Source of the DNA: a candidate division WOR-3 bacterium
GTDB lineage: Bacteria > Hydrothermota > Hydrothermia > B15-G9 > WFZT01
Direction of reading: 5' to 3'
Length of the DNA stretch: 64,000 bases
NCBI GenBank assembly: GCA_027053075.1
Contig: JALUEE010000078.1
Coordinates: 43,573 to 107,572 of the forward strand
Shown: one piece after another, positions 1 through 64,000 of the stretch
Numbering within the stretch: position 1 is the first letter of the stretch
How the letters are laid out: the number at the start of each line of letters is the position of its first letter
Translations under genes and position numbers: made by a program
Notes under the pieces: generated by a model
The model's database searches: none
What the model saw: the letters and a program-made list of their open reading frames with translations, nothing else
What the model was told of the DNA's origin: nothing

Positions 1-162
1 ACCGTAAGCTCTAAAAATTTCAGGGATTTTAAGGCCAGAGCGCTGTTCGATAAGCCTATCCGTGTCAACAAAATCCCATCCGAGTGCCGCGGCAAGCCTC
101 TTTCCAACAGTGGTCTTGCCACTGCACATCATACCTGTGAGAACGATTCTTCTGGGGATCAT
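1..162 (-). CDS. aroK: Shikimate kinase (5' part; runs off window edge)
   Basis: Manual translation [40 protein letters not shown]: Walker A plus D-x-D; start overlaps purB stop (TGATG). Confidence 0.9.
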   Translation of the reverse strand, partial: MIPRRIVLTGMMCSGKTTVGKRLAAALGWDFVDTDRLIEQRSGLKIPEIFRAYG

Positions 163-1466
163 CAGAGGCCAAATCTTTTGAAAATTGCGTCCACGTTCCT
201 CAAATAATCGTGGTTTAAAACCTCTTCGAGTTCCTCTGGTGTTAAATACTTCGCGATGTTTTCATTTTTTCTGATTAGCTCTTCAAAGGGCTCACCGCTC
301 TTCATGGCCCTGTGGGCAGATTCCTTCACCCATTCGTAAGCCTCACCTCTCCTGACACCCTTTTTTACAAGGGCAAGGAGAATCGCCTCCGAGAGATAAA
401 ATTTCCCGTATTTGACCAGATTCTCGTTGATCCTCTCCACATTCACAACCAGCCTGTCAACTATATCCTTTAGCAATGTGACCATGTAGTAATAAAGGGA
501 AAGGGCATCTGGCATCAAAAATCTCTCGGTTGAGGAATGGGATATATCTCTCTCGTGCCAGAGTGCAATATTTTCCATGGATGTGTGGGCATAGCCTCTC
601 AAAAGGCGTGCGAGACCGCATAATCTCTCACTTTTTATAGGGTTCCTCTTGTGGGGCATGGCAGAGGAGCCCCGCTGTTTCCTTCCAAACGGTTCCTCAA
701 GCTCTCCCACTTCTGTTCTCTGAAGCAGACGAATTTCTGTGGCAAATTTTTCAATATTACCTGCAGAAATGGCAATCACATCAAAAACATAGGCATAGCG
801 GTCTCTCGGCACAATCTGGGTTGAAACTGGCTCGGGCTTCAATCCAAGCTTATGAAGCGCCTTTTCCTCGACCTCAGGGCTTATGAAGGAATAGTTTCCC
901 ACGGCGCCGGAAATTTTACCGTAGCTTATTTTTTCAATGGCGGAGCGTAGATTTTCTATATCTCTTAAAAAAGCCGAATAGTAGGAGAGAAATTTCAAAC
1001 CGAGACTCGTGGGTTCAGCAAAAACCCCATGAGTCCGGCCCATTATGGGTTGATAACGGTACTCATTGGCCTTCTCTCTAAAGCTCAAAGAGAGCTCACT
1101 CAGGGCTTTTAGATTTAGCTCAAGGGCATTTTTCAAAATGAGTGAATTGGCGGTGTCTACCACATCAGAAGAGGTCATGCCAAAGTGCAAATACCTCGCA
1201 GGATCACCGGCTATCTCCTCAATCGTAAGCAGGAAGGCGATAACGTCGTGGTCAACCTCTCGCTCGATCTCCTTTGCTCTTTTCGCCACCCAGTTGAAAT
1301 CCACATCTTCCATAGATTTTCTGACCTTTTCCGGGACATCTGATGGGATAATGCCCATATCTGCCTCTACCTCAGCCACTGCGATCTCCACTTCGTACCA
1401 TTTCCTGTACTTGAATTCATCCGTGAAAATTTTCTTTATCTCGTCTTTCCAGTACCTTTCAATCAT
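162..1466 (-). CDS. purB: Adenylosuccinate lyase
   Basis: [11 protein letters not shown] fumarase-superfamily signature, [13 protein letters not shown]; start taken as MIERY. Confidence 0.96.
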
Positions 1467-1467
1467 T

Positions 1468-2307
1468 TCAATCCATCCTGTAAAGTATTTTGAAACTCCC
1501 AAGCTCTCCCTCAAGACGATTAATCAAAAGGTCAATGAGGGAGAACCTCTTCTTTTCTTTTTTGTAAACAAGACTCACGTGTCCTTTTATTCCGGCAAGT
1601 TTTTTAAGAATGTTAACTGCATCCTCTATCGAGCCGAGTGTATCAACGAGACCAGCCTTTAGTGCCATCCTGCCCGAAAAAATCCTCCCATCCGCAAGTT
1701 TCCTTACGCTGTCAGCTGGAATGTGACGAGCCGATGCCACCTCTTCAACAAACTGCTTATAGACATCCATCAAGACGCCTTTTAGCAACTTCTTCTCCTC
1801 CGGTTTCATCTTTCTGAAAGGAGTGCCTGAGTCCTTGAATTTTCCTGTTTTTATAATCTCGTACTGGATACCTAACTTCTTTAGAAGGTCTGAGACCACA
1901 GGAAATTCGGCGATAACACCAATGGAGCCGGTAATTGTTCCGGGATTCGCAACAATCTTATTAGATGCAAGGGAAACGTAATATCCACCAGAAGCTGCAA
2001 CACTTCCGAAGCTCGCAACGATGGGCTTTCCGGCTTTTCGTGTCTTTTTCAGTGCCTCGAGTATCTCCTGAACAGGTCCAACGGCACCTCCCGGAGAGTC
2101 CACCCTGAGGAGTATGCCCTTGATATCAGAATCCTCCCTCAGACGCTTTATCCAATTGACGAGGGTGTCCGAACTCCTGATCGTGCCTTTGACCTCCACT
2201 ACACCAATTTCGGCTCCAGAAATGCCAATGTGGGATGGCTTGAAGAACTTCCATAGGACGGCGAGAACAATTATCAGGACAATAAATTTGACAATCGGAT
2301 TCTTCAT
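1468..2307 (-). CDS. sppA: Signal peptide peptidase SppA (S49)
   Basis: DSPGG, AASGGYY, TGSIGV, KTGKFKD motifs; N-terminal TM. Confidence 0.93.
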
Positions 2308-2720
2308 GGGAGCGTATCAACGTAGAAGATCAATCCCGCCCGAAAATCAGAGCCATCAACAAAGAGATTTATGTACCACTGTCCCCTCTCGTAAACGCGT
2401 TTGGAGAATGAGGTAATGATATTCTCACCCGGTGGAATTCTCACCGTTGAGGAATCCGAAAAAGTGCTGTCCGGCCTGTACCATTTGGTCGTGACATAAT
2501 GGGAATCTGCCGAAGATGACCAGAGTATCCACAGGTTCACAGTATCTCCACTGTGAAAAAACTGTGTGATACCGGAGGGGTAACCATTGACAAGGTGTCT
2601 TGAAAGCTCAATATCCCCGATGTAGGGGTCACGACTGTATGAAATCCTACCTATGGTATTTGACTCCTTGGTACAGGAGACAGCAAACATCATAATAATT
2701 ATTGCAATGACCCATCTCAT
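2304..2720 (-). CDS. Hypothetical lipoprotein
   Basis: Signal peptide with lipobox AVSC; overlaps sppA start. Confidence 0.7.
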   Translation of the reverse strand: MRWVIAIIIMMFAVSCTKESNTIGRISYSRDPYIGDIELSRHLVNGYPSGITQFFHSGDTVNLWILWSSSADSHYVTTKWYRPDSTFSDSSTVRIPPGENIITSFSKRVYERGQWYINLFVDGSDFRAGLIFYVDTLP

Positions 2721-2765
2721 AATGTGTCTATTTTAAAGTCAAACTAACCACGTTGGAATGCCCTT

Positions 2766-2890
2766 TGAGCTTGGTCGAAAATCCCCCCTCCTCTCCTCCC
2801 CCCACGCACTTTGTGCGTGGGGGGAGGAACAAGGTGGGGGGAATTTTTCCTCAAAAATCAGAGAATTTGAGATTTTTTCGAACAGGCTCA
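2766..2890. mobile_element. ~125-bp MITE-like element with terminal inverted repeats and internal hairpin
   Basis: TGAGCTTGGTCGAAAA...TTTTCGAACAGGCTCA ends; internal 16-bp stem 2794-2828; homologous copies at 7672-7797 and ~30535-30640. Confidence 0.6.
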
Positions 2891-2897
2891 TGCCCTT

Positions 2898-2940
2898 TGC
2901 GGGGCGGGGTCGTGCACTTCGTGCACGACCCCGCCCCGCA
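2898..2940. repeat. GC-rich palindrome (REP-like)
   Basis: 20-bp perfect stem, TTC loop. Confidence 0.85.
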
Positions 2941-3289
2941 GCAAAGCTCGTTTGAAAAATCCTGAATTTTAGTTACCATCCTTTCCAGCGGATTCTCACT
3001 ACCTCACTGATAATTACAGTCCACACCCATCCAGAATTTTCTAAACTGTGAGAAATCTTTGATTATTTCTTTTAAAAGCACATTTCCCCATCATGGGTGC
3101 TCTTTACATGCTTTCCCACCATTTTACCTATCTGTGGAATTTCTTCTTTTTTCCATTCACCTGTGAGACTTCTACCACATTTTCTTCCCCTCCCGCAAAG
3201 CGGGAGGGCATTGAGGGGGGAGGGCAAACCTTACATCTATCCTCCCAAATTTGAAAAAACTGCAAACATTGTCCTATAATACTTCCAGC

Positions 3290-5311
3290 ATGGTAAATCT
3301 ACTTTTTGGCATACACTGCCATCAGCCGGTGGGTAACTTCGATTACGTTATCAAACACGCCTTCGAGAAATCCTACAAACCTTTCCTCGAGACACTTTAC
3401 AACTATCCGGATTTCAAGTTTTCCATCCATTACACAGGCCCACTTTTAGAATGGATTGAGCAAAATGAGCCTGAATTCTTTGAAATCATCCGCGAAATGG
3501 TCAGCAGAAAGCAGGTTGAAATATTTGTCAGCGGATTCTATGAGCCTGTACTTGCTTCTATTCCGGAAAATGACCGCGAGGCACAGATTCTCATAGCCCG
3601 TGAATACGTCATTAGAAAGTTTCATTACATGCCCGATGGCCTATGGCTCACCGAACGGGTCTGGGACCCATCAATCGTGAAATCTCTTATTAAATCTGGC
3701 ATTAACTACGTTCTCGTCGATGACTTCCACTTCCTATCAGCAGGGTTTGACAAAGCTAACCTCCACGGCTATTACCTCACAGAATCTGAAGGGCAAACCC
3801 TCGGGATATTCCCGATTGATGAGAAACTCCGCTATCTAACCCCATTTAGACCGGTTGATGAAACCCTAAAATACCTGAAAGAGCTCCATGAAAGCCAGAA
3901 AGAAGCTGCCATCATCTTTGACGATGGGGAAAAATTTGGTATCTGGCCAGGGACCCACGACTGGGTTTACAAAAAAGGATGGCTCAAAAAATTCATAGAA
4001 GGCATACTATCCCTCGAATTTGTCCAGACTTCAACATACAGGGAATTTTTTGAATCGCATAAACCCTTAGGAAGAGCCTACCTTCCAACAGCTTCCTATT
4101 TTGAGATGAGCGAATGGTCCCTGATGCCTGAAAAAGCTCTTAAATTCGTGGAATTTGTTAATAGGCTCAAATCCGAAGGCATATTCGAAGAAAACAAAAT
4201 TTTTGTCCGTGGGGGAATCTGGCAAAATTTCCTCGTAAAATACAGCGAAGCCAACAGAATGCACAAAAAGATGGTCTATATTTCCGGAGAGCTCAAGGAC
4301 ACTCCCGTGGAGGAGAAAATCCCCCTCTATAGGGCTCAATGTAACGACGCCTACTGGCACGGAATCTTTGGTGGACTTTATCTTCCGCATCTTAGACATG
4401 CGAACTATTCAAATCTTCTAAAAGCTGAGCGAAACCTTCCTGCACCAATCTTTGAGGAAATTGACATTGATTGTGACGGATTTTATGAAATTTACGCGAG
4501 GACAAAATTTATCGTCGCGCAGATAAAGCCATCCTACGGTGGTGCCCTAACAGAGTTTTCCTCCCTCAAACAGGCTCTGAACTTTCAGGACACCCTCATG
4601 AGAAGATTTGAGCACTACCACAAGGGGCTTAAAGAGACACACCATAGTGAGAGTGGAGTGGCCTCCATCCACGAGATGCCAAAAAAGGTTGACAGAAAGA
4701 AACTGATTTACGATTGGTCGGAGAAATTTTCGTTACTTGACCATTTTATAGAGGACTCTCCGGAGGCAAAGAGCCTTGCCCGCGTTGAATTTAAAGAATT
4801 GGGAGACTTTGTTAACCAGCCATACGAGTACTTTATGGAGAAAAACGGGGTGAAGCTTCACCGCTCTGGTGGTGTATTTGATGGGGGAAAACGCCCAATC
4901 GAGATTGAAAAGGAAATAACCATACCGCTCGAGAGACCTGAGGTTATTGCAAAATACAGAATCCCTGGAAGGTCTGGCAATGCAGTTTTTGCCGTGGAAT
5001 TTAATTTCTCCATGCCTTCTGCCGATTCAAAAGAATCCCGTATCATCCTGGATGGCAAAATCATTGGCAATTTCCACGACATACTTGATGCGAGGGGACA
5101 CGAACTCATTTTAGACGACACCGTTTTCAACACAGCCGTAAAGCTCAGAAGTGAAAGGGAAACAGTTTTCAGGATATTCCCGGTTTATACTGTATCACAA
5201 TCTGAGAGTGGACTTGATTACACGTATCAGGAGACGGGGATTTTTATGTTATTTGGTCCGGTTGAAGGGATATTTGAAAATACCATAACTATTTCGATAC
5301 CTGGAGGATGA
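3290..5311 (+). CDS. GH57 alpha-amylase / 4-alpha-glucanotransferase
   Basis: GIHCHQP, GLWLTERVW, FDDGEKFG, AQCNDAYWHG conserved GH57 regions. Confidence 0.92.
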   Translation: MVNLLFGIHCHQPVGNFDYVIKHAFEKSYKPFLETLYNYPDFKFSIHYTGPLLEWIEQNEPEFFEIIREMVSRKQVEIFVSGFYEPVLASIPENDREAQILIAREYVIRKFHYMPDGLWLTERVWDPSIVKSLIKSGINYVLVDDFHFLSAGFDKANLHGYYLTESEGQTLGIFPIDEKLRYLTPFRPVDETLKYLKELHESQKEAAIIFDDGEKFGIWPGTHDWVYKKGWLKKFIEGILSLEFVQTSTYREFFESHKPLGRAYLPTASYFEMSEWSLMPEKALKFVEFVNRLKSEGIFEENKIFVRGGIWQNFLVKYSEANRMHKKMVYISGELKDTPVEEKIPLYRAQCNDAYWHGIFGGLYLPHLRHANYSNLLKAERNLPAPIFEEIDIDCDGFYEIYARTKFIVAQIKPSYGGALTEFSSLKQALNFQDTLMRRFEHYHKGLKETHHSESGVASIHEMPKKVDRKKLIYDWSEKFSLLDHFIEDSPEAKSLARVEFKELGDFVNQPYEYFMEKNGVKLHRSGGVFDGGKRPIEIEKEITIPLERPEVIAKYRIPGRSGNAVFAVEFNFSMPSADSKESRIILDGKIIGNFHDILDARGHELILDDTVFNTAVKLRSERETVFRIFPVYTVSQSESGLDYTYQETGIFMLFGPVEGIFENTITISIPGG

Positions 5312-5312
5312 A

Positions 5313-6347
5313 ATGCCAGAGTTAAGATATGACCCAATACGCCAGAGATGGACAATAATCTCTATTGAACGAGGCAGGAGACCTCACGAGTATGTTACCG
5401 AAAAGGAAGAGGTGAAGAAAGTAGACTCCTGCCCATTTGATTATGGGAACGAGCAGAGAACTCCGCCTGAGATATATGCCATTTCTGACCAACCGAGGCA
5501 GCCAAATACACCTGGCTGGAAGGTCAGAGTGGTGCCCAATAAGTATCCGGCACTGAGAATCGAGGGAGAGTTAAAAAGGGAAGGAGTTGGCCTCTTTGAT
5601 GTGGTCTCTGGAATCGGAGCCCATGAAGTGATCATCGAAACACCTGACCACAACCGTGAAATGAGCGACAGAACCCCTGAGGAGATAGCGCTGGTTTTGA
5701 AAGCCTACAAAGAGAGACTCCTTGATCTGAGAAAGGATACACGATTCAGGTACATCCTGGTCTTTAAAAATCATGGAAAGGATGCAGGGGCATCTCTCTC
5801 GCATCCGCATTCACAGTTAATAGCGACGCCGATTTTCCCGCCCGTGGTTAAAGCAGAGCTCGTAAGCGCACGCGAGTATTATTTGAGGAAAGAACGCTGT
5901 ATTTTCTGCGACATCATAAAACAGGAGCTCACATTGAGGGACAGAATCGTATGGGAAAGCGACAAATATGTTTTATGGGAACCATTTGCCTCTTCCTTCC
6001 CCTTTGAAACCTGGCTATTCCCCAAATACCACTCTCACGATTTTGCACTCCTTCCGGATGAGGAACTCTACGACCTCGCAGTGGCATTAAAGGAGATGCT
6101 CGTAAGGATAAAGGCCTTATTAAACGATCCTCCGTACAACATGGTGCTTCACACTGCTCCTCCACCCCATCCGAGGCCGGGGCATGCGGATTACTGGGAA
6201 ACCCTTGAATTTGACTTTCATTGGCATATTGAATTGATTCCAAGAATCACAAAAATCGCGGGGTTTGAATGGGGATCAGGTCTTCACATAAATCCAACTC
6301 CACCAGAAGAGGCAGCAAAATATTTGAGAGAAGTAGAGCTAATTTAA
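5313..6347 (+). CDS. galT: GalT-family hexose-1-phosphate nucleotidyltransferase
   Basis: ELRYDP, CPF, VVPNKYP, GASLSHPHSQ (HxH motif), FHWHIE. Confidence 0.85.
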   Translation: MPELRYDPIRQRWTIISIERGRRPHEYVTEKEEVKKVDSCPFDYGNEQRTPPEIYAISDQPRQPNTPGWKVRVVPNKYPALRIEGELKREGVGLFDVVSGIGAHEVIIETPDHNREMSDRTPEEIALVLKAYKERLLDLRKDTRFRYILVFKNHGKDAGASLSHPHSQLIATPIFPPVVKAELVSAREYYLRKERCIFCDIIKQELTLRDRIVWESDKYVLWEPFASSFPFETWLFPKYHSHDFALLPDEELYDLAVALKEMLVRIKALLNDPPYNMVLHTAPPPHPRPGHADYWETLEFDFHWHIELIPRITKIAGFEWGSGLHINPTPPEEAAKYLREVELI

Positions 6348-6364
6348 AACGAGGAGGTTTTTCT

Positions 6365-7537
6365 ATGTTAGGAGACCTTATAGGCCACCTTGAGAAGGAG
6401 GAGCACAGGATTTTGCGGGACACTGTTGCCCGCTTTGCAAAGGATAAGATTGCACCAATCGCAGCAAAAATCGACGAAGAGGATTGGTTACCCGAGGAGA
6501 TATTCAAAGAGATGGGACAGCTCGGCTTCACAGGGATTATGATTCCAGAGGAATACGGTGGCTTTGGAATAGACCCTCTCTCCGCTGTCATCGTTTTAGA
6601 AGAGATTGCGAAGCAAAGCGCCTCTGTTGCTCTTTCACTTATGGTTACCTCGGTTTTATTTGGTCATAATGTAGCCTATTGGGGGCAAAACGAGGAGCTA
6701 AAGAAGAAATACCTGCCAAGGATTGCCTCTGGTGAGATCATCGGCGCTTATGCACTCACAGAGCCTGATGCGGGCTCCGATTCTGTTAGTATTAAAACCC
6801 GCGCTGAAAGGAAGGGGGACTACTTTATTGTCAATGGTCAGAAGATGTTCATCACCAACGCACCTGTTGCCGATGTTTTCTATGTTTTTGTCTATACTGA
6901 CCCATCCAAGAAAAAAGAGGGCATGAGTGTGCTACTGATTGACAGGGATATGGAAGGGGTGACAATTGCGAAAAAACTCGAAAAAATGGGTATGCGCGGC
7001 TCTCCCACAGGCCTCATCTTCTTTGAAGACGTCAAAGTACCTGTTTCAAATATTATCGGAACAGAAGGTATGGGATACCCTCAGATGTTGAAAAGCCTTG
7101 AAATCGAGAGAATGGTAATTTCTGCCATTTCCACAGGTGTTTCTCTTGCTGCACTCGACTGGATGGTGAGGTACGCAAATGAGAGGAAACAGTTCGGGAA
7201 ACCTATAGGTCAGTTTGAAATGATAATGAAAAAAATAGCCGATGCTGGTGCCCAGCTTGATGCTGTAAGAACCTATCTCTATACCTACGCAGCAACCTAT
7301 GATGAAGAGAGGGACAACAGATTCGAATCAGCATCAGTCAAATTCCTGGCCTCCGAGACAGCGGTGAAGATTACTCTCGATGCCATACAGGTACTTGGTG
7401 GATATGGTTACACCAAAGAGTATCCGGTTGAAAGATACATGAGGGATGCGAAGCTCCTTGATATCGGCTCCGGAACCTCTGAAATTATGCGCTTTGTAGC
7501 GGCAAAATCCCTGCTCAAGGCCGGAAAGATTATCTAA
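6365..7537 (+). CDS. Acyl-CoA dehydrogenase
   Basis: ALTEPDAGSD, GQKMFITN, RKQFGKPI, QVLGGYGY; GGAGG RBS before ATG 6365. Confidence 0.93.
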   Translation: MLGDLIGHLEKEEHRILRDTVARFAKDKIAPIAAKIDEEDWLPEEIFKEMGQLGFTGIMIPEEYGGFGIDPLSAVIVLEEIAKQSASVALSLMVTSVLFGHNVAYWGQNEELKKKYLPRIASGEIIGAYALTEPDAGSDSVSIKTRAERKGDYFIVNGQKMFITNAPVADVFYVFVYTDPSKKKEGMSVLLIDRDMEGVTIAKKLEKMGMRGSPTGLIFFEDVKVPVSNIIGTEGMGYPQMLKSLEIERMVISAISTGVSLAALDWMVRYANERKQFGKPIGQFEMIMKKIADAGAQLDAVRTYLYTYAATYDEERDNRFESASVKFLASETAVKITLDAIQVLGGYGYTKEYPVERYMRDAKLLDIGSGTSEIMRFVAAKSLLKAGKII

Positions 7538-7671
7538 CCGGGGAGTTTTTAAAAACTAAATCTATTTGAAACTTTGCTTCTTTCAGCACATCTTTTTGCG
7601 GAAGGGTTTATATGGAAAAATTTCCTCAAAAATGGGGATTTCTGAATTTTAAGAACAGGATTTCCAAAGGG

Positions 7672-7797
7672 TGAGCTGTTTAGAAAAAATTCAGAAGTTA
7701 GTAGATTTATAAAATGAATTCCCCCCACCTGTCTCCTCCCCCCACGCACAAAGTGCGTGGGGGGAGGATGGGAAGGGGGCATTTTCGAACACTTTTC
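7672..7797. mobile_element. Inverted copy of the ~125-bp MITE-like element
   Basis: Reverse complement aligns to 2766-2890, including hairpin and AGGTGGGGGGAATT flank. Confidence 0.6.
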
Positions 7798-7855
7798 CAA
7801 AGGGTTTTAAATAAACTCCCAGAGTCGTATAATTGTCAAAAATGGGAGGTGTGAA

Positions 7856-10090
7856 ATGATAGAAATTGTGTTATCGGTCATTTTAGCATTCAATCCTTCG
7901 GTAAACAACTGGCAATGGAACTCCATCGGTCCTGATGGGGGTACAGTTCTGTCCATTGCCTCCAACTCAGACGGGACAAATCTTCTGGCTGTTACAATTG
8001 GAGCGGTGTGGAAATTTAATGGTTCAAGCTGGTCAACCGTATTTCCAATCTCAGGTCCCGGTACTATTCTCAATACCGGCCAGGATAGTTTCTGTTTGAT
8101 TATCTCAGACGACTCTACTCTTGTCTACACTTCATCTGATGGAGGTAATACCTGGACCCAAACCTACTCCTCAGACCGTTGGTTTGCGGGAGCTTCCAAC
8201 GTGAATTCGCATTATGTGTATATCGCAAATGGAGACTCGGTATACATTTCTTCAGACGGTGGGAATACCTGGACAAGTGTCCCCAGACCGATAAATTCAT
8301 CAAACAACATAAACTTAAATGGATGCCGAATCTCGTACTCCCCCAACTTTCCCTCAGTTGTTTTTATGGCAGTATCCGGCGATAGCATGGGAAACCCAAT
8401 GCTCTGGCTCTTTAAATCCAGTAACTATGGTCAGAGCTGGTCACTTGTTTTTAATGATACCATCATAAGCGAAATTGACGCATTCCTCGTAGACCCTGAT
8501 GACACTAATAGATTATTCATCGGGGCAGGAATTGGAGAAGATAATTCCATTCCAGGAATATATGTTTCCACTGATGGAGGAGCAACCTGGACACCAACAA
8601 TTGCATCCATTCAGGCGGGTATAATTTTCCCGAGTGATCTAAAGATGTATAACGACACACTATATGTCGCTTCCCTTATAAACCCAGGAATATATAAAGG
8701 ATTCCAGGTAGCGGGTTTATGGTATTTCAACGCTTTATCCACAGACTATATCACTTACTCTCTTGATATAACTTCGAATGGTACAATGTATGCTGGGATC
8801 AGTGGCGGGGTGATGCAATCATCTGATAGAGCAAACTTCCAGGATATAACTCAGGGACTTCGAGCAGTTTATACACCTTACACACACGGAGTTATTGGAA
8901 CTTACTACTCAGTCGAGGCCAATGGGTACATTTACATGATTGATGGAGTATTTACAGCGGAGTGGACTGGTCCTGTTTTCACAAATGTCCTTTATTACAG
9001 CTCCAATGGCGGTAACACATGGTCAAAGCGGTTCTTGCCAGGAATAATCATGCCGGTCGGGGTACAAACTTCACCTACAAACCCATCTGTTGTCTATCTT
9101 TCGGGACTCGGATACAACTTTGATCCAACAGGTAACTTCCGACTCCATTCCATTTACAAAAGTACCGATTATGGAGCCACTTTCACCGCAATGGACCCTG
9201 GATTCACAATAGATAGTTTAGCATATTTCTACGACGTTACATGGGTCTCACCTTCAGACCCCAACAGAATTATTGTCAAAGCCTACACATTTGATAAAAA
9301 TGGCCCGAAGCCAGGAGGCGCCTCATTGCTCCTCTCAACTGATGGTGGTGCCTCGTTCAGCGCTATCCTGCCAAACTTTGTGCCATTGAGGGTAGTGGGA
9401 ACTGACACAGTGTATGCGGCAGGATATAATCCAACCCCCACAATCCTCATAAGCCGAGACGGCGGAGATAACTGGAATCTCTTTACCATCCCTCCAGGAG
9501 TGGTCAACGATATGGCCATCGAAAACGGCTATCTCTACTACTGTTTCAACGGTCAAAATGGTCTTATGGTGGAGAGATCCTCTAATGGGGTAACAATTGA
9601 TACTCTTTGGTCTTTTAGCATTTACACCGATTTTGCGAAGCTCGTAACCAACGGAAATGATGTGTTTGTAAGTTTCAAGACTTATCAAGAAGCTGAGCAA
9701 TTCGTTTATCATTACAAAAATTCAAACTGGTCGGCCGACACCGTTGATTTTACAGTGGGAGGCCTCATGCTATCTGACACATCATTGATGGCGTTTACAG
9801 CGGGAAGGAGCATCTACTCGAGCACAGAAGCACTGACAGGGGTTGGTGAATCCGCTCCCATCGGCTACACAAAACATGTAAAAATCCTCTATACAGCAAA
9901 GGGACCGGAAATGTTTGTTAGCACGAATTCTCCGTACAAACTCAGGGTTTACGACGCCACCGGAAGGGAAATACTGGATAAGAAGGTTATGAGTCATAGG
10001 GTGATTATGAATTTTAGGCCCGGGGTATATTTCTATCGGGTGGAGAGCAGCAAACTTCGTGAGACGGGAAAATTTGTGATTTTTAGGTAA
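7856..10090 (+). CDS. Secreted BNR/Asp-box repeat protein with T9SS-type C-terminal sorting domain
   Basis: Multiple S-x-D-G-G-x-T-W repeats; C-terminal VYDATGR...PGVYF...KFVIFR. Confidence 0.8.
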   Translation: MIEIVLSVILAFNPSVNNWQWNSIGPDGGTVLSIASNSDGTNLLAVTIGAVWKFNGSSWSTVFPISGPGTILNTGQDSFCLIISDDSTLVYTSSDGGNTWTQTYSSDRWFAGASNVNSHYVYIANGDSVYISSDGGNTWTSVPRPINSSNNINLNGCRISYSPNFPSVVFMAVSGDSMGNPMLWLFKSSNYGQSWSLVFNDTIISEIDAFLVDPDDTNRLFIGAGIGEDNSIPGIYVSTDGGATWTPTIASIQAGIIFPSDLKMYNDTLYVASLINPGIYKGFQVAGLWYFNALSTDYITYSLDITSNGTMYAGISGGVMQSSDRANFQDITQGLRAVYTPYTHGVIGTYYSVEANGYIYMIDGVFTAEWTGPVFTNVLYYSSNGGNTWSKRFLPGIIMPVGVQTSPTNPSVVYLSGLGYNFDPTGNFRLHSIYKSTDYGATFTAMDPGFTIDSLAYFYDVTWVSPSDPNRIIVKAYTFDKNGPKPGGASLLLSTDGGASFSAILPNFVPLRVVGTDTVYAAGYNPTPTILISRDGGDNWNLFTIPPGVVNDMAIENGYLYYCFNGQNGLMVERSSNGVTIDTLWSFSIYTDFAKLVTNGNDVFVSFKTYQEAEQFVYHYKNSNWSADTVDFTVGGLMLSDTSLMAFTAGRSIYSSTEALTGVGESAPIGYTKHVKILYTAKGPEMFVSTNSPYKLRVYDATGREILDKKVMSHRVIMNFRPGVYFYRVESSKLRETGKFVIFR

Positions 10091-10100
10091 AATAAAAATG

Positions 10101-10133
10101 TGTGGGGGCGGGCGCAAAGCGCCCGCCCCCACA
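10101..10133. terminator. Hairpin between convergent genes (probable terminator)
   Basis: 15-bp stem, AAA loop, A/T-rich flanks. Confidence 0.6.
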
Positions 10134-10200
10134 TTTAATATCCTGCTATCTTAGAAGTTTGGTACTCCTAACATCCTGAGAACACCAATTATATCGTTCA

Positions 10201-11403
10201 TTACCATGTTGAGGGTATTCTTATTGTGAATTTCAATCCATTGCCAGGATTGCCTTTTACATCTATTTCCCCACCGTGAGCTTCTACGATTTTTTTAACA
10301 AGATACAGCCCAAGTCCAAGTCCCCGGGTTTTGGTGGTATAAAACATATCAAAAATATGCGTAAGTGCTTCTTCACTCATTCCACTGCCATTATCTGAAA
10401 TCTCCAGAATAAAGCTATGTCCCCTCCTTTTTACATCTACCCTTATTTCCGTAGCATCTGCTTCAATAGCGTTTTTAAAAATGTTATAGAGCACCTGTTC
10501 CATCCAGTGCGGATCGCAAAAAACATCTGTTTCCTCATTGACTTTCACGCTGATATTTCTCGCAAGTTCAGCCTGTAATCCAGAAACAACCTTATCTATC
10601 AGTTCACTCAATTTACAATTTGCCAGTTTCAACTTGATGTGACGCGATACATTTCTGAAATCGTTAACAATGGAAATCAACCTCTTAGTTTCATTTCTTA
10701 TCATCTCGGTAAACCTGTCTCTCCCACATTTTGACTCAATCATCTGGAGAGCAAGATGGATAGTATTTAATGGATTTTTTATTTCATGAGCGATAAGGGA
10801 GGAGAACGATGAAAGTTCCTGAAATCTCTTTTTCTCAGCTTCTTCCTCTTTTATTCTTGCCTCCATTCTTACAATTCTTTCGTGAAATTTTAGTATTCCA
10901 ACGAGGGCTATAAGGAAGATCAGGGTGGAGAAAAAAACGAGTGTCAGACCAGTCCTCTTCTGCTTTTTGAGTAATACGTCAAGGAATTTTAGGGAGTATC
11001 CTCCCACAAGAGATGAATGTCTCCCAAGATTAACCTTAAATTCGAGGATGTCGTGGTCGATGGTTTTTACAATCCTCAAGGAATCGCTTATCCCCGGCTC
11101 TATAGGGAGGAAATAATCATATTTTGATTGCCAGTAAACCACACTGTCACCGATCATGTAAGCAAGATAGTCAAATTCTCCTTCTTTTGTTAGTTTATCG
11201 ATTACTCTCGATATATCTTCCAGTTTCAAGTCTCGATGACATGAAAACACTGTAAAAGTTTGCTTTATCCCTGAAATGTAGTTTCTTGCGATTTTTAGAT
11301 AAGCATTTCTTGTGGACGTGTAATTTCTGAAGAAAATGAAGCCCACAAGGGAGACGAAGAGAATGTAAACAAGGAGTATCAGGAGGCCGAATCGCTTAGC
11401 CAT
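10201..11403 (-). CDS. Membrane sensor histidine kinase
   Basis: Two TMs, AHEIKNPL H-box, NAIEA, DNGSG, GLGLGL. Confidence 0.93.
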   Translation of the reverse strand: MAKRFGLLILLVYILFVSLVGFIFFRNYTSTRNAYLKIARNYISGIKQTFTVFSCHRDLKLEDISRVIDKLTKEGEFDYLAYMIGDSVVYWQSKYDYFLPIEPGISDSLRIVKTIDHDILEFKVNLGRHSSLVGGYSLKFLDVLLKKQKRTGLTLVFFSTLIFLIALVGILKFHERIVRMEARIKEEEAEKKRFQELSSFSSLIAHEIKNPLNTIHLALQMIESKCGRDRFTEMIRNETKRLISIVNDFRNVSRHIKLKLANCKLSELIDKVVSGLQAELARNISVKVNEETDVFCDPHWMEQVLYNIFKNAIEADATEIRVDVKRRGHSFILEISDNGSGMSEEALTHIFDMFYTTKTRGLGLGLYLVKKIVEAHGGEIDVKGNPGNGLKFTIRIPSTW

Positions 11404-11786
11404 TATCGTCTTCCGTGCCGGCCTCTCCTTTGTTTAAAGCCATGTCCCCGCCACACGGGAAAGCCGTTTGGGTCACGTAGAGTCAGTTTTTTCTTCAGAG
11501 TTTTATCGTTAATTTTCCCTGCGATTATTATGTTGTTGTGAATACTACCATAAATTTCCACCGTGTCTCCGGTACGTGGAAGCCACGGCATTCCAAATCG
11601 TGGCCCAAGGAGTACCTCAAAAGTATCCTTTTTTTCAGTAACAATGTCCATTCTTATAGGCCATGCTGTGTCGTGCACAGCATCAACCACCCCTCCTACA
11701 GTCTTCAAACTCTTGAGATTATAGTACAATCTCTGCCCCCCTGGTTGGGCAAATAATGTGAACGTTAACAGTAAACTAAGAATCAT
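11403..11786 (-). CDS. Secreted hypothetical protein, OB-fold-like
   Basis: Signal peptide; V.LGP...GD.VEI.GS and TLRDPNGFPVW; resembles 13488-13883. Confidence 0.6.
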   Translation of the reverse strand: MILSLLLTFTLFAQPGGQRLYYNLKSLKTVGGVVDAVHDTAWPIRMDIVTEKKDTFEVLLGPRFGMPWLPRTGDTVEIYGSIHNNIIIAGKINDKTLKKKLTLRDPNGFPVWRGHGFKQRRGRHGRR

Positions 11787-12604
11787 TTTTGCAGCTCCTC
11801 CCATATTTCGTATGGGGTTTTCCCTATTTTATCCGAAAATTCACGCAAAGTCATGTTCTTATCCATCTTTACCCCATACTTTAAAAATAGACTTTTGACC
11901 TTCTTTTCACTTACACCTTGCCTCTCAATCAGTTCCTCAAAAGTCATCCTGCCGAGTCCCATTATCTGTTTACCGGAAAATCTTTCCTTTAGAAGATCAT
12001 AAATATGCTCGGGAGAAGTTGAGTTTTTAGCTGCTATGTCTTTTAATTTTTCGTCAACGCTTTGTACCTTTATTCCTCTATTATTCAGATATTTGAGGGC
12101 AATTTCTGGATCACCTTTCAAATCTTCCACCACTTTTTTCAGAGAATAAAGTTCCATGTGAGGAATCGGTGGAGACTGGAGTTTCTTCTCCCATGAATTC
12201 TTGAAGTAATCCCCGATATCCATAACAGTTTTGAAAGGTGGAACGTTTCCTGCCGACCCAACTATGATTACGACGGTCAAAACTGTAGCAACTGCGAGCT
12301 CCTTTTTCAGATAAAATGCATGCTTTGCCTTTCTGTACACGTAGTTATAAAGAGATTTCCAGTTGTAGTAAATGTGGAAGATAGCGAATATCAAAAACGC
12401 GTATCCAAGGTTTGTATGCAATGATTCCCACTGGGTTTTTGTGAGACCCAGTAGTTTCCAGTTTGTCCATTGTGCAATTCTCCCAGGTGGCACGATGTAT
12501 AGGATGATCCCTGAAAAAACGAGACCAATAAATGAGAGTGCCATCAGAAATGCTACGAATCCACGAGAATGCCACTTCTTTTCTTTCCTCTTTACTGCTG
12601 TCAT
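11783..12604 (-). CDS. DUF4405-like membrane protein (heme-binding-type His residues)
   Basis: SGIILYIVPPGRIA, W..LH, FHIYYNW; GGAGG RBS. Confidence 0.7.
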   Translation of the reverse strand: MTAVKRKEKKWHSRGFVAFLMALSFIGLVFSGIILYIVPPGRIAQWTNWKLLGLTKTQWESLHTNLGYAFLIFAIFHIYYNWKSLYNYVYRKAKHAFYLKKELAVATVLTVVIIVGSAGNVPPFKTVMDIGDYFKNSWEKKLQSPPIPHMELYSLKKVVEDLKGDPEIALKYLNNRGIKVQSVDEKLKDIAAKNSTSPEHIYDLLKERFSGKQIMGLGRMTFEELIERQGVSEKKVKSLFLKYGVKMDKNMTLREFSDKIGKTPYEIWEELQK

Positions 12605-12715
12605 TTTTAGAACCTCCTGTGTGTAACGTCCAGTGGGCTTAAAGCTATACAGAGTTCCCGGCTGAATTCCAGGGGGGGGCGTGCCCCTGCGGGGCACGCC
12701 CCCTGATTCCTGTTT

Positions 12716-13390
12716 TTATCTTGCTCTCCCACGATATCTAAATCTACTTCTTCCGTTTGAACCCGAAATAATCCCGTCAAATCTCTCCTGTGAAATATAC
12801 TGAGGAGAGTATGTGCCACCATTCCTTAAAATCTGTCTATAAAATGCCCTCATGTGGTTCTCTGAACCATTAACAAGGTGTGTGTAAACCCTGATCACGT
12901 CAGAATTGACGGCAATATTTGCGAGGGCCTCATCCAGATCGTAAATATCAAGGTCTTCAATGGTTGCTCCCACCACGAGGGCGTCAAGTAACGACCTGCT
13001 CCCCTGTTCCACAAGTCTCTGGTAGAGAGCCGTTAAATTTGGATCCTGGAAGAATCCAATCGAGTCATTTGTTACGGGATCAGCAATTCCATATCTGTCA
13101 AGTAATGTTTTTACTGCATTTGTGTGTCTCTGCTCACTCGAGGCAATGTTATTGAATATTCTTGCTCCCCATCTTTGGTATAGAGTGAGGTACACGTCTC
13201 TTGCAAGCTTTTCTTCCTGTCTCATGTGTATGAGACTCTGGATTTCATCCTGGGTCAAATCAGTTGTCGTGGGTTGAACAGCAGTGGTCTGTGCCACTGG
13301 ATCATTCATGGAAATAGCTGATGATTGACCGCAGGCAGTGAATGCAAATACAGAACCTACTATTATAGTTAGTGCTAACAATCTTCTCAT
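12716..13390 (-). CDS. DUF2202 ferritin-like lipoprotein
   Basis: EEKLARDVY, SEQRH, IEDLDI, GSENHMRAF; lipobox FTAC. Confidence 0.85.
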   Translation of the reverse strand: MRRLLALTIIVGSVFAFTACGQSSAISMNDPVAQTTAVQPTTTDLTQDEIQSLIHMRQEEKLARDVYLTLYQRWGARIFNNIASSEQRHTNAVKTLLDRYGIADPVTNDSIGFFQDPNLTALYQRLVEQGSRSLLDALVVGATIEDLDIYDLDEALANIAVNSDVIRVYTHLVNGSENHMRAFYRQILRNGGTYSPQYISQERFDGIISGSNGRSRFRYRGRAR

Positions 13391-13487
13391 ATTAACAACC
13401 TCCTTTTTAAAATTTTTTATTTTTCATTAAAAATCAAAGTTTTTTGACTTTGTGTGTGGCGGCCTTAAAAAGGCCGCCACACACGCC

Positions 13488-13883
13488 TTACCAATGCCCT
13501 GGGCCCCTCCAGAATCCTGCGCATCTACGTGGACCGTATGCCCACCTCAATGCATATACCCTTTTAGCCGTCAGGTTTCGGACAAAACTTACAAGTATCC
13601 CTGAACTGGCATACTGGAATGAGATTCCCTGGAGTTCAACCCTATCTCCTATACCAATCTGTATGCCGAATGACCATGTGGGTGGTATCCATGCGTAAAC
13701 TATTCTTCCCGGAGCAGTTCTTACTCCAATTCGCATGTATTTGCAGCAGGCCCATGAATTGGGTGCGACATACTCGATCTTTTCTACCACACCTGTTACC
13801 TTCATTTGTGTTGTGTCCTGTGCCATCAAAGCTCCAGAGAACAGCCCAAGACCTATTATGGCGGAGAATATTGCCCTCCTCAT
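13488..13883 (-). CDS. Secreted hypothetical protein, OB-fold-like
   Basis: Signal peptide, AAGGAGG RBS, GDRVELQG. Confidence 0.6.
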   Translation of the reverse strand: MRRAIFSAIIGLGLFSGALMAQDTTQMKVTGVVEKIEYVAPNSWACCKYMRIGVRTAPGRIVYAWIPPTWSFGIQIGIGDRVELQGISFQYASSGILVSFVRNLTAKRVYALRWAYGPRRCAGFWRGPGHW

Positions 13884-13934
13884 GGTCTCATCCTCCTTCA
13901 TTTTTAAATATCAATTTTGTCACTCTATCTAACG

Positions 13935-13949
13935 GCAATTTATCTGCCA
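13935..13949 (-). promoter_or_regulatory. Sigma54 -24/-12 promoter
   Basis: TGGCAGATAAATTGC (GG-N10-GC) upstream of the 13883-10201 operon. Confidence 0.8.
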
Positions 13950-14004
13950 CAAAATAAAATTTTAGGTTTGATGCGTTTTTCACAATGGACTCCTATGGAA
14001 TCGC

Positions 14005-14064
14005 ATACAAAATTGTCGAATGATAGGATACGCACAGGATAGAATTCGACAATTTTGTCGAATT
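14005..14064. promoter_or_regulatory. Candidate upstream activator sequences
   Basis: Inverted repeat AATTCGACAATTTTGTCGAATT (14043-14064) plus partial copy TACAAAATTGTCGAAT. Confidence 0.6.
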
Positions 14065-14146
14065 GAAGGAAATTAAACTCCCTGGCTGGATTTTACCACG
14101 TTAGATATGTTAGAAAATTAAGGGATTGAGAACGGAAGCTATATGA

Positions 14147-15511
14147 TCAGCTATGTTTTTCCTTTATTCCAAGTTTTTCCATCCTGTATCTAAGTACCCT
14201 TTCTGAGATCCCAAGTTCCTTCGCAGCTCTTGTCTTCACCCAGTTATTCTTCTTTAGTGCCTCGAGGATTAGACTTTTTTCAATAAGCTCGAGTCTCTCT
14301 GGCAAGGATAAATTTTTATTGCTTTCAACCTGAAATTCGCTCGATAGAAGATGAACAGGCAAGTCATCAGTTGTGATAAGGTCACCTTGGGCCATCACAA
14401 CGGCCCTTTCAACGATATTTTCCAGTTCTCTTACATTGCCAAGATAATCGTATCTTATTAATGCCTCATAAGCCTCTCTTGTAAAACCGTGGATTTTCTT
14501 TCCCTCTTTTTGACTGAATTTTTTGAGAAAGTGAGCGAGGAGATACGGAATATCCTCTCTCCGCTCCCTCAGAGGTTTGATGTGAATATGGATGACATTC
14601 AGTCTGTAGTAGAGGTCTTCTCTAAAATTTCCCTTCCTGACTTCTTCTTCGAGATTCTTATTTGTAGCTGCAATGACTCTGATATCCACTTTGACAGGTT
14701 TGGACGAACCAACCGGGAAAAATTCACCTTCTTGCAAAGCCCTCAGTAGTTTGGGCTGAAGATTTAGAGGGAGTTCACCAATTTCATCGAGGAAGATAGT
14801 GCCACCATCTGCCATCTGAAAATACCCCTTTCTGTCTTTAACTGCATCAGTGAATGCTCCTTTTACATGTCCAAAGAGTTCAGATTCGATCAAAGTCTCC
14901 GGAATGGCTGCAACATTCACTGGTATGAAAGGTTTGTCTTTTCGAGGGGAATAACGGTGGATAAATCTCGCTATAAGCTCTTTCCCGGTCCCTGTCTCTC
15001 CTGTAATTAATACAGAGGCACGGGATTTTGCAACTTTGAGAGCAGTGGCAAGAACCCTCTTCATCTCGTATGATTCAGCTACGATACCCTCCACATCAGG
15101 ATAGAAAAGTTCTTTTTCTTCTTTGAGTAGCTCGATTTCTTTCACGAGATTTAGATGTTTTATTGCACGGGAAATGACAATGAGCAATTCATCAAGATTT
15201 ATCGGTTTTACCAGATAGTGGAATGCTCCAGACTTCATTGCTTCGATAACGAGATCGACATCAGAGTAAGCAGTGGTCATTATAACCGGGATTTGTGGAT
15301 TAATCTCCCTGATTTTCTTTAACAAATCGATACCCGACGTGTCTGGCAATTTGATATCGAGAAGGATAGCATCAAAAATTCTGGACTCGAATTTTTTTAA
15401 CGCTTCTCCACCAGACTCCGCTCCTTCGGTTTCGTAACCTTTACTTTCGAGAAATTCCTGGAGAATCTCTCTTTGATTTTTTTCGTCCTCTACTATCAAT
15501 ATTGTTGACAT
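14147..15511 (-). CDS. NtrC-family sigma54-dependent response regulator
   Basis: Receiver domain, GETGTGKE, GAFTDA, FLDEIG, FREDLYYRL, Fis-type HTH. Confidence 0.95.
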   Translation of the reverse strand: MSTILIVEDEKNQREILQEFLESKGYETEGAESGGEALKKFESRIFDAILLDIKLPDTSGIDLLKKIREINPQIPVIMTTAYSDVDLVIEAMKSGAFHYLVKPINLDELLIVISRAIKHLNLVKEIELLKEEKELFYPDVEGIVAESYEMKRVLATALKVAKSRASVLITGETGTGKELIARFIHRYSPRKDKPFIPVNVAAIPETLIESELFGHVKGAFTDAVKDRKGYFQMADGGTIFLDEIGELPLNLQPKLLRALQEGEFFPVGSSKPVKVDIRVIAATNKNLEEEVRKGNFREDLYYRLNVIHIHIKPLRERREDIPYLLAHFLKKFSQKEGKKIHGFTREAYEALIRYDYLGNVRELENIVERAVVMAQGDLITTDDLPVHLLSSEFQVESNKNLSLPERLELIEKSLILEALKKNNWVKTRAAKELGISERVLRYRMEKLGIKEKHS

Positions 15512-15589
15512 CTCAACACCCCTTTGGGCATTATGAATATAAAAGATGGCAGAAGTTTTACAAGTATCTTCATAAACTATGAATCAAAC

Positions 15590-16480
15590 TTAAAAGATTT
15601 TCTTCACAAAACTCAGGGTCTCATATTTTTTTGCCCCCATACGCCGTTTAAATTCCTCCACTCCGGGCAATCCCAGGCTCGAGCCCAGGTTGTAAATGTG
15701 GATATCCAGCTTTTCTACAACAGTTTTATGCAGGAGATTGTTGGGCCTCAGGTCTAAAAACTCCTTTTTTGCCACTCCATAGTGGTAAAAGGCATATTTC
15801 TTCCCCAATACCACGAAGATATGCGCTACAGGCTGATCCCGGTAAACAGCCGAAAAAAGCCGGGCAACTCCACTTTTTATCTGCTCTTCAAAAAATACCC
15901 TCTTACCTTCCACCCGCTTATCAAGCCAACCCTCCCGGGAAAATAACTCTTCAAGAAATTCATTCAAGTTACTATTTATCTTCACTCTCACACCTTCCCG
16001 CTCAGCCTTTCTTGCCCCGCGTAAGAAAGATTCTGTGAAAGCGTCCCCCTCTTTTAAATTCAGGATATGCGTGAATCCCCTAAATTCTTTCATCCCCGAG
16101 AACACCACCGGGGCTATCTGATTAAAGGGCTCCAGATTAACCACAAAACGCACAAGCCCTTTCGAAATTCTACTTATAAACTCCCTGATACACTCAAAAT
16201 CATGCTCACCCTCCACTAAAACCGGGCCTCCGTAAGTTCCAAGCGGCCCGCTGTAGATTGCCCGGAGGAGGTAGGTTTTTGATAGAAGAAACGGGAAAAG
16301 ATACGTAGAATCACGGCATCTTATTTCATAGGCACCGTGCTCGTAATTCTTTCTCAAACTTTTATAGATTTTAAGCCATTGAGGTGAGTAAAAAGGTGGG
16401 TAAACCTCGAGCCTGTTCAGAAGTTCAACCCACCTTTCCTCACCTATACGCTCATAATTCAATTGTTTATGCTCATACAT
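15590..16480 (-). CDS. GNAT/FemAB-like acyltransferase
   Basis: GTYGGP, RPNNLLH, YNLG...FKRRMGA pattern. Confidence 0.65.
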   Translation of the reverse strand: MYEHKQLNYERIGEERWVELLNRLEVYPPFYSPQWLKIYKSLRKNYEHGAYEIRCRDSTYLFPFLLSKTYLLRAIYSGPLGTYGGPVLVEGEHDFECIREFISRISKGLVRFVVNLEPFNQIAPVVFSGMKEFRGFTHILNLKEGDAFTESFLRGARKAEREGVRVKINSNLNEFLEELFSREGWLDKRVEGKRVFFEEQIKSGVARLFSAVYRDQPVAHIFVVLGKKYAFYHYGVAKKEFLDLRPNNLLHKTVVEKLDIHIYNLGSSLGLPGVEEFKRRMGAKKYETLSFVKKIF

Positions 16481-16769
16481 TAATCAGAATGACACTCCAA
16501 ACCACTCGCCCGCACAAAGTGCGTAAGGGAAGGAAAAGGTATTGGCTTTAACGTGTTCGAAAATTCTGGGATTTTTCTCCTTTTCTCTTCACTTTTCCCA
16601 TTCCACCCCATCCCTCCCTTCCCAAAGGGAAGGGAGGGTGAAAAAATTTGAATTTCTGGATTTTTTGTAGAGACACCTATCCACTGCGCATTTCGTAAGT
16701 GAAGATAAAGTGTAGTGACATTTTTGAACACGCCTGGAAATCCTTTGAGTGTATTCACAAACATTTCCA

Positions 16770-17915
16770 TTACTTATTTCTTAAAAAGGCACGGGCGATG
16801 GTTAGCCTGTGGGCCTCGGATGTCCCTTCATAAATTTCTGTAATCTTGGCATCTCTGTAATGTCTTTCCACATCAAAGTCCTCGGTATATCCATAACCAC
16901 CGTGAACCTGAATGGCTTCACGAGTTACCTTCATTGCTACATCTGATGCAAATAGCTTTGCATAAGCAGAGGCGACAACATAATTCTCGCCTCTGTCCTT
17001 TAGAAATGCAGCCTTTAGATAGAGCAGCCTCGCAGCCTCAATAAGCATTGCCATATCCGCAATTTTCCACTGAATAGCCTGGAATTCGGCTATAGGTTTT
17101 CCAAACTGCTTTCTTTCCTTGGCATAGGCTACTGATTCTTCAAAGGCTGCCCTCGCAATCCCTGTGGCCTGTGCAGCAATCCCGATTCTTCCACCATCGT
17201 AGGCATCAAGGGCTATATAAAAACCTTTACCACGCTCACCAAGCATATTTTCATCTGGAACCCTCATATCCTCAAAAATGAGCTCGGCAGTGGATGAAGC
17301 CCTGATTCCAAGCTTATGCTCTATCTTTCCAATAGAAAAGCCAGGGGTATCCCTTTCCACAATAAATGCCGAAAGTCCCTTGTGCCCGAGCTCCGGATCA
17401 GTTTTGGCAAAAATCAGATAAATACCTGCCTCTCGACCATTTGTAATGAAAATCTTCCGACCATTTATCACCCATTCGTTGCCATCCTTTACAGCACGGG
17501 TTTTGATGCCCGCAATGTCTGTCCCTGCCTCTGGCTCGGTCATTCCGTGGGCTCCGATGGCCTTCCCTGAGGCAAGAAGTGGGAGATACTTTTTCTTCTG
17601 TTCCTCTGTGCCGTATTTCATGATGGGATCAACAACGAGGGAAGTGTGAGCAGACATAATTACACCTGTTCCAGCGCATGCCCTTGAGATTTCCTCAACC
17701 ATCAAGGCATAGCTCACAACGTCCATTCCAGCACCACCATATACTTCGGGGACATAGACCCCAAACATACCGAGTTTTGCCATCTTTTTCACGATTTCAG
17801 CGGGGAATTTTGCCTCTCTGTCCAGCTCACGGGCCACGGGCTTTATTTCCTTTTCTGCAAATTCCCGTGCCATATCCCTTGCCATTTTTTGTTCTTCAGT
17901 TAGCTCAAAATTCAT
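16770..17915 (-). CDS. Acyl-CoA (butyryl-CoA-type) dehydrogenase
   Basis: TEPEAGTD, KLGIRASST, DGGRIGIAAQA, KITEIYEGTSE. Confidence 0.94.
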   Translation of the reverse strand: MNFELTEEQKMARDMAREFAEKEIKPVARELDREAKFPAEIVKKMAKLGMFGVYVPEVYGGAGMDVVSYALMVEEISRACAGTGVIMSAHTSLVVDPIMKYGTEEQKKKYLPLLASGKAIGAHGMTEPEAGTDIAGIKTRAVKDGNEWVINGRKIFITNGREAGIYLIFAKTDPELGHKGLSAFIVERDTPGFSIGKIEHKLGIRASSTAELIFEDMRVPDENMLGERGKGFYIALDAYDGGRIGIAAQATGIARAAFEESVAYAKERKQFGKPIAEFQAIQWKIADMAMLIEAARLLYLKAAFLKDRGENYVVASAYAKLFASDVAMKVTREAIQVHGGYGYTEDFDVERHYRDAKITEIYEGTSEAHRLTIARAFLRNK

Positions 17916-17918
17916 AAC

Positions 17919-18536
17919 TCACCTCCTAAAATTCGTCTTTTCCGGTGCATCAAAAAGCAATCTATTTAAAAAATAATGCCCAAATCTACTCCCTCTCCTC
18001 ACATCATAAATGACAAAAACTGTCCTTCTGAAGATAAGGAATAAAGAAACAAAAAGCAAAGCACGAAAATATTGCGGAGCAAAAAATGGGGCAATAAATG
18101 GCATGGAGAGGATGGCAAAAAAATTACTCAAACCCGCCTCCCTTAAAGCCAATCCGGCAATGGAAATTGCGACAAAAATACCAAAAATTACAGGGCTTAT
18201 AAAAAGTAGCACTCCCAGTGTTGTGGCTATACCTCGTCCTCCCTTAAATCCAATAAAAATCGAATAGCAATGTCCGACAATGGGACTGAGAAGTGCTATG
18301 TCCTGAATGATACCGGGTGTAGTCAACTTTAATACAAGAACTGCAGCCACCAATCCTTTTGCAAAATCAAGTAATCCGGCGACAATTCCTGTGACTTTAC
18401 CTGCATTCCTAATGGCATTTGAGCCCCCAACGTTGCCCGTCCCAACTTTTCTAATATCTATCCCCCTGGTAACCCGGGGCAGGATGAAGGAGAACGGAAT
18501 ACTACCGATCAAATAACCTGCAATAATAGCCAGCAC
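17919..18536 (-). CDS. plsY: Glycerol-3-phosphate acyltransferase PlsY
   Basis: YLIGSIP, GTGNVGGSN, GH...FKGGRGIAT. Confidence 0.88.
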   Translation of the reverse strand: MLAIIAGYLIGSIPFSFILPRVTRGIDIRKVGTGNVGGSNAIRNAGKVTGIVAGLLDFAKGLVAAVLVLKLTTPGIIQDIALLSPIVGHCYSIFIGFKGGRGIATTLGVLLFISPVIFGIFVAISIAGLALREAGLSNFFAILSMPFIAPFFAPQYFRALLFVSLFLIFRRTVFVIYDVRRGSRFGHYFLNRLLFDAPEKTNFRR

Positions 18537-18590
18537 GCATGAAGTATAACACTAGAAGCCCAAAATTTTCAAAGTTTTGGAGATTTTTCA

Positions 18591-18623
18591 GGCGGGCCCA
18601 CGCACGAAGTGCGTGGGCCCGCC
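18591..18623. repeat. GC-rich palindrome (REP-like)
   Basis: 15-bp stem, CACGCAC-GAA-GTGCGTG core. Confidence 0.85.
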
Positions 18624-18770
18624 GAAGCAATTCCAATAACCTTAAAAAAAAGACATACTGGATGGGACCAGGGCTTCTGGCAAATTGAAAGAGCAATAAA
18701 TATGGGGTCATTAATCTTCCACGAAGATTTTTTGTGGTCAACTCAAGGCAAATGCATTAAAATGATTGAT

Positions 18771-19223
18771 ATGAGAAAATTTCTAATTGGTGGCATAGTA
18801 ATTCTGCTTCTTACTTCCTGCACGGCAGTGAGACAGGTCGTGGCTATTAAAGACCTGAAGATTAAGTTTCAAAACGTGGAGCTGGCACGCATAACCTTAG
18901 AAGGGGTGGACCTGAACCTCAACTTTAAAGCCTACAATCCAAATAGAGTGAACGCAGTACTCTCTGGATTTGCCGTTGATATATTTGCCAACAATATGAA
19001 AGTAGGAAAAGCGACCCTCAATAAAACCCTGAAAGTCCCTGCCGGTGGTAACGCAACCTTCACCATTCCCCTTCATCTGAGCTGGAGGGAGCTTTCTAAT
19101 TCTCTCTCAAATGCAATAAGGAAAAAATCCGTTACCTTTCGCGCCACAGGTTATGCTTTGATAAATACCCCACTTGGCAAACTCCGTTTTAAAGTCGCTG
19201 ATTACACAAGAGAGATCAGGTAG
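18771..19223 (+). CDS. LEA type 2 / WHy-domain lipoprotein
   Basis: Lipobox LTSC, YNPN motif. Confidence 0.8.
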   Translation: MRKFLIGGIVILLLTSCTAVRQVVAIKDLKIKFQNVELARITLEGVDLNLNFKAYNPNRVNAVLSGFAVDIFANNMKVGKATLNKTLKVPAGGNATFTIPLHLSWRELSNSLSNAIRKKSVTFRATGYALINTPLGKLRFKVADYTREIR

Positions 19224-19225
19224 GC

Positions 19226-21031
19226 TCAATCTCCGTGCAGGTGGTAGTAAATCTTTTGGGCAAGTTTGGGGCCAATACCCTCCACCCTCTGGATTTCCTC
19301 AACTGAAGCAGACATCAGTCTCGATAGACTGCCAAAATAGGAAATCAGTGCCTGCTTGCGCTTTTCACCTATGTCTGGAATTGTATCCAGAAAAGAAACA
19401 AACCCCTCTTTTGTCCTCAAATCCCTGTGGAAGGTTATGGCAAATCTGTGGGCCTCGTTCCTCAACCGTTGGATAAGCTTAAGTGCTTCAGAGCGTCTTG
19501 GAAGCATTAGAACCTTCCCATCCTGGGTGTAAAGCTCATCAAATCTCTTTGCTATTGCAAGAAAATAAACATCCTGTACACCAAGTTCCCTTGCCGCAGC
19601 AAGAGCCTGGTTGAGCTGCCCCACTCCCCCATCAATGACAAAAATATCTGGCAATCTCTTGCCCTCCTTTGTGAGTCTGCGAAGTCTCCTCTTTACCACC
19701 TCGTGAATCATACTAAAATCATCAATTCCCTGAACAGTCTTAATCCTGTACTTCCTGTAATCAGACTTTTTGGGATACCCCTTTTCAAAAACAACTATAC
19801 TGCCTACCGGGTTGTTACCAAAGGTGTGTGAAATATCCACAGCCTCGATTCTCTCAGGCACACGATCAAGCTTTAAAAGGTCCTTCAATTCAAAAAGTGA
19901 GGGATGAATTGCCCTGTCCTCTATTTTTAGCTTTTGGATCTCAATCTCAAGCTCCTTTTGCGCGTTTTCCATGGCCAGCTTGAGAAGGGAATTCTCATCT
20001 GAAACAGGCTTCCTGATCTTAATTTTCTTCTCGGTCTTTTTCTCAAGATAGGCCCTCAAGTAATCAACACTTGGGGGCAATTCCGGGACAATGATCAAAT
20101 TTGTCCACAAAGTGGCAGTTGAATAGTACTGCCAGAGGAATTTTTCAAACGCTTCTATTTCAGAGATTCCCGGTTCTGTATCAACAAAGAACGTCTCCTT
20201 ATAGACGAGCTTGCCGGTTTTGACATTCAAAACCACAAAAACCCCAAAATTGCGGGAGAGTGCGTATCCCCAGACCTCAAGGTCTTTGCCATTGGGTGAA
20301 ACAACACTCTGAGGAGATAAAAGCTCCCTCAATGCAAGAAGATTATCTCGAATTTTAGCCGCGCGCTCAAACTCAAGATTCTCCGCGGCTTCCTTCATCT
20401 CCTCCTCGAGTATCTTCTCAACCCTTGTGGTTCGACCTGATAGGAGTTCGATTATTCCATTAACGAGCTTCATATACTCTTCTCTGGGCACATCCACCAC
20501 ACACGGACCAATGCATTTTCCGATATGATAGTCAATGCAGGCAGGGAATCTCTTCCCTGGAGCAAGTTTATAGGTGCAGGTTCTAACAGGGAAAAGATTT
20601 CTCACCATCCTGATGGTTTTTCTAAGGGCTTTTGCAGACGTGTAGGGACCAAAGTAAATGGAATCTCGATCGCTCAGGTCCCTCGTTGCAAAAATTCCCG
20701 GATAGTAGTCTTTAATGGTGATCTTGAGATAAGGATACTTTTTATCGTCCTTTAGACGAATGTTGTAGTACGGCTTGTACTGCTTGATAAGATTTGCCTC
20801 CAATAGAAGGGCCTCTGACTCTGAACCTGTGAGGATAAGCTGCAGGTCCCGTATTTTTGAGACCATCACCCTGAGTCTTGGATTTTCCTGTGGCTGGAGA
20901 TAACTCCTCAAGCGATTCTTCAGATTTTTTGCCTTGCCCACGTAGAGTACGTGTCCATTTTTATCCTTAAAGATGTAAACACCGGGCTTTTCCGGAACCG
21001 TCTTTATCCTCTGAAGCAGGAACTCATTCAT
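19226..21031 (-). CDS. uvrC: Excinuclease ABC subunit C
   Basis: PGVY..YVGKAKNL GIY-YIG, UVR domain, DISH, IDGG, HhH; start at MNEFLL. Confidence 0.96.
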   Translation of the reverse strand: MNEFLLQRIKTVPEKPGVYIFKDKNGHVLYVGKAKNLKNRLRSYLQPQENPRLRVMVSKIRDLQLILTGSESEALLLEANLIKQYKPYYNIRLKDDKKYPYLKITIKDYYPGIFATRDLSDRDSIYFGPYTSAKALRKTIRMVRNLFPVRTCTYKLAPGKRFPACIDYHIGKCIGPCVVDVPREEYMKLVNGIIELLSGRTTRVEKILEEEMKEAAENLEFERAAKIRDNLLALRELLSPQSVVSPNGKDLEVWGYALSRNFGVFVVLNVKTGKLVYKETFFVDTEPGISEIEAFEKFLWQYYSTATLWTNLIIVPELPPSVDYLRAYLEKKTEKKIKIRKPVSDENSLLKLAMENAQKELEIEIQKLKIEDRAIHPSLFELKDLLKLDRVPERIEAVDISHTFGNNPVGSIVVFEKGYPKKSDYRKYRIKTVQGIDDFSMIHEVVKRRLRRLTKEGKRLPDIFVIDGGVGQLNQALAAARELGVQDVYFLAIAKRFDELYTQDGKVLMLPRRSEALKLIQRLRNEAHRFAITFHRDLRTKEGFVSFLDTIPDIGEKRKQALISYFGSLSRLMSASVEEIQRVEGIGPKLAQKIYYHLHGD

Positions 21032-21170
21032 GGGATAAAAAATACACTTAAACCTATTTCTCCACCACCCACAACAGATACGAGCTAAAATTTTATCAAC
21101 CATATCTTGACAGATTTTATCAATCAGATTACTTATAAAACATAATAAGACTATTAGGAGGTTTTTAGAT

Positions 21171-21863
21171 ATGAGCGTTCTGGAACTTAGAGAATTACAG
21201 GCATTGAACACCCTTGTCTTCGAGACCCTTGGACAGCCAGAGAAGGAGAGAGAATTCAAATTCAAATCTCTCAAGAAATGGGGTCTGGATTTGATTTTGG
21301 GTAAAAAGGGAGGGAAAACCACGTATTTTGTCGCTGAGTATGGGAAAAGGAAGTTGGGTGATATTTATGAAGAAAGCGGTGTTAAATACGAAGTTGACGA
21401 GATCCTTTACGAAATGCCCAAAAATAAGAGGTTATTTGCCCACATTGAAATGGAGGACGGTAGAGCCTACCTTGTTGGTCAGCTCAGAGAAGGAGATGAA
21501 AACATCGAAATCCTTAGGTTACCCGCTGCATCACTACTTCTTGCCTATTTCAAAAAGCACAGGTTGCACCACTTGATCGAGGCAATGAGAAATGTTGGAA
21601 CAGCTACGGAGTTGGTTAAGCAAAGAGGTCAGGAGGGAAAGCCATATCCATTCAGCAAATTGCCCAATGTAGCAAGAAGATTCCTGAGAGAAGCCAAGAA
21701 AATCGAGCGCGAAGCAGGATTTGGAAGAGTCGCACTTGCATACTACGGTGAAAACAAGGACGGAGATGCAAGATTCAGAGTCTCATGGTTACTCCCAACC
21801 ATTGCTCTCTTTGAAATCGATATCGCGGAGAAGGCAGACAAAATCCTTGGAGCTTTCAAGTAA
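21171..21863 (+). CDS. Hypothetical protein (first gene of prefoldin operon)
   Basis: 230-aa ORF with AGGAGG RBS. Confidence 0.8.
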
Positions 21864-21864
21864 G

Positions 21865-22584
21865 ATGGAACTTCTTTTCTGGACACCTGTTTTATACTCA
21901 CGTAAGGGTTTCCCGAGGGACGAGGAGGGCAACCCTTTTATTGAAGGAAAAGTCATTGAAGAGTCCATTACTTCGGCCCTCATTTTTTATCACATAAAAA
22001 AGGACAAGCTCCTCGAAAATCAGATTAAAAAGCTCCTCATGGAGCTTTCACCTCGTGATGTGATGCCCATGGTGAAGAAATTGATATTTGAAAAATACAA
22101 TCTGCACTCTCTTTTGACTTTACCCGATAGAATTCCTCTAATTGGTGGTAAAATCTACAAAACTCCCGTTGATGTAATGGACCTTCAGACGTGGGACGAG
22201 GTGGATTCATTTATAGGAGAGGTCTTCGAGGGTATCCTCAGAATACCCGTCGAATCTGAAAAGCTGGAGCTTATCATGGCAGCCGGACATTCATACACAG
22301 AAGCCCTGCTCAAAATGGAGATGGAGCTTTTAGGTGATCATCCACTGGTAGAGACCTTCTACATTCCCATGATCAATGAGGTCAAGAAATGGGAAATCCC
22401 ACTCAGGACAGGGTGGTGGACCGTGGAAAAATTTAAGGGAAATCTTCTCTTCTTCTGGAGGGTTAAGGAAATAAGAGAAAGATTCTTGCGCGAATTTAAG
22501 CTGGATATAAGGCCACAGAAAATCCTCTTTCTCCCACGGGAGGGGGTGACGGCAGGATGGGCAGAACTTAAAAAGGAGGTGTAA
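21865..22584 (+). CDS. Hypothetical protein with degenerate Csm5/RAMP-like motifs
   Basis: GNPFIEGKVIEESITSALIFY, LRTGWW and terminal GWAEL resemble Csm5 motifs by eye. Confidence 0.5.
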   Translation: MELLFWTPVLYSRKGFPRDEEGNPFIEGKVIEESITSALIFYHIKKDKLLENQIKKLLMELSPRDVMPMVKKLIFEKYNLHSLLTLPDRIPLIGGKIYKTPVDVMDLQTWDEVDSFIGEVFEGILRIPVESEKLELIMAAGHSYTEALLKMEMELLGDHPLVETFYIPMINEVKKWEIPLRTGWWTVEKFKGNLLFFWRVKEIRERFLREFKLDIRPQKILFLPREGVTAGWAELKKEV

Positions 22585-22587
22585 GTC

Positions 22588-23046
22588 ATGGCAGCAAAGA
22601 AAGAAGTAAAAAAGGACGACAAAAAAATGGCTGAACTCAATAGGGAGCTGAGAAGCTATATAAACCAGATAGAAACACTCAGGGTAAATATTACAAACAT
22701 TGATGCCCTGATTTCGGAGTACAGGACAACCATAACAACCCTTCAGAACCTGAAAGACCTTGGTAAAGGTAAAGAAGTGCTCCTGCCTGTAGGAAGGATT
22801 GCACAGGTTAGCGCGAAATTAGAGGCAGTTGATAAAGTAGTGGTAAGCATTGGAAGCAGCATATCTGTCGAGCTCACATTCGACGAGGCCGTCAAGCAGA
22901 TCGAGAAGGAAATCTCAGCTCTAATACTGCTCAGACAGGCACTTGAGAAGACGATGGTAGAGCTCTATGGGAAAGTGGAAGAATTAACCCAGAAGATAAG
23001 AGAACATGGAAGAGAAGAAGCAACAGCAGAAGAAGGAAAGAAATAA
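22588..23046 (+). CDS. pfdA: Prefoldin alpha subunit
   Basis: Coiled coil - EVLLPVG...DKVVVSIGSSISVE (two beta hairpins) - coiled coil. Confidence 0.85.
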   Translation: MAAKKEVKKDDKKMAELNRELRSYINQIETLRVNITNIDALISEYRTTITTLQNLKDLGKGKEVLLPVGRIAQVSAKLEAVDKVVVSIGSSISVELTFDEAVKQIEKEISALILLRQALEKTMVELYGKVEELTQKIREHGREEATAEEGKK

Positions 23047-23173
23047 GTGGATAGAGGAATTTATCTCAAAGTTGCCAGAAGGCAGAAAAATTTACTACCG
23101 ATTTGGGAATCTTATGGTAGAGGTGTCTCGCAAGGAGGCACTGGAACTCATTAAAAAGGAGGAAAAGAAATGA
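23006..23173 (+). CDS. 55-aa prefoldin-beta-like mini protein (not in ORF track)
   Basis: MEEKKQQQKKERNKWIEEFISKLPEGRKIYYRFGNLMVEVSRKEALELIKKEEKK; stop overlaps next start (ATGA). Confidence 0.65.
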   Translation: MEEKKQQQKKERNKWIEEFISKLPEGRKIYYRFGNLMVEVSRKEALELIKKEEKK

Positions 23174-23643
23174 GGAAACCAGGAACTCTCATAGTGATTG
23201 TTACAATTGTCGCGCTGGCTCTCGGATGGGTGATCGGTGGATTTTTCACCAGCACCTCGGTGGCAAAAGCAATTGCATCCATCCCTGCGTCTCCGATAGT
23301 TGTGGATGCCAAGTACAAAAGAGACCAGCATACAATTGAATATTCAATGCTAAATCCAGGAGGGATGCCCCTCACCATTGTGCAGGAATCTTTTGTCTTC
23401 ACACCCGGTAAAGAGACTAAAGAGAAGAGCTACATCGTGTCCAACGTACCTGTCAACGTAAAACTGCTTCCCGGGGTGATTACAAAAGTTGAACTTAAGC
23501 TCAAACCCGGAACCGAGAAACTCCAGCTCGGAGACGTGGTACTTGCTACCTTTGCCTACCATCATCCTCTTTCAGAGGACCTTTATACGGTGGTTCACTC
23601 GTTTACCATGGAAACAGCAGACACCACTGGAGGTAAGAAGTAA
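23170..23643 (+). CDS. Membrane-anchored/secreted beta-rich hypothetical protein
   Basis: N-terminal hydrophobic segment; translational coupling. Confidence 0.75.
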   Translation: MRKPGTLIVIVTIVALALGWVIGGFFTSTSVAKAIASIPASPIVVDAKYKRDQHTIEYSMLNPGGMPLTIVQESFVFTPGKETKEKSYIVSNVPVNVKLLPGVITKVELKLKPGTEKLQLGDVVLATFAYHHPLSEDLYTVVHSFTMETADTTGGKK

Positions 23644-24167
23644 TGAAGGGTGAAAGAGTCCTGTGGTGGATATTCTTTGTAGTATTCGTTGCCTTCCTGA
23701 TTTTCGGTACTCTCGTGTTCACTGCTACGATCATAGCAAATCCTGTTGCAGCAACATTCTTTCTGGGTCTAACAGGTTTCTGGCTCTTTGCCAATAGACT
23801 CATATTCGGTTTCGCAGGAATCACAAACACCGCAAATCAGGTTGCAAAAGGAGAGGAAGTTGACAGGAAAAAATTGGCCTCGTACTCAAAGGAACCTGAA
23901 GAAAGGACAAGGGAGCTCAGTCTGGTTTCGCTTCTGATCCTCTGGAGAAATGCTCTTGAACCTTACAGGTACGCTTACTACTTCGCATTCTTTATAGTGT
24001 TCATCATCGCAATGCTTTTCCAGCTAAATATAATCCAGTCATACGTAGGAGTGATAGCGAAGTCCATCATGTTCGGTGCATCCGTGCCAACGCTGATAGT
24101 GTGGGTACTTGACATATTTTCACGTGCTTACTTAAACGGAGCGATTAAGGCTTCAATGGGGGCCTAA
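23643..24167 (+). CDS. Integral membrane hypothetical protein
   Basis: About four hydrophobic helices; TAATG overlap. Confidence 0.75.
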   Translation: MKGERVLWWIFFVVFVAFLIFGTLVFTATIIANPVAATFFLGLTGFWLFANRLIFGFAGITNTANQVAKGEEVDRKKLASYSKEPEERTRELSLVSLLILWRNALEPYRYAYYFAFFIVFIIAMLFQLNIIQSYVGVIAKSIMFGASVPTLIVWVLDIFSRAYLNGAIKASMGA

Positions 24168-24310
24168 TAGACACCCTCCTTCCGTTTAAAGCAGGAGGGG
24201 GCGGGATGGTGGGGAGCTTTTTATATAAATTTGAGTGGGAAGCGAATTTAAGAGATAGTTAACGTTTATACCGTATAGAGAGCAAATTCGAACTTTTTAT
24301 AAGATGTTGG

Positions 24311-24337
24311 GAGGGGCTGCCCGAAGGGCAGCCCCTC
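24311..24337. terminator. Hairpin just downstream of S41 protease gene
   Basis: 12-bp stem, GAA loop. Confidence 0.55.
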
Positions 24338-24343
24338 ATCTCA

Positions 24344-27088
24344 TCATTCCTTCACCTCTTCCTTTATAACCTCAATTGCCTTCAAAAGCTGGAGGTCTTC
24401 ATCTGGCCTGTTGGGGTCATTTTCCACATAAACATCAGGCTTAACCCCAAGACCCTCTAAGTTGGTTCCATCCGGCAAATACCAGCCAACATAAGGCACG
24501 TTGAGACTCGAACCGTCGGGCAATTTAACGTGGTCGGTTCCTATCACCCCACCACCTGTGGGCACACCCACAAGCTTTCCGATTCCGAGATACTTCACAG
24601 CAGCCGGGAAAATCTCCGCATCCGAGAACGAGTACTGGTTAATGAGCACCACAAGGGGCTTGCCCCATCTGAGCCTGGGCTGAACCTGTATCTTTCCACC
24701 TCTCCTTCTGAATTTTGCATAGGCCTTTTTCGTAAGGATATCAAGAAGGGCCTCGTGAATGCGACCACCAGGGTTGTAACGAATATCAAGGATTAACCCC
24801 TCTTTCTTCTGCCTCAAAAATCTCATTATTGCTCGCCTGAATCTTGCAAGCTCATCCTCGTTCATTGCTCTGATATGATGATACGCAACCTTTCCACCTG
24901 TCAGGCTATCCACGATATGTGCATTACGCCTCTCCCACTCTTCCCACACGAAAGTCCTCATGGTGTCAGCAGGTAGAACCTTCATGGAGAGCACACGCTC
25001 GTCCACTGTTTTCACCGTTATGCTATCCCTGTTGAAAGTTTCTTTGTAGAAGTTGAAGTGTGGATTTTTAGTGCTGTGGCCGTTGATTTCAACGATCATA
25101 TCACCCACTTCTAAACCAGCAGAGTCTGCAGGTGAACCCTTGAAGACCTTTGCCACCTTCAGCCCGTATTCCGTCAGTTTCCCTCTGAATCCTACAAATC
25201 CCTTTATCTTGATTTTGCTCTTAGGTGGTGAGATTCCCATGTGGGACGCTCTAAGCTCACCGGTCATAAAGAGGATAGCCTTTCTAAGCTCACTGTAAGT
25301 TTCGATATAGTCAAGAAGTGGCTCGTAGTATGCCTTTACCGCTTTCCAATCGACTCCATTCATGGTAGAATCGTAAAATCTCGTCTTCAACTCCTCCCAG
25401 GCCATATCGAATATGCGACGGAAATCCTTTTTACGATCAACCATCTCTTCCGCCGTGAATTCCACAGTTTCAGGCAGAATAAGTTCTTTAGGAGCCTTGA
25501 TTTTCTGGATTTTCCCGTGGTTTGTGAAAATAATCAGTCCATCTGCCCAGTTGGGCCCACGCCCAGGGGTGAGCTGCACGTGGTGCTTTCCAGCGGCATC
25601 CATGACATAGATATTTACACCAGACTGTGATGAGACCTCATAAGCCACCATATTGCCGTCAGGAGAAACTGTTGGAATCTGTTTATAACCCGGCCCTGAC
25701 GTGAGTTTTTGTGGCTTGCCTTTGGCCTTACCGTCCTCAAAAGCAACTCGGTAAATTTCTCCGTTACCACTCCTCTGAGAATCAAAATAAATCCATTTTC
25801 CATCTGGAGAAAATGTGGCATCATCGTCTGCCTTTTCGTGGTGGGTAATCTGGAAAACCTTCCTATCACTCAGTCTGATAACAAAAATGTCTTTGTTCCC
25901 CTTTCTCATTGATGTAAACACAATGTAGTTCCCATCAGGTGACCAACTTTCGAAGAAATCATCGTGTTTATCCTTTGTAATCTGCTCGGGCTGGCCACCA
26001 TCCACAGGAATTACAAAAATGTCATTATTGCCATTTCTATTCGAAAAGTAGGCAATTTTCTTGCCATCAGGAGAAAAGCGGGGCCACTTATTTGCGTAAG
26101 GGTCATCGGTTATTTTCCTTGCCTCACCTCCATTCGCAGGCACAATCCAGATATCTCCTCTCATAGAAAATGCGATGTATCTGCCATCAGGAGATAGAGC
26201 AGGTGATTCGCCCGAATCTGTAAATTTCCTCAAAAATTTCTCCGGAAGCTTGTCATCAGTTCTGATAATAATATTCAACGGGCTGACCTCACCTGTAGCA
26301 AGATCAAGTTTGTAGAGCATCAATTTGTGCTCAAATATTGCGAATCTGCCGTCTTTAGATACGGTTAGGTGAAGCGCGTCTCCCCTTTTTAGGTGGGTGA
26401 GCCTCACGGGTTTGCCTTCAAATTTATAAACCTGCAGGCCACTATCCCTTTCCGAAATAAAATAGAGGTTGCCCTTGCCATCAACTGCAGGGTCCCTGTC
26501 GGTGCCATCAAAGTGTGTGATTCTTTCAAACTTACCATCCTTGAGCTTGTAAATTTCTCCATTTGCCGAGCCCCTATATCCCTTTCTGAAGTACGAAACT
26601 CCATTTCTCACAAAATATATGGAGCTGTCAGGAGAATATACGGCACTGTGAGATTCAAAGAAGGTTACCCGCTTTGCCGGACCTCCATCTTTGTGAATTT
26701 TATAGACACTATAGACAATTCCGTCTCGGTAGGAATAAAAAAGTATGGTGTCACCCTTCCAGTCCGATGGGATATCGGTTGAAGGGTTGTAAGTGAGTCT
26801 TTTTGGCATACCACCTTCTGAGGGGACAATCCAGATGTCGTAATTCCCCGCGCGTCTTGAGCCAAAGGCTATGAACTTTCCATCAGGTGACCAGACAGGC
26901 TTTGTATCCGTAGAATCGTGAAGTGTTATGCGCTTTAATGTGCTGTCTTTCAGCCCATAGACCCAGATATCTCCCCGATAGGTAAATGCAACTTTATTGC
27001 CATCCGGAGAAATAGCCGGGTAAAAAAGTCCAGGGGTTGGCTTCCCCTGCGTAACGGATAGAAAAATAAAGAGAAGATACTTTATCAT
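24344..27088 (-). CDS. Tricorn-like S41 peptidase with PD40 beta-propellers and PDZ
   Basis: Many SPDG repeats, LDIRYNPGG, SFSDAE, GGVIG, NLEGLGVKPD; start at MIKYLL. Confidence 0.9.
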   Translation of the reverse strand: MIKYLLFIFLSVTQGKPTPGLFYPAISPDGNKVAFTYRGDIWVYGLKDSTLKRITLHDSTDTKPVWSPDGKFIAFGSRRAGNYDIWIVPSEGGMPKRLTYNPSTDIPSDWKGDTILFYSYRDGIVYSVYKIHKDGGPAKRVTFFESHSAVYSPDSSIYFVRNGVSYFRKGYRGSANGEIYKLKDGKFERITHFDGTDRDPAVDGKGNLYFISERDSGLQVYKFEGKPVRLTHLKRGDALHLTVSKDGRFAIFEHKLMLYKLDLATGEVSPLNIIIRTDDKLPEKFLRKFTDSGESPALSPDGRYIAFSMRGDIWIVPANGGEARKITDDPYANKWPRFSPDGKKIAYFSNRNGNNDIFVIPVDGGQPEQITKDKHDDFFESWSPDGNYIVFTSMRKGNKDIFVIRLSDRKVFQITHHEKADDDATFSPDGKWIYFDSQRSGNGEIYRVAFEDGKAKGKPQKLTSGPGYKQIPTVSPDGNMVAYEVSSQSGVNIYVMDAAGKHHVQLTPGRGPNWADGLIIFTNHGKIQKIKAPKELILPETVEFTAEEMVDRKKDFRRIFDMAWEELKTRFYDSTMNGVDWKAVKAYYEPLLDYIETYSELRKAILFMTGELRASHMGISPPKSKIKIKGFVGFRGKLTEYGLKVAKVFKGSPADSAGLEVGDMIVEINGHSTKNPHFNFYKETFNRDSITVKTVDERVLSMKVLPADTMRTFVWEEWERRNAHIVDSLTGGKVAYHHIRAMNEDELARFRRAIMRFLRQKKEGLILDIRYNPGGRIHEALLDILTKKAYAKFRRRGGKIQVQPRLRWGKPLVVLINQYSFSDAEIFPAAVKYLGIGKLVGVPTGGGVIGTDHVKLPDGSSLNVPYVGWYLPDGTNLEGLGVKPDVYVENDPNRPDEDLQLLKAIEVIKEEVKE

Positions 27089-27136
27089 ATCACACAGCCT
27101 CCTTTCAAAAATTTTGGTAAGTTTAAGGTGCTCACA

Positions 27137-28300
27137 ATGGATTTTCAAAAAATGTTGATAGCAAAGAGAAACGACCAGATTACCTCCTTCATCGTGATGG
27201 AGATTCTGGAGAAAGCGGTGCGTCTCGAGCGTGAGGGGAAGAGTATCATTCATCTTGAAATAGGTGAACCTGACTTTGATACCCCGGAGCCCATCCGAAA
27301 GGCTGGTATCCGGGCCATAAAAGAGAGTAAAACCCACTACACGCCGAGCCTTGGAATCCCGCAGCTCCGAGAGGCAATAGCTGAATTTTACCACGATTAC
27401 TACGGTGTAGATGTGTCTCCGGAGCGAGTGGTGGTAACAAACGGCACATCAGGGGCATTTTTACTCGTTATGGCTGCAATCCTTGACATAGGAGACGAGG
27501 TCATCTTCACTGATCCGGGATACCCCTGCTATCCAAATTTTGCACGAAGCTTTGATGCAAATCCCGTGTTTGTCCCGGTTTACGAAGAAGAAAACTTCGA
27601 AGTGGATATCAAGCGCCTAAAAGAGGCTTTGAGTCCCCGCACAAAGGCAATTCTTATCGCCTCACCAGCTAATCCCACGGGAACACTTACAAGCCCCGAA
27701 AAACTGAAAGAGGCCCTTGAGCTTGTACCGTTTTTCATTTCAGATGAAATTTATCACGGCCTCGTATATGAAGGGGAGGAACACACTGTGCTGGAATTTT
27801 CAGATAGGGCAATTGTGATAAATGGATTCTCAAAGCTCTTTGCCATGACCGGATGGAGGCTCGGCTGGGTCATCGTGCCAGAGGATTTATTGAAAACCAT
27901 CCATAAACTTGCTCAGAACCTGTTTATCTGTCCAAACTCAATTTCGCAGTATGCTGCTCTGGCAGCCTTTAAAGAAAGCTGGGATTATGTTCTTGAAATG
28001 AAAGAAAAATACAACGAAAGACGACTTGAAATGATAAAGGGGCTCCGCGAGATTGGGTTTGAGATAAAGTCCACCCCGGCAGGTGCCTTTTACGTTTTTG
28101 CCAACATTTCAAAGTTTTCAGATGACTCTTTTAAATTTGCCCATGAGCTCCTGGACAATGCAGGAGTTGCGGCAACTCCGGGAGTTGACTTCGGGAAAAA
28201 CAGGACCAATCATTATATCCGATTCTCTTATGCCAACTCCCTTGAGAATATCAGGGAAGCGATCGAAAGAATAAAAACTTATCTGAAGGAGAGAGCATGA
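27137..28300 (+). CDS. PLP-dependent aminotransferase class I/II
   Basis: GEPDF, PANPTG, SDEIY, GFSKLFAMTGWRLG. Confidence 0.93.
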   Translation: MDFQKMLIAKRNDQITSFIVMEILEKAVRLEREGKSIIHLEIGEPDFDTPEPIRKAGIRAIKESKTHYTPSLGIPQLREAIAEFYHDYYGVDVSPERVVVTNGTSGAFLLVMAAILDIGDEVIFTDPGYPCYPNFARSFDANPVFVPVYEEENFEVDIKRLKEALSPRTKAILIASPANPTGTLTSPEKLKEALELVPFFISDEIYHGLVYEGEEHTVLEFSDRAIVINGFSKLFAMTGWRLGWVIVPEDLLKTIHKLAQNLFICPNSISQYAALAAFKESWDYVLEMKEKYNERRLEMIKGLREIGFEIKSTPAGAFYVFANISKFSDDSFKFAHELLDNAGVAATPGVDFGKNRTNHYIRFSYANSLENIREAIERIKTYLKERA

Positions 28301-28731
28301 GGTTACTAACAAGATCAAGATATGCGGTTAGAGCAATACTTGACCTTGCAATGAATCAGGATGATAAACCTGTGTTTATCAGGCAAATTGCTGAAAGAGA
28401 GGGGCTCTCCGAGCGGTATCTTGAGAATCTTTTTCTCCAGCTTAAGAGAGCAGGGATTCTTGAAAGCTCGAAGGGACGCGGAGGTGGATTCAAACTGGCA
28501 AAGCCACCGGAAGAGATCACAATTCTCGAGATTGTCGAGGTGGTTGAAGGCAGGATTAGTCTTGTGGCTTGTGTGGAGGACGAATCCGTATGCGAAAATG
28601 TTGACATCTGTGCTCCACACGACCTTTGGAAAGAACTTGCTGAAAATATCAGGGATTTTTTGAGAAATTACACCCTTAAAGACCTTATCGAGTTACAGAA
28701 AGAAAAACTCCAGCGAGTTTTGGAGAAGTAA
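28297..28731 (+). CDS. Rrf2/IscR-family transcriptional regulator
   Basis: RYAVRA, YLE, G.GGGFKLA, three Cys (C-x5-C-x5-C). Confidence 0.92.
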   Translation: MRLLTRSRYAVRAILDLAMNQDDKPVFIRQIAEREGLSERYLENLFLQLKRAGILESSKGRGGGFKLAKPPEEITILEIVEVVEGRISLVACVEDESVCENVDICAPHDLWKELAENIRDFLRNYTLKDLIELQKEKLQRVLEK

Positions 28732-29039
28732 TACCAACACCTATTAAACACCGGGCTTATAAATTTTAAGCTGATTACAGTGGTGAGCAAATAAGTTTAG
28801 CCGATGGATGATGTAGAAAATTATCGGTCCCATTCTCATCTAACTCCACTTTGACGAAGGAGAAGGAATTCTTAGCTTACTGGTAAAGATTCCGTCCCTG
28901 CTGACTCGAGCAAGAATAGTGTTACCCTGGGGAAGGGATGTTCGGGGCAGGGTTTATCAATGCTAAACGCTATAAATTTTCCCGATTTGAACTATGCACA
29001 CTTAAAGATAGCGCAAGAAAGGAAAATTTCGGTTTGTAT

Positions 29040-29355
29040 AGACTTCCCCTCCTTCCCTTCGGGAAGGAGGGGGTTAGGGGAGAATGGGGAAAGCTAAATT
29101 TAGTAGGTTTGAGAGCCATGCGCACAAAATTTCTGAGAATACAAGGACTGGACTTTTTGAAGTATTATAAAATTTCAGATGTCCCCATTCATCTAACTTC
29201 TCCCCGCAATTTCAAGACTTTTCCCTCCCCCGCTTGCGAAGCAAGCGGGGGAGGGGTAGGGAGGGGGCATTCCGCTTAAATTCTATAAAAATTTAAGATG
29301 TGGCCCCTCACCTCAATCCTCTCCCCGCAAAAAAATCTATGCGGGGAGAGGAAGT
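29040..29355. repeat. Cluster of GC-rich hairpin repeats
   Basis: CCCCTCCTTCCC-TTC-GGGAAGGAGGGG; CCCTCCCCCGCTTGC-GAA-GCAAGCGGGGGAGGG; CCTCTCCCCGCA...TGCGGGGAGAGG. Confidence 0.75.
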
Positions 29356-29516
29356 TTTCTGACGCGGGCAGGTGAATGACTTTCAATCAATATGGGTAAA
29401 AATTAGTGCAACCAGCATTGATAAGCCTTGGGGTTGGGATGGAATGGGTGATTTTGGATTCATCTACACTATAGTGGAAATATTTGGATGATTCTTAATC
29501 GCTATTGTTATAAATT

Positions 29517-30491
29517 CTAATCCCCGAGGTGCCTATCCTTTTCGATGTAATCTTTTATATACTCGGAGATTGCATTTTCAAATGTGTAAAATTTCCCGGG
29601 ATAGCCAAGACGACGAAGCTTTGAGATATTTGCCTGTGTGAAATACTGATACCTCGACTTTAGCCATTCGGGCATATCCACAAATTCGATTTGAGGCTCC
29701 ATGTTAAGGGCCCGGAAAACTGCATTTGCAAGATCATGCCAGCTGTGTGCACGCCCGGTACCTACATTGTAGATTCCATGGGCATTTTCAGATTTGTATA
29801 AAAACATAACTATCTCGACCACATCCTTGATGTAAATGAAATCTCTCTTCTGCTCCCCGTCTTTAAACTCTGGATTGTAGGATTTGAAAAGTCTGATTTT
29901 TCCTGTGTTTTTCACCTCTTCGTAAGCTTTTAACACTTTGCTCCGCATCTCTCCTTTGTGGTACTCATTGGGACCATATACGTTGAAGAACTTCAGTCCA
30001 ATCACGTTTCTCAAAAGATTATTTTCGTATAACCAGAGGTCAAAAAGGTGTTTTGAGAATGCATAGGGATTAAGGGGTCTTAATGAATGCAAAAGCACCT
30101 CATTGTCATCAAAGCCCAATTTTCCATCTCCATAGGTTGCTGCACTTGAAGCATAGATGAATTTGATCCCTCTTTTTATTGCGTATTGAGCCAGAACCTT
30201 TGAATAACGAAAGTTGTTTTCAATGAGGAATCCCGCGTCCTTTTCAAGCGTGTCACTCCTTGCCCCCATGTGAAAGATGGTATCGAGCCCCGGAATATCC
30301 TTATCCTGCTCGACTAATTTCAAGAATTCATCCTTCTCGATGTAATCCCGGAAGTAAAAGGGAGAAAGATTCTTCCATTTATCAGAGGTGGAGAGATGGT
30401 CAACGATAATGATGTCGCGTACATCTTCCTGGTTTAATCGCCACACAATGGCACTTCCTATAAAACCCGCACCACCAGTTACAACAATCAT
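29517..30491 (-). CDS. hldD: ADP-L-glycero-D-manno-heptose 6-epimerase
   Basis: VTGGAGFIGS, YASSAATYG, YAFSK, FFNVYGPNEYHKG, YQYFTQA. Confidence 0.93.
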   Translation of the reverse strand: MIVVTGGAGFIGSAIVWRLNQEDVRDIIIVDHLSTSDKWKNLSPFYFRDYIEKDEFLKLVEQDKDIPGLDTIFHMGARSDTLEKDAGFLIENNFRYSKVLAQYAIKRGIKFIYASSAATYGDGKLGFDDNEVLLHSLRPLNPYAFSKHLFDLWLYENNLLRNVIGLKFFNVYGPNEYHKGEMRSKVLKAYEEVKNTGKIRLFKSYNPEFKDGEQKRDFIYIKDVVEIVMFLYKSENAHGIYNVGTGRAHSWHDLANAVFRALNMEPQIEFVDMPEWLKSRYQYFTQANISKLRRLGYPGKFYTFENAISEYIKDYIEKDRHLGD

Positions 30492-30749
30492 GCATAAACT
30501 TTACATTAAGGATTGAATTATTTCAACGAGAAATTGAGCGCGTTCGAAAAATTTCAACTTAATTTGAAATTTTAAGAGGAATTCACTCACATATCTCCTT
30601 CCCCCACGCACGAAGTGTGTGGGGGGAAGGAGAGGATATTATCAGCTCTATTTACAAGTGTGAGCAAACTTCTGGAACGCCGAGAATAATGCACCTTTCC
30701 AAATTTTCTAATTTTCAAGCAAATCTCCCTGCCTCAAGTTAAAAAGAGT

Positions 30750-32684
30750 CTACCTGATGAGATACACACCCAATTGAACTTTGAAGACTTCCTTATCCTG
30801 CTTCAAATCAAAGCCCATACCTTCATCCTCGTAACGGCGATTAATAGCGAGGTAAATCCCTGAAAAAGCGGAGGGTTCGTAAGCCAGGATACCATTTAGC
30901 TGAAACTTTTTCTTATTCAGCATCCTGTCGTCGGTGTAGTTGAGATAAGGTTTTAAGAGGACTTTGTAAGGTAGAGGGATTTCACCATAAACCTGGGCAA
31001 CACGCTTGTCATCGTAATTTGACTTGAAATAGTCGAGTTTGAAACCAAGATTAACCCCGTAAAGGCTAACCGCAAATCCACCTTCAACCTTTTTCAGATC
31101 ACCGCCGAGATAGCGGCCTTTATAAAACTCAACGTACATGTTTTTCCAGGCAGAGATCTGATAGGCCAGTGCGAGCATGAGAAGGTTTACTCTGGTCTCA
31201 GGATAGTATCCTCTCAAATACCCCAAATCCTGTGTAATATAGCCAATACCGCCAAGGTAGGGGAGTTTTCCACCGGAGAAGTAAAGCATCCCGCGATTTC
31301 TTACAAGAGTGTTGTCATAAAGGTCACGTGTTACTGAATAATTTGTGTGTACACCGAAATAGCGATTATTTTCACTGAATTTTTTGTAAACCGCAGCGAC
31401 AAAGAACGACTTTACCCCATCGAAATAGAGGTTAAGCATGTTCAAAGGGGAAATGAATGCGCTGTCGATATAACTGCCCTCGAGTCTGAAAAGAAAGCCC
31501 TGAATTGGATTCCTATTTACCGCAAAGTGTATTAGATTGGAAGATTGGTCAAGTCTCCTTGAGAACTGAGCGCTGGCCGTGAGACTGTATTTTCTCAATG
31601 CATAAAAGATATCTCCTGAGACCACGTTGTAACCTATAGAATTTGCATCAAGAAAGGTACCAAAACTGAGGTTTTTTGAAGGAGAATATCTGATTCTTGT
31701 AAAAGAGACTGTCCCGAGCGAATCGTCATCAACGTACCATATCCCGAAAGCACTCATGTCGCTCACGGAGTAAAACTTCAGTCCATAATTCGGATAGGCG
31801 AGGTTTCTTGTTCTGATCAGACCGATTGGAAGATTAAGAATTGACTTGCCTTCCACAAAAAACGGTCTTTTCTCTGGATAGTTTACCGGGAGACGTGATA
31901 TATCGACCTTTATAATGTCTGCCTCTACCTCAGAGAAGTCTGGCTTGTAGGTAAAATCCAGCAGGTCTCCTGAGCCTTTTTTGAATCTTGTAGTGAAGCC
32001 ACTGCTAAATTGATAGGTTTTATCAGCAAATGGATTCCTTTCAATCCTTGTTGATGGAACAAAGTAAAGATTATAGTCACGGGTTTTCTTGATATAATTG
32101 AAGTCAAGCTCAAAGCTCAATGTGTTCCTTGGAGAAAGTTCCTTTGTGGGATAAAGTAGCTGAATGTGCGCGTTTTTTGAGATTACCCGCATCACCTGAA
32201 GGCCCCAAGGGGATTTTGTATAGGATAAGTTTTTGAAAGGTACAAAAACGAAGGCGTCCCAGTAGTCGGATTTCCTGTGAGTTTTTACCTTGATATTTGC
32301 ATCCCATTCCGTGATTCCGTTACTGGTGTAAATTTTGTCAAGGATGGTGCCAAGAGGGTTAACACCTATGTAATAGGCGTTTCGTCTATCTGAAGTCGTA
32401 GAGACGAAGAAATAAACCGCGTCCTCTGCCTGTTTGAAAAGGGCATCGGAATCCCTTTTGCGGGAACTTGCATTTATACCCTCTTTCTGCCACATCCTGA
32501 CATAGAAGACCAGCCCATCTTTTGTGTAACCTAAATAAATCTGGCTCGAATCTGACGGCATGCTGTCCACTTTAGGGATAACTTCAATAAGTTTCAGATG
32601 GTCCTTTACAGTTAAGATTTGCTGGGGAACCTCGAGTTTATGGAAGGTAAGATTGAACGACAGAAGAAACATTAACCAAAACAT
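30750..32684 (-). CDS. CBM9-like + DUF5916-type outer-membrane protein
   Basis: PDFSEVEAD...YPEKRPFF motif, beta-rich C-terminus, short signal peptide. Confidence 0.7.
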   Translation of the reverse strand: MFWLMFLLSFNLTFHKLEVPQQILTVKDHLKLIEVIPKVDSMPSDSSQIYLGYTKDGLVFYVRMWQKEGINASSRKRDSDALFKQAEDAVYFFVSTTSDRRNAYYIGVNPLGTILDKIYTSNGITEWDANIKVKTHRKSDYWDAFVFVPFKNLSYTKSPWGLQVMRVISKNAHIQLLYPTKELSPRNTLSFELDFNYIKKTRDYNLYFVPSTRIERNPFADKTYQFSSGFTTRFKKGSGDLLDFTYKPDFSEVEADIIKVDISRLPVNYPEKRPFFVEGKSILNLPIGLIRTRNLAYPNYGLKFYSVSDMSAFGIWYVDDDSLGTVSFTRIRYSPSKNLSFGTFLDANSIGYNVVSGDIFYALRKYSLTASAQFSRRLDQSSNLIHFAVNRNPIQGFLFRLEGSYIDSAFISPLNMLNLYFDGVKSFFVAAVYKKFSENNRYFGVHTNYSVTRDLYDNTLVRNRGMLYFSGGKLPYLGGIGYITQDLGYLRGYYPETRVNLLMLALAYQISAWKNMYVEFYKGRYLGGDLKKVEGGFAVSLYGVNLGFKLDYFKSNYDDKRVAQVYGEIPLPYKVLLKPYLNYTDDRMLNKKKFQLNGILAYEPSAFSGIYLAINRRYEDEGMGFDLKQDKEVFKVQLGVYLIR

Positions 32685-32914
32685 AACTCACCTCCTTTTC
32701 AAATTAAGGGCAAAAGAGAAGTAAATAAAAGGATGGATTCCCCATCCCATCTTTGTTTCTCTTTATGACCCAGGGCAATCCATCTTTGTTTTTCAATTTG
32801 TAACCCCCAAGATCAAAATAAAATATTCAAATTCCAAGCAGGGATTATTATAAATTCAAATATCGAACTTTTGCAAGAGGGAAATTTTAATGGACAATGA
32901 CTCGAAGTGAAAGC

Positions 32915-33871
32915 CTATAAATCAGCGAGGTGTTTTCTAAGTTTTTCTGCGGCTGTTTCAGGCGAAACGGTGTTAATGTAATATCCGGTTCCTACCTCAA
33001 AGCCAGCAAGCCCTACAAGTCTCGGTAAAATCTCTATATGCCAGTGAAAGTCATGGTCTTCAATTGAGTGAATTATGAGATTGTAAGAAAATCCGTTGAG
33101 TTCCATGCGGTAAGATTTGAGAAGCTTGAGTAGAAATTTGGCGAGGTATTTGAGGCGTTCATCACTTGCCTCTCCGAAGCTCGACTCGTGCTCCGATGGG
33201 ACAATCCAGGATTCGTAGGAAAATCTTGAGCCAAAGGGAGCTATTGCCACAAATCCAGATTCGTTCATTATCAGGCGTTCTTTGGTTCTCACTTCAATAT
33301 CCAGCACTCTGCATAGGGCTTTCCTCCTCTTCATGGCCTCCAATTCCCTTTTTATATGCTCGGGAATAGCCCTAAGAGCGAGTATCTGGGTGTGCGGATG
33401 CGGCAGAGATGCCCCTGCATATTTCCCCCAATTGCGAAAGATGTGCACATATCTGATACCGGGTTTGCCGATAAGCGCCCGGTATCGCTCTCTATAAACC
33501 CTTAAAATTTCAAAAAGATGCTCCTCGCTTTGATCTGCGAGGTCTTTAAAGTGGTCTGGAGTTTCGATTACGACCTCATGATATCCTGTAGCGAGCTCTC
33601 CCCTGTAAAACTTGTGCCTGAAGAACTTCTCATTGTGTTCCTTTGAAACCACTGCAGGGAATTTGTTTGGCACCACCCTGACAATCCACTTGCCGTTTCT
33701 TTCAACTCTCATAATTTCCGGCGGTGTCCTTTCTTCTCGTCCGGGGCAGAAGGGGCATGTGTCCACTGTGTGAGTATATTCATCTGGAGAAAACGCTATC
33801 GGTCTGAAACCGCGCTCAGGAGAGATTATAACTGTAGAACCTGTGACAGGGTCGTGTCTGATTTCAGGCAT
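32915..33871 (-). CDS. Second GalT-family nucleotidyltransferase
   Basis: EIRHDP, CPFCPG, GASLPHPHTQ, FHWHIE. Confidence 0.85.
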   Translation of the reverse strand: MPEIRHDPVTGSTVIISPERGFRPIAFSPDEYTHTVDTCPFCPGREERTPPEIMRVERNGKWIVRVVPNKFPAVVSKEHNEKFFRHKFYRGELATGYHEVVIETPDHFKDLADQSEEHLFEILRVYRERYRALIGKPGIRYVHIFRNWGKYAGASLPHPHTQILALRAIPEHIKRELEAMKRRKALCRVLDIEVRTKERLIMNESGFVAIAPFGSRFSYESWIVPSEHESSFGEASDERLKYLAKFLLKLLKSYRMELNGFSYNLIIHSIEDHDFHWHIEILPRLVGLAGFEVGTGYYINTVSPETAAEKLRKHLADL

Positions 33872-35273
33872 CCTTTAGTCCTTTCGACATCCTCAAGACA
33901 GAATTACGGAGTTGCCTGCGGCGGAATGCCACCTGACGTGCCATATTCTTTGTGAATACCCTGTACCAGGCCGGCCTTGTTACGTCTGTTGATCCGGGAT
34001 GTTTTCTGTAACGATAGAGCACCTTGTGCACTCTTATAACCTGGTACTTTTCAGAGACTTTGAGTACCATGTCGTAGTCTTCACCGTAATTTCCGTAGTT
34101 CTCTTCGTCGAAAAGTCCCATTTCAAAAAGTACCTTTTTCCTCCAGGTGCGAACAGCACCCGCTCCTTCGACTCTTAGAATATTGTTTCTATCGTATTCG
34201 AGATGCCTGATGACCCCAAACTCCTTAAGAGGATTACCAGCCTCATCCATAAGCTCGTAGTATGAGATAGCAAGTCCTGCGTAAGGGTTTGATTCCAGTG
34301 CCTCCACCATGTAGCGAAGGGTATAGGGAAGATAAACATCGTCGGAATCAAGCTGCGAAATATATTTGCCACGCGCATTTCTTATCCCGGTATTGAGGGC
34401 AAGGGCAATGGTCCCGGTAGGATTTTGAAAGAGTTTTACCTTCCCGGTTTGTGTGTATTTTCTCACAATGTCCTGTGTGCCGTCAGTTGAACCATTATCA
34501 ACAACAATAACCTCGTAAGAATCAAAGTCCTGGTTGAGCACACTTTCGATGGCAGTCCCAATAAACTTTGCCCGGTTTAACACGGGAATGACGACACTCA
34601 CCATGAGCTCATAATTCTCGACGGGGTCATAGACCTTCTCGTAGTGTCCATCGAGGAAAGCATCGTTCCGTAGGAGAAAATCTTTAAAAACCTTCTCGTA
34701 TTCCATCTCTTCTTCGGGCTTGTAAAAAAGGTATCTAAAACTCCGTGAATGTAGTTTCTTAGCAAGCTCGTCATCTTCCACCTCAAGTGTGGAGTAAAGC
34801 GGCTCCTTAACGTGTACAAATGGAGATTTTCTGTCGATCATCTTGAGTTTAAGATCGTAGAGGTACGCGTAATTCAGTCTATCGAGTGCGTGGACCTCAA
34901 TGGGTTGATTTAACACCATCACGTGACCGAAATCGAACCTTTCGGTAAAGTCACCGTTAAAATCAAAAAGGTCCTTCTTCTCACCGGCTTCGATATAATC
35001 AGAGTAAAGCCAGCAGCCGGTGCAGGTTGAAATCTTTTCAAGAAAGTTATCGGCTGGAACGATCGCCGGTGAGGCGAAAATAAGAGAATATCCTGCATCG
35101 AGGAGACTGTTTATCATAGCGCCGACATTCGCGCGAGGATAAGTCTCAATTCCATCGATTTCCGTATCCGAGATGGCAATTACTTTTTCTGCAAACTTAA
35201 AATTTTTTGCTCCCTTTTTGACAAACTGCTTCTCTTCTGGATTTAAAAGGTCAAAGATTACTGCGTACATCAA
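33864..35273 (-). CDS. Glycosyltransferase family 2
   Basis: VSVVIP, VDNGSTDGT, QLDSDD, GEDY in C-terminal half. Confidence 0.88.
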   Translation of the reverse strand: MMYAVIFDLLNPEEKQFVKKGAKNFKFAEKVIAISDTEIDGIETYPRANVGAMINSLLDAGYSLIFASPAIVPADNFLEKISTCTGCWLYSDYIEAGEKKDLFDFNGDFTERFDFGHVMVLNQPIEVHALDRLNYAYLYDLKLKMIDRKSPFVHVKEPLYSTLEVEDDELAKKLHSRSFRYLFYKPEEEMEYEKVFKDFLLRNDAFLDGHYEKVYDPVENYELMVSVVIPVLNRAKFIGTAIESVLNQDFDSYEVIVVDNGSTDGTQDIVRKYTQTGKVKLFQNPTGTIALALNTGIRNARGKYISQLDSDDVYLPYTLRYMVEALESNPYAGLAISYYELMDEAGNPLKEFGVIRHLEYDRNNILRVEGAGAVRTWRKKVLFEMGLFDEENYGNYGEDYDMVLKVSEKYQVIRVHKVLYRYRKHPGSTDVTRPAWYRVFTKNMARQVAFRRRQLRNSVLRMSKGLKDA

Positions 35274-36254
35274 CTATCCCCAGCGAATGATATTGGCGCC
35301 CCATGTGAATCCGGCACCAAAGGAAACGGTTAGAACAAGGTCACCTTTCTTCAGGAGACCCTTTTGTTTCATCTCTGTGAGGGCTATGGGGATGGATGCT
35401 GCGCTTGTATTCCCGTATTTGTCAATGTTAATGTAAACCTTCTCAGGTGGTAGCCCCAGCTTTTCCCTTGTGGCATCAATGATTCTCACGTTTGCCTGGT
35501 GAGGAACAAGCCACGTGATATCTTCCTTTTTCAATTCAGCCTGCTCGAGAACCTTTAAAGCTGCCTTTTGCATGTTTAATACAGCGTATTTGAAGACCTC
35601 ACGACCTTTCATAACCGTGTAATGCAATCTTTTCTCAACAGTTTCACGTGAAGCAGGCATCCTCGAACCACCGGCAGGCAGGTAAAGCAGGTCTCCAAGA
35701 TTCCCATCCCCACCAAGGTGAGATGTTATAATCCCATAGGGGGTGTCATCCATAGTGAGGACAGCGGCTCCCGCACCGTCACCGAATAGAACGTAGGTGG
35801 CACGGTCTTCCGGGTCCATGAATTTTGTCAAATTTTCAGCACCAATCACAAGTATTTTCTTGTAGTTTGGAAGATGGAGTAATCCTCTTGCCACCTCAAG
35901 TCCGTAGATAAAACCAGGACATGCAGCTTCCATGTCAAAGCAGGGTTTGCCCTTGATACCAAGATTTTTCTGCACGAGACACGCTGTTGCGGGATAAAAC
36001 ATATCAGGTGATGCTGTACCGACGATAATCATATCGAGTTCTTCTGGAGTAACTCCAGCATCTTTCAAAGCCATTTTTGCAGCTTCTGTCGCAAGGTCTG
36101 ATGTTGCCATTTCAGGGGGCGCAATTCTACGCTCCACTATTCCTGTCCTCGTTCTTATCCATTCATCAGAGGTATCCAGGAACTTCTCAAGATCAAAATT
36201 TGTCACGACATTTTCGGGGACATAACTCCCTATACCGATAATTCTTACACCCAT
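35274..36254 (-). CDS. fabH: 3-oxoacyl-ACP synthase III
   Basis: AACPGF, LFGDGAGA, PHQAN, GNTSAAS, FGAG. Confidence 0.96.
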   Translation of the reverse strand: MGVRIIGIGSYVPENVVTNFDLEKFLDTSDEWIRTRTGIVERRIAPPEMATSDLATEAAKMALKDAGVTPEELDMIIVGTASPDMFYPATACLVQKNLGIKGKPCFDMEAACPGFIYGLEVARGLLHLPNYKKILVIGAENLTKFMDPEDRATYVLFGDGAGAAVLTMDDTPYGIITSHLGGDGNLGDLLYLPAGGSRMPASRETVEKRLHYTVMKGREVFKYAVLNMQKAALKVLEQAELKKEDITWLVPHQANVRIIDATREKLGLPPEKVYINIDKYGNTSAASIPIALTEMKQKGLLKKGDLVLTVSFGAGFTWGANIIRWG

Positions 36255-36391
36255 TTTCTCTCGCTCCAGGGGAAACGTTGAAAATAAATGTTAATCACTG
36301 GCAGTTAGATTAATCAAGTATTTTATGCGTGAATCCTACTTTCTTGCCGTTATCCATGCGGTATTTAAAAACTTTGAAGAAGTCAGTCATG

Positions 36392-36442
36392 TGTTTTTCC
36401 TGGGGGGCCACGCACTTCGTGCGTGGCCCCCCAGGAAAAACA
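36392..36442. repeat. GC-rich palindrome (REP-like)
   Basis: 24-bp perfect stem, TTC loop. Confidence 0.9.
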
Positions 36443-36540
36443 ATTCCTTTATAAGATGCATCTAATGCTTTGAATCTCCCATCGTGCTTTTACAACTCTA
36501 TTTTGTCAAATTCCTCATGCAGGTGTAAAATTTATATGAA

Positions 36541-38489
36541 ATGTTTCCTTTCACTGCCTTTGTCGATCAGGAAGATTTAAAGCTCGGCCTTCTCATTGCT
36601 GTGGTAAATCCAAAAGTCGGTGGTGTCCTTCTCACCGGTGAAAAGGGGACAGGTAAGACCACCCTCGTGCGCTCCCTCGCGGAAATATTACCCATGATCG
36701 AAGCTGTAAAAGGGTGCCCCTTCCATTGCTACCCCTACGATAAAAGACGTCAGTGCCCAGAGTGCCGAAAGAAAGAGCATATCGAGGTAGAAAAGATTCC
36801 CATGAAGATAGTGGAACTTCCCATTGGAGCCACAGAGGATATGGTTCTTGGCACCATCAATATTGAAAAGGCTGTGAAAGAAAAGACCATAAGCTTTGAA
36901 ATTGGCATTCTTGGCCGTGCAAACAGGAATATTCTCTACATCGACGAGGTGAATTTGCTTCCTGATTACCTGGTGGATGTCATCCTCGATGCTGCTGCAA
37001 CGGGATGGAATACCGTTGAGCGTGAGGGAATTTCCTATTCTCACCCTGCAGAATTTATCCTCATTGGAAGTATGAATCCTGAGGAAGGAGACCTGCGACC
37101 CCAGTTGCTCGACAGATTTGGTCTGAGTATTGAAGTTAAGCCTATAAGGGATCCAAAATTGAGAGTAGAAGTTTACAGACGACGTGAAGAGTACGACCGC
37201 GACCCCGAGGGTTTCAGGAAAAAGTGTGAAGATAAGCAGAATGAGCTTAAAATGCGAATTGCACATGCGAGGGAAATTCTGGACGAGGTTGAAATTCCAG
37301 AAAATGTAATGCTCCAGACTGCAGAGCTCATGATTTCTCTTGGTGTGAAGTCCAACCGTGCGGAAATAACAACCTTCCGTGCAGCAAAGGCAGTCGCAGC
37401 CCTTGATGGCAGAAAAATTGTAACCTGGGATGATGTAAAGAGGGTGGTAAAATTTGCCGTTGCTCATAGGATACCTGCCGATAAAAGAAGAGAAATCGAT
37501 GGTTTACTCAAGGAGAAAATCGAGGAAAAGGTGGTAGTTCCAGAGAATAAGGGGCCTCAAAAGACCACCCGTGGAATAATTGATTTCTTTGTTCAAAAGG
37601 TGAAGGGTAACAGCGAAAAAAAAAGTTAGCCAGAATCACAGGGGACAATAAGGGAACCAAACCCCTTATTTCCGAGCTCGGCATCAAAGGTAAGGAGATT
37701 TTCCTCGGACAGGATGTCAAAAGGGAGTTTAAGGAAATTGATTTTGGTGAAGTTGAGGAAGGGATAAAGAGAGGGAGAGGGAGAAGGTTTTTTGATTCAT
37801 TTAAGGGTAAAAAGGTGGGGGAGAGGGCTTATCACCGTGGTGATAGGGTGGACATTTTCTCAACTTTCTTGAGAATGCTGAAAAATGGGGGAGAGGAGAT
37901 AGATGAGCTTAGGTCTGCCAGGTTTGAAGAGCCCAAAAAGCGTCTCATTCTGGTACTCTTAGATGCCAGTGATTCCATGGAAAGGGTGATAGATGCAACA
38001 AGGGAGGCCGTTGTTAAAATTCTCAAGGATAGCTATGTTTCAAGGGATGAGGTGGCAATTATCAAGTTTCAGGGGGCAGATGCAGACCTTGTGATAAAAC
38101 CCACAAGAAATGCCATATATGCTGATGAAAAGTTGAGAAGTATTCGGGTCAAGGGTTCAACTCCGTTAGCTGCCGGGTTTAGGAAATCTATTGATTTCTT
38201 AAGGAAGGTGAAGCCCCACTACAAAAACACACTTTTTGTTCTTGTCTCAGATGGGAATCCCAATGTTTCGCGAGATGGTGACCCTGTGGAAAGTGCGGTA
38301 AAACTTGCAGGGGAACTCAGACGTCTTGCCGATGTCCGTATCTTTATCAACCCCAATCCATCCCTTGTAGAGGTCCCAAGAAAAATAGCCGCAGCCCTCG
38401 GTGCAAAGTACGTCGAGCTAAAAAGCGAAGAAAAAACCACCGAAGCATTATCTAAAATGATCGGCTCGAAAGGTGGTCAGAGAATTTAA
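36541..38489 (+). CDS. chlD: ChlD/BchD-type chelatase subunit: AAA+ ORF (36541-37629) joined to vWA domain by a -1 frameshift
   Basis: GEKGTGKT, LYIDEVNLL, NPEEGDLRPQLLDRFG; A9G run at 37616-37625; -1 frame open to vWA MIDAS DASDS. Confidence 0.8.
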
Positions 38490-38718
38490 ATCCGTGGATG
38501 TTGCCTGTAATCCCACTTAGGAGTTTTTCCCGGGTTTTTCGGAGTCGATTGAAGAAATTTCCTGCGAAAGATGGGTGTTTAAAAATTTTTTGATGTTTTC
38601 TCATGTAGTGAAATTTAGATAACTGATACTTTTATGTGTTGTTAGTCCAGTAAAGATAAATATTCGAACATTGTTTAAGTTGAGATGCTTTTGTTTATTG
38701 TGCGGTATTAATGGGGGT

Positions 38719-38749
38719 GGTGGGGCACGCACTTCGTGCGTGCCCCACC
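38719..38749. repeat. GC-rich palindrome (REP-like)
   Basis: 14-bp stem, CACGCAC-TTC-GTGCGTG core. Confidence 0.85.
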
Positions 38750-38996
38750 CATTAATAAAAATTTTTGACTAATGGTTATATCTCATAAGTGACCTGGATG
38801 TTTTATAGAACTATTCAAAGGTCCCAGATTTGAGTACAAAAAGAAATGGATATGTAGATTTTTATGTGTGGATTTTTGATTGGGTTAAAATTTGTCTAAT
38901 AGTTGTATTTAGTACTTCATTTTGACTCATTTCTAAGAACTATTTGAAATGTTTACTATCCGTCCTTTACAATCTCCCAGAACAGGAGTGGTTAGT

Positions 38997-39905
38997 ATGA
39001 ATTTTGCTGGACTGCCCTTGGGGATCAGGGAAAAAGTTTTAAGGTGCCTCGAGATGTTTAATAAAGGATTCCCTATTCTAATCAGAGGAGAGACAGGGGT
39101 GGGGAAAAGTTTCCTCGCCCGGGAAATTCATAGAGCATCCAGATGGAAAGATGGAGAATTTGTACGAGTTGATCTTGCATCTCTTGAAAATGACCTCTTT
39201 GAATCGCAGCTGTTTGGATACGATAGGGGAACTTTCACCGGCGGATTAATCGAAGGTAAAGTAGGACTGCTCGATCTGGCGCAGGGTGGAACTGTTTTCT
39301 TTGATGAAATTGGGAATCTGGACCTCCGATACCAGAAAAAGTTGCTTATTTTCCTGGACGAGAGGAGATACAGAAGGGTGGGAGGTAAAAATTATATCCA
39401 TCTAAACGCAGGTATAATTTTTGCGACAAACATATATATAAAGGGTGCCCTGACCGAGGGGAAATTGAGGGAAGACCTGTACCACAGGATTAAAACATGT
39501 GAGATAGAACTGCCTCCTCTTCGGGCAAGACTCTTTGTGTTAGAGGAAATCATAGAGTTATTGATAAAGATTAAGAATCTCAAACCATTGAAGTTTACCC
39601 CGGATGCAATCGAAAAGATGAAAGAGTATTCCTGGCCCGGCAATTTGAGGGAGCTATTGAATTTTCTTGTGGAATTGAACTCATTGGGGAAGCATACAAT
39701 AGAGATATCAGACCTACCAGAGAACGTAAGGAATCACAATAAAGCGGATAGCAATGGAAGGATTAGACCTGAGCTGATAATAAATGAGCTGAGTAAAACA
39801 GGAGGGAATGTAAAAGAAACGGCAAGCCGGCTGGGGGTTTCGAGGCAATACCTATATAAGATGTTCCGCGCTTACAGGATAAATCCCGCGGATTATAGAC
39901 GGTAA
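38997..39905 (+). CDS. Sigma54-interaction AAA+ regulator with Fis HTH and no sensory domain
   Basis: GETGVGKS, GTFTGG (GAFTGA variant), FFDEIG, WPGNLREL, HTH. Confidence 0.88.
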   Translation: MNFAGLPLGIREKVLRCLEMFNKGFPILIRGETGVGKSFLAREIHRASRWKDGEFVRVDLASLENDLFESQLFGYDRGTFTGGLIEGKVGLLDLAQGGTVFFDEIGNLDLRYQKKLLIFLDERRYRRVGGKNYIHLNAGIIFATNIYIKGALTEGKLREDLYHRIKTCEIELPPLRARLFVLEEIIELLIKIKNLKPLKFTPDAIEKMKEYSWPGNLRELLNFLVELNSLGKHTIEISDLPENVRNHNKADSNGRIRPELIINELSKTGGNVKETASRLGVSRQYLYKMFRAYRINPADYRR

Positions 39906-39982
39906 GTTTTTATTTTTATTTATGAAGAATTCTCTTCCGGACACGATGGAGCCGGAGGCTGCCAAAATTTTGCGATTAAAAG

Positions 39983-40004
39983 GTGTAAACAGGGTAGTTG
40001 ACAC
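39983..40004. promoter_or_regulatory. Candidate operator GTGTAAAC-N6-GTTGACAC
   Basis: Near-palindrome, repeated at 46899, 46972 and 47041. Confidence 0.6.
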
Positions 40005-40126
40005 AGCAAAACCCGCATGAAGACTGAGAAAATTCCACAAATAGCATAAAAATACTGGAGAAATATAAAACATGATGATAGTATCTCTAACTTTGTAGAC
40101 TCTTTGTAACAATATATAATTCCCAA

Positions 40127-41086
40127 ATGGATATTGTTGTCAGTGTAAAAAATCTGGAAAAAGTATATAAGAGGCAGCGTCGAGAATCTGGTCTAAAGAA
40201 CGTAATAAAGGATTTTTTTAGAAGGCAATATACACAGATACAAGCGCTTAAAAAAGTAAGTTTTACTGTAAGAAAAGGAGAAATCATAGGTTATATCGGA
40301 CCCAACGGAGCAGGTAAAACTACTACCCTAAAAATACTATCGGGTATACTTTATCCATCTGGAGGGGATGTGGAGGTTCTTGGTTTTACTCCCTGGAAAC
40401 GTAAAAGGGAGTTTCTGAAAAAAATAACCCTTATAATGGGACAAAAAAATCAATTATGGTGGGATATTCCGGCAATGGATAGTTTTTTACTCTTCAAAGA
40501 GATATATGAGGTACCTGATCATATTTTCAAAAAGCAAATTAATACTTTATTGGATATGCTTGATGCTGGAAAACTTGTCAATTATCCTGTCAGACATCTT
40601 TCTATGGGAGAGAGGATGAAGATGGAGATTGTTGCCGCTTTAATTCATAACCCGGACATAATATTTCTTGACGAACCGACTATTGGACTGGACGTGATGT
40701 CTCAAACTTCTATAAGAGAGTTTTTATCCGCTTATAACAAGGAATTTCAGAAAACCATAATCCTGACAAGTTACTACATGAAGGATATTGAAGAATTATC
40801 CAATAGGGTGATCTTTATAATGAATGGAGAAATTATTTATGATGGATCTATAGATAAATTAATCTCCAGAACTCTTTCTCACGAATATGTTGAAGTAACG
40901 TTTGGTACAGGTAAAGGATTTGTGAAAAAATCTTATAAAGTTAAAAAAGAAGAAATGCCAGATTTTCTAAGGAAAATTTTAACAAGTAACAACGGTTCTA
41001 TAGTTGAGATTAGGCATAGAAAACCTGACCTTGAAGAAGTTGCTCGTATTATTATGGCCTCTAAGGGGATTAAGAAAGATGAGTAA
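40127..41086 (+). CDS. ABC transporter ATP-binding protein
   Basis: GPNGAGKTT, LSMGE, FLDEPT; switch His appears replaced (TSYY). Confidence 0.92.
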   Translation: MDIVVSVKNLEKVYKRQRRESGLKNVIKDFFRRQYTQIQALKKVSFTVRKGEIIGYIGPNGAGKTTTLKILSGILYPSGGDVEVLGFTPWKRKREFLKKITLIMGQKNQLWWDIPAMDSFLLFKEIYEVPDHIFKKQINTLLDMLDAGKLVNYPVRHLSMGERMKMEIVAALIHNPDIIFLDEPTIGLDVMSQTSIREFLSAYNKEFQKTIILTSYYMKDIEELSNRVIFIMNGEIIYDGSIDKLISRTLSHEYVEVTFGTGKGFVKKSYKVKKEEMPDFLRKILTSNNGSIVEIRHRKPDLEEVARIIMASKGIKKDE

Positions 41087-41861
41087 ATATGTGAGATTAA
41101 TTTACAATTCTATGGCGGAAACCCTAACTTATAGAGCAAATCTTGTTATCAGTTTTGCTGTTATAGCTATTCCTTTTATTATCGCTGTTATTTTCTGGAG
41201 GGGAGTATTCTTTGCCAATAATTCTGTAGCAGATTACTCGCTTAAAGACATAATCACTTATTATTTTATAGTATTGTTTGCGCAGGATTTTACCTACCCT
41301 GTGTTAAATTATGATATTGTTATGGATATTAAAAACGGGCGGTTAAATTTTTTACTGATAAAACCTGTTAATTATTTCTGGTATACATTTTTCTTAAGAC
41401 TCGGGAGTAATATAGTTTATTTGAGTGTTGTCACGGCTTTTTTGATAATATATGTACTCATTTTCGCTAAGTTTCTGATACTGAATCCAAATAAGATACC
41501 CGCATTTCTATTATCTTTTTTGCTTTCTTACATATTAGGTGCACTTATTAGTTTCTTTTTTAGTATTTTTACTCTGTTTTTAGAAAACTTTGCAGGGCTT
41601 GAAAGTTTTGTAAACTTTATTGTTCCAGTTTTTTCTGGAATTTTGTTACCAATTAGTATGCTCCCGGGTTTATTATATAAGATATCCTTATACTTGCCCT
41701 TGAGATTACTTGTTTTTTATCCAGTAGAGATATATCTCGGAAAGAAAGATCTGAATAAAGGTATAATATATTCGTACCTTTTTTGGATATTGCTTTTCGC
41801 TATAATCAATTTATTTGTCTGGAGGGAGGGTTTAAAAAAATATAGAGCAGTGGGTGGATAA
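41079..41861 (+). CDS. ABC-2 family permease (DUF990-like)
   Basis: TYRAN, IKNG.L..LLIKP, C-terminal Y.AVGG. Confidence 0.85.
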   Translation: MSKYVRLIYNSMAETLTYRANLVISFAVIAIPFIIAVIFWRGVFFANNSVADYSLKDIITYYFIVLFAQDFTYPVLNYDIVMDIKNGRLNFLLIKPVNYFWYTFFLRLGSNIVYLSVVTAFLIIYVLIFAKFLILNPNKIPAFLLSFLLSYILGALISFFFSIFTLFLENFAGLESFVNFIVPVFSGILLPISMLPGLLYKISLYLPLRLLVFYPVEIYLGKKDLNKGIIYSYLFWILLFAIINLFVWREGLKKYRAVGG

Positions 41862-41864
41862 CAG

Positions 41865-42653
41865 ATGAGGAAGTATCTAAAAATATTCAAATTACAACTG
41901 GTAAATCAAATTGTATCCTACAGTATTTTTAAGGGCGACGCTATTCTGCTTATAGTATCTGATACTTTTGGGCTGATTTTTTCGGTGATATTTTTCAAAG
42001 CACTTTACAACAACATAGATTCTATTGGTAGCTGGAACTATGAATCAACACTTTTATTGGTAGGTATTGCAAATTTTGCGGATTCTTTTTATAGGTTATT
42101 ATTTGAGAAAAATGTGCGAAGGATTTCTGCTTTTGTAAGAAAAGGTACATTGGATTACGCGCTAATTAAGCCTATTGATGTACAATTTTTTCTTAGTATA
42201 GGAAGATTCAAATTCCAGACTTTATCTTCCCTGCTTTTCTCGATTTTGGTTATCCTTCACGCTATGAAATTATTACAACTTACAATTAATGTTTTTAACG
42301 TAATTGTATTTATCATTCTTTTGATAACAGGTGTGTCTTTGCGTTATATATTCAGTTTATATTCTTCTATCATTTCTTTTTACACTACCAGAGTTTCTGC
42401 TTTCTATTCTTTACAAATGGAGATTTTCAAATACGCTGAATATCCCTTTGATGTGTTTAGAGGATTAATTGAAAGGATATTTTTCACGTTTATATTTCCA
42501 ATTGTAATAATTGCCAATGCCCCGGCTATAGTTATTATACAAAATAGAAACTATTGGGTGATTTTAAGCGTCTTTATCAGTGTAGTACACTTCTATTTAT
42601 CTCGAATTTTGCTTTTTGCTTCAATAAATAAATACCAGAGTGCAGGAGGTTGA
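41865..42653 (+). CDS. ABC-2 family permease (DUF990-like)
   Basis: VRKGTLD..LIKP, YP..VF, C-terminal YQSAGG. Confidence 0.85.
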   Translation: MRKYLKIFKLQLVNQIVSYSIFKGDAILLIVSDTFGLIFSVIFFKALYNNIDSIGSWNYESTLLLVGIANFADSFYRLLFEKNVRRISAFVRKGTLDYALIKPIDVQFFLSIGRFKFQTLSSLLFSILVILHAMKLLQLTINVFNVIVFIILLITGVSLRYIFSLYSSIISFYTTRVSAFYSLQMEIFKYAEYPFDVFRGLIERIFFTFIFPIVIIANAPAIVIIQNRNYWVILSVFISVVHFYLSRILLFASINKYQSAGG

Positions 42654-42654
42654 T

Positions 42655-44517
42655 ATGTTTGTGTTGTTGATCATTGCGCTAAGCTTTAACAATTTTCACC
42701 GTTTCTTCCCGAATAGTGGGGAAATGATGGAAAACCGGACATTTGCGACTGTGGAACTGGTTAATGACACACTCGTGATTAATGCAAAATGCCACTCTAA
42801 GTATGGAATTTACACGGAATCTCTTGACAGGGATGAAATAAAGCCCGGTGAAGATTTCTTCGGTATTGTAATCACACAGGACAGGAATACGGGTTATTTC
42901 TTCCTGATAAATGCAAATGGTATAAAAAGCGACGGAGTAATCGTCCATAAAAGCACAAAAAGAAAAGCCTGGGATTATGTCTGGAATGTGAGCTCAAAGA
43001 GGTTTGATGATTCTTTATGGGTTGCAAATGTCAGGATTCCTCTTGATCGACTAAACCTTGAATACAAAGACAGTCTCATCCTGTACGTCAACCTCGTCAG
43101 GAGCGCAAAGCTCGGAGGCGTAGGCAGGTATGAGTCAGGGACTTATGTGCCCATTGTGGGCTCAAACTTCTATGATCTCACTTTTACTCAGAGGGTTGCT
43201 CTCCCGGTTGAGAAGAGAAAAGCAGGGACAAAGTTATTTATTGAGCCCTATGTGGCGGTTTACCGTGACAGTGGAGGTGTTTTCTTTAAAGAAGGGGAGG
43301 ACATAACTTTAAAGAATCAGACTGGAGAGCTTGCGATAACAGTGAATCCGGACTACGCAACAGTGGAAAGTGATGTGGAACGATTTAATCTCGACAAATT
43401 ACAGATGCTCTACTATCCGGAAAAGCGTCCCTTTTTCATGCATGGTTTTGAGCTATGGAACCTGCCCTTTATGGTACTTTACACGAGGAGCCTGACGGAG
43501 ATAGATGCAGGGGTAAAGGCAAATGTTAAGAGAGAAAATATGAGCTTCAATGCATTCCTTATTGAGGAAGGGGACACACTGTCAGGCTATTTTAGAAGGA
43601 AACGTCTCACCGGTGGAGTCAGGGGATTATACTCAACCGAATACGGGGACTTTGGGCTCTTTTATCTAAGTAGCAGGGACAGTTTTGAAGCAAAAGGTCT
43701 TGATGCAATGTTTTACCTTCCCTTTCAGCTCAGAGTAAATATGCAATATACACTGGACCGTTCGTCAAAGAGTGATTTCTTTTTACACATTTACCGGTTT
43801 GTTGAATCCGGAGTGGATGTGGAAGCCGGGTTGGAGAGACTTGATAGTGTGAGAATAAATACAGCTTACATACCATATCCCTTATACACTCGCTCCGCAT
43901 GGCTTTATCTCACCTACAATTTTTCAAGGGATAGCAAAATCTTACCCAATGGCTACTTAAGTATAGGTGGGACACATGGAGAATACCTAAACGGAAAACT
44001 CTATGAAAATAGTGGTTCAATAGTGGCCTCAGCTGGAATTCTCAGTAATCTACGGGTGGTATATAACCTTATACCCTAGAGAAGGAACGCTGGCAATACG
44101 ATATATGATAACTTGTTGCATTACTTTGAGATAGACTACCAGCCCCTGACACATCACTACATTGAAATTGAGACACAGTTTGGTCGTTACTTTGGAGGGG
44201 TCCAAAAATACTACTCTGCAGAATATTCGTACAAAGGTGAAAAGCTCTTGCTCGCATCTGGATACGGCTACGACAGCGAGCCTTTTTACACGCAGAAGCG
44301 CATATATTTGAAGGCAAAATACAATCTTACCAATGACTTAAGGGCAAGACTCTTTGTGCAGCATTCTGAGATTTCAAAAAGGAATGAGGTAAACTTTTTG
44401 ACGGAATACCGCATAAAGCCTGGAACTTTCCTTTATTTTGTGATAAACAGGACCGAAATAAATGGCTCCCCGCAGGTTAATTTCATGGTTAAGTTTAAAA
44501 GTTATGTGGGGATATAG
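42655..44517 (+). pseudogene. CBM9/DUF5916-type outer-membrane protein interrupted by one in-frame TAG (44077-44079)
   Basis: NPDYATVESD...YPEKRPFF; ORFs 42640-44079 and 44113-44517 share a frame, open in between. Confidence 0.7.
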
Positions 44518-44852
44518 ATACAATAATAAATCCTCATTTCTAATACCATAATGTCTTTAAATTAACCGGGAATATTTCCATAATCAGCACATAACGTGGA
44601 ACATCAAATTCATCTCATTGAATTCCTCCCCCACGCACTCTTGTGCGTGGGGGAGGTTGGGAGGGGGTAACCTTGATATAAATTTAAAGAGGCCCCTTCC
44701 CTACCTTCCCCACAAGCAAAGCTTGTGGGGAAGGAGATTCTTAAAAAATTTAAAAGTGCATCATTTAATCGGTTTTAGTATAATAAAATGTGTGGTTCCA
44801 CATTCACCATGGTAAATTTGATTTAAGTCGATATTAATTCCCTGGGGGATTT

Positions 44853-46796
44853 ATGGTGCTGATACTTTTATTGGCAGGAATTTTGGTTAGAGTAAATGTT
44901 GTTGATTCTTCGTTGAGGCATATAAAAGATGCTGAGATAGTGATAAAATCCGATGGAGAGGTTAAGAGGGTGGGGGAGGGCGACTTCGTCGCCCTCCCCC
45001 ACCCTCTTAATATTTTCTACATCTCCGCTCCCGGCTGGCACTCCATTCAGGATACACTCTACCTGACCAAAGACACCACTCTAACCTTCATCCTTACCCC
45101 AATCGAATACAAAACTGAAGAAGTTGAAGTTATCTCTTCACCATTACCATCAGGAGATGTGAAAATTAAGAGAGAATCTATTATTGAAACACCATCTCCC
45201 ATAGCTCCTGATCCCTTAAGGCCCATATTGAATCTACCGTTTGTTGAGCCTGGAAATGAGCTCTTACCTTTTTCATTCTATGTAAAAGGTGCTGTACCAG
45301 GTGAAAACTCTGCCTTTATCGAAGGTTACCCCCTTGTTTTCCCTTTCCATTTTGGCTTTACAACCGCTGTTCCTGTCTATTCTTTAAAATCTTATGACTT
45401 TTACACGGTCTATATTCCACCTGAACTTTCCCTGAAGGTGTCTTCGGCCATCAATTTTCATTTAAGGAATGATAGGACAGATGAACTCTTTGTTGATCCA
45501 ACCTCATCTATCAATTTTGTCCATTCGAGAAAGGACTTTTTAGCTTCAATAAGATTCACATCCATGTCGCTTCCGGTCTATTTAATGACCAAAAATATTC
45601 TCTACTATTTTGGAGATGTTATCGGGAGATTTCGCAATTTCATTTCATATATTTCCTATGACTTTGCACGGGACAGTGTTACTGATATGATAGAGTGGGA
45701 TTTTCTAAATTTTATGTCAGGAATGAGGATTGGTGAGTGTAGGGTGTATTTTAGCAGCGGTATTTATCATTTGAAATATCTGGATACAGGTGAAAAGGAT
45801 GCTTCCAGCTCAGAAAGCTTTGGGATTGTGGGAAAAGCTCCATTTTCTCTTGGCTTCCATTTTAGATTTTTGAAAATTGATGCAAATTCGAAATACTTCC
45901 CGTGGATGAACGGCAGCTATAGGGTTTTTGAAGGCCAAATCTGGAGAGGAATGAAGTTTGGTGGCTTTCGTATTACACCTATGTTCAAGATAATAAAAAA
46001 TGGGAGGTGGAAGATTGACCTCATGCCTCAATTTGGATTTGGATACCTGTGGAGAAGATATTATTTGAGAATCACATCTGGTGCCAATTCACAGGTGGAA
46101 TCTTCACCTAATAGCGGATGGTTAGGTGTGGCCAATAAAATGACAAAAAATTATTATTTGCAGGCTGAATCCGGTGGAGAAAAAGTTACATTTGGTGGAT
46201 TTGTAAGATATTATCCCCATGAGTATTACATAGCCGAGCTTGCAAGGGTAGATACTGTTATCAGCAGTAGTGACACCCTATGGAACCTAATTCCATACGA
46301 TTCACTTTTCCATGTAAGGAAATTTGCCGCAGGTGCTTATGTCTCGTTTTCTTTCGGAAAGCAATTCTGGCGATTGAGTGGAGATGTGGGTATTTTGAAA
46401 GGATTTGAGAGCACGGGAAAAACAAAGTTTCCACTCCCATACACTCCGGAAATTTCAATTAAACTCATGCCATCTCTTAGATGGGGTAAGAACGTGATTG
46501 ATGTTCCCATTTACTTTAAGAGTGGAATTAAGATTCCTGAGTTTTATGGTGACACCGATATTGGACCTATAGTATATGAGAAGCCCAGGACTATTAATTC
46601 AAAGGTTTACCTCAGGGTAGATGTAAGCTGGGCACACAGGTTTCACTTCCTGGGCTCAGAGAGCAGGTTTGTTCTTGGAATATTTAATCTAATTGGTATT
46701 AAGCCCGACATTGGATTTGAACCGGGCGAGGATAAATTTGTAAGAATTCCCATCCCCTCAGCAGGTGTGTGGATAAAATTTACTAAGAATTATTGA
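44853..46796 (+). CDS. TonB-dependent receptor-like outer-membrane protein
   Basis: N-terminal Ig-like part, plug-like DPLR..LNLP.V..FYVKG...EN...IEG.P...PFHF, terminal RVD..GIFNL..PIPS.G. Confidence 0.7.
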   Translation: MVLILLLAGILVRVNVVDSSLRHIKDAEIVIKSDGEVKRVGEGDFVALPHPLNIFYISAPGWHSIQDTLYLTKDTTLTFILTPIEYKTEEVEVISSPLPSGDVKIKRESIIETPSPIAPDPLRPILNLPFVEPGNELLPFSFYVKGAVPGENSAFIEGYPLVFPFHFGFTTAVPVYSLKSYDFYTVYIPPELSLKVSSAINFHLRNDRTDELFVDPTSSINFVHSRKDFLASIRFTSMSLPVYLMTKNILYYFGDVIGRFRNFISYISYDFARDSVTDMIEWDFLNFMSGMRIGECRVYFSSGIYHLKYLDTGEKDASSSESFGIVGKAPFSLGFHFRFLKIDANSKYFPWMNGSYRVFEGQIWRGMKFGGFRITPMFKIIKNGRWKIDLMPQFGFGYLWRRYYLRITSGANSQVESSPNSGWLGVANKMTKNYYLQAESGGEKVTFGGFVRYYPHEYYIAELARVDTVISSSDTLWNLIPYDSLFHVRKFAAGAYVSFSFGKQFWRLSGDVGILKGFESTGKTKFPLPYTPEISIKLMPSLRWGKNVIDVPIYFKSGIKIPEFYGDTDIGPIVYEKPRTINSKVYLRVDVSWAHRFHFLGSESRFVLGIFNLIGIKPDIGFEPGEDKFVRIPIPSAGVWIKFTKNY

Positions 46797-46898
46797 TCAA
46801 TGTAATTATATCATGCATCGTGACTTTCCTGAAATTCCAGACTCAAATTTATCAAAAGGGGCACAAATTCGAAACGAGTTTATACATGTTCCACAGAA

Positions 46899-47063
46899 GT
46901 GTAAACAAGGTAGTTGACACAGCAAAACCCGCATGAATACTGGGAATATCCCACTAAATAGTACAAAAGTACTGTAAACAATTAGTTGACACACATAAGT
47001 TGTGATACTATCAACACTTACAACATTTAAAAGCAAACCAGTGTAAACTAATTAGTTTACACT
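46899..47063. promoter_or_regulatory. Three operator-like palindromes upstream of lanthipeptide precursor
   Basis: 46899-46920, 46972-46992 and perfect AGTGTAAACTAATTAGTTTACACT 47040-47063. Confidence 0.7.
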
Positions 47064-47135
47064 TTGCATTGAACCTCATAAATGCAAGAGACGAAAATCC
47101 TCTATATTACTATACTTTACGTTTCGTTATTTCTA

Positions 47136-47151
47136 CGGAAGAAAAATTGCT
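47136..47151 (+). promoter_or_regulatory. Possible sigma54 promoter
   Basis: CGGAAGAAAAATTGCT has GG-N10-GC spacing with TTGC; -24 match imperfect. Confidence 0.45.
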
Positions 47152-47204
47152 ATTAAATAATAATGGTAGCGCGCTATCGAAAAACTTAAAAAGGAGGTAA
47201 AGCT

Positions 47205-47342
47205 ATGTATAGAGTGCTATCACTGCAAAGAATGGGAACGAGAGTAATGAATGACGATAATGGCGGGTGTCACGGAAGCTGTATGAGTTATCTCTTCTGT
47301 TCAACTCTGAGTATAGGTTGTGGACGGGGACGTGGAAAGTAA
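47205..47342 (+). CDS. Class III lanthipeptide precursor A1 (45 aa; not in ORF track)
   Basis: MYRVLSLQRMGTRVMNDDNGGCHGSCMSYLFCSTLSIGCGRGRGK; AAGGAGGT RBS; LxLQ leader; two S-x-x-S-x(2-3)-C motifs. Confidence 0.92.
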   Translation: MYRVLSLQRMGTRVMNDDNGGCHGSCMSYLFCSTLSIGCGRGRGK

Positions 47343-47345
47343 AAA

Positions 47346-47382
47346 TATGGTGCCGAGCACCCTGCGGGTGCTCGGCACCATA
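47346..47382 (+). terminator. Stem-loop between precursor and lanKC
   Basis: 17-bp perfect stem, TGC loop; no U-tract on + strand, so probably an mRNA stabiliser or attenuator. Confidence 0.6.
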
Positions 47383-47402
47383 AAAACCTGACTAAAGCTA
47401 CC

Positions 47403-50003
47403 ATGTACGAACAGATTGACCTTTTTCAGTTTATTATTCTGAATAGTGATTTTTATATTCCTATTGACTATATTGAGTGCGGAGAAAATTACAAACAGAT
47501 TGTTAAATCTCATCTAAAACTGGGATGGCATTTAGAAGATCAGGGTATCTGGACCTTCGTATTTAACGAAGCGAATGAGTTCCCCGAGCAGGGCTGGAAA
47601 ATTCATATATCAGCTATTCCCCAAAATGCCGGAGAAATCCTGCAAAAGACAGTTCCAATCCTTGTTTCAAATAAGGTAAACTTCAAATTTGCCTGTAATG
47701 AATTTGTGCTAACTCTCTTGAACTCCAAAAATTGGAGTCGAGGAGGGAGTGGAAAGTTCATTACTATCTATCCCCCTGAGAGATTATTCAAGCCACTTAT
47801 CCAGGAACTTTACAACGAATTACACAGTTATATGGGCCCCTATATTCTGTCAGATATGAGATATAGAGACGCTAAGGTGATTTACTATCGTTATGGTGGA
47901 TTTCAGCCGATGGAAAAGTTGACGGTCGAGGGATACAAAATTTCGCTTATCAAAACTCCCGAAGGAGAATTCATACAGGACAATAGACCTCCATTCTATA
48001 ATCCTCCACCATGGGTAAAAGACCCTTTTGGTCAAGAGCCCAGGTATGAGGAGAATATTCTCCTGAATAATAGGTATAAAGTCCTATTCCCCATCTCGTT
48101 TTCCAATTCAGGAGGTGTATATAAAGCAGTTGATACTTTTAATAATCAGGAGGTTATCCTTAAAGAGGCAAGGCCGTTTGTTAACCTTCAGGAGAATATA
48201 TCCGCAAAGGACCTTCTTGAAAAAGAATTTGAAATCCTCAAAAGAATCGAGGACCTTGGTATAGCTCCAAAACCGATTTCGTATTTTAAAGAATGGGAAC
48301 ATTTCTTCCTTGTTGAGGAATTTATTAAGGGGATGGATTTGAGAGAATATGTTGTCGTTAATTCTCCCATATTGAAAACCAATCCAGAGTTTGAAGACTA
48401 CAAAAATTATTTCCGGTCGTATCGGAAGATATTTCTTAATCTCATTGACTCTATCGAGAAATTGCACAGTAGGGGAATTATTTTCAGGGATCTATCACAT
48501 AATAACATCATTATTCAGGATGACCTTAGTGTTAAGTTGATAGATTTTGAGAGTGCCTATCTGATGGGAAGTGACAGGTGGATTCAAATTTTCACTCCAG
48601 GGTTTGCCTCTCCCAACCAGATATTGAATGAAATGCCAGAATTTTCTGACGATATCTATTCAATTGGTGAAAACATGATGGCCGCGATATTCCCCATAAA
48701 TCAATTTTTCTCACTTGCTCCCGATGCACGCGATAGATATTTGAAGGACATTATTGTTGATATGAATTTCCCAACAAAATTAAAGAAAATAATCAGTATC
48801 AGCACCAGTGGAGATGACCGCGTTGATTTGAGGTTTCTAAAATCCAGTTTGAGAAAACTTCGATTCCCTAAGCCTTTTAAAAGACAAACAAGCGTACTTA
48901 CAGATGCAGAGATAAACAGGATAATAAAGGGTATAAGGAAGTACCTTTTCAATTCCAACAAGTGGGAAAGGGAATTGGGAGCTCCGTTTCCTCTTTACGC
49001 TGAAGCATACATGACAAATATTTACAGTGTTGCTTATGGTATTAGCGGGATTTTGCTGTCTATGCTGAAATGTGGCTTTTCACCACACAAAAAGCAACTT
49101 GAGTGGTTTGTAAATCAGGATTTTGATGAGAGAGACATTCCACCTGGCCTTTATATTGGGCTTAGTGGGATTGCATGGACACTTCTGGAATTAGGGCACG
49201 AAGAGCTTGGAATTAAAGTATTCGATAAAGCCTTATCCCATCCCCTTGTATCGGATTCAGTTGATATGTTTTACGGTATGGCAGGAATTGGAATCACCAG
49301 CCTTCAGTTTTATCACAAATTCAAGGAGGACATTTATCTTTCCCACGCGGTGCAACTTTCAGAGATGATTTCCAATAAGCTTGAGGAGGCTGACAATTCA
49401 CTATATTTCAAGGGAACAGATGGTGATGTTCATTACGGATATGCACATGGTGCTTCAGGTGTCGCACTTTTCATGCTTTACTTATATTTAGCAACAAGAG
49501 ATGAAAGATTTTTAAACCTATCTCAAAGGCTCATGGATTTTGACCTCTCTCATGCTGTTGATTACAAAGATGCAATTTCATGGCATCCATCTAAGGAGCA
49601 CAGTTCCACTGTAATGCCATACGTAAAGTATGGAACCTCTGGAATTATTTCTGTGTTGCTCAGAATTAATCAGGTAACTCCTTTCAAGCAAGAATATATA
49701 CACAAAGGTTTACAAGATATAACAAGAAAGTATGCCATATTCCCTGGACAACTTAATGGATTATCCGGAATGGGAGAGACTATAATCGACGCGATGCCTT
49801 TTAAGGGAAACCTTGATAACCATCTCCAAAGGCTAATAAAAGGTGTGTCTTTGTTTATGATAAAAAGACCCGAAGGCATCACTTTCCCTTCAGACGGACT
49901 ATTTCGCATAAGCTGTGATTACGGTACAGGGTGCAGCGGAATTATGTCTTTTCTTTGCAGGACTATTAATAGGGATAAACGGTTGCTCTTTGATCTCGAA
50001 TGA
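47403..50003 (+). CDS. lanKC: Class III lanthipeptide synthetase LanKC
   Basis: Lyase (QGWKIHIS, SGKFITIYP, YYRYGGF), kinase (SNSGGVY, LKEARP, RDLSHNN, IDFE), cyclase-like domain without obvious Zn-ligand motifs, RISCDYGTG. Confidence 0.95.
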   Translation: MYEQIDLFQFIILNSDFYIPIDYIECGENYKQIVKSHLKLGWHLEDQGIWTFVFNEANEFPEQGWKIHISAIPQNAGEILQKTVPILVSNKVNFKFACNEFVLTLLNSKNWSRGGSGKFITIYPPERLFKPLIQELYNELHSYMGPYILSDMRYRDAKVIYYRYGGFQPMEKLTVEGYKISLIKTPEGEFIQDNRPPFYNPPPWVKDPFGQEPRYEENILLNNRYKVLFPISFSNSGGVYKAVDTFNNQEVILKEARPFVNLQENISAKDLLEKEFEILKRIEDLGIAPKPISYFKEWEHFFLVEEFIKGMDLREYVVVNSPILKTNPEFEDYKNYFRSYRKIFLNLIDSIEKLHSRGIIFRDLSHNNIIIQDDLSVKLIDFESAYLMGSDRWIQIFTPGFASPNQILNEMPEFSDDIYSIGENMMAAIFPINQFFSLAPDARDRYLKDIIVDMNFPTKLKKIISISTSGDDRVDLRFLKSSLRKLRFPKPFKRQTSVLTDAEINRIIKGIRKYLFNSNKWERELGAPFPLYAEAYMTNIYSVAYGISGILLSMLKCGFSPHKKQLEWFVNQDFDERDIPPGLYIGLSGIAWTLLELGHEELGIKVFDKALSHPLVSDSVDMFYGMAGIGITSLQFYHKFKEDIYLSHAVQLSEMISNKLEEADNSLYFKGTDGDVHYGYAHGASGVALFMLYLYLATRDERFLNLSQRLMDFDLSHAVDYKDAISWHPSKEHSSTVMPYVKYGTSGIISVLLRINQVTPFKQEYIHKGLQDITRKYAIFPGQLNGLSGMGETIIDAMPFKGNLDNHLQRLIKGVSLFMIKRPEGITFPSDGLFRISCDYGTGCSGIMSFLCRTINRDKRLLFDLE

Positions 50004-51508
50004 AAAGATTGTATAGCATAATAAAACCTTTTGAGAGAGGATTTTGGGGACTTGTCCTGTATTCTCTAATTTTAAACATCTTTACTCTTTCAAATCCTCT
50101 TGTCTTAAAGTTCATATTTGACGAGGGTATCAAAGGGAAAAACCTTAGACTGTTTATTTTACTGGTTTCTATATTCATTTTTGTCTCGATATTCTGGAGA
50201 GTTTTAAATTACCATTACTCTTTGCTTCTGGAAAAATTCAAAATACGGGTTACAAAATACTGGCTTAAGAATACGATAAATGCTTTTCTAAAGAGGCCCT
50301 ACAAAGAAATAATCACAAAAGATTCCGGATATTATCTCTCGAGAATTTATGAAGAACCTGAATCACTGAGTAATGAGCTTGTTTCCGGTGCTATTGATGC
50401 TATAAATCTGGGGATTGGCTTGATTTTATCCCTGGCACTCCTGTTGTATTTTTCTGTCTATGCTACCCTCATCCTTTTTCTGATTATTCCCGTGACATAT
50501 TTTTTGTCCTCTTATTTTTCGCAAAAAATTAAAGAATATACTGACAAGGAGCGAGAGAGTGAAGCTAAATTAAGAGAAACGATAACTGATGTAATACGGT
50601 CTGTTAAGTTTATAAAATCTTTCCAGTTTCATGATTTTATAGTCGGCAAGTTTATAGACAGATTGTCTAAATTCTTATCCATCTACTTAAAAAATTTCGA
50701 ATATGCTACGGGTTTTGATACGCTAAGCTCTATATTTTTGTCTCTTTCTGAACTATCGGTGATTATAGTTAGTGGCTATTTAATGATAATCGATAAAATG
50801 ACGTTTGGTAGCTTCATGGGATTTATGAACACTTTCTGGGGGTTTATTGGTGCAGTCCAGAGATTTATAGGAATAATCCCGGAAATCGCTGGGGCAATGG
50901 CTATTTATGATAGGCTTGAAAACTTTATAAACGTGCAAAATGGCCGAGCGGTGCAGTTTGGTGAAAAAATTATTTTGAAAAATGTAAGTTTCTCTTACGA
51001 TGGGAAATCTCGGGTGTTAGACAATTTCTCACTGATTATTAATCCTGGTGAGAAAATCCTCATACTTGGAGAGAATGGCAGCGGAAAAACCACCCTTGCC
51101 AATATAATCTCTGGACTAATAATACCTGAGGGGCAGGTCACCCTTCTCAAGAAAGTAAGCTTGATGCCAGATAATCTCCCCTCATTAAGACTTCGCGAGT
51201 ACGCTGTTCTGGACGAAAGAAATAAGTTTTTTGAGTTAATAAAGCTTTTTCAGTTAGAGGATTACCTTGATAAGACACCAGGGGAGCTCTCTATGGGCCA
51301 GAGGAAGAAGTTCACAATCACACTTACCCTTATAAGAGATGCTGATATCTATATTTTTGATGAGCCACTTGTAAATCTCGATAGTTTGAGTAAAAATTTA
51401 GCAATGGATTTGATTTTTGAAAATACTTATCGCAAAACACTTATCATAATAAGCCACAATTCTATTAAGAATAGATTTGATAGGGTTATAAAACTTGAGA
51501 GGAGGTAA
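50000..51508 (+). CDS. ABC exporter (fused TMD-NBD), probable lanthipeptide transporter
   Basis: TM domain plus GENGSGKTT, LSMGQ, FDEP; ATGA overlap with lanKC; no C39 domain. Confidence 0.9.
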   Translation: MKRLYSIIKPFERGFWGLVLYSLILNIFTLSNPLVLKFIFDEGIKGKNLRLFILLVSIFIFVSIFWRVLNYHYSLLLEKFKIRVTKYWLKNTINAFLKRPYKEIITKDSGYYLSRIYEEPESLSNELVSGAIDAINLGIGLILSLALLLYFSVYATLILFLIIPVTYFLSSYFSQKIKEYTDKERESEAKLRETITDVIRSVKFIKSFQFHDFIVGKFIDRLSKFLSIYLKNFEYATGFDTLSSIFLSLSELSVIIVSGYLMIIDKMTFGSFMGFMNTFWGFIGAVQRFIGIIPEIAGAMAIYDRLENFINVQNGRAVQFGEKIILKNVSFSYDGKSRVLDNFSLIINPGEKILILGENGSGKTTLANIISGLIIPEGQVTLLKKVSLMPDNLPSLRLREYAVLDERNKFFELIKLFQLEDYLDKTPGELSMGQRKKFTITLTLIRDADIYIFDEPLVNLDSLSKNLAMDLIFENTYRKTLIIISHNSIKNRFDRVIKLERR

Positions 51509-51512
51509 AATT

Positions 51513-51692
51513 ATGTGGCAGGTCCTCAGTCTCCAGATTCTGGGGATGCAAAGCAAGGATAAAACAAAAGGGAAAAGTACCATGAGCTACTCTTTCTGCT
51601 CGCTCCTCAGTCTTGGATGTGAAACCAGCAAGAAAGGCAAAAAGAAACGCAGGATTAATTTAAAAAGTTCACTTAGTATAAAATGCGGATAG
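51513..51692 (+). CDS. Class III lanthipeptide precursor A2 (59 aa)
   Basis: MWQVLSLQILGMQSKDKTKGKSTMSYSFCSLLSLGCETSKKGKKKRRINLKSSLSIKCG; GGAGGT RBS; three S-x-x-S-x(2-3)-C motifs. Confidence 0.9.
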   Translation: MWQVLSLQILGMQSKDKTKGKSTMSYSFCSLLSLGCETSKKGKKKRRINLKSSLSIKCG

Positions 51693-51702
51693 GGGGTGAA
51701 AA

Positions 51703-53961
51703 ATGAAGCTAATTCTTCTATATCTCCTTATAAACTATGGAGCTGTTAAAGGTAAGGTGCTCGAAAAGGGCACATCAAGGCCCGTTGAGTATGCAGTTGT
51801 CGTTGTCTTCGATAAAAGTGGTAAGCAGGCAGGTGGGACTTATGCGGATTCCACAGGTGAATTTTTGGTTGAGAGGTTAAAACCCGGGAAATACTATGCC
51901 ACAGTGGATTTTATAGGCTACCAGAAGGCCCGAACTGACACGTTTACCATTAAGGATGGAGATGTGAAAGACCTCGGGGTTATTTATCTTTCACCCAGCT
52001 ATATTAAAACTTCCCCGGTTAAGGCAACGGCAAAAGCCCCAAGGGTTAGAAGAGAGGTTGACAGGACAATTGTCACCCCTTCACAGGATGTGATTTCATC
52101 AGGTGGGAATGCGAGTGATGTGTTACGAAATGTTCCTGGTGTCTCCGTTAGTATCACAGGTGAGGTCCTTATTAAAAACAGCAAAAATTACACAGTCCTT
52201 ATCAACAATAAGCCCACATTACTCGAACCTTCTCAGGTGTTGAAAGAAATTCCCGCATCCCAGATTGAAAGGATTGAGATAATAACCAATCCTTCTGCCG
52301 AGTATGACCCTGAGAGTAATGCTATCGTCAATATTGTGCTGAAAAAGTCCACATACAAGGTGGAGAACAGCTTTTCACTGAGATTCGGCACATTTTCTAA
52401 TTATGGTGTGTCTTTCACTTTAGGTGCTGTTAAAGGTAAAAACAGCTTTTATGGCATGGGAAATTACAATAAATATTCTCAGGCACTTCAGTATGAAATG
52501 GAAATGAAAAACCCATCTGACACAATTTCCCTTGATAAAACCAACTTCTATTCTCATGACCTGCCCAAAAACATTAGACTCGGGGCAAATTTGAACATCG
52601 GAAAACATGCCACCTTAACATTCGACGGTGAGGCCGGGAAATACATTCTGGATTACAGCGGTGACTTTCTCTACAGATCAGACTCCGGTAGCTACAGAAA
52701 TCCCATTGTCGCGAAATGGACCTCAAATTTCTTTTCAGGTTCCATAGATTTCTCCAGGGATTTTGAATCGGGTAGTATAGATGCCTCGCTTTATGCGGGG
52801 AAGTTAGATACAGATAAATCTCACGAGGCACCGAAGATTGTTGATGGGGATACAGTGGGTGGAATAAGAATGAAAGGAGACGGCAGCCTCAATCAACTAC
52901 GTTTTGACTTTTCAGCAGACAAAACCATTGGAAAATTCAAATTATCCACAGGATACAGGTATAGCATGAAAAAATTTGAATCCACAACATCAACGGAAAT
53001 TATCGGTGATTCGACATACGAAAATCCTCTAAACAGCAGAAGGGTTGTCAATGCCGGATATGTTAAAATAAAGAGTAGTTACAGGAAGTTAAATTATGCT
53101 GTCGGTCTGAGATTTGAGGGAACAGACAGGAAAATCGGGAATTTCACCATAAAACGGTCCGATATTTTCCCGTCATTCTATGTTTCCACCCGTTTGAGCC
53201 AGTTCTCCAAGCTGTCCTTTAGCTATTCGAGGAGGATTCGAAGGCCTTCCGCTTATGATCTTAATCCCGTTGACGTATGGGAGACTTCCAATGAGGTGCA
53301 CAAAGGAAATCCATCGCTGAAGCCGCAGTTTAACGATTCCTATGAGCTATCTTTTGAAACACCTCTGGGAGAGAAAATTTATCTCTCGGCTTCAGGATAT
53401 TATCTTTATTCGAAAGATTACTTTAACAAAGTGGAGGAGGTTGGGGATTCCGGGATCATAGTTAAGAAAGAGGTTAATTTCCCGTATAGAAAAGAGATTG
53501 GTGGTAATTTTGACCTTGAATGGAAACTCTCAAGGTTTATGAGATTCACACTCTCACCTGAGATTTATCGTTACAGGTTCAAAAAAGACACCGGGATTGA
53601 AGATGGAATGTTTTACATGGTCCGTGCTATGTTCTCAGGCCTTGTGATTCCCATTGGATTTATACAGGCCGGTGTGCAATATATCGGTCCTTACACAGAG
53701 ACATTTGGTAAGATGGCCCCTGTCTTTGGTGCGCAATTTGGGTATATGATTCAGATAAAGAATATCGCTGTGACACTGGCATTTATGGATGTCTTTCACA
53801 CCTATAAATCATCATGGACGAACGAATCCGATGGAAACTACATCCACAAGGAGATGTCCATGAGATACCCTTCCATTTCCATCTCAATAAGGTACATCAA
53901 CCGTAAACTCCAGATAGGAAAGGGAGAAAGAATCAACTCAGAGGATATTAAGAGTATGTGA
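51703..53961 (+). CDS. TonB-dependent receptor / outer-membrane beta-barrel
   Basis: Carboxypeptidase-regulatory-like N-terminus, plug IERIEIITNPSAEYD, YSRRIRRP, GNPSLKP. Confidence 0.88.
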   Translation: MKLILLYLLINYGAVKGKVLEKGTSRPVEYAVVVVFDKSGKQAGGTYADSTGEFLVERLKPGKYYATVDFIGYQKARTDTFTIKDGDVKDLGVIYLSPSYIKTSPVKATAKAPRVRREVDRTIVTPSQDVISSGGNASDVLRNVPGVSVSITGEVLIKNSKNYTVLINNKPTLLEPSQVLKEIPASQIERIEIITNPSAEYDPESNAIVNIVLKKSTYKVENSFSLRFGTFSNYGVSFTLGAVKGKNSFYGMGNYNKYSQALQYEMEMKNPSDTISLDKTNFYSHDLPKNIRLGANLNIGKHATLTFDGEAGKYILDYSGDFLYRSDSGSYRNPIVAKWTSNFFSGSIDFSRDFESGSIDASLYAGKLDTDKSHEAPKIVDGDTVGGIRMKGDGSLNQLRFDFSADKTIGKFKLSTGYRYSMKKFESTTSTEIIGDSTYENPLNSRRVVNAGYVKIKSSYRKLNYAVGLRFEGTDRKIGNFTIKRSDIFPSFYVSTRLSQFSKLSFSYSRRIRRPSAYDLNPVDVWETSNEVHKGNPSLKPQFNDSYELSFETPLGEKIYLSASGYYLYSKDYFNKVEEVGDSGIIVKKEVNFPYRKEIGGNFDLEWKLSRFMRFTLSPEIYRYRFKKDTGIEDGMFYMVRAMFSGLVIPIGFIQAGVQYIGPYTETFGKMAPVFGAQFGYMIQIKNIAVTLAFMDVFHTYKSSWTNESDGNYIHKEMSMRYPSISISIRYINRKLQIGKGERINSEDIKSM

Positions 53962-54155
53962 TTTAGGAATCAAGTCTCGTCCCAAAATTCACTATAACCT
54001 TTTTCAAGAAGTAGCACTAAAAATTGAATGAACATCAGTGGACCAGAAAACAATTTTCCAAAGTCTTGGTTATTCAGAAATTTTAAAAAGCGTACAAAAT
54101 TATTGACACGACTATTGAGAAATGTGAAAATACAAATGATTAAAAGGAGGAGGTT

Positions 54156-55454
54156 ATGATGTCAGTAACATCCTTGATATTAGTGTTATATAGTTATTTG
54201 ATAAATGCCGGCTGTTTGTCGCTAACTGTCCCTGTGGATGCCCGAAATGCTGGAATTGGCAGATTCATGGGAGTTGCACTTTTTGAATCCCCTGCTGCAA
54301 TGGCGTATAATCCGGCGGCTATTGGATTCAAAGATGGATTCTCAAGTTACACCACCAACTTAATGACAGGTGGTTTGATTGATCCGTTGATACCTGTCAT
54401 TACATCTGACAGTATCAGACGTGTCCCATCCTGGTTTGCTAATGATACGACTTCACGGAATGAAATGCTTGGTTTTACTTACAAATTGCCATTCAAGGGC
54501 GATTTTGTGTTGGGAGTTCAACAGCAAACTTTTTTCGCGGGACGGTTCATAGCATTCAACGATACAATTAATCCAAATGATCGTATCTTCGAAATCGGGT
54601 TGGCGAAACGACTTAGACCCTATTTGAGTTTAGGAGTTGGGTTTAAGCATATACTCCAGACTTTTGTCTCCGAAGCGATGGCAGAATCGCTATGTGGTTC
54701 AAGAGCCTGTGCGCATGCAAAAGATTACGCTTTCGATTTTGGACTCGCTTTTAAATCCGAATATGGTGTGGATTTGGGATTGGCTATACAAAATATAGGA
54801 CCTGATATAAAGTATCACAGCGGATCAAAACTCCCACTTCCAAGACTTTTAAAAGTGGGGGCAGCTTTTCGTCTTGATAAATCCTATGATAAATTAATGA
54901 AATCGTCTATCGGGCAATTCTTTGAAATCCTTTTCGACTATGAATACCAGCGGGATCTGGTAAAAGGACCACCGGTTAAATGGTATATGGCAGGGACTGA
55001 GATAGGATTTCTGAAAACCATATATATCAGGTTTGGCAACGTGCATGTCAGTGACACACTTGAGGATTTTGATTACGGAACGAAGGGATTGGGAATTAAG
55101 CTTGGAGTGGTGGATGTAGATGTTGCCGAGAACTGGCTCAAACCAAATCCGCATTACCACCTTCTTGTCGGAAAATATTGGGTATCTGTGTCATTGCATT
55201 ATCCATACAAAAGGTTCCCTTACACCAATCCCGCTTTAAACGAGGCAGTGGGAGTTATGGATGCATTGTTAGTTCCCGGTGGTGGGCATATTTATCATGG
55301 CAACCCAAGGGGAATAGCGTATCTTGTTGCAACCGCTGGTTTAATGCACAAATATCTCTCGACCAATAACAAAACATACAGTAGTTTGGCCGCAGGTGTT
55401 TATGTATTCTCCCTGTTCGACTTCTTTTTTAATCTGTCAAATTGGCATTTATAG
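54156..55454 (+). CDS. PorV/PorQ-family outer-membrane protein with hydrophobic C-terminal extension
   Basis: LTVPVDARNAGIG, AYNPAAIG, FDFG, QNIGP..LPR.LKVG. Confidence 0.7.
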   Translation: MMSVTSLILVLYSYLINAGCLSLTVPVDARNAGIGRFMGVALFESPAAMAYNPAAIGFKDGFSSYTTNLMTGGLIDPLIPVITSDSIRRVPSWFANDTTSRNEMLGFTYKLPFKGDFVLGVQQQTFFAGRFIAFNDTINPNDRIFEIGLAKRLRPYLSLGVGFKHILQTFVSEAMAESLCGSRACAHAKDYAFDFGLAFKSEYGVDLGLAIQNIGPDIKYHSGSKLPLPRLLKVGAAFRLDKSYDKLMKSSIGQFFEILFDYEYQRDLVKGPPVKWYMAGTEIGFLKTIYIRFGNVHVSDTLEDFDYGTKGLGIKLGVVDVDVAENWLKPNPHYHLLVGKYWVSVSLHYPYKRFPYTNPALNEAVGVMDALLVPGGGHIYHGNPRGIAYLVATAGLMHKYLSTNNKTYSSLAAGVYVFSLFDFFFNLSNWHL

Positions 55455-55674
55455 TCTGATGTCTTTTGTATAGAGCTCCAAAGTATTATTGTAGTTCTAC
55501 AGTAGGTCACTACGCAGATATTTACTGTCTGAGAGATTATCAAACTAAATTTGTAATCACAGACTTATCTTTGACACGAAAGGAGGATTTTTAAAGAAAA
55601 ATTTTTGAAATAAGGCTCATTTTATTTACCTCACTACCCCTTCTTGTAGTGTTACGTTATCGGTAGTAAATTTC

Positions 55675-55703
55675 TTGACATTACCAGGACACAACTCTAT
55701 AAT
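55675..55703 (+). promoter_or_regulatory. Consensus sigma70 promoter of the transposase
   Basis: TTGACA-17 bp-TATAAT, 9 nt before ATG. Confidence 0.85.
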
Positions 55704-55712
55704 GGTGATACC

Positions 55713-57299
55713 ATGCCATTCATCAGAGAAATCACTCATAAAAGAAAATCCGGCAAAGAGGTAACATATATCCAAATCGTCCACTCTTACAGAGTCGGCA
55801 AAAAAGTTAAACAAAAAATCATCGGTACCCTCGGCAGAAAAGACCAACTCCTGAAATCCGGCTCCCTCGAAAGATTGGCCTATAAACTCCTGGAGATAGC
55901 TGGTAAGCTTGAGGAGTTTCAGAACGAGAGGAAGGGGATGCCAAATCTTTTCCTCAAGGATGCGAGGGAGATGGGAAGGGCATATCTTTTCAAGTATCTC
56001 TGGAAGAAGGCAGGGTTACATAAATTTTTCAGGAGAGTAGCGGAGAAGGAGGGATTGAGTTTTGATCTTTCGGAGGCGATATACGAGATGGTGTTGAACA
56101 GGATAACAGAGCCGACGAGCAAGAGGAGACTGTTTATGGAGTGGAGGGAGGAGCATGATCTGGAGGATAAGGGGTTGGAGCTACATCATTACTACAGGGC
56201 ATTGGATTATCTTGTGAGAGTGAAGATGACACTTGAGGATTATTTGTACATGAGGGGAAGGGATTTATTTTCAGGGCCACCGAAGGTGGCATTTTTTGAT
56301 ACGACGTCGACATATTTTGAGGGTGAGGGGCCGGAGGGATTGGCGGAATATGGATACAGTAAAGATAAGAGGCCGGACAGGAAGCAGGTGGTGATAGGGG
56401 TGGTATTGGGGGAAGGGGGATTGCCGATATATCATAATGTATGGGAGGGTTCGCAGATGGATTTGGTGAGTTTTCGGGGTGTGTTGAGGGAATTGAGGGA
56501 AAGGTGGGGATTAGAGGAGGTGATATGGGTAGCGGACAGGGGATGCGTATCACCGGGGTTGCTGGAAGTATTGGATAAGGAGGGGATAAAGTATGTAGTG
56601 GGGGTAAAGATGAGGAAGGAGAGGGAGGTAAGGGACGAGGTATTAAGTAGAGGTGGGCGTTATAGAGAGATGGATGGAGGGTTGAAGGTGAAGGAAGTGA
56701 GGAATGGAGGGCACAGGTATGTGGTATGTTATGATCCGGTGACGGCGGAGAGAGACAGGAGAGTAAGGGAGGAGATAATAGAGTCGCTGGAGGATGGGTT
56801 AAAAGGAAAGGGGATGGGGGTGATACAGAAGGGATATAGAAGATATTTGAAGAAGGGTGGAGGAAGATATGAGATAGACAGGGAGAAGGTGGAGAAGGAG
56901 TCGAGATACGATGGGAAGTGGGTATTGAGGACGAATGTGGATTTAGAGACGGAGGAGGTAGTGAGGGTATACAAGGATTTATGGAAGGTGGAGAGGGCAT
57001 TCAGGGACATGAAGGATGTGTTAAAGATAAGGCCGATATATCATTGGAAGGAAGAGAGGGTGAGGGGGCATATAATGGTGTGTTTTTTAGCGTTATATTT
57101 AATGCAGTACCTGGAGTTCATGATGGGTGAAGAGAAGGGTGAGGTGGGGAAGTTGATGAAGGCGATGAGGAGGTTGAAGGTAGGGGAAGTGGAGCTGAAT
57201 GGTAGGATGTACAGGGTAAGGACGGAGGTGGATAATGAGGTAGAGGGGATGCTGGGGCGAATAGGGTTGAAGTTACCGCCATTGATACGAGCCATGTAA
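55713..57299 (+). CDS. IS1634-family DDE transposase
   Basis: FFDTTSTYFEG, GYSKDKRPD, VADRG, Y..LW.VERAFR..K, RPIYHW. Confidence 0.93.
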   Translation: MPFIREITHKRKSGKEVTYIQIVHSYRVGKKVKQKIIGTLGRKDQLLKSGSLERLAYKLLEIAGKLEEFQNERKGMPNLFLKDAREMGRAYLFKYLWKKAGLHKFFRRVAEKEGLSFDLSEAIYEMVLNRITEPTSKRRLFMEWREEHDLEDKGLELHHYYRALDYLVRVKMTLEDYLYMRGRDLFSGPPKVAFFDTTSTYFEGEGPEGLAEYGYSKDKRPDRKQVVIGVVLGEGGLPIYHNVWEGSQMDLVSFRGVLRELRERWGLEEVIWVADRGCVSPGLLEVLDKEGIKYVVGVKMRKEREVRDEVLSRGGRYREMDGGLKVKEVRNGGHRYVVCYDPVTAERDRRVREEIIESLEDGLKGKGMGVIQKGYRRYLKKGGGRYEIDREKVEKESRYDGKWVLRTNVDLETEEVVRVYKDLWKVERAFRDMKDVLKIRPIYHWKEERVRGHIMVCFLALYLMQYLEFMMGEEKGEVGKLMKAMRRLKVGEVELNGRMYRVRTEVDNEVEGMLGRIGLKLPPLIRAM

Positions 57300-57799
57300 G
57301 TGTAGTAGTTATGGAGGGATATGTCAATTTGTAGTGATACATCCATTATTCAAAATCCCATGAAAACCGTTGTGCCGCAAGGGAAAGCTCGAATCCCCCG
57401 TGTCAAAGTTGAGACAGAGAAAACTATTCGAGTAGTATTGTTTTGTTGATATCTCTAAGATTCTATCCTGGTTACCAGCTTGGCCTTGTTAGACCATAGT
57501 GTAAAATCACGAAAGGACTAAAAACTAAAGCCTACACACCTAAAACCCGCGTGGATACTGAGAAAATACTCGTGAATTACTTTAAACAAGCAGTGAATGT
57601 GTTGCATAAATTTCAATTTATCTGGAATTTTAAAGGGAATTCCCTATCTCCCCTCGCGCGAAGTGTGTGGGGCAACATTCTCAAATACACTCAACAGGGA
57701 GGTGACACGCATAAATTTTTCCCATCTATGTATTAACCTGTGTTAGAAGAAAGATGTTATTAGTGCTCCTAAACTTCTTCAAAAGGAGGGTTATTAGAT

Positions 57800-59803
57800 A
57801 TGTGGATGCTGGTGATGCTGTCGCTTGTAATCCCACGATTGGACGGGGAAATAAAACTGGATGGAAAACTAAATGACCCCGTGTGGGTAAAGGCTTACCA
57901 CGTAAAAGAATTCAGAGAGCTCTCCCCGGTTTACAACAAAATTCCAGATTACTCTACAGAGGCTTATGTATTTACAACCTCAAAGGCCATCTACGTGGGT
58001 TTTAGATGCTCAGGTCCCCCACCAATTGTGGAAAATAAACCACGTGACATGGTGGCTGCTGATTATGTCACCTTCTATATCGCTCCATTTGGGTCACCTT
58101 CTACGGTATTTGCTTTCTCTGCTGATGCAGGTGGAAATATCGAAGACTTTACACAGAAAAATGGAATAATTGATATATCTTGGGATGCAAACTGGCAGGC
58201 TGCCTCTTACGTGGGAGATTTTTTTTATACTGTGGAGATGCGTATTCCTTTTAAATCTCTCACCTATAACAGAAGGACCCCATGGGGAATAAATTTCTCC
58301 AGGAATGTCAGCAAAAATAGGGCAATTTATTACTACAAGTTACCCCGTAAAGGTGATTTACTCCCTCAAATGCAGTATGTAACAGTGAAAGCTCCCATTA
58401 ACATAACTGGCCAGCTCATTCCCCAATTTGTATGGCGTAAAGATACAACCCTGAATTTCTTTGGAGAGAAAGAAGTCAAAACATATAAAAATATAGCGGG
58501 AGACTTCAGAGTTAGTGTGTCCGGGAATTCTTTTCACCTCACTGTAAATCCAGATTTTGCAGATGTCGAAGCAGACCCATTTTATGTGAATATATCTAAA
58601 TACCCAAGGTTTCTACCAGAGAAAAGACCATTTTTTGTTTACGATATGGATATTTTTGAGATGCCTTTCCTGATGGGAATGCACGTTGTGAAACTTGTTT
58701 ATACAAGGGCAATTGGCTCCACCATGATGGGGGAAATTCCCATAGACTGGGGTGCCAAGGCCGTATTGAGACAGAAAATTTTAAAAACCGGTGCCCTCGC
58801 TGTTAAAACAGATTCAGGTGAAACATTTTTATATTTCAGGCCCCTTTTTAACCTTTCAAAGTCACTTCAGGTGGGAGGTCTTATAGGAAATTATAGCCAC
58901 AGTGAAACCCAGAATCGCTTATTTTCCTTTGATTCCAAATTTAGGTGGCATAACTTCTCTGCTGTTTTGATAGGTGGCCGGTCAATCTACAAAGAGGAAG
59001 ATACCGATGAAGGAAACTTCTTAGATATGGGAGTTAGCTGGAACAATAAAGATTACGATATTACATTGGTTTTTGAGAGGATAGATTCACTTTTTGATGT
59101 CAGCAAGATTGGATTTGTTCCTGGAAGCGGATATCGGTTTAACATTAGCTTTAATAGAAGTTTATACCTCAAGAAAATTCCGTACCTCGTGACAGGTGTT
59201 AGTTTCACACGGGAAAGGGATTTAAACGAAAAACCATCGGCTGAAATATCCCATCAGCTTACCATGTATTTGAAGAATGGTAACTTCATCTCGTCTTCTA
59301 TATGGGAAGGTAACAGATATAGCTTTGACCCTTTCAGGAGGAAACTCGTTCATTTCAGAAATTGGGGAGCGTATGCAAACTTCATGCTCAATCTGCCTCC
59401 ACACTCTGTAAGAGTTTATGTTTCACGTGAGAGAACCTACAATTACCTGACGGGAAAGATAGGGCTCTACGACTATGGAAAGATCAGTTTTAACATGCAT
59501 GTATCCAAATCCATATCTTTATCGAACTCCTTATCGTTCTCGCAGGGGGCCGGCTTAAAAAGAACGATTTCAACTTTAATTACCGGGGATGTTAACCTGC
59601 GAAAAAGATTATCAGTGAGAATAGGGTATGAGAATGTATTTTCGGAGTCAGAACTTTATAGACCTTTTTACAGATACTGGGTGTTTGTGAAGTACCAGCT
59701 CGGCATTGGTGGAATATATGTGGCAATGAGTAATGAAAGGGACCAGAGTGGCGTATTAAACTCTGTTTTAGCCATCAAATTCAAATATTTCGTGAGCTTA
59801 TAA
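57800..59803 (+). CDS. CBM9-like + DUF5916-type outer-membrane protein
   Basis: IKLDGKLNDPVW, VEMRIPF, NPDFADVEAD...PEKRPFF. Confidence 0.8.
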   Translation: MWMLVMLSLVIPRLDGEIKLDGKLNDPVWVKAYHVKEFRELSPVYNKIPDYSTEAYVFTTSKAIYVGFRCSGPPPIVENKPRDMVAADYVTFYIAPFGSPSTVFAFSADAGGNIEDFTQKNGIIDISWDANWQAASYVGDFFYTVEMRIPFKSLTYNRRTPWGINFSRNVSKNRAIYYYKLPRKGDLLPQMQYVTVKAPINITGQLIPQFVWRKDTTLNFFGEKEVKTYKNIAGDFRVSVSGNSFHLTVNPDFADVEADPFYVNISKYPRFLPEKRPFFVYDMDIFEMPFLMGMHVVKLVYTRAIGSTMMGEIPIDWGAKAVLRQKILKTGALAVKTDSGETFLYFRPLFNLSKSLQVGGLIGNYSHSETQNRLFSFDSKFRWHNFSAVLIGGRSIYKEEDTDEGNFLDMGVSWNNKDYDITLVFERIDSLFDVSKIGFVPGSGYRFNISFNRSLYLKKIPYLVTGVSFTRERDLNEKPSAEISHQLTMYLKNGNFISSSIWEGNRYSFDPFRRKLVHFRNWGAYANFMLNLPPHSVRVYVSRERTYNYLTGKIGLYDYGKISFNMHVSKSISLSNSLSFSQGAGLKRTISTLITGDVNLRKRLSVRIGYENVFSESELYRPFYRYWVFVKYQLGIGGIYVAMSNERDQSGVLNSVLAIKFKYFVSL

Positions 59804-59855
59804 ATCGATCGGGAAGAATATCTTCTGATACCGACCATTCAATTAAAGTGGGGAA

Positions 59856-60527
59856 ATGCAAGGGATTGCTGTTGAAATAAGAGGGATTGTGAAACATTTT
59901 GGTAAAAGAGTGGTTCTGGATGGTGTCACACTGGAAATCAAAAGTGGGGATGTCATTACTTTACTTGCAAAAAATGCGTCTGGCAAAAGCACTCTGATAA
60001 GAATTATCGCTGGATTGATAAAAAGGGATTCCGGTGAAATTCTTATAAACGGCAGGAAGCCCGTTTACCCGTATATTTTTAAAGTACTTTCTGTTCTTAT
60101 CGATCCACCATCTTTTTACCCTCATCTAAAAGTGATAGAAAACCTCGAATATTTCAGCCACATTCATGGTTGCGAAAAGCTACCAACTGAGAAGCTTGGA
60201 CTTGCTGAACATTTAGAAAAGAGAGTTAAAGAGGCATCTCATGGAACCATCAAAAAACTTGGTCTTGCCATAACCCTGTGGAGAAACACTGATATTTATG
60301 TGCTCGACGAACCTTTCTCACACCTCGATCCTAAATCGCAAAATGTTGTAAAAGATAGGATTAACGAACTAAGAAGCAAAGGAAAAGCGATTTTCTTCAC
60401 AACTCACCAGCAAAATGCACTTGATATCTGTGACAAAGTGGCAATTCTGGAAGATGGGAAGACAAAGTTCATAGGTACCCCACAGAGCAAAGACATCATT
60501 GATTTCTTCCATGGTGTATTTGATTAG
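59856..60527 (+). CDS. ABC transporter ATP-binding protein
   Basis: KNASGKST, VLDEP, TTH. Confidence 0.85.
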   Translation: MQGIAVEIRGIVKHFGKRVVLDGVTLEIKSGDVITLLAKNASGKSTLIRIIAGLIKRDSGEILINGRKPVYPYIFKVLSVLIDPPSFYPHLKVIENLEYFSHIHGCEKLPTEKLGLAEHLEKRVKEASHGTIKKLGLAITLWRNTDIYVLDEPFSHLDPKSQNVVKDRINELRSKGKAIFFTTHQQNALDICDKVAILEDGKTKFIGTPQSKDIIDFFHGVFD

Positions 60528-61272
60528 ATCAGAATTTCTAAAATTTTTCAAGAATTCAAAAATTCTACTGACTCTCCTGGTCTTTGGGATTGTAACCCTG
60601 GTGTTTGGCTATGCTTATGGAAAATCGGTGGATAACGGGTTTCTACTAATTTCACGCGTGTTGAGCTTTCTATATCCCTTCGTTCCTTTCATTTTCACAA
60701 TCTTTGGTGCCTTCAGCATCAGTAGCGAGTTTGAAAATGGCACTATTACGACTATTCTCACAAGCACTATTTCAAGGACAAAGGTCATAGAGGTAAAAAT
60801 TTTGTTCCTTGGAGCCACATCCATGCTGTTTTCTGTGGTATTAGCTGTTATTTTACTTATTCCAGCGTTAATTTTCACACAATTCAGCGGAATTCAGGTG
60901 GATGGATTTACAATAATCTCAGCAAAATCATTAACGGGTATCCTTGTGATGGTCATCTTTTTCACCGGATTATCGAATTTTGTTTACTCCTTATTGGGTT
61001 TACTTGCAGGTATAGTCCTGCGTCACTCAATTTTTTCAGTGCTGGTTGGATTTTTCACCGTCTTAACTTTCAATATTTTTGCTATCCTGCCAGATATAAA
61101 TAAAGCTGTCATCACATCTTACTCAATGATACCAATAGACTACTTCTTGAGTTGTTCACGTGGAATGCTGATGCAAACAAAGTGGATACCGGGTTTCCTC
61201 ACAATTCATGCAATTTACACAATTGTCCTGGTAATATTTGCATTCCTGATATTCAGAAAAATCGAAATTTAA
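60511..61272 (+). CDS. ABC-2 type permease
   Basis: SEF.K, SEFENGTI..IL...SR, about six TMs. Confidence 0.85.
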   Translation: MVYLIRSEFLKFFKNSKILLTLLVFGIVTLVFGYAYGKSVDNGFLLISRVLSFLYPFVPFIFTIFGAFSISSEFENGTITTILTSTISRTKVIEVKILFLGATSMLFSVVLAVILLIPALIFTQFSGIQVDGFTIISAKSLTGILVMVIFFTGLSNFVYSLLGLLAGIVLRHSIFSVLVGFFTVLTFNIFAILPDINKAVITSYSMIPIDYFLSCSRGMLMQTKWIPGFLTIHAIYTIVLVIFAFLIFRKIEI

Positions 61273-61287
61273 GGGGGATAAAATTTT

Positions 61288-62658
61288 ATGAGGTTAATTG
61301 CAATTTTTATGATATTTTTACCCGTTTTTGGTGCAAATACCACTAAGAGGCCAGTTAAATTCAAATTTTCACTGAATAGCGGAGTGAGACATGTGCTTAT
61401 TCACGATTTAGACGGTGATGGGAAAAAGGAAATGATATTTTTAGGGAAAGGCAAGAATATTGCCATCTATACTTTTAAAGATGGTTTTGAGGCAGGAGTT
61501 GATACGAGCTTCGAGGGGGCCTTAATTGATTTTGGAGATATATATCAAGAGATAAAGGGTGATGAGATTGTTGTACTTGAAAATGGCTCTGTGAGTACTT
61601 ACAAATACTCAGGTGGCCGGATCAATTTACTTAGAAAATTTAAGCTCAAACCATCAATAATTTATCCGGAAAGCTCGAAGGTATTGAGGCTCGGCAGGGC
61701 AATTTATAAGGTTAATGGAAGAAATCTTATACTTTTCCTTTATCCCTATAAAGGGGTTTTAATTGACACAAGTGGTGTATGGAAGGAATTTGACGTTTTC
61801 ACCAGAGAAGAAATCTCCACCTTTTCTGATAGGTCTTCACCATCGGAGCAGTCTGATATTTACTCTGTCAAAAGTTCATACACGCTTCCTGTGATGTTTT
61901 TTAAAGATATAGACGGTGATTCTGCCGATGAGTTTCTCCAGTTTATTAGAGACACGTTGTTTAAGGGGAATAATAGCTTGCTCGATCTTTCCTTTCTCAG
62001 CTCAGGTGATAAGATAAAGATTTTTCCACCGAAGATTTATGTTAGAGATATTAATAACGATGGGTTGGTGGATGTGCTTGTTTGTAAAGGGGAGATTGGT
62101 GCACCTCTGGGGAAGAGAAGTAGTGTTTATCTTTTTCTAAACAAAAATGGCAAGTTCGGGAGATTACCTGATCAGGTAATAATTTCAGAGAGTTTTTCAC
62201 CTGAAGTGGTATTAAAAGACATAAATGGGGATGGAAAGCTTGATCTCATTCTTACAACATCTGGCTTCAATCTTCTTTCACTGATAAAGCTTATTTTGAC
62301 CAGGAAAATTGATTTGAAGTACTCGATTTTTCTTTTTAATAAAAATTCATTTACAAAAACCCCCGTATATACAAGGTCTTTCAGCATTAAATTCGGAGGG
62401 GATTCAACGTTCACCGGAGTTGATTTCTCCATAGATTTTGATGGAGACGGGATGGGGGACATTGTTTATTTTAAGAAGGATAAAATTGAGATTTACCCTG
62501 GAAATGGTGAAACATACGCTAAAAAACCGTCTCGTGTGTTTAAAGTTAAAACATCGTCTAACTACATGGTGGATGATATTGACGGGAACGACAAGCTCGA
62601 TTTTCTCTTCTGGAATTCAAAGGATGGAGCAACAAATGTATGGGGATTATTAAGATAG
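61288..62658 (+). CDS. Secreted FG-GAP/VCBS repeat protein
   Basis: Repeated D-x-D/N-G-D-G-x-x-D/E motifs. Confidence 0.85.
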   Translation: MRLIAIFMIFLPVFGANTTKRPVKFKFSLNSGVRHVLIHDLDGDGKKEMIFLGKGKNIAIYTFKDGFEAGVDTSFEGALIDFGDIYQEIKGDEIVVLENGSVSTYKYSGGRINLLRKFKLKPSIIYPESSKVLRLGRAIYKVNGRNLILFLYPYKGVLIDTSGVWKEFDVFTREEISTFSDRSSPSEQSDIYSVKSSYTLPVMFFKDIDGDSADEFLQFIRDTLFKGNNSLLDLSFLSSGDKIKIFPPKIYVRDINNDGLVDVLVCKGEIGAPLGKRSSVYLFLNKNGKFGRLPDQVIISESFSPEVVLKDINGDGKLDLILTTSGFNLLSLIKLILTRKIDLKYSIFLFNKNSFTKTPVYTRSFSIKFGGDSTFTGVDFSIDFDGDGMGDIVYFKKDKIEIYPGNGETYAKKPSRVFKVKTSSNYMVDDIDGNDKLDFLFWNSKDGATNVWGLLR

Positions 62659-63707
62659 TTCTGTTTGGAATATTTGTCAGGGGTGCCGGAATTTACGGGG
62701 TGAACCATGTTTCTGAAGAATTTGTAAGGTCACTTTTGCCATGCAACAAATCTGTTAAAAAATTTGACCCTGAATACTTCGAGAAAAAGCTGATGAAAAC
62801 AGGCCTTTTTAGCTCTGTTAGTGTCAAGTATATTGGCACGGACACGATAGACCTGATTGTTGCTGTGAAGGAGAAAAGGAGGTTACATTTCCTTCCAATT
62901 ACCGATATCACTCCCAATAACAGGGTTGCATCAGGTTTCATTCTTGAAGATAGATTTTTTATGAAAAGATACGAGCTGGATTTGAAGATATTAACTTTCA
63001 ACATGAAAAGCATAGAATTTACCCTGAAGGATTATACAACTTTGTGGGCTTTGAAGGCTGGATTTGAAAATGCCATTTATCCAGATAGCAGAAACGTGCG
63101 GACGAGAAAATTCCTCATAGGGATAGCCGATGATAAATTCAAAATATTTTGGGGACCTGTAACGATCAGGGACACCTTTGAGCAGACTGTGTTGCATATT
63201 GATTTCTCATGGAAATTAAATGCCGGGCATTGGATTAAGCTAAATTTTGATGCATATCCAGAGGGAATCTATTTTTCTTCGGATATAAACCTGATATATA
63301 GACTACCGACAAGATGGTTCATTTTAATTCCAGGCTTCAGGCTGATTTTCCAGCGTGGATACATTCCAGATTACAGAATGGTGGTAGCAGGTGGATACGG
63401 CACAATGATCAGTTATCCCTTTCGTTCGTCAGCCGGGGATAACGGTTATTTCTTTAAACTCGACCTGGTGCGTCCCCTTATTCCGGAGGGAGATAAAAGT
63501 CCGGGTGTAAATATGATTGGGTTCATGGAGTCTGGAAACACATTTAACGAGTTTAGGGATGCAATAACACGATCACCACTTTTGGGTGTAGGGATGGCTC
63601 TAATCTTGAAATTTAAAGAGACGGATGGCATTGGTGTATATTTTACATACAATCTTGAAGGCAAAACCAGCTACGGTTTGTATCTCCAGGGAAATCCGAA
63701 ACATTAA
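62640..63707 (+). CDS. POTRA-containing Omp85/TpsB-like outer-membrane protein
   Basis: L..TGLFS.V...V.VKEK POTRA-like; GG.GTMISY similar to the VRGY loop. Confidence 0.55.
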   Translation: MGIIKIVLFGIFVRGAGIYGVNHVSEEFVRSLLPCNKSVKKFDPEYFEKKLMKTGLFSSVSVKYIGTDTIDLIVAVKEKRRLHFLPITDITPNNRVASGFILEDRFFMKRYELDLKILTFNMKSIEFTLKDYTTLWALKAGFENAIYPDSRNVRTRKFLIGIADDKFKIFWGPVTIRDTFEQTVLHIDFSWKLNAGHWIKLNFDAYPEGIYFSSDINLIYRLPTRWFILIPGFRLIFQRGYIPDYRMVVAGGYGTMISYPFRSSAGDNGYFFKLDLVRPLIPEGDKSPGVNMIGFMESGNTFNEFRDAITRSPLLGVGMALILKFKETDGIGVYFTYNLEGKTSYGLYLQGNPKH

Positions 63708-63709
63708 TT

Positions 63710-63756
63710 GAGCTCATTCGAAAAATTTCAAGACCTTTAATTTTTCGAATGAACTC
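63710..63756. repeat. Inverted repeat made of MITE-like ends only
   Basis: GAGCTCATTCGAAAAA...TTTTTCGAATGAACTC flanked by AATT. Confidence 0.5.
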
Positions 63757-64000
63757 AATTATATCTGAGACTGTTCAAAAGTGTTCGTAGCTAAAAGTTA
63801 GTAGAGCGAGTAGAAAAGTAGGATTAAACAAGTTTCTCCAGGCATGATAAGTAGCAAAACTCCCTCCCTTCCTCCTGACATCACCCATGTTTTTTAAGCA
63901 AATGAATATTTATACATCCTATATTCCATTATCCTCATCGCATTTACTAACCTCATGAATAACAAATGTGCTATCCTCCATGTGCTCACATATATGTGCC

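Follow-up and report, generated by a model that had tools for sequence, protein, structure and literature searches.

A bacterium of candidate division WOR-3 carries a six-gene operon that couples a gamma-type prefoldin and a mini prefoldin beta to a UPF0128 protein, a Csm5-fold protein outside a CRISPR locus and two predicted membrane proteins, in a genome where GroEL/GroES is the only chaperonin found. Our best explanation, which we put forward tentatively, is that the two prefoldins act as a thermosome-independent, ATP-independent holding chaperone within a larger, horizontally shared module. This module, comprising UPF0128, the Csm5-fold protein, the two membrane proteins and DUF505, likely serves protein protection when heat or the state of the envelope puts the cell under stress. 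This explanation builds on the identities and folds of the products, the coupling and co-occurrence of their genes and the chaperonin complement of the host. A literature search found no paper on the operon (a 2017 mBio paper on KaiC-like ATPases was outside its scope), and the two supplementary files of a T. ammonificans paper contained no matches.

Structure and genomic setting of the operon

The six ORFs lie in series at positions 21171-24167 of the window, the 64,000-nucleotide stretch of DNA that was analysed (Table 1), with successive gaps of +1, +3, -41, -4 and -1 nt. The mechanical ORF2 starts at TTG 21721, whereas its homologues begin at the ATG at 21865. All six ORFs are under purifying selection, with dN/dS values of 0.03, 0.08, 0.09, 0.17, 0.14 and 0.10 for ORF1 to ORF6. 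These values were obtained from pooled unsaturated pairs of 16-19 homologous loci (5-31 pairs per gene) and, for ORF4, from the stretch of the window without the part overlapping ORF3. The data bear out the tight coupling (gaps of at most 3 nt, or overlaps) described in the first-pass annotation and show that the ORFs are real.

Table 1. Positions of the operon features in the window.
Feature	Position	Strand	Basis
TTGACA, likely -35 element of the operon promoter	21107..21112	+	sequence and homologous upstream regions
AGGAGG, ribosome-binding site of ORF1	21156..21161	+	sequence
ORF1, UPF0128/TIGR00703 protein, 230 aa	21171..21863	+	PF03673, E 1.2e-97; TIGR00703, E 5.2e-99
ORF2, compact protein with a Csm5 fold (RAMP/Cas7 group), 239 aa, not in a CRISPR locus	21865..22584	+	predicted fold
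ORF3, gamma/alpha2-type prefoldin alpha subunit, 152 aa	22588..23046	+	PF02996, E 1.8e-22; TIGR00293, E 3.6e-27
ORF4, mini prefoldin beta, 55 aa, hairpin core and short helices, 41-nt overlap with ORF3	23006..23173	+	PF01920
ORF5, predicted N-terminally anchored membrane protein, 157 aa	23170..23643	+	hydropathy, alignment
ORF6, predicted polytopic membrane protein, 174 aa	23643..24167	+	hydropathy, alignment

At the site of the likely -35 element, 14 of 27 homologous upstream regions carry TTGACA and 4 further ones TTGACT (counted by eye). No clear -10 box was seen, and a consensus promoter scan did not flag the TTGACA site. The operon is flanked by uvrC and a gene for a tricorn-like protease. 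The same cassette is present in four of the five other genomes of the host genus, which makes misbinning of the operon unlikely; together with GC and GC3 values in keeping with those of the adjoining genes and a host-like GC, this led us to reject misbinning.

The two prefoldin subunits

ORF3 scored above both the Pfam and the NCBIfam cut-offs for prefoldin alpha. Its best match in the structure database was the gamma-prefoldin of Methanocaldococcus jannaschii (6vy1, 'prefoldin subunit alpha 2'; residues 14-149, E 1.8e-32), with 115.8 bits compared with 38.8 and 36.7 for canonical alpha chains. Scores against alpha homologues of Thermococcus were 76-84 bits; T. kodakarensis P0293, which would be the alpha2 paralogue, gave 84 bits and canonical alpha 22. 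The prefoldin tree made for these proteins held two canonical outgroups only. Prefoldin identity is upheld and ORF3 is an alpha-class subunit as first annotated, but of the gamma/alpha2 type and not a canonical alpha.

ORF4 covers positions 22-72 of the 106 in PF01920 and, at 27.5 bits, falls just under the cut-off of 27.6. A mini-beta profile found prefoldin beta subunit 2 (3aei, E 2.7e-7) as its best structure, with the canonical beta 2zdi_A at 0.007. ORF4 is a beta-prefoldin remnant closest to Thermococcus beta2, in line with its first reading as a mini beta. Of 38 loci with a gamma-type alpha, 36 carried the mini beta, as detected with a profile built from 14 mini-beta sequences, and in 33 it lay directly 3' of the gamma gene. 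No protein of the host matches beta-prefoldin better than ORF4 itself, and none scored over the cut-off.

The first-pass annotation had raised a group II chaperonin as a partner to be sought in the host. None was found in the 95% complete genome: the single Cpn60 match is GroEL, adjoining GroES. As this is the only chaperonin found, the classic prefoldin-thermosome pathway is inapplicable, and the host differs from the canonical archaeal alpha2-beta4 system both in this respect and in lacking a match to a full-length beta with long coiled coils. The host scan, with the CIRCE motif as we presume it to read, gave no exact element and three sites with four mismatches, none at the operon. An HrcA gene was not found in the host either, so that no known bacterial heat-shock control is visible, which counts against our best explanation.

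In M. jannaschii, lethal heat shock raises gamma-prefoldin 26-fold; the protein assembles into filaments both in vitro and inside cells and binds neither canonical alpha nor canonical beta (PMC11117396). Filaments and heat induction are thus known there; ORF3 belongs to a bacterium with only GroEL found, in a six-gene operon and coupled to a mini beta gene. By analogy, ORF3 would polymerise via its two beta-hairpins and bind unfolded proteins by its coiled coils. ORF4 has one hairpin and almost no coiled coil and would therefore cap filaments rather than bind clients, possibly by docking on a hairpin edge. Capping of gamma-prefoldin filaments has been achieved with engineered one-sided subunits (PMC4895442).

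ORF3 and ORF4 also resemble Thermococcus alpha/beta2, which speaks against our best explanation, as alpha2 and beta2 were reported to form an ordinary hexamer (PMC8567396). In Thermococcus as in the host, a beta2-like subunit accompanies a divergent alpha, and ORF4 adjoins ORF3; the host beta, however, has 55 aa instead of 99, and no thermosome was found. The two proteins might accordingly assemble into an alpha2-beta4 hexamer with short arms, resembling the heat-induced alpha2/beta2 prefoldin of Thermococcus, form no filaments in the cell and either pass clients to GroEL or DnaK or simply hold them. The P0293 score, the match to 3aei and beta copies of 90-99 aa in some Aquificota favour such a hexamer. 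A predicted complex of two ORF3 with one ORF4 fits our best explanation and the hexamer equally well: support was weak (0.41, best control 0.00), with at least 97% contact agreement between runs and a partner pLDDT of at least 74. Of 157 solved pairs 116 attained the mark for this score, and of 215 mismatched pairs 2 did; among those with 0.60 or less, however, were only 18 solved pairs and both mismatches, and the pass may be explained by likeness to solved alpha-beta prefoldins. We nevertheless regard the hexamer as rather doubtful, since ORF3 is nearer to the filament-forming 6vy1, the host search yielded no group II chaperonin and ORF4 spans only half of the Pfam model. Clients are bound chiefly through the coiled coils of beta subunits (PMC8567396).

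Distribution of the module and its neighbours

The distribution of homologous loci agrees with the earlier proposal of a horizontally shared thermophile module, the sharing being among thermophiles of vents. All six genes are clustered in 24 of 93 loci. The expected conservation of gene order held in that the same cassette recurs, but there is no fixed unit: 28 gene orders occur, pairs are also found apart, and in 29 of the 93 loci, including Methanocaldococcus-like contigs and second copies, UPF0128 stands without other parts nearby. Among 121 Aquificota genomes, UPF0128 and gamma occur together in 36, gamma alone in one and UPF0128 alone in none; ORF6 is present in 29 of the 37 gamma-positive and 4 of the 84 gamma-negative genomes. 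As the counted genomes are related, co-occurrence is overstated. In a sample from an archaeal phylum, UPF0128 was found in 3 of 151 genomes.

The gene neighbourhood of the module also includes DUF505 and YfdX. DUF505 was present in all 50 UPF0128-positive genomes of two bacterial samples (36/36 and 14/14), compared with 52/121 and 21/41 genomes overall. Depending on the genome, it adjoins UPF0128, the mini beta, gamma, ORF5/6 or YfdX, a second chaperone-like protein seen in 12 of the 93 loci, two of them without prefoldin. In the host, DUF505 (PF04458), which gave weak winged-helix matches, is located on a separate contig, 3' of thermo_KaiC_2 (TIGR03878) and near_KaiC (TIGR03879), and is followed by a Clp-fold protease gene. 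The chaperone-like YfdX, the protease gene and the joint occurrence of UPF0128, gamma and ORF6 speak for our best explanation. Other observations argue against it: YfdX was not found in the host, UPF0128 frequently stands alone, and prefoldin is dispensable, being absent from 9 of 14 UPF0128-positive relatives of the host.

ORF5 and ORF6 match their first description as an anchored protein and a protein with about four transmembrane helices. By hydropathy, ORF5 has one N-terminal hydrophobic segment followed by a conserved soluble domain, which is probably outside the cytoplasm because basic residues precede the helix; the two long hydrophobic regions of ORF6 would accommodate about four helices. 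ORF5 had no match in Pfam, NCBIfam or the PDB, and its Atlas matches, all below 0.9, are leads only. ORF6 is usually located directly 3' of ORF5, and the order of the pair is kept when it is relocated.

These neighbours allow for membrane-to-cytoplasm signalling, in which ORF5 and ORF6 would be the sensors, UPF0128 and the Csm5-fold protein would pass the signal on, and DUF505 would respond together with a KaiC-like ATPase; prefoldin and YfdX would be optional outputs, and the signal might be other than heat. The constant company of DUF505 and UPF0128, the various module genes that DUF505 adjoins and its place behind the KaiC-like genes in the host point in this direction. However, the six ORFs revealed no catalytic or sensor domain, 15-16 of the 121 genomes have DUF505 without the module, and the co-occurrence of thermo_KaiC_2 is uninformative because this gene is far more widespread than the module, being present in 108 of the 121 Aquificota genomes. 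We consider signalling of this kind unlikely.

The variety of gene orders and the separate pairs would also suit a loose convoy: accessory genes of thermophiles with a common promoter that move together, yet make up several independent sub-modules (ORF3+4, ORF5+6 and ORF1+2). Against this, these parts come together again in several different orders and still co-occur across genomes when they are unlinked, which makes a mere convoy distinctly unlikely.

UPF0128 and a Csm5 fold outside CRISPR

The most conserved of the six genes is ORF1. The first-pass annotation listed its product as a 230-aa unknown; its function is indeed uncharacterised, but the family has a name, and ORF1 is a full member of UPF0128/TIGR00703. 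Its predicted structure (pLDDT 96.4) gave no Foldseek match at E<=0.001. The best VIA match had a Z of 5.2 over residues 90-230, and the weak ferredoxin-like matches concern the C-terminal part only. A type III secretion chaperone fold was considered and rejected, as the weak VIA matches (Z 4.1-4.6) are at background level. Atlas searches with ORF1 returned no usable match, and sequence-only PDB searches with ORF1, ORF2 and ORF5 gave nothing informative. We take COG1851 to be UPF0128/TIGR00703; if so, the model of ORF1 has no RAMP among the 50 VIA matches listed, and the protein with the RAMP fold is the neighbouring ORF2. COG1851 had been described as a RAMP without CRISPR linkage, detected through gene context in Aquifex (PMC1462988). 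A profile comparison of ORF1 with ORF2 gave a probability of 0.2%.

The label 'Csm5-like' for ORF2 was confirmed by fold, though no HMM search matched, TIGR01899 included. The predicted structure (pLDDT 94.4) found chains of Csm complexes as its best Foldseek matches (E 1.7e-6), among them the T. onnurineus Csm5 crystal structure 6ldn. With VIA, it aligned to 6mur_F, a chain named Csm5, over 221 of its 239 residues (Z 16.1, rmsd 3.0). Compared with type III-A Csm5, ORF2 shares the fold but is only 18% identical and shorter (about 290-380 modelled residues in Csm5 chains); in its family, 7 of 41 members matched TIGR01899 weakly, at best with 23.7 bits against a cut-off of 38.3. Neither cas10 or csm2-4 nor a CRISPR array lies beside ORF2, and the RAMP genes and arrays of the host are located elsewhere (contigs C47, C99 and C57). 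Measured against what we take to be the glycine-rich loop motif of Csm5, that of ORF2 is reduced to LRxGxW.

It is not obvious what a Csm5 fold would do in protein quality control, a further point against our best explanation. Alternatively, ORF2 and UPF0128 might act on RNA, by binding it or by recruiting a nuclease as Csm5 does, as part of a CRISPR-derived regulator or defence system with the chaperone genes as passengers. The full-length Csm5 fold favours this reading, Csm5 is reported to modulate cellular nucleases (PMC5389561), and ORF1-ORF2 adjacency is the commonest link among the loci; in several phyla the pair occurs with none of the other four genes. Such a role is nonetheless very unlikely, given the shortness of ORF2, its net charge of -3 and its cut-down loop, the strong purifying selection and host-like GC of the operon, and the finding of no Rfam match in the window and of neither a CRISPR array nor a repeat family (only short chance-like repeats) near the operon.

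A model for the module and its significance

For the holding chaperone that we favour, gene context suggests parts for the remaining products: ORF5 and ORF6 would be a membrane pair for sensing or anchoring. The conserved UPF0128 would act as the hub, with DUF505 as a partner whose gene lies elsewhere in the host genome, and the Csm5-fold protein would have been repurposed for binding or as an adaptor subunit. The six products may form one membrane-linked complex with a role in stress, although gamma-prefoldin in cells was found throughout the cytoplasm and not at the membrane (PMC11117396). In a bolder version, which we judge improbable, UPF0128, a CRISPR-derived Csm5-fold protein, DUF505 and the membrane pair constitute a hitherto undescribed stress-response machine of vent thermophiles, into which a prefoldin filament with a natural cap plugs as a thermosome-independent scaffold.

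Prefoldins were described as absent from conventional bacteria in a 2021 review (PMC8567396), and the role of gamma-prefoldin in its host was called unclear in 2024 (PMC11117396). The operon supplies candidate partners for gamma-prefoldin and, as it occurs in cells with only GroEL found, makes the job of this protein testable apart from the thermosome. The operon also clearly exemplifies how selection can keep a Csm5 fold outside CRISPR, here beside a highly conserved protein without a clear structural relative. A natural cap, if true, would be relevant to filament engineering, which at present depends on designed caps (PMC4895442). If the stress-response machine were real, a Cas protein would have been repurposed for a non-immune role and ORF4 would be the first natural length regulator of gamma-prefoldin.

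Results

The stretch 21171-24167 of the window (host contig G000:C78:43573-107572; genome of 2.44 Mb, 95% complete) is filled by six + strand ORFs with intergenic gaps of +1, +3, -41, -4 and -1 nt, which confirms the tight coupling described in the first-pass annotation. The operon is flanked by the divergent uvrC on one side and a convergent tricorn-like protease gene on the other, and its GC and GC3 are like those of the adjoining genes. A TTGACA hexamer lies ~60 nt upstream; counted by eye, 14 of the 27 regions upstream of homologous loci carry it exactly, and 4 more have TTGACT. The dN/dS values of 0.03-0.17 across all six genes (few unsaturated pairs, related loci) indicate purifying selection. 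Four of the five congeneric genomes carry the cassette.

Gene order was compared among 93 loci, in some cases more than one per genome and in many cases cut by a contig edge. Short duplicates, loci without a match, those with a canonical alpha and those of the host itself had been dropped. The order of the window recurred exactly in 16/93 (ORF6 cut off in two of these), and all six genes were found together in 24. All six plus YfdX occurred in 6 loci, a permuted six-gene order ending in DUF505 in 2 (including the complete genome G226), YfdX in 12 and UPF0128 alone in 29. The mini beta gene was present in 36 of 38 gamma-type alpha loci, one miss being a contig end, and directly followed the alpha gene in 33.

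Coordinates of further features (window, or loci L with their own coordinates)
Feature	Position	Remarks
LEA_2-domain protein gene	window 18609-19223	two genes ahead of the operon, on the far side of uvrC
Class III/IV-type lanthipeptide cluster	window 47205-51508	lower-GC region
Candidate precursor, 45 aa	window 47205-47342	lanthipeptide cluster; Ser/Thr/Cys-containing
RamC_N-kinase-LanC-like enzyme	window 47403-50003	lanthipeptide cluster, with ABC transporter
DDE transposase	window 55713-57299	extreme GC skew (0.48)
thermo_KaiC_2 ATPase, near_KaiC domain protein, DUF505, SDH-family Clp-fold protease	G000:C38 (host contig); L051:6439-10867	in a row
TPR protein	L030:4469-5470; L039; L065	in place of ORF5 before ORF6-UPF0128; one lineage and a Thermotogota record
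DUF1931 gene (presumably histone-fold family)	L128:5587-6243; L101:3409-3864	directly after ORF5-ORF6 homologues in one genome, directly before UPF0128 in another
~357-aa uncharacterised protein	L123:3770-4855; L134:7385-8479	after DUF505, two Aquificota genomes; marginal Pfam match only
DUF505 and cas6	L140:5456-8416	cas6 directly after DUF505 in G026, a genome without UPF0128; probably a chance neighbour

The identities first assigned to ORF2, ORF3 and ORF4 (Csm5-like, prefoldin alpha, mini prefoldin beta) were supported, ORF3 being an alpha of the gamma/alpha2 type. The closest solved relative of ORF3 is the gamma-type 6vy1, with 115.8 bits, whereas canonical alpha chains scored 38.8 and 36.7; the scores were 76-84 bits for Thermococcus alpha homologues and 19-22 for two canonical alphas from archaea. 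Half of the beta-prefoldin model is covered by ORF4, whose profile has beta2 (3aei) as its top match and whose homologues measure about 50 to 99 aa. A predicted complex of two ORF3 and one ORF4 scored 0.41 versus 0.00 for the best control, which is weak support, since most passes at that level are wrong unless the complex was likely to begin with; it may mirror solved alpha-beta prefoldins. The group II chaperonin sought at the suggestion of the first-pass annotation was not found in the host genome, where GroEL beside GroES was the only chaperonin detected.

According to published work, gamma-prefoldin is induced by heat and forms filaments; it binds neither the canonical alpha nor the canonical beta, and no role in the cell is known for it (PMC11117396). 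Its growth proceeds via a pair of beta-sheets, and a subunit in which just one sheet works acts as a cap (PMC4895442). ORF4 may serve as a natural cap, a reading consistent with the coupling of a one-hairpin, nearly armless beta gene to gamma. Such a gene also fits a short-armed hexamer of ORF3 and ORF4 resembling Thermococcus alpha2/beta2 (PMC8567396), which we consider rather unlikely.

Depending on the genome, DUF505 adjoins UPF0128, gamma, mini beta, YfdX or ORF5/6. In the host it is preceded by thermo_KaiC_2 and near_KaiC and followed by a Clp-fold protease; DUF505 ties this cluster to the operon. A signalling core is improbable. Among 121 Aquificota genomes, UPF0128 occurred in 36, gamma in 37 (one further match at E 8e-4 was dropped as noise), ORF6 in 33, DUF505 in 52 and KaiC_2 in 108. 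All 36 UPF0128-positive genomes contained both gamma and DUF505, and ORF6 was found in 29/37 gamma-positive versus 4/84 gamma-negative genomes. Among 41 host relatives, 14 had UPF0128, five had gamma (all in the host genus) and 21 had DUF505 over the cut-off, including all 14 with UPF0128. The genomes counted are kin, not independent, and the drafts incomplete; despite this, the counts show an optional prefoldin, with DUF505 as the more widespread partner. A loose convoy of genes is a still poorer prospect than a signalling core.

A single search for ORF1 (UPF0128/TIGR00703) gave 191 homologue clusters. Named carriers include Aquificota, Thermodesulfobacteriota, Deferribacteres, Bacteroidota, Thermotogota, Chloroflexota and Archaeoglobaceae, with identities of up to 90%. 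The confident ORF1 model had no Foldseek match at E<=0.001; the best VIA Z was 5.2, in the C-terminal part. Divergent second copies stand alone in several Aquificota genomes (L085, L086, L087, L103). ORF5 and ORF6 matched no family; hydropathy suggests one anchor and about four helices, respectively.

The ORF2 model resembled Csm5 (Foldseek E 1.7e-6; Z 16.1, rmsd 3.0, 221 aligned), versus Z <= 7.5 for the best non-Csm5-sized RAMP chains. The window protein itself had no HMM match, 7/41 family members weakly matched TIGR01899, and the ORF2 profile found 39 proteins among 1.84 billion representatives, no strong match having the length of Csm5. We take COG1851 to be UPF0128; in that case it is the neighbour of UPF0128 that has the RAMP fold. 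Two papers name COG1851 among RAMPs that lie outside CRISPR (PMC1462988, PMC3150331). The host's CRISPR arrays and RAMP genes, putatively Cmr-type from a reading of their ORFs, sit on contigs other than the operon's, and an RNA role is very doubtful.

Host-genus and Desulfurobacteriaceae gamma sequences share a 25-row clade (98/97). In a quick tree that has long branches, UPF0128 of the host genus clusters with sequences from Desulfurobacteriaceae and Thermodesulfobacteriota (SH-aLRT 94) and away from those of its own order and class. Of 151 genomes sampled from the host phylum, the host alone gave an ORF3 match at E<=1e-8. Horizontal transfer, as suspected earlier, is well supported, and from the distribution we infer that it ran into the host genus.

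Discussion

Single genes had been annotated before ('prefoldin subunit alpha' in Desulfurobacterium records; TIGR00703); among the literature matches listed (titles and abstract starts, few subscription journals covered) there was no account of the operon or of mini beta. The readings weighed here overlap in part. We tentatively favour a holdase-plus-cap stress module, at somewhat less than even chances. The roles of ORF1, ORF2, ORF5 and ORF6 are inferred from gene context only. YfdX is described as periplasmic and chaperone-like, and both its recurrence and that of a protease next to DUF505 suggest protein protection. The operon is a real, conserved, uncharacterised module.

Follow-up and report, generated by a model that had tools for sequence, protein, structure and literature searches.

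Class III lanthipeptide systems such as those of labyrinthopeptin, SapB/AmfS, curvopeptin and NAI-112 share a precursor with an LxLQ leader and tandem S-x2-S-x2-5-C motifs, an ABC exporter and the lack of a clustered protease. According to published accounts, class III peptides are matured by unclustered M1 and M16B proteases (PMC8341899, PMC8960859), certain SxxSxxxC peptides receive lanthionine only, and one lanthipeptide of this class, stackepeptin, has three S-x2-S-x2-5-C motifs (PMC8341899). Proteins of the family PF14905 that are found in graspetide loci, mostly in Bacteroidetes, are predicted to export graspetides (Makarova et al. 2022, PMC8939145), and Oar of Myxococcus xanthus is described as a TonB-dependent transporter (TBDT) that secretes PopC (PMC6434023). 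ThurKC, TherKC, PneKC and SalKC are lyase-kinase-cyclases that lack zinc ligands. TBDTs normally import their substrates; methanobactin is reportedly taken up again by TBDTs, and MbnT is a methanobactin importer.

The locus described here resembles the class III systems named above in all the features listed for them. It lies in a stretch of 64,000 nucleotides (hereafter the window) from an uncultured hydrothermal vent bacterium of the WOR-3 lineage, class Ca. Hydrothermia, and comprises, all on the + strand and in this order, three palindromes, the precursor gene A1, a hairpin, lanKC, an ABC exporter gene, the precursor gene A2 and a gene for a TonB-dependent barrel. A preliminary description had recognised a class III cluster of this content, order and strand, in agreement with the coordinates and the domain and profile matches. 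It had also placed the host in a probable FCB-group diderm; the host is indeed a poorly studied diderm, but it belongs to WOR-3 rather than to an FCB phylum proper, and WOR-3 is presumably positioned beside these phyla. Evident from the sequences are the genes, domains and motifs of the cluster, purifying selection on A2 and the kept adjacency of A2 and barrel. The mechanism that we infer is that LanKC would dehydrate serines and then close labionin or lanthionine rings in both paralogous precursors, that the ABC transporter would move the peptides into the periplasm and that the co-encoded TonB-dependent barrel would carry them outward across the outer membrane. To this account as a whole, i.e. 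an intact class III lanthipeptide cluster with a sigma-54 promoter, an ABC route to the periplasm and an outward-directed barrel, we assign a probability of about 0.7; its lanthipeptide chemistry, judged from sequence, is very probable. Unlike the known class III systems, the cluster belongs to a diderm host from a candidate phylum, includes an outer-membrane barrel and has a likely sigma-54 promoter.

The lanKC gene (47403–50003, + strand) encodes a protein of 866 aa with the Pfam domains RamC_N, Pkinase and LANC_like, which by sequence and predicted structure is a class III lanthipeptide synthetase, as had been proposed. It scores 691 bits against the class III model NF038151 (cut-off 575) and stays below the cut-off of the class IV (LanL) model NF038150 (485 versus 650). 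The positions of the zinc ligands are occupied by K742, L784 and N785, whereas eight aligned class IV-type loci have C, C and H. Catalytic residues of the lyase (K66, H68, K95, K118, Y123, D151 and R163) and of the kinase (K254, E275, D363, N368 and D381), assigned by motif match to the list for TherKC, are invariant in 17/17 aligned homologues. The predicted model resembles ThurKC (TM 0.78), although sequence identity to the solved full-length LanKC/LanL chains is 19–25%. LanKC also differs from the enzymes of known class III systems in its cyclase: the positions aligned to the Arg-Asp-Ser-Phe-Asp set of subclasses III-a and III-c hold other residues, and the III-b motifs FPVHYYG, QxxQxxRxLPY and GxxxAGDxG with the His-Asp pair are not conserved (FPLYA at 529, His absent, the D of the last motif kept). 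On these alignments the enzyme falls outside all three subclasses with published catalytic residues (III-a, III-b and III-c; III-d apart), and since these residues and signature motifs are absent, the ring type cannot be read from the cyclase.

Searches of contigs with an alignment as the query detected LanKC in 15 of 272 WOR-3 genomes; a single-protein query of the contigs gave no matches. A single origin of all WOR-3 LanKCs was rejected on a FastTree phylogeny without any characterised enzyme (14 rows, 5 changes). L069, which duplicates L017, was omitted from it, as were loci lacking a LanKC ORF of more than 600 aa, L063 among them. Outside WOR-3 the enzyme is found in many other diderms. 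Of 7993 candidate proteins, 1546 score E ≤ 1e-50. We found no LanKC-type cluster of WOR-3 described in the literature on WOR-3 and lanthipeptides, the supplements of which may list some automatically.

Precursor A1 (47205–47342, + strand; 45 aa) has an LSLQ leader, the motifs S25/S28/C32 and S33/S36/C39, additional cysteines at positions 22 and 26 and a Gly/Arg tail. Precursor A2 (51513–51692, + strand; 59 aa) likewise has an LSLQ leader, followed by the motifs S22/S25/C29 and S30/S33/C36, a basic linker and a third motif, S52/S55/C58. The LxLQ leaders and S-x-x-S-xn-C cores noted in the preliminary description are thus present in both peptides. Its view that the two are dissimilar does not hold, since their local alignment reaches a score of 81 (0/5000 shuffles reach this value) and 11 of the 15 residues of the two-motif core are identical; by sequence A1 and A2 are paralogues, A2 having the basic linker and the third SxxSxxC motif in addition. 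The calculated average masses of the unmodified peptides are 4919.7 Da (A1) and 6572.8 Da (A2). While 13 short ORFs of the genome combine LxLQ with S/T-x-x-S/T-x2-5-C, a model of the precursor family matches only A1 and A2 in genome G000. A1 scores 17.7 against the SapB/AmfS precursor model NF033212 (cut-off 25) and A2 21.1 against NF038159 (lanthi_III_b; cut-off 30), both below the cut-offs, and the core motifs of the two are of the SxxSxxxC rather than the STxSNxC type. Residues S25, S28, C32, S33 and S36 (A1 numbering) are invariant across 11 precursors, and those of the third motif in 7/7 A2 copies; the A2 family occurs in 7 of 64 genomes of the class. A2 is under purifying selection, with 10 synonymous changes and one non-synonymous change relative to G004 (the comparison with G005 is saturated). 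Modification of both peptides by LanKC is highly likely, two rings being predicted in A1 and three in A2. The third repeat is shared with stackepeptin; in A2 it lies past a strongly basic linker of 15 residues, and A2 has a two-motif paralogue as partner. The products would be cationic (13 K/R versus 2 D/E in A2), and we lean, weakly and tentatively, towards surface-binding or signalling peptides rather than classical antibiotics.

A1 and lanKC are separated by a hairpin of 17 bp (47346–47382, + strand; z −6.95, 0/200 shuffles), an equivalent of which is present in L014 (z −6.12), L017 having no significant one (z −1.42). It probably makes the A1 transcript more stable or dampens read-through. 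Upstream of A1 are three palindromes of the GTGTAAAC-N5/6-GTTKACAC type (46899–47062; individually 46899–46920, 46972–46992 and 47041–47062), the starts of which are 73 and 69 nt apart. The pattern has five strand-matches at four sites in the window and none in 100/100 shuffles. A copy of the block (183 nt, 75% identical) is found at C4:41504–41684 of G000 and is present in G004 too, and partial copies lie at 57542 and at 39983–40058 (76 bp of the first palindrome block, 88%), the latter 6916 bp upstream and 77 nt past the gene of a candidate activator. Past the palindromes, a putative sigma-54 −24/−12 promoter of the GG-N10-GC form (47136–47151, + strand), with a perfect TTGC and a degenerate −24 half, occupies the same register as a canonical TGGCA/TTGCA site of the C4 copy. 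Such sites precede 76 of 1033 RBS-ATG sites (7.4%) as background, and no more than three of the other 14 WOR-3 LanKC clusters have one; rpoN is present in the genome. Scans for sigma-70 promoters (24 versus 22.4) and terminators (10 versus 6.3) remained at chance level, and there were no Rfam matches in 39000–58000. The palindromes, previously termed operators, are real (0/100 shuffles) and likely upstream activator (enhancer) sites of the sigma-54 promoter, but they are shared with the C4 operon rather than specific to the cluster. Their identification as IS1634 ends, with which they share TTGACAC, was rejected; the IS ends are at about 55565 and 57410 and the flanks differ. Sequence features make it probable that the cluster is transcribed from the sigma-54 promoter through the three palindromes. 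The candidate activator (38949–39905, + strand) is a sigma-54 enhancer-binding protein without a sensor domain, in which the GAFTGA loop reads GTFTGG; orthologues in the genus retain GAFTGA, and the G005 copy is located directly upstream of lanKC. That this protein drives the cluster promoter is plausible on sequence grounds and put forward with reserve. The literature searched contained no link between lanthipeptides, sigma-54 and an enhancer-binding protein.

The ABC exporter gene (50000–51508, + strand), the start of which overlaps the lanKC stop, encodes membrane and ATPase domains. Domain and profile searches detected neither a C39 peptidase domain in the ABC protein nor a TolC or membrane-fusion partner in the cluster, and none of the 17 neighbouring proteins scanned belongs to a protease family, in accord with the earlier remark that the cluster lacks a leader protease. 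An M1 peptidase (G000 C4:51347–53239), an M16 pair (C47:1877–3537) and S9 are encoded elsewhere in the genome, and removal of the leader by general peptidases of this kind, from outside the cluster, is probable. Two TolC-family proteins encoded in the genome could act in trans.

The last gene of the cluster (51703–53961, + strand) encodes a protein of 752 aa with a CarboxypepD_reg N-terminal extension, a plug and a 22-strand barrel of PF14905, which by sequence and predicted model is a TBDT. The model (pLDDT 83.6; 22 barrel strands by DSSP) has Foldseek matches to TBDTs only, at 11–15% identity, whereas sequence searches of the PDB gave no matches at E ≤ 1. No TonB box was identified in the model, in which residues 100–117 are of low confidence; TonB and TonB_C proteins are encoded in the genome. 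In its fold with a plug, and with TonB present, the barrel can be likened to both Oar (secretion) and MbnT (import). The most unusual feature of the locus is the pairing of A2 with this barrel. The clade containing the barrel (seven rows, support 100/99) occurs with both LanKC and radical-SAM/SPASM clusters, and in 7/7 members a gene for a Cys-motif peptide ends 9–41 nt upstream, in differing genomic settings, each pair adjoining either a radical-SAM maturase or LanKC, the latter present or marked by the scar of its deletion. All 14 barrels associated with LanKC, radical-SAM or a cluster ABC fall in two clades (21 of 106 rows); among the remaining 85 rows, many from loci with short flanks, there are none. 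One clade for all cluster-linked barrels was not supported (44% of bootstrap trees). Among the other 14 WOR-3 LanKC genomes, a barrel gene adjoins the cluster in ten (five PF14905, five DUF5916-like); of the remaining four clusters, contig ends truncate two, and the other two lack a barrel in the vicinity. This adjacency is weaker evidence, since PF14905 (120 of 272 WOR-3 genomes) and DUF5916-like genes (seven copies in G000) are both common. Pairs of ABC exporter and barrel are also kept without the enzyme (L179, L184, L185 and L201), which fits a single outward route, and related barrels without a cluster are found in L180–L183 and L188. The barrel shares its Pfam family and its position beside a RiPP cluster with the predicted exporters of graspetide loci; it differs from those in the constant presence of a peptide gene upstream and in its association with LanKC or radical-SAM maturases. 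By analogy, the barrel may be the outer-membrane exit for the peptides, a role that we propose tentatively. An experimentally shown RiPP exporter among TBDTs was not found in the literature searched, which was mostly open-access.

Sister strains have lost a segment of 4.68 kb (46784–51465) with the promoter, A1, lanKC and most of the ABC gene, as seen in G004 and in contig joints of runs X4 and X11, and still carry A2 and the barrel; in strains without lanKC the barrel has a dN/dS of 0.07, a constraint that may predate the deletion. Insertion of A1-lanKC-ABC into the window lineage was rejected, the short form retaining the last 13 codons and the stop of the ABC gene. The retained barrel, present in the deletion form of X4 and X11 beside the full form, would suit an importer, with the same lanthipeptide chemistry, the peptide leaving by other means and being taken up again, as methanobactin is by MbnT, to carry metal or to signal, and the deletion strains being non-producing users of a shared product. 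Such an import role, to which every solved structural neighbour of the barrel (all import receptors), the sister-clade orphan barrels in genomes without a LanKC match and the extra Cys-His-x-x-Cys stretch of A1 also point, is in our estimate unlikely. The extra Cys and His are not kept across the precursor family, the ABC-barrel pairs persist without the enzyme, and the remnant may be silent because the deletion takes the promoter too. It is considerably less probable that the barrel is unconnected with the peptides, being carried along in an island of envelope genes rich in barrels (DUF5916, PorV-like, TonB-like). The peptide genes immediately upstream in 7/7 clade members, with two different maturases, and the confinement of the associated barrels to two clades speak against it, even though several other outer-membrane genes flank the cluster, PF14905 is common in WOR-3, L015 has an A2-type precursor without a PF14905 barrel and L018 a barrel without an A2-type precursor.

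The deletion, together with the absence of A1 from G005, the activator loop GTFTGG and the lanKC of G063 and G114, which there is broken into two ORFs, might indicate a decaying or cryptic cluster that makes nothing in this lineage. We regard this as very improbable: all five cluster ORFs are open, both precursors have strong RBSs, the catalytic residues of LanKC are invariant, and contigs cover the full form in 4/4 runs examined, including X1, from which the window itself may derive. The palindromes, for their part, could belong to a short selfish element or mark a site of recombination rather than a promoter, given that the block recurs at C4 and in part twice in the window and that the genome has further intergenic repeat families. 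This is improbable as well. There are just two full copies in 2.44 Mb, both point to a −24/−12 site (75 and 78 nt past the last palindrome) and precede an RBS, and a further sigma-54-like promoter, on C17, has a different triple palindrome of its own.

The system is less novel than the preliminary description held: LanKC clusters are common in diderms, and earlier publications already describe a three-motif precursor and predict RiPP export by PF14905 barrels, so that as a lanthipeptide cluster alone the locus is one of many. What had been overlooked is the A2-barrel pairing. An unlikely but consequential reading of it is a plug-and-play outer-membrane module, in which WOR-3 bacteria would retain a dedicated multi-ring companion, A2, together with its own barrel and exchange the maturase, using LanKC in one setting and a radical-SAM enzyme in another. 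If true, A2 would be the specific cargo of the barrel or a ring-stabilised subunit of it, the barrel would be a RiPP exit channel, and the module would account for RiPP secretion by diderms without a cluster-encoded TolC. The LanKC of this vent organism, possibly a heat-stable enzyme, may in addition be of use in work on the cyclase mechanism. Few tests have addressed how RiPPs cross the outer membrane of diderms whose clusters encode no TolC, and here the question can be put to a compact set of four genes (for enzyme, ABC exporter, peptide and barrel), for which a natural deletion strain also exists.

All parts named in the preliminary description were found on the + strand: three palindromes (starting at 46899, 46972 and 47041), precursor gene A1 (47205–47342), a hairpin (47346–47382; z −6.95), the synthetase gene lanKC (47403–50003), an ABC exporter gene (50000–51508), precursor gene A2 (51513–51692) and the barrel gene (51703–53961). 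The palindrome pattern yielded five strand-matches across the window and was absent from each of 100 shuffles. The genes are tightly packed, the ABC start overlapping the lanKC stop and 10 nt separating the end of A2 from the barrel gene. Downstream of the cluster lie a PorV/PorQ-like gene (54156–55454; 86 against a cut-off of 90), an intact IS1634-family transposase gene (55713–57299; NF033559, 391 bits), the empty site of which is present in the related genome G004 and in sequencing runs X2, X4 and X11, and an ABC-2 pair (59856–61272) with a weak MutG-type immunity match.

LanKC (866 aa; RamC_N, kinase and LANC_like domains) scored 691 on the class III model (cut-off 575) and 485 on the class IV model (cut-off 650), in agreement with the class proposed earlier. 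The catalytic positions of the lyase and kinase domains do not vary among the 17 homologues aligned, and the zinc-ligand positions are occupied by K742, L784 and N785 in an alignment with 8 of the 20 loci that carry WCxG/CHG zinc motifs. The predicted structure (pLDDT 87) matches ThurKC in fold (TM 0.78; 25% identity), and neither the ThurKC/TherKC cyclase residues (PMC13504147) nor the PneKC signature motifs (PMC11330476), as given in the accessible portions of those papers, are retained. In a FastTree phylogeny of 89 enzymes the window LanKC belongs to a 7-row clade (SH 100), all members of which are accompanied by an A2-type precursor; the remaining WOR-3 enzymes fall outside it.

The two precursors, previously considered dissimilar, have the LSLQ leader in common and agree at 11 of 15 residues across two tandem motifs, with an alignment score (81) reached in 0 of 5000 shuffles; on this sequence evidence they are paralogues. 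A1 contains motifs S25/S28/C32 and S33/S36/C39, as well as Cys22 and Cys26, neither of them conserved among the aligned precursors. In A2, S22/S25/C29 and S30/S33/C36 are followed by a basic linker and a third motif, S52/S55/C58, invariant in the seven copies aligned; stackepeptin is likewise a class III precursor with three motifs (PMC8341899, as far as available). Since A2 differs from its G004 counterpart by 10 synonymous changes and one non-synonymous change, it is a gene under selection. A family model search recovered A2-type genes in 7 of 64 genomes of the class and A1-type genes in five of these seven. In G005 the place expected for A1 (L013:1141–1251) is occupied by a pair of CRISPR-like direct repeats (matching over 33 nt) and a single spacer; A1 was not found there, and the repeat is absent from the window's own genome, G000.

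The WOR-3 lineage branches next to the FCB group, and the host's class, Ca. Hydrothermia, is now filed by NCBI as Caldifarciminia. Three of the four metagenome runs compared are labelled hydrothermal vent metagenome, and the window may derive from one of these three. A run of genes at 21171–24167, including a prefoldin-alpha-like ORF (22588–23046), looks archaeal by eye. LanKC is encoded in 15 of 272 genomes of the phylum (12 exceed the cut-off). LanKC clusters are not confined to this phylum, being found also in Acidobacteriota, Pseudomonadota, Myxococcota and Deinococcota, and Myxobacteria are reported to yield class III peptides (PMC12328550, in the part available); a diderm host is therefore no novelty by itself. 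Several such clusters (L075, Arsukibacterium; L102, Shewanella; L111, Ferrimonas; L080, an acidobacterium) have 5–8 tandem single-motif precursors, and MacB/FtsX-like permeases, judged by eye, lie close to many of the clusters in diderms. At the Luteibacter loci L079, L085 and L086 an opposite-strand ORF may resemble a different TonB-dependent receptor. The A1-lanKC-ABC-A2-barrel cluster is also found on a contig titled Ca. Saccharibacteria (L068), which groups within the WOR-3 clade and is likely misbinned.

The palindrome block has one full second copy in the genome (within the locus C4:41503–46406; 75% over 183 nt), also seen in G004 (C65). This copy stands before a canonical sigma-54 site that aligns with window positions 47136–47151, the gap from the last palindrome being 75 versus 78 nt in the two copies; the loose sigma-54 motif has a background of 76 in 1033 sites. 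Behind the second block come a lipoprotein-like gene and a pair of barrel-like genes, the first of the pair being absent from G004. The genome encodes rpoN, and a canonical site was found in 3 of 14 other clusters, two of them immediately preceded by an activator gene, and not in the remaining 11. The candidate activator in the window (38949–39905) has no sensor domain and reads GTFTGG, while its orthologues in the genus read GAFTGA, the one in G005 directly preceding lanKC. Between activator gene and lan promoter lie 6.9 kb (39983–46898) containing an ABC-2 operon, a barrel-like gene and a DUF5916-like outer-membrane gene (42640–44517) broken by a stop near 44077. The segment is flanked by 76-bp repeats (88% identical) and is possibly an insertion that split the activator from its target. 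An uninterrupted DUF5916-like copy, 92% identical, follows another ABC-2 operon (C102:3799–5676). Elsewhere in the genome, a sigma-54-like promoter with another triple palindrome, TGTAAC-N5-GTTACA (C17:36200–36400), precedes the gene of a secreted protein and TPR genes. At C63:1897–3434 a 40-aa ORF lies before a probable rSAM/SPASM gene. An ABC exporter (31% identical to that of the cluster) with DUF5916 at a contig end (C112:19383–22892) perhaps represents a second, truncated RiPP cluster.

The barrel protein (PF14905) belongs to the TonB-dependent transporters and comprises an N-terminal extension, a plug and 22 strands. Its family is present in 120 of 272 WOR-3 genomes, and most copies inspected sit amid housekeeping genes. 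Among the 14 other WOR-3 genomes with LanKC, five have a window-type barrel adjoining, five a DUF5916-like barrel and two none nearby; in two the cluster is cut by contig ends. The barrel model, built from WOR-3 sequences such that other transporter families would escape it, matched two LanKC loci, L068 and L069, among the 80 that came from other records; L069 is the same locus as L017. The window barrel falls into a 7-row clade (support 100/99), and a Cys-motif peptide gene ends 9–41 nt upstream of the barrel in all seven members, which are from kindred genomes and do not represent seven independent events. Four accompany LanKC, one belongs to the deletion strain, and the other two, with unrelated peptides, are part of rSAM/SPASM clusters; in the sister clade the barrel directly follows the ABC gene or stands alone. 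The two rSAM/SPASM clusters (L186, G042 C27; L187, G056 C324) are uncharacterised and encode Cys-every-fifth peptides and an ABC exporter; their top NCBIfam matches are under cut-off, and the rSAM gene of L186 is apparently split, as is one of the two rSAM genes of L187. Opposite a sister-clade barrel in G055 lies a pair of small, Cys-rich ORFs whose N-termini are hydrophobic, upstream of a DUF5916 gene (L182:2952–3407).

Domain scans detected no protease gene within the cluster, as had been stated before. The genome has a single M1 peptidase gene, two M16 genes side by side and one S9 peptidase gene, families that elsewhere mature class III peptides in trans (PMC8341899 and PMC8960859, available portions). 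We envisage that the cluster would be transcribed from a putative sigma-54 promoter, with the hairpin favouring the A1 message; LanKC would dehydrate the precursors and close two rings in A1 and three in A2, as labionin or lanthionine; and the peptides, exported into the periplasm by the ABC protein and trimmed by general peptidases, would pass through the barrel. By analogy, this passage could be outward (probability roughly 0.45): PF14905 barrels beside graspetide clusters have been predicted to act as exporters (PMC8939145), and Oar provides a precedent for secretion by a TonB-dependent transporter (PMC6434023), both according to the accessible parts of these sources.

Both directions are considered chiefly because deletion strains keep A2 and the barrel. 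In G004, window position 46786 is joined directly to 51466; the same joint occurs in run X4, where one contig extends 252 letters on its shorter side, and in X11 (37 letters), both of which also carry full-form contigs, and was not seen in X1 and X2. Retention of the final 13 codons of the ABC gene identifies the short form as a deletion. Its A2 and barrel, persisting without lanKC, are consistent with import by non-producers taking up the peptide, although inward passage seems somewhat unlikely to us. They also agree with a recent silent remnant, and the barrel dN/dS of 0.07 may reflect selection that predates the loss of lanKC. As to the products, we weakly prefer a surface or signal role to an antibacterial one, since most class III peptides have weak or no antibacterial activity (PMC8341899, in part) and both peptides are strongly cationic.

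Taken singly, neither the class nor the three-motif precursor nor the idea of a barrel as exporter is without precedent. No such WOR-3 cluster is described in the accessible main texts naming both WOR-3 and lanthipeptides, and our literature search found no publication joining lanthipeptide, sigma-54 and enhancer-binding protein. The combination in WOR-3, and a fixed peptide-barrel pair common to two maturase classes, appear to be undescribed in the literature searched. It is conceivable, if rather improbable at present, that A2 and its own barrel constitute a module for RiPP exit that is kept as a pair while the maturase is swapped between LanKC and radical-SAM enzymes.

Follow-up and report, generated by a model that had tools for sequence, protein, structure and literature searches.

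A candidate class III lanthipeptide precursor with two spare cysteines, next to a lanKC gene in a WOR-3 bacterium

The gene cluster and its first precursor

The window (the whole stretch of 64,000 nucleotides that was analysed) carries a gene cluster in the order A1, a 17-bp hairpin, lanKC, an ABC exporter, A2 and a TonB-dependent-receptor-like barrel (Table 1). The core of precursor A1 is GGCHG-SCMSYLFC-STLSIGC-GRGRGK, in which C22 and C26 are spare and C26 lies within motif 1. A sequence-only reading of this DNA had described an unannotated 45-aa ORF with a strong ribosome-binding site, holding two labionin-type motifs plus two spare Cys, one of them inside the first motif. These features were confirmed from the sequence, with AGGAGGT 6 nt upstream of the start codon. 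About 15 billion called proteins include no exact copy of A1 but do include A2 and the LanKC of the same contig, and this fits the description of A1 as unannotated.

Table 1. Positions in the window of the cluster genes and of the features of precursor A1
Feature	Position	Strand	Details and basis
A1 ribosome-binding site AGGAGGT	47192..47198	+	6 nt upstream of ATG, from sequence
lanA1 (precursor A1)	47205..47342	+	45-codon ORF, translation MYRVLSLQRMGTRVMNDDNGGCHGSCMSYLFCSTLSIGCGRGRGK, 45 aa
A1 leader recognition motif V4-L-S-L-Q8, ILELQ type	47214..47228	+	L5, L7 and Q8 invariant in 14 family precursors
A1 spare-Cys segment C22-H23-G24-S25-C26	47268..47282	+	spacing 4 residues, either side of first ring Ser
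A1 ring motif 1, S25-x-x-S28-x-x-x-C32 (S25-C26-M-S28-Y-L-F-C32)	47277..47300	+	S25, S28 and C32 invariant in 14 family precursors
A1 ring motif 2, S33-T-L-S36-I-G-C39	47301..47321	+	S33 and S36 invariant in 14 family precursors
A1 basic tail G40-R-G-R-G-K45	47322..47339	+	looks like basic-linker start of three-motif A2-type precursors
Perfect 17-bp hairpin between A1 and lanKC	47346..47382	+	-34.9 kcal/mol, z -9.4
lanKC, class III lanthipeptide synthetase, 866 aa	47403..50003	+	RamC_N, Pkinase, LANC_like
ABC exporter without peptidase domain, 502 aa	50000..51508	+	PF00664 and PF00005 only
A2 precursor, 59 aa, three ring motifs, Lys/Arg-rich linker, zero spare Cys	51513..51692	+	motif scan, family alignment
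TonB-dependent-receptor-like outer-membrane barrel, 752 aa	51703..53961	+	PF14905, PF00593, PF07715

To see how unusual the A1 pattern is in its own genome, we counted 80,159 ORF starts of 20-100 aa on all 114 contigs. It turned out that tandem SxxS-x2-4-C motifs occur in 4 distinct ORFs, and that only two ORFs genome-wide, A1 and A2, combine tandem ring motifs with an N-terminal LxLQ, both of them in this cluster. The A1 motif pattern thus exceeds the chance expectation in genome ORFs. A role for the ILELQ motif in class III leaders is described in the available text of PMC8341899. A1 matches the family profile with E 7.8e-16 (A1 itself is part of the profile), and it scores below the curated cut-offs of NF033212 (SapB/AmfS; 17.7 of 25 bits) and NF038159 (lanthi_III_b; 13.1 of 30), as A2 also scores under the NCBIfam precursor cut-offs.

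The synthetase reaches 691 bits with NF038151 (cut-off 575) and 485 bits with the class IV model NF038150, under its cut-off of 650, and its structural matches are ThurKC-type PDB entries. It carries PYVKYGTSG and PGQLNGLSG at what we take to be the sites where LanC and LanL have Cys and Cys-His, with the class IV zinc ligands presumably missing. The scan of 16 window proteins brought up no protease, decarboxylase, methyltransferase or oxidoreductase. A PF14905 barrel gene occupies the equivalent place in 6 related clusters, and a different gene stands there in three others tested. In A2 the Lys/Arg-rich linker precedes a conserved KSSLSxxC third motif, and A2 is better conserved across relatives than A1; the linker could be a cleavage site that releases two products.

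The hairpin between A1 and lanKC is likely an mRNA stabiliser or a leaky terminator. Among five related loci that were folded, a hairpin follows the first precursor in four (G042, G033, G029 and L053) and not in G049. Upstream of A1, the intergenic DNA at 46899-47081 contains a 24-nt palindrome (47040-47063) as well as repeats of a GTTGACACA box. Some of this intergenic DNA is met again at two further sites of the genome, and it is a possible regulator-binding element. Genes for sigma-54 activators lie upstream of several related lanKC clusters (L021:154-624, by eye; L047:9698-10939; L050:3754-5004) and at 38949-39905 of the window. In 7 loci our own patterns detected no sigma-54 consensus ahead of the precursors, and sigma-70-like sites are at chance level (3 found versus 1.8 expected). 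Downstream of the cluster a DDE transposase gene (PF01609) lies at 55713-57299, a stretch that is missing in the related genome G004.

Distribution, loss and strain variation

A LanKC above cut-off is present in 12 of 272 genomes of the phylum, this genome included. A profile built from 14 precursors gave strong matches in 7 of the 272 (this genome, G004, G005, G029, G033, G042 and G049) and weak matches in 9, of which those in G056 and G045 were rejected because they lie inside unrelated genes. Homologues were found beside lanKC genes: G042, G033, G029 and L053 each carry a two-motif precursor at A1's position together with a three-motif A2. M1, L5, L7, Q8, S25, S28, C32, S33 and S36 are invariant in the 14 family precursors, and these residues and the positional orthologues together mark A1 as a real family member in a conserved position. 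The earlier proposal that A1 is the precursor of a LanKC substrate is supported by the class III synthetase next door, the leader motif, the homologues at the same position and the conserved hairpin, and A1 is likely a real class III lanthipeptide precursor that gene callers missed.

The host, like the relatives with the two-precursor family, is likely WOR-3: the family precursor P0131 is labelled WOR-3 by its source, and the record L134, titled Candidatus Hydrothermia, has the same gene layout. Organism-labelled public DNA matching this stretch comes from hydrothermal vent metagenomes, of which runs X2 and X3 cover A1. Besides, a record titled Saccharibacteria (L133) holds precursors identical to those of L053 and is likely a misbinned contig.

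A1 is dispensable and patchy even within the genus. In G005, of the same genus and with a LanKC 58% identical, repeat DNA stands where A1 is expected and the cluster has A2 alone. In G004 (92-95% nucleotide identity) a single deletion, at 5940-5997 of L236 (G004:C71), removed A1, lanKC and the ABC gene and left an intact A2 and the barrel gene; no other full-length lanKC match was found in this 89% complete genome, and G001-G003 (82-93% complete) gave no cluster match.

The A1 core is covered by contigs from three runs (X2, X3 and X4) of two other studies, in which changes near contig ends are not listed; run X7 does not reach A1, and X11 gave no contig. Six A1 changes were located, namely N16K, R41W and four synonymous ones (D17, G20, C32 and R43); the synonymous share of 4 of 6 has p 0.04 against 25%, unlisted changes excluded. 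Both differences of an X3 contig (47265-47362) were located, leaving the core protein unchanged with both Cys codons kept, and two X2 contigs starting at 47270 keep C26 with all differences accounted for. For a third X2 contig (47218-47299), 6 of 9 differences are unlocated. In the X4 contig 4 of 5 differences were located, none in a Cys codon, and 153 unrelated letters replace the 5' end of A1. The hairpin shows three strain changes (X3 and X4), all in its 3-nt loop at 47363-47365. Taken together, the losses in G005 and G004 and the displaced 5' end in X4 point to weak or patchy selection on A1.

Spare cysteines and basic tails among relatives

Of the 28 distinct precursors in the family, 24 lack spare Cys altogether; A1 and the two G049 precursors have exactly two each, and the remaining one carries a single spare Cys. 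No precursor but A1 has a Cys ahead of the first motif or right after the first Ser of that motif; at the position of C26 the rest of the family shows S, T, A, V or Q. Since this Cys pair exists only in A1 within the family, it is a recent gain. Under a neutral codon model the chance of at least two Cys among 5-17 free positions is 0.004-0.048, a post-hoc figure. Protein searches did not return any close, full-length orthologue of A1 that has both Cys, a weak test, as short genes are poorly called. The two G049 precursors (L023:4806-5248) carry their two spare Cys elsewhere (SSCS plus CC), and one of them is an 81-aa three-motif form with a long linker.

For a wider view, 160 loci of more distant LanKC relatives were examined, giving 165 candidate precursors in 108 loci and, after 6 non-precursors were dropped by eye, 144 distinct sequences. 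At least two spare Cys are present in 34 of the 144, and in 17 of the 144, from 13 loci, a Cys directly follows the first residue of an assigned motif, motif junctions excluded. In the 42 loci with at least two motifs, assigned by pattern and including kin that are not independent, the spare-Cys count is 0 in 25, 2 in 9, 1 in 5, 4 in 1 and mixed in 2. Related precursors thus repeatedly carry spare Cys or a Cys within the first ring, and the rarity of both had been overstated. As a separate observation, a Gemmatimonadetes record (L175:1931-2336) contains class III-type precursors with 9 and 6 Cys, far Cys-richer than A1.

The closest analogue of the A1 arrangement was found in a cluster titled Candidatus Acidiferrales (L070/L140), whose LanKC is 35% identical and in which all five precursors carry C-x-x-S-C-x-S-[FY]-x-C; one L140 precursor reads CGASCISYLC against CHGSCMSYLFC in A1. 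The spacing of the spare Cys in L140 can be read as four or five, as a CC is present. Immediately behind the fifth L140 precursor lies a DsbA-family gene (PF13462, 102.7 bits) with a CPSC site and an N-terminal hydrophobic stretch, the sole such match in 176 loci. The L140 record (3111-9788, the same cluster as L070) comprises the five C-x-x-S-C precursors, lanKC, an ABC gene and the DsbA-family gene, which has a DsbC_N-like segment, and from this gene content it may possibly be a class III cluster that brings along a disulfide catalyst of its own. Among 401 genomes of the order just one was seen to hold a precursor of the L140 type, so the analogue is a single lineage and the DsbA link stands unreplicated.

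The cationic tail after the last Cys had been called atypical in the sequence-only reading, which holds outside the family and fails within it. In the 144 distant precursors, the last Cys is often followed by a tail of at least 5 residues (83 of 144), and the tail net charge is at least +2 in 3, +3 in none and -2 or lower in 27. Within the family, what follows the second ring Cys of three-motif precursors is mostly basic or Gly-rich (NGRGRE, RGRGNY, GKKKRG, KKVKKD), and terminal +3 tails such as FVKKK and IYPRLKK occur. Other A1-type tails vary freely (TPPDK, TPPAR, GGGNEKS, L), and R41W in strain contigs tells that the A1 tail can change. By comparison of these sequences, GRGRGK is likely a remnant, the start, of the family's basic linker and not a new device.

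Possible fates of the spare cysteines

Class III enzymology, as described in the available text of PMC8341899, involves leader binding via hydrophobic ILELQ residues, mostly C-to-N processing, labionin or lanthionine at Sx2Sx2-5C and borrowed peptidases. Labionin together with a disulfide formed outside LanKC is reported for labyrinthopeptins (PMC10676316, in part) and for paenithopeptins, whose in vitro products have no disulfide when the host oxidoreductase is missing (PMC8960859, in part). We tentatively favour, at a confidence that stays short of probable, that LanKC closes two canonical rings in A1 and that a putative C22-C26 disulfide, made after export, clamps the N-terminus onto the first ring. 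By analogy with class III enzymes, LanKC would bind VLSLQ, work from C to N and carry out five dehydrations of the core, and it would install labionin or lanthionine at S25/S28/C32 and S33/S36/C39 and leave T34 as Dhb. The adjacent S25 is the only dehydrated acceptor N-terminal to either C22 or C26, so both likely leave LanKC as free thiols. The ABC transporter would then export the modified peptide, and a general peptidase, for instance the one M1 peptidase that the genome encodes outside the cluster, would trim the leader until the cross-link blocks it near G21/C22. The oxidation of C22 and C26 would be non-enzymatic or due to an unrecognised oxidase.

For the disulfide speak the gain of two Cys together, four apart, in one lineage of a family where 24 of 28 precursors have no spare Cys, the excess of loci with exactly two spare Cys (9) over those with one (5) among the 42 loci with two-motif precursors, the unchanged C22 and C26 codons of one X3 contig and C26 of two X2 contigs, and the unrelated L070/L140 cluster with CxxSC in 5 of 5 precursors and a DsbA-family gene. 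Against it, A1 orthologues presumably work without the Cys pair and two congeners lack A1, and the main argument is that no oxidation pathway was found: DsbA (PF13462, PF01323), DsbB, VKOR and DsbD had no match in the 95% complete genome, so a disulfide would have to arise by extracellular chemical oxidation or through an oxidase that was not recognised. A protein disulfide oxidoreductase of the cytoplasmic PDO type (TIGR02187) is present. Cytochrome bd was found and a haem-copper oxidase was not in the 95% complete genome, which makes a low-oxygen life likely, and growth is estimated at about 66 C, as for a thermophile. Cys makes up 0.54% of the proteome, and in the 931 proteins without CxxC motifs the Cys counts fall smoothly (424, 292, 112, 54, 28), with no even-number excess seen.

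That no Dsb pathway was found also favours a reading in which the two rings form and C22 and C26 stay reduced, binding a soft metal (Cu, Zn, Hg) together with His23 and the thioether sulfurs, and in which the barrel moves the peptide or the complex across the outer membrane. The C-H-x-x-C arrangement, the TonB-dependent-like gene in the cluster, the copper binding of noursin, a class III lanthipeptide (PMC10206099, available text), and the retention of barrel and A2 in G004 after synthetase loss, as in a non-producing user, all agree with it. It is nevertheless unlikely in our view: the barrel gene also accompanies clusters that lack A1 or whose precursors carry no spare Cys, and is thus independent of C-H-x-x-C, H23 is not common to the L140 analogues, and no metal-regulator or metal-transport gene is evident among the 16 window proteins scanned. 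It is also improbable, at much the same level, that C22 and/or C26 form extra thioethers, through LanKC or by spontaneous Michael addition, with the downstream Dhb34, or with Dha28/Dha36 if the motifs close as lanthionines, giving interlocked rings. This route requires no oxidase and finds five Ser/Thr per four Cys in the A1 core, and the nocardiopeptins are reportedly, according to the title of their study, a case of an unprecedented Lan/Lab bridging pattern. Motifs are not always labionin and mixed patterns exist (PMC8341899, in part), and it is difficult to tell from a synthetase whether Lan or Lab will form (PMC13380574, in part). However, the Cys would have to attack towards the C-terminus, contrary to the usual class III Cys at the motif end, and relatives with a conserved synthetase (58% to G005) have substrates that lack spare Cys.

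The spare Cys might instead be neutral or nearly so, C22 being trimmed with a leader overhang, C26 being a tolerated Ser-to-Cys swap and A1 being a drifting, dispensable paralogue. The C26 site is indeed variable, with five different residues among the other 27 members, AGC or AGT (Ser) becomes TGT by one or two base changes, A1 is lost or disrupted in congeners and one strain contig, and class III N-termini can be ragged from aminopeptidase trimming (PMC8960859, available text). We hold this to be rather improbable, as it requires two independent gains four residues apart in a proteome where Cys is scarce, and as four of the six located strain changes are synonymous (p 0.04, unlisted changes excluded). 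Very improbable is that A1 goes untranslated or is no substrate of LanKC, leaving A2 as the sole real precursor. A1 falls under the NCBIfam precursor cut-offs and the G005 cluster runs on A2 alone, but A2 is likewise under the cut-offs, and A1 has its strong ribosome-binding site, leader, invariant ring residues and conserved hairpin besides positional orthologues in G042, G033, G029 and L053.

Beyond A1 itself, we regard it as conceivable but doubtful that C-x-x-S-C is a recurring, convergent class III module, in which a disulfide or a dithiol metal site grafted on a residue inside the labionin ring would give an interlocked five-ring scaffold, not among characterised lanthipeptides, that acts as a heat-stabilising or redox-switchable clamp. 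As to the biological role, the A1 product may be a signal, an antagonist or a surfactant acting with A2 and the barrel, and our guess leans to antagonism or cell-cell signalling.

The spare Cys of labyrinthopeptins flank the second ring system, one beside the first ring Cys and one at the C-terminus, where the peptide ends. Such a placement was also seen in L164 and L173, with a spacing of 9-12. In A1, by contrast, they sit towards the N-terminus at 22 and 26, four apart and with C26 inside ring A, and the last Cys is followed by a basic tail. The system for labyrinthopeptins A1/A2/A3 of Actinomadura namibiensis (LabA1, LabA2, LabKC) resembles this cluster in its two precursors for one LanKC and its ILELQ-type leader, and A1 in its two tandem Sx2Sx2-5C motifs with two spare Cys, which are there oxidised after LanKC action (PMC8341899 and PMC10676316, both in part). 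The paenithopeptins A-E of Paenibacillus thiaminolyticus (PttA1, PttKC) are class III with labionin and a disulfide from a host function outside the cluster, like the predicted A1 product, and have ragged N-termini from unclustered peptidases (PMC8960859, available text). They differ from A1, as compared by the description in that text, in a single labionin within a larger disulfide ring, a Gram-positive host with an oxidoreductase and an N-methyltransferase in the cluster. SapB/AmfS/durhapeptin-type peptides (RamS family, NF033212/PF19402), with two tandem SxxSxxxC, are the best HMM match of A1 (17.7 bits) and its atlas look-alikes (score 0.84, a lead only), but they are actinobacterial morphogens with two-Cys hydrophobic cores, and A1 is under the family cut-off. 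Stackepeptin has three motifs (PMC8341899, in part), as A2 does, the third in A2 being set off by a long Lys/Arg linker, and A1 has two.

Several other parallels were rejected. Durhapeptin is no four-Cys precedent, as its text gives four cysteines and its printed core two. Noursin (NorA, LanKC-Hbt) has, like A1, a core His, yet its link joins Thr8, beside the central Ser, to His11 (PMC10206099, available text), and His23 of A1 precedes the rings, 11 residues from the only Thr. A lipolanthine or avionin type is excluded by the six residues after C39, with no flavin decarboxylase among the 16 window proteins scanned. Double-glycine processing would suit G20-G21 before C22, yet the 502-aa ABC protein shows membrane and ATPase domains only and no C39 peptidase.

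With standard enzymology, an already known pairing of labionin and disulfide and a patchy occurrence of A1 even in its genus, the cluster is no new kind of system. Characterised class III clusters come from Actinobacteria, Firmicutes and Myxobacteria (PMC12328550, a review, in part), and class III ring patterns are described as restricted (PMC8341899, in part). Literature searches of open-access text found no characterised class III peptide with a disulfide anchored inside ring A, or any from this phylum. If confirmed, the A1 ring topology would be new among the lanthipeptides covered by these searches, and a cross-link inside the labionin ring would extend the restricted patterns; a compact, likely heat-stable scaffold and a synthetase from a thermophile would also be at hand. 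The family offers a natural control, because the same enzyme type takes A2 and orthologous A1 peptides that have no Cys pair. A1 is therefore a worthwhile expression target as a member of an established class III family, in which other members also have spare Cys and basic tails.

Finally, some related loci differ strongly from this cluster. A divergent LanKC clade (L048:9352-10032 in G091 and L028:3027-3308 in G055) has precursors with Lys/Arg/Pro-rich leaders and His/Arg-rich single-Cys cores, of which that of G055 appears broken, and in G063 (L050:5464-8146) lanKC is divided into two ORFs by a frameshift or an assembly error.

Follow-up and report, generated by a model that had tools for sequence, protein, structure and literature searches.

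A conserved class III lanthipeptide precursor family of uncultured WOR-3 bacteria with two adjacent ring motifs and a distant third

A 64,000-nucleotide stretch of DNA from an uncultured WOR-3 bacterium (here called the window) contains a short open reading frame, lanA2, whose product A2 carries one leader and three ring motifs, the last separated from the other two by a polybasic spacer. Such an arrangement raises the question of whether A2 gives one three-ring peptide or several products, and whether the third motif is real at all. The 59-residue reading frame (51513..51692; forward strand, as are all the genes and precursor parts given coordinates in the next three paragraphs) is exactly the sequence quoted in the initial annotation, and the reading frames bear out that it has its VLSLQ leader in common with A1, the product of lanA1 (47205..47342).

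A Shine-Dalgarno sequence, AGGAGG (51500..51505), lies seven bases 5' of the A2 start codon, within the last codons of an ABC exporter gene that stops at 51506-51508, and is kept in genomes G004 and G005. A2 itself lies 4 bases 3' of the exporter gene and 10 bases 5' of a gene for a TonB-dependent-type barrel, which starts at 51703. VLxLQ is a class III leader motif (PMC8169954, accessible text), and this, with the invariance of LSLQ, places the predicted leader at residues 1-21 (51513..51575, VLSLQ at 51522-51536). Ring motifs 1 and 2 are directly adjacent (51576..51620; Ser22/Ser25/Cys29 and Ser30/Ser33/Cys36, delimited by motif conservation). Family comparison divides what follows into a spacer body of variable length and sequence (residues 37-47, 51621..51653, with the polybasic run at 51630-51653) and a conserved spacer end, INLK (51654..51665), a hydrophobic-x-hydrophobic-K/R sequence that is a candidate cut or docking site. 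Ring motif 3 (51666..51686; Ser52/Ser55/Cys58) has the form SS[LA]S-x2-3-C. The double ring, the tether formed by the spacer and ring 3 have GRAVY values of +0.98, -2.2 and +0.51, and the net charge of the core is +8. The calculated monoisotopic mass of the unmodified core (residues 22-59) is 4168.20 Da and that of residues 52-59 is 793.40 Da; three labionins would imply 6 or more dehydrations (about 4060.1 Da) and leave no Cys free. Genome-wide, among 19,424 ORFs of 30-120 aa, three SxxS-x2-5-C motifs are found in 3, of which only A2 also has LxLQ, and LxLQ is combined with at least two motifs only in A1 and A2.

The enzyme encoded between the two precursor genes (47403..50003) is a synthetase of 866 aa with lyase, kinase and cyclase domains (Pfam RamC_N, Pkinase and LANC_like). 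It scores 691.2 bits against the LanKC model NF038151 (cut-off 575) and 485 bits against the LanL model, below that model's cut-off of 650; its closest solved relative in the PDB is ThurKC (E 4e-82), and the best matches of its cyclase are LanKC structures. The cyclase has no Cys at PYVKYG or GQLNG, which we take to be the LanC zinc-ligand positions, and it lacks the zinc triad whose absence separates LanKC from LanL. A LanKC-type synthetase, an LxLQ leader and Sx2Sx2-5C core motifs, the marks of class III, are all present. A2 falls below the curated class III precursor cut-off (NF038159, 21.1 against 30 bits, over residues 3-30 only) and matches no further curated precursor model (NF038154, or the SapB/AmfS model NF033212); its homologue P0005 is above the NF038154 cut-off (23.2 against 22). 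By all features assessed except the curated precursor cut-off, A2 is a predicted class III lanthipeptide precursor, a class in which lanthionine (Lan) and labionin (Lab) are not distinguishable from sequence (PMC13380574, accessible text).

The exporter (50000..51508) comprises membrane and ATPase parts and has no peptidase domain in Pfam and model searches. Pfam finds neither a protease nor a decarboxylase among the 18 ORFs between 38949 and 63707, and protease genes are also absent from the orthologous neighbourhoods scanned. Class III leader proteases are usually unclustered endopeptidases or aminopeptidases (PMC10885120), and members of the M1, M16 and S9 families, encoded away from the cluster, take off leaders of this class (PMC10885120, PMC10604976; both as far as their accessible text goes); elsewhere this genome encodes an M1 peptidase (contig C4), a tandem M16 pair (contig C47) and an S9 peptidase (contig C38).

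Between lanA1 and lanKC is a perfect 17-bp hairpin (47346..47382), likely an mRNA stabiliser or attenuator, and upstream of lanA1 are three operator-like palindromes, TGTAAAC...GTT[G/T]ACA, spaced 72 and 70 bases (46898..47063). A module of about 75 bases with this palindrome occurs at three places (window 46898-47063, window 39984 and G000:C4:41504), where it precedes the lanthipeptide operon, an ABC-2/DUF5916 operon (40127-46796) and an operon on contig C4. The operons behind the shared module are likely to form one regulon, and the ABC-2/DUF5916 operon may possibly hold self-protection genes. No sigma-54 site was found upstream of A1, and a sigma-70 scan gave chance-level counts (24 against 21.6). 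A DUF5916-like gene at 42640-44517 is divided between two ORFs in overlapping frames (479 and 134 aa, against 667 aa in a paralogue at 57800-59803), possibly by a frameshift, and a DDE transposase gene with strong GC skew (55713-57299) is inserted 3' of a PorV-like gene. Apparently broken LanKC genes occur in G063 (two ORFs, L049 5464-8146) and G037 (a C-terminal remnant, L264 1-702), and from these genes it looks as if cluster decay is frequent in the phylum.

Is the third motif maintained? The family assembled here comprises 19 sequences, of which 15 proteins, A2 included, came from a homologue search and four are locus-derived variants; seven represent one lineage, and the G004 copy is left out of the count. 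Each of the 19 has LSLQ (invariant in 15/15 aligned), followed by two adjoining motifs, then a spacer and finally SS[LA]S-x2-3-C. Codon replacements across three strain pairs number 1/21 in ring 3 (with 8 synonymous changes), a rate as low as that of rings 1 and 2 (2/46). The spacer body shows 11/30, the four residues that end the spacer 3/12 and the leader tail 12/37 (p=0.009 for ring 3 versus spacer; p=0.8 for spacer versus leader tail). These counts indicate that ring 3 is under selection and that the polybasic run is not. When the residues C-terminal of ring 2 are shuffled, the motif arises in 3-9% of cases for each sequence, which for any single tail leaves some room for accident, and the real motif is present in 8/8 divergent lineages; the combined probability of 3e-11 is too extreme, because the lineages are kin and not independent. 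The initial annotation had proposed an alignment of homologues and had named an unmodified, unconserved third motif, a chance C-terminal extension, as the outcome that would overturn its reading; the conservation found here is the opposite outcome. With both Ser and the Cys kept in 19/19 sequences from four families under purifying selection, a chance, unmodified extension is improbable in the extreme. A lipolanthine, the C-terminal Cys of which is decarboxylated by a LanD enzyme (PMC7540663, accessible text), was also considered and rejected: the ring-3 Cys is followed by 1-7 further residues in 19/19 sequences, and the 18 ORFs include no decarboxylase.

The A2 profile matches 7/272 genomes of the phylum, in four families of one class, and LanKC is matched in 15/272. 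Searching 1.84 billion representatives with a profile brought up 8 proteins and revealed no wider family, the ESM Atlas gave no usable match, and no longer or fused form of A2 scored, which is weak evidence. LanKC relatives were gathered in two alignment-based locus searches with the best 80 loci kept from each. In the 160 nearest LanKC loci listed there are 129 distinct precursors picked by pattern, 13 of them with three strict motifs: 7 belong to the A2 family and 6 have three adjacent motifs. Among these 129, gaps of more than 8 residues occur only in the A2 family, and gaps of 5-8 in others too. In three metagenomic class III loci (L059, L061 and L095), the clusters contain several precursor copies whose three motifs follow one another directly. 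When 35 LanKCs were aligned, leaving out one locus without a recoverable LanKC, the A2-linked enzymes (9/9) fell in one clade with a FastTree support of 99. At the least, these comparisons suggest, A2 belongs to a class III lanthipeptide family that is deeply conserved among uncultured WOR-3 bacteria and of which we found no description in the open-access literature searched.

The shorter precursor behaves differently. A1 has two motifs and is paralogous to the N-terminal portion of A2, and homologue and locus comparison show it to be dispensable: it is present in 6/11 distinct loci with context and missing in 5/11. A2 is the sole precursor in three metagenome loci (L051, L052 and L054), and G005 has no A1 match though A2 is present and the genome is 96% complete; because the three metagenome loci are closely related to one another, the losses of A1 represent few independent events. 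The G004 assembly (89% complete) lacks the DNA corresponding to window 46787-51465 (A1, lanKC and the exporter) and retains the final few exporter bases, A2 (9 synonymous codons and 1 replaced codon) and the barrel gene. The junction in this genome, which is of the same genus (L221, G004:C71, 5987-5997), is a candidate recent deletion or a candidate non-producing 'cheater' with the receptor kept. A1 is also less conserved than A2, and a weak match to it in G056 is noise inside a recG-like ORF. In the window's A1, two additional Cys residues (CHGSC) lie at the border between leader and core; other A1 homologues lack this pair, which might form a disulfide or an additional ring.

Two dissimilar precursors with one leader motif and one enzyme, side by side in 6/11 loci, are what an obligate two-peptide lantibiotic active only as A1 plus A2 would look like, and this kind of pairing has been proposed in class III (PMC8169954, accessible text). 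A two-component system would have both precursors always present, and the absence of A1 from 5/11 loci, which include those with A2 alone and the G005 and G004 genomes, counts against obligate synergy of the kind that the initial annotation wished to assay. Together with its lower conservation, this leaves an obligate partnership very improbable, and we rejected it; A2 is, on comparison of the loci, the constant precursor and A1 an optional short paralogue without ring 3.

What is retained between rings 2 and 3 is charge and a short end sequence. Spacer length ranges from 6 (P0014) through 15 in A2 to 34 residues (P0009) in the 19 sequences, and net charge is positive in every one (+2 to +7); K+R make up 37% of the spacers, 24% of the leader tails and 12% genome-wide. 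K or R at position -1 of ring 3 and L, W or I at -2 are found in 19/19. The KKGKKKRR run drew attention in the initial annotation and is present as written, but it is lineage-specific, only the net charge and the hydrophobic-K/R end being kept. A dibasic pair occurs in 11/19 spacers (3 of 8 divergent lineages) and a run of at least four K/R in 2/19. This makes both the proposed cutting at polybasic residues and specific nucleic-acid binding through KKGKKKRR unlikely, so that the run is rejected as a conserved cut site or nucleic-acid-binding motif and any cut site would be the conserved hydrophobic-x-hydrophobic-K/R. The resemblance noted there between the basic stretches before motifs 1 and 3 holds in A2 but not family-wide: a K immediately precedes ring 1 in 9/19 sequences, against K/R before ring 3 in 19/19, and nothing ahead of ring 1 corresponds to the hydrophobic residues that come before ring 3. 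Neither LxLQ nor a repeated flanking sequence was found in the 19 spacers.

The gene 3' of A2 (51703..53961, forward strand) encodes a TonB-dependent-type barrel with a plug and an N-terminal beta-sandwich (Pfam PF14905, PF00593, PF07715 and PF13620), the parts also seen in a structural model (pLDDT 86.9) that Foldseek matches to the TonB-dependent transporters PfeA/PhuR (E 1e-21). A tree built from 33 homologues across the class (the best 30 of 61 matches listed and 3 cluster copies) places it in a RiPP-linked group of 6 members, delimited after the first tree was viewed, with support of 100/100 and a multi-module precursor directly 5' in all 6. Two of these precursors are Cys-rich, one in a radical-SAM cluster, and have linkers ending in VNVK or THIK. 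No homologue of and no family match to the radical-SAM-cluster precursor was found, so that the likeness of linkers rests on two sequences. Unannotated Cys-rich RiPP precursors that match no family lie upstream of sister barrels (L263 5567-5740 and 7678-7797; L262 9256-9429), and L263 has radical-SAM/SPASM genes with a short and a long, two-module precursor, in parallel with A1 and A2. The position of A2 after the transporter and beside the TonB gene, as initially annotated, is correct for this window and not general: A2 directly precedes a barrel in 5/11 loci and a lanKC or DUF5916 gene in 6/11 (a DUF5916 protein in G049), and fixed adjacency was rejected. DUF5916-related proteins of 650-660 aa are found in LanKC clusters that lack the barrel (L023 5279-7258, L046 5017-6981 and L048 4556-6508), those of L023 and L046 being 33% identical. 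The loci suggest that the DUF5916-related protein and the TonB-type barrel may fill an interchangeable outer-membrane slot. PF14905/TonB-linked barrels beside Bacteroidetes graspetide clusters are predicted to mediate export (PMC8939145, accessible text); they are of the same Pfam family and likewise stand beside a RiPP cluster, with a different RiPP chemistry and phylum, and export there is only predicted. Noursin uptake is TonB-independent in the available text of PMC13688881 and thus offers no precedent for the barrel's role.

Given a conserved third ring motif, the remaining question is whether the tether stays in the product. We think it probable that A2 yields one tricyclic peptide, a bicycle, a cationic tether and a ring, as a long-linker variant of stackepeptin. 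This agrees with the option of one long cationic tri-motif peptide in the initial annotation and is favoured because the tether's positive charge is kept in 19/19 sequences alongside the third motif, a 6-residue version exists, the flanking site is not repeated and stackepeptin sets a precedent. The 6-residue spacer of P0014 is close to the 5-8 residue gaps of other LanKC precursors and to the gaps of 1 and 3 residues in stackepeptin (PMC8341899, accessible text). Several features point the other way. Replacements are as frequent in the spacer body as in the leader tail (11/30 against 12/37), and as many as 34 residues are accommodated, both of which would be expected of a linker that is thrown away; the fixed hydrophobic-K/R just ahead of ring 3 resembles a processing site; A1 encodes the double ring by itself; and proteases would readily attack an unstructured tether rich in Lys. 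They would fit a two-core precursor, in which all three motifs are ringed and a protease cuts after hydrophobic-x-hydrophobic-K/R and trims the tether, giving an A1-like double ring and a single-ring peptide. One-motif precursors in other WOR-3 LanKC clusters, the restriction of gaps longer than 8 residues to the A2 family and the presence in this genome of proteases of the usually unclustered kind would also fit. Multi-core precursors have conserved modules joined by a relaxed linker, which A2 has, and a repeated flanking recognition or cut sequence, which it does not, ring 1 being preceded by K in 9/19 sequences and a dibasic pair being present in 11/19. The cluster contains no protease gene, constant positive charge is easier to explain if the tether remains in the product, and 6 residues leave little room between two rings. 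Multi-core precursors are moreover 'not yet reported for lanthipeptides' according to the available part of a 2026 paper (PMC13343206), which lowers the prior for cleavage, and we regard the two-core reading as doubtful. Equally tentative is its fullest form, in which A2 would be the first lanthipeptide precursor of the multi-core type, with one leader and three motifs, cleaved after hydrophobic-x-hydrophobic-Lys into a bicyclic and a monocyclic lanthipeptide in a 1:1 ratio that pass through a dedicated TonB-type barrel whose sister clade serves radical-SAM precursors of the same module-linker-module design.

Ring 3 and the tether might instead act as a follower that primes LanKC or addresses the peptide to the barrel and is then discarded, leaving the A1-like double ring as the sole active product. 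The C-terminal ring of stackepeptin is needed for modification of the remainder (PMC8341899, accessible text), a multi-module precursor is directly 5' of the barrel in 6/6 members of the clade, where the linkers of two others end in hydrophobic-x-hydrophobic-K, and G004 retains A2 and the barrel after loss of A1, lanKC and the exporter. Against such a handle, A1 has none and is encoded beside the same enzyme, A2 adjoins the barrel in 5/11 loci only with a DUF5916 protein in its place in G049, the radical-SAM likeness amounts to four residues in two related sequences, and G004 may be a recent deletion. We hold this reading to be improbable.

For the single three-ring product, a route can be proposed in which each step is conditional. 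In class III synthesis the leader guides dehydration, and Lan or Lab rings are closed in the C-to-N direction (PMC8341899, accessible text). LanKC would bind the VLSLQ leader, phosphorylate the Ser residues and eliminate, and would then cyclise from C to N, ring 3 first, so that the three SxxS-x-C motifs likely become labionin or lanthionine rings. The peptidase-less exporter would carry modified A2 over the inner membrane, an unclustered protease (the M1 peptidase, the tandem M16 pair and the S9 peptidase are candidates) would take off the leader, and the co-encoded TonB-type barrel would pass the product through the outer membrane or take it up there. In the resulting hydrophobic-cationic-hydrophobic layout the tether would contribute charge and reach and no specific sequence. 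Least certain is the last step, in which the product would act as a cationic amphiphile on bacterial membranes, for competition or signalling; most of the class III peptides known so far have weak antibacterial activity (PMC8341899, accessible text), which makes this step a guess.

The family provides a 2+1 ring layout in which natural tethers range from 6 to 34 residues in length. A LanKC predicted to reach motifs far from the leader and to tolerate long inserts would be a useful engineering scaffold, and with its short- and long-spacer variants as natural controls the family offers a clean test of the multi-core lanthipeptide question. Were the tether cut, there would be two products, which is unreported for lanthipeptides in the available part of PMC13343206. 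This cluster also associates a class III peptide with one particular clade of outer-membrane barrels, through which diderms may export RiPPs or sense them.

Among known systems, cyanobactins and microviridin AMdnA (PMC5934393) resemble A2 in that one leader guides several linker-separated modules; in the accessible text their cores are released separately, and for A2 neither a repeated flanking site nor a clustered protease was found. Class III precursors of Rheinheimera and Burkholderiaceae (L194, L196-L199, L204 and L205) have (D/E)WSTxS-x2-C repeats with an acidic gap of 6-8 residues and are, from their sequences, another candidate for multi-core lanthipeptides. Labyrinthopeptin, SapB and AmfS share with A2 an LxLQ leader, tandem Sx2Sx2-5C motifs, LanKC, a peptidase-less ABC exporter and, as predicted for A2, an unclustered protease; they have two motifs, a pattern that A1 fits and to which A2 adds a distant third. 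The andalusicin system of Bacillus thuringiensis, with its synthetase ThurKC, shares the VLxLQ leader and an unclustered M16B pair like the tandem M16 genes of contig C47, whereas its single C-terminal ring, Thr-rich core and methyltransferase are all absent here. The closest parallel is stackepeptin. Its precursor StaA has one leader and three Sx2Sx2-5C motifs, is processed by a LanKC and was isolated as one three-ring peptide (PMC8341899, accessible text), so that three motifs in one class III precursor were already known, a precedent that the initial annotation did not consider. Both precursors have two close motifs and a third, an arrangement ascribed in stackepeptin to motif multiplication (PMC8341899, accessible text). 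The gaps in StaA are 1 and 3 residues (Cys10-Ser12 and Cys19-Ser23; PMC8341899, accessible text), and those in A2 are 0 and 15, the latter a cationic tether ranging from 6 to 34 in the family. A2 thus has the three motifs of the stackepeptin family but not its close spacing or SapB-type kinship (no NF033212 match), and unlike stackepeptin it comes from a diderm, a WOR-3 bacterium with an outer-membrane barrel gene. By this analogy, A2 would work like stackepeptin and belong to another family.
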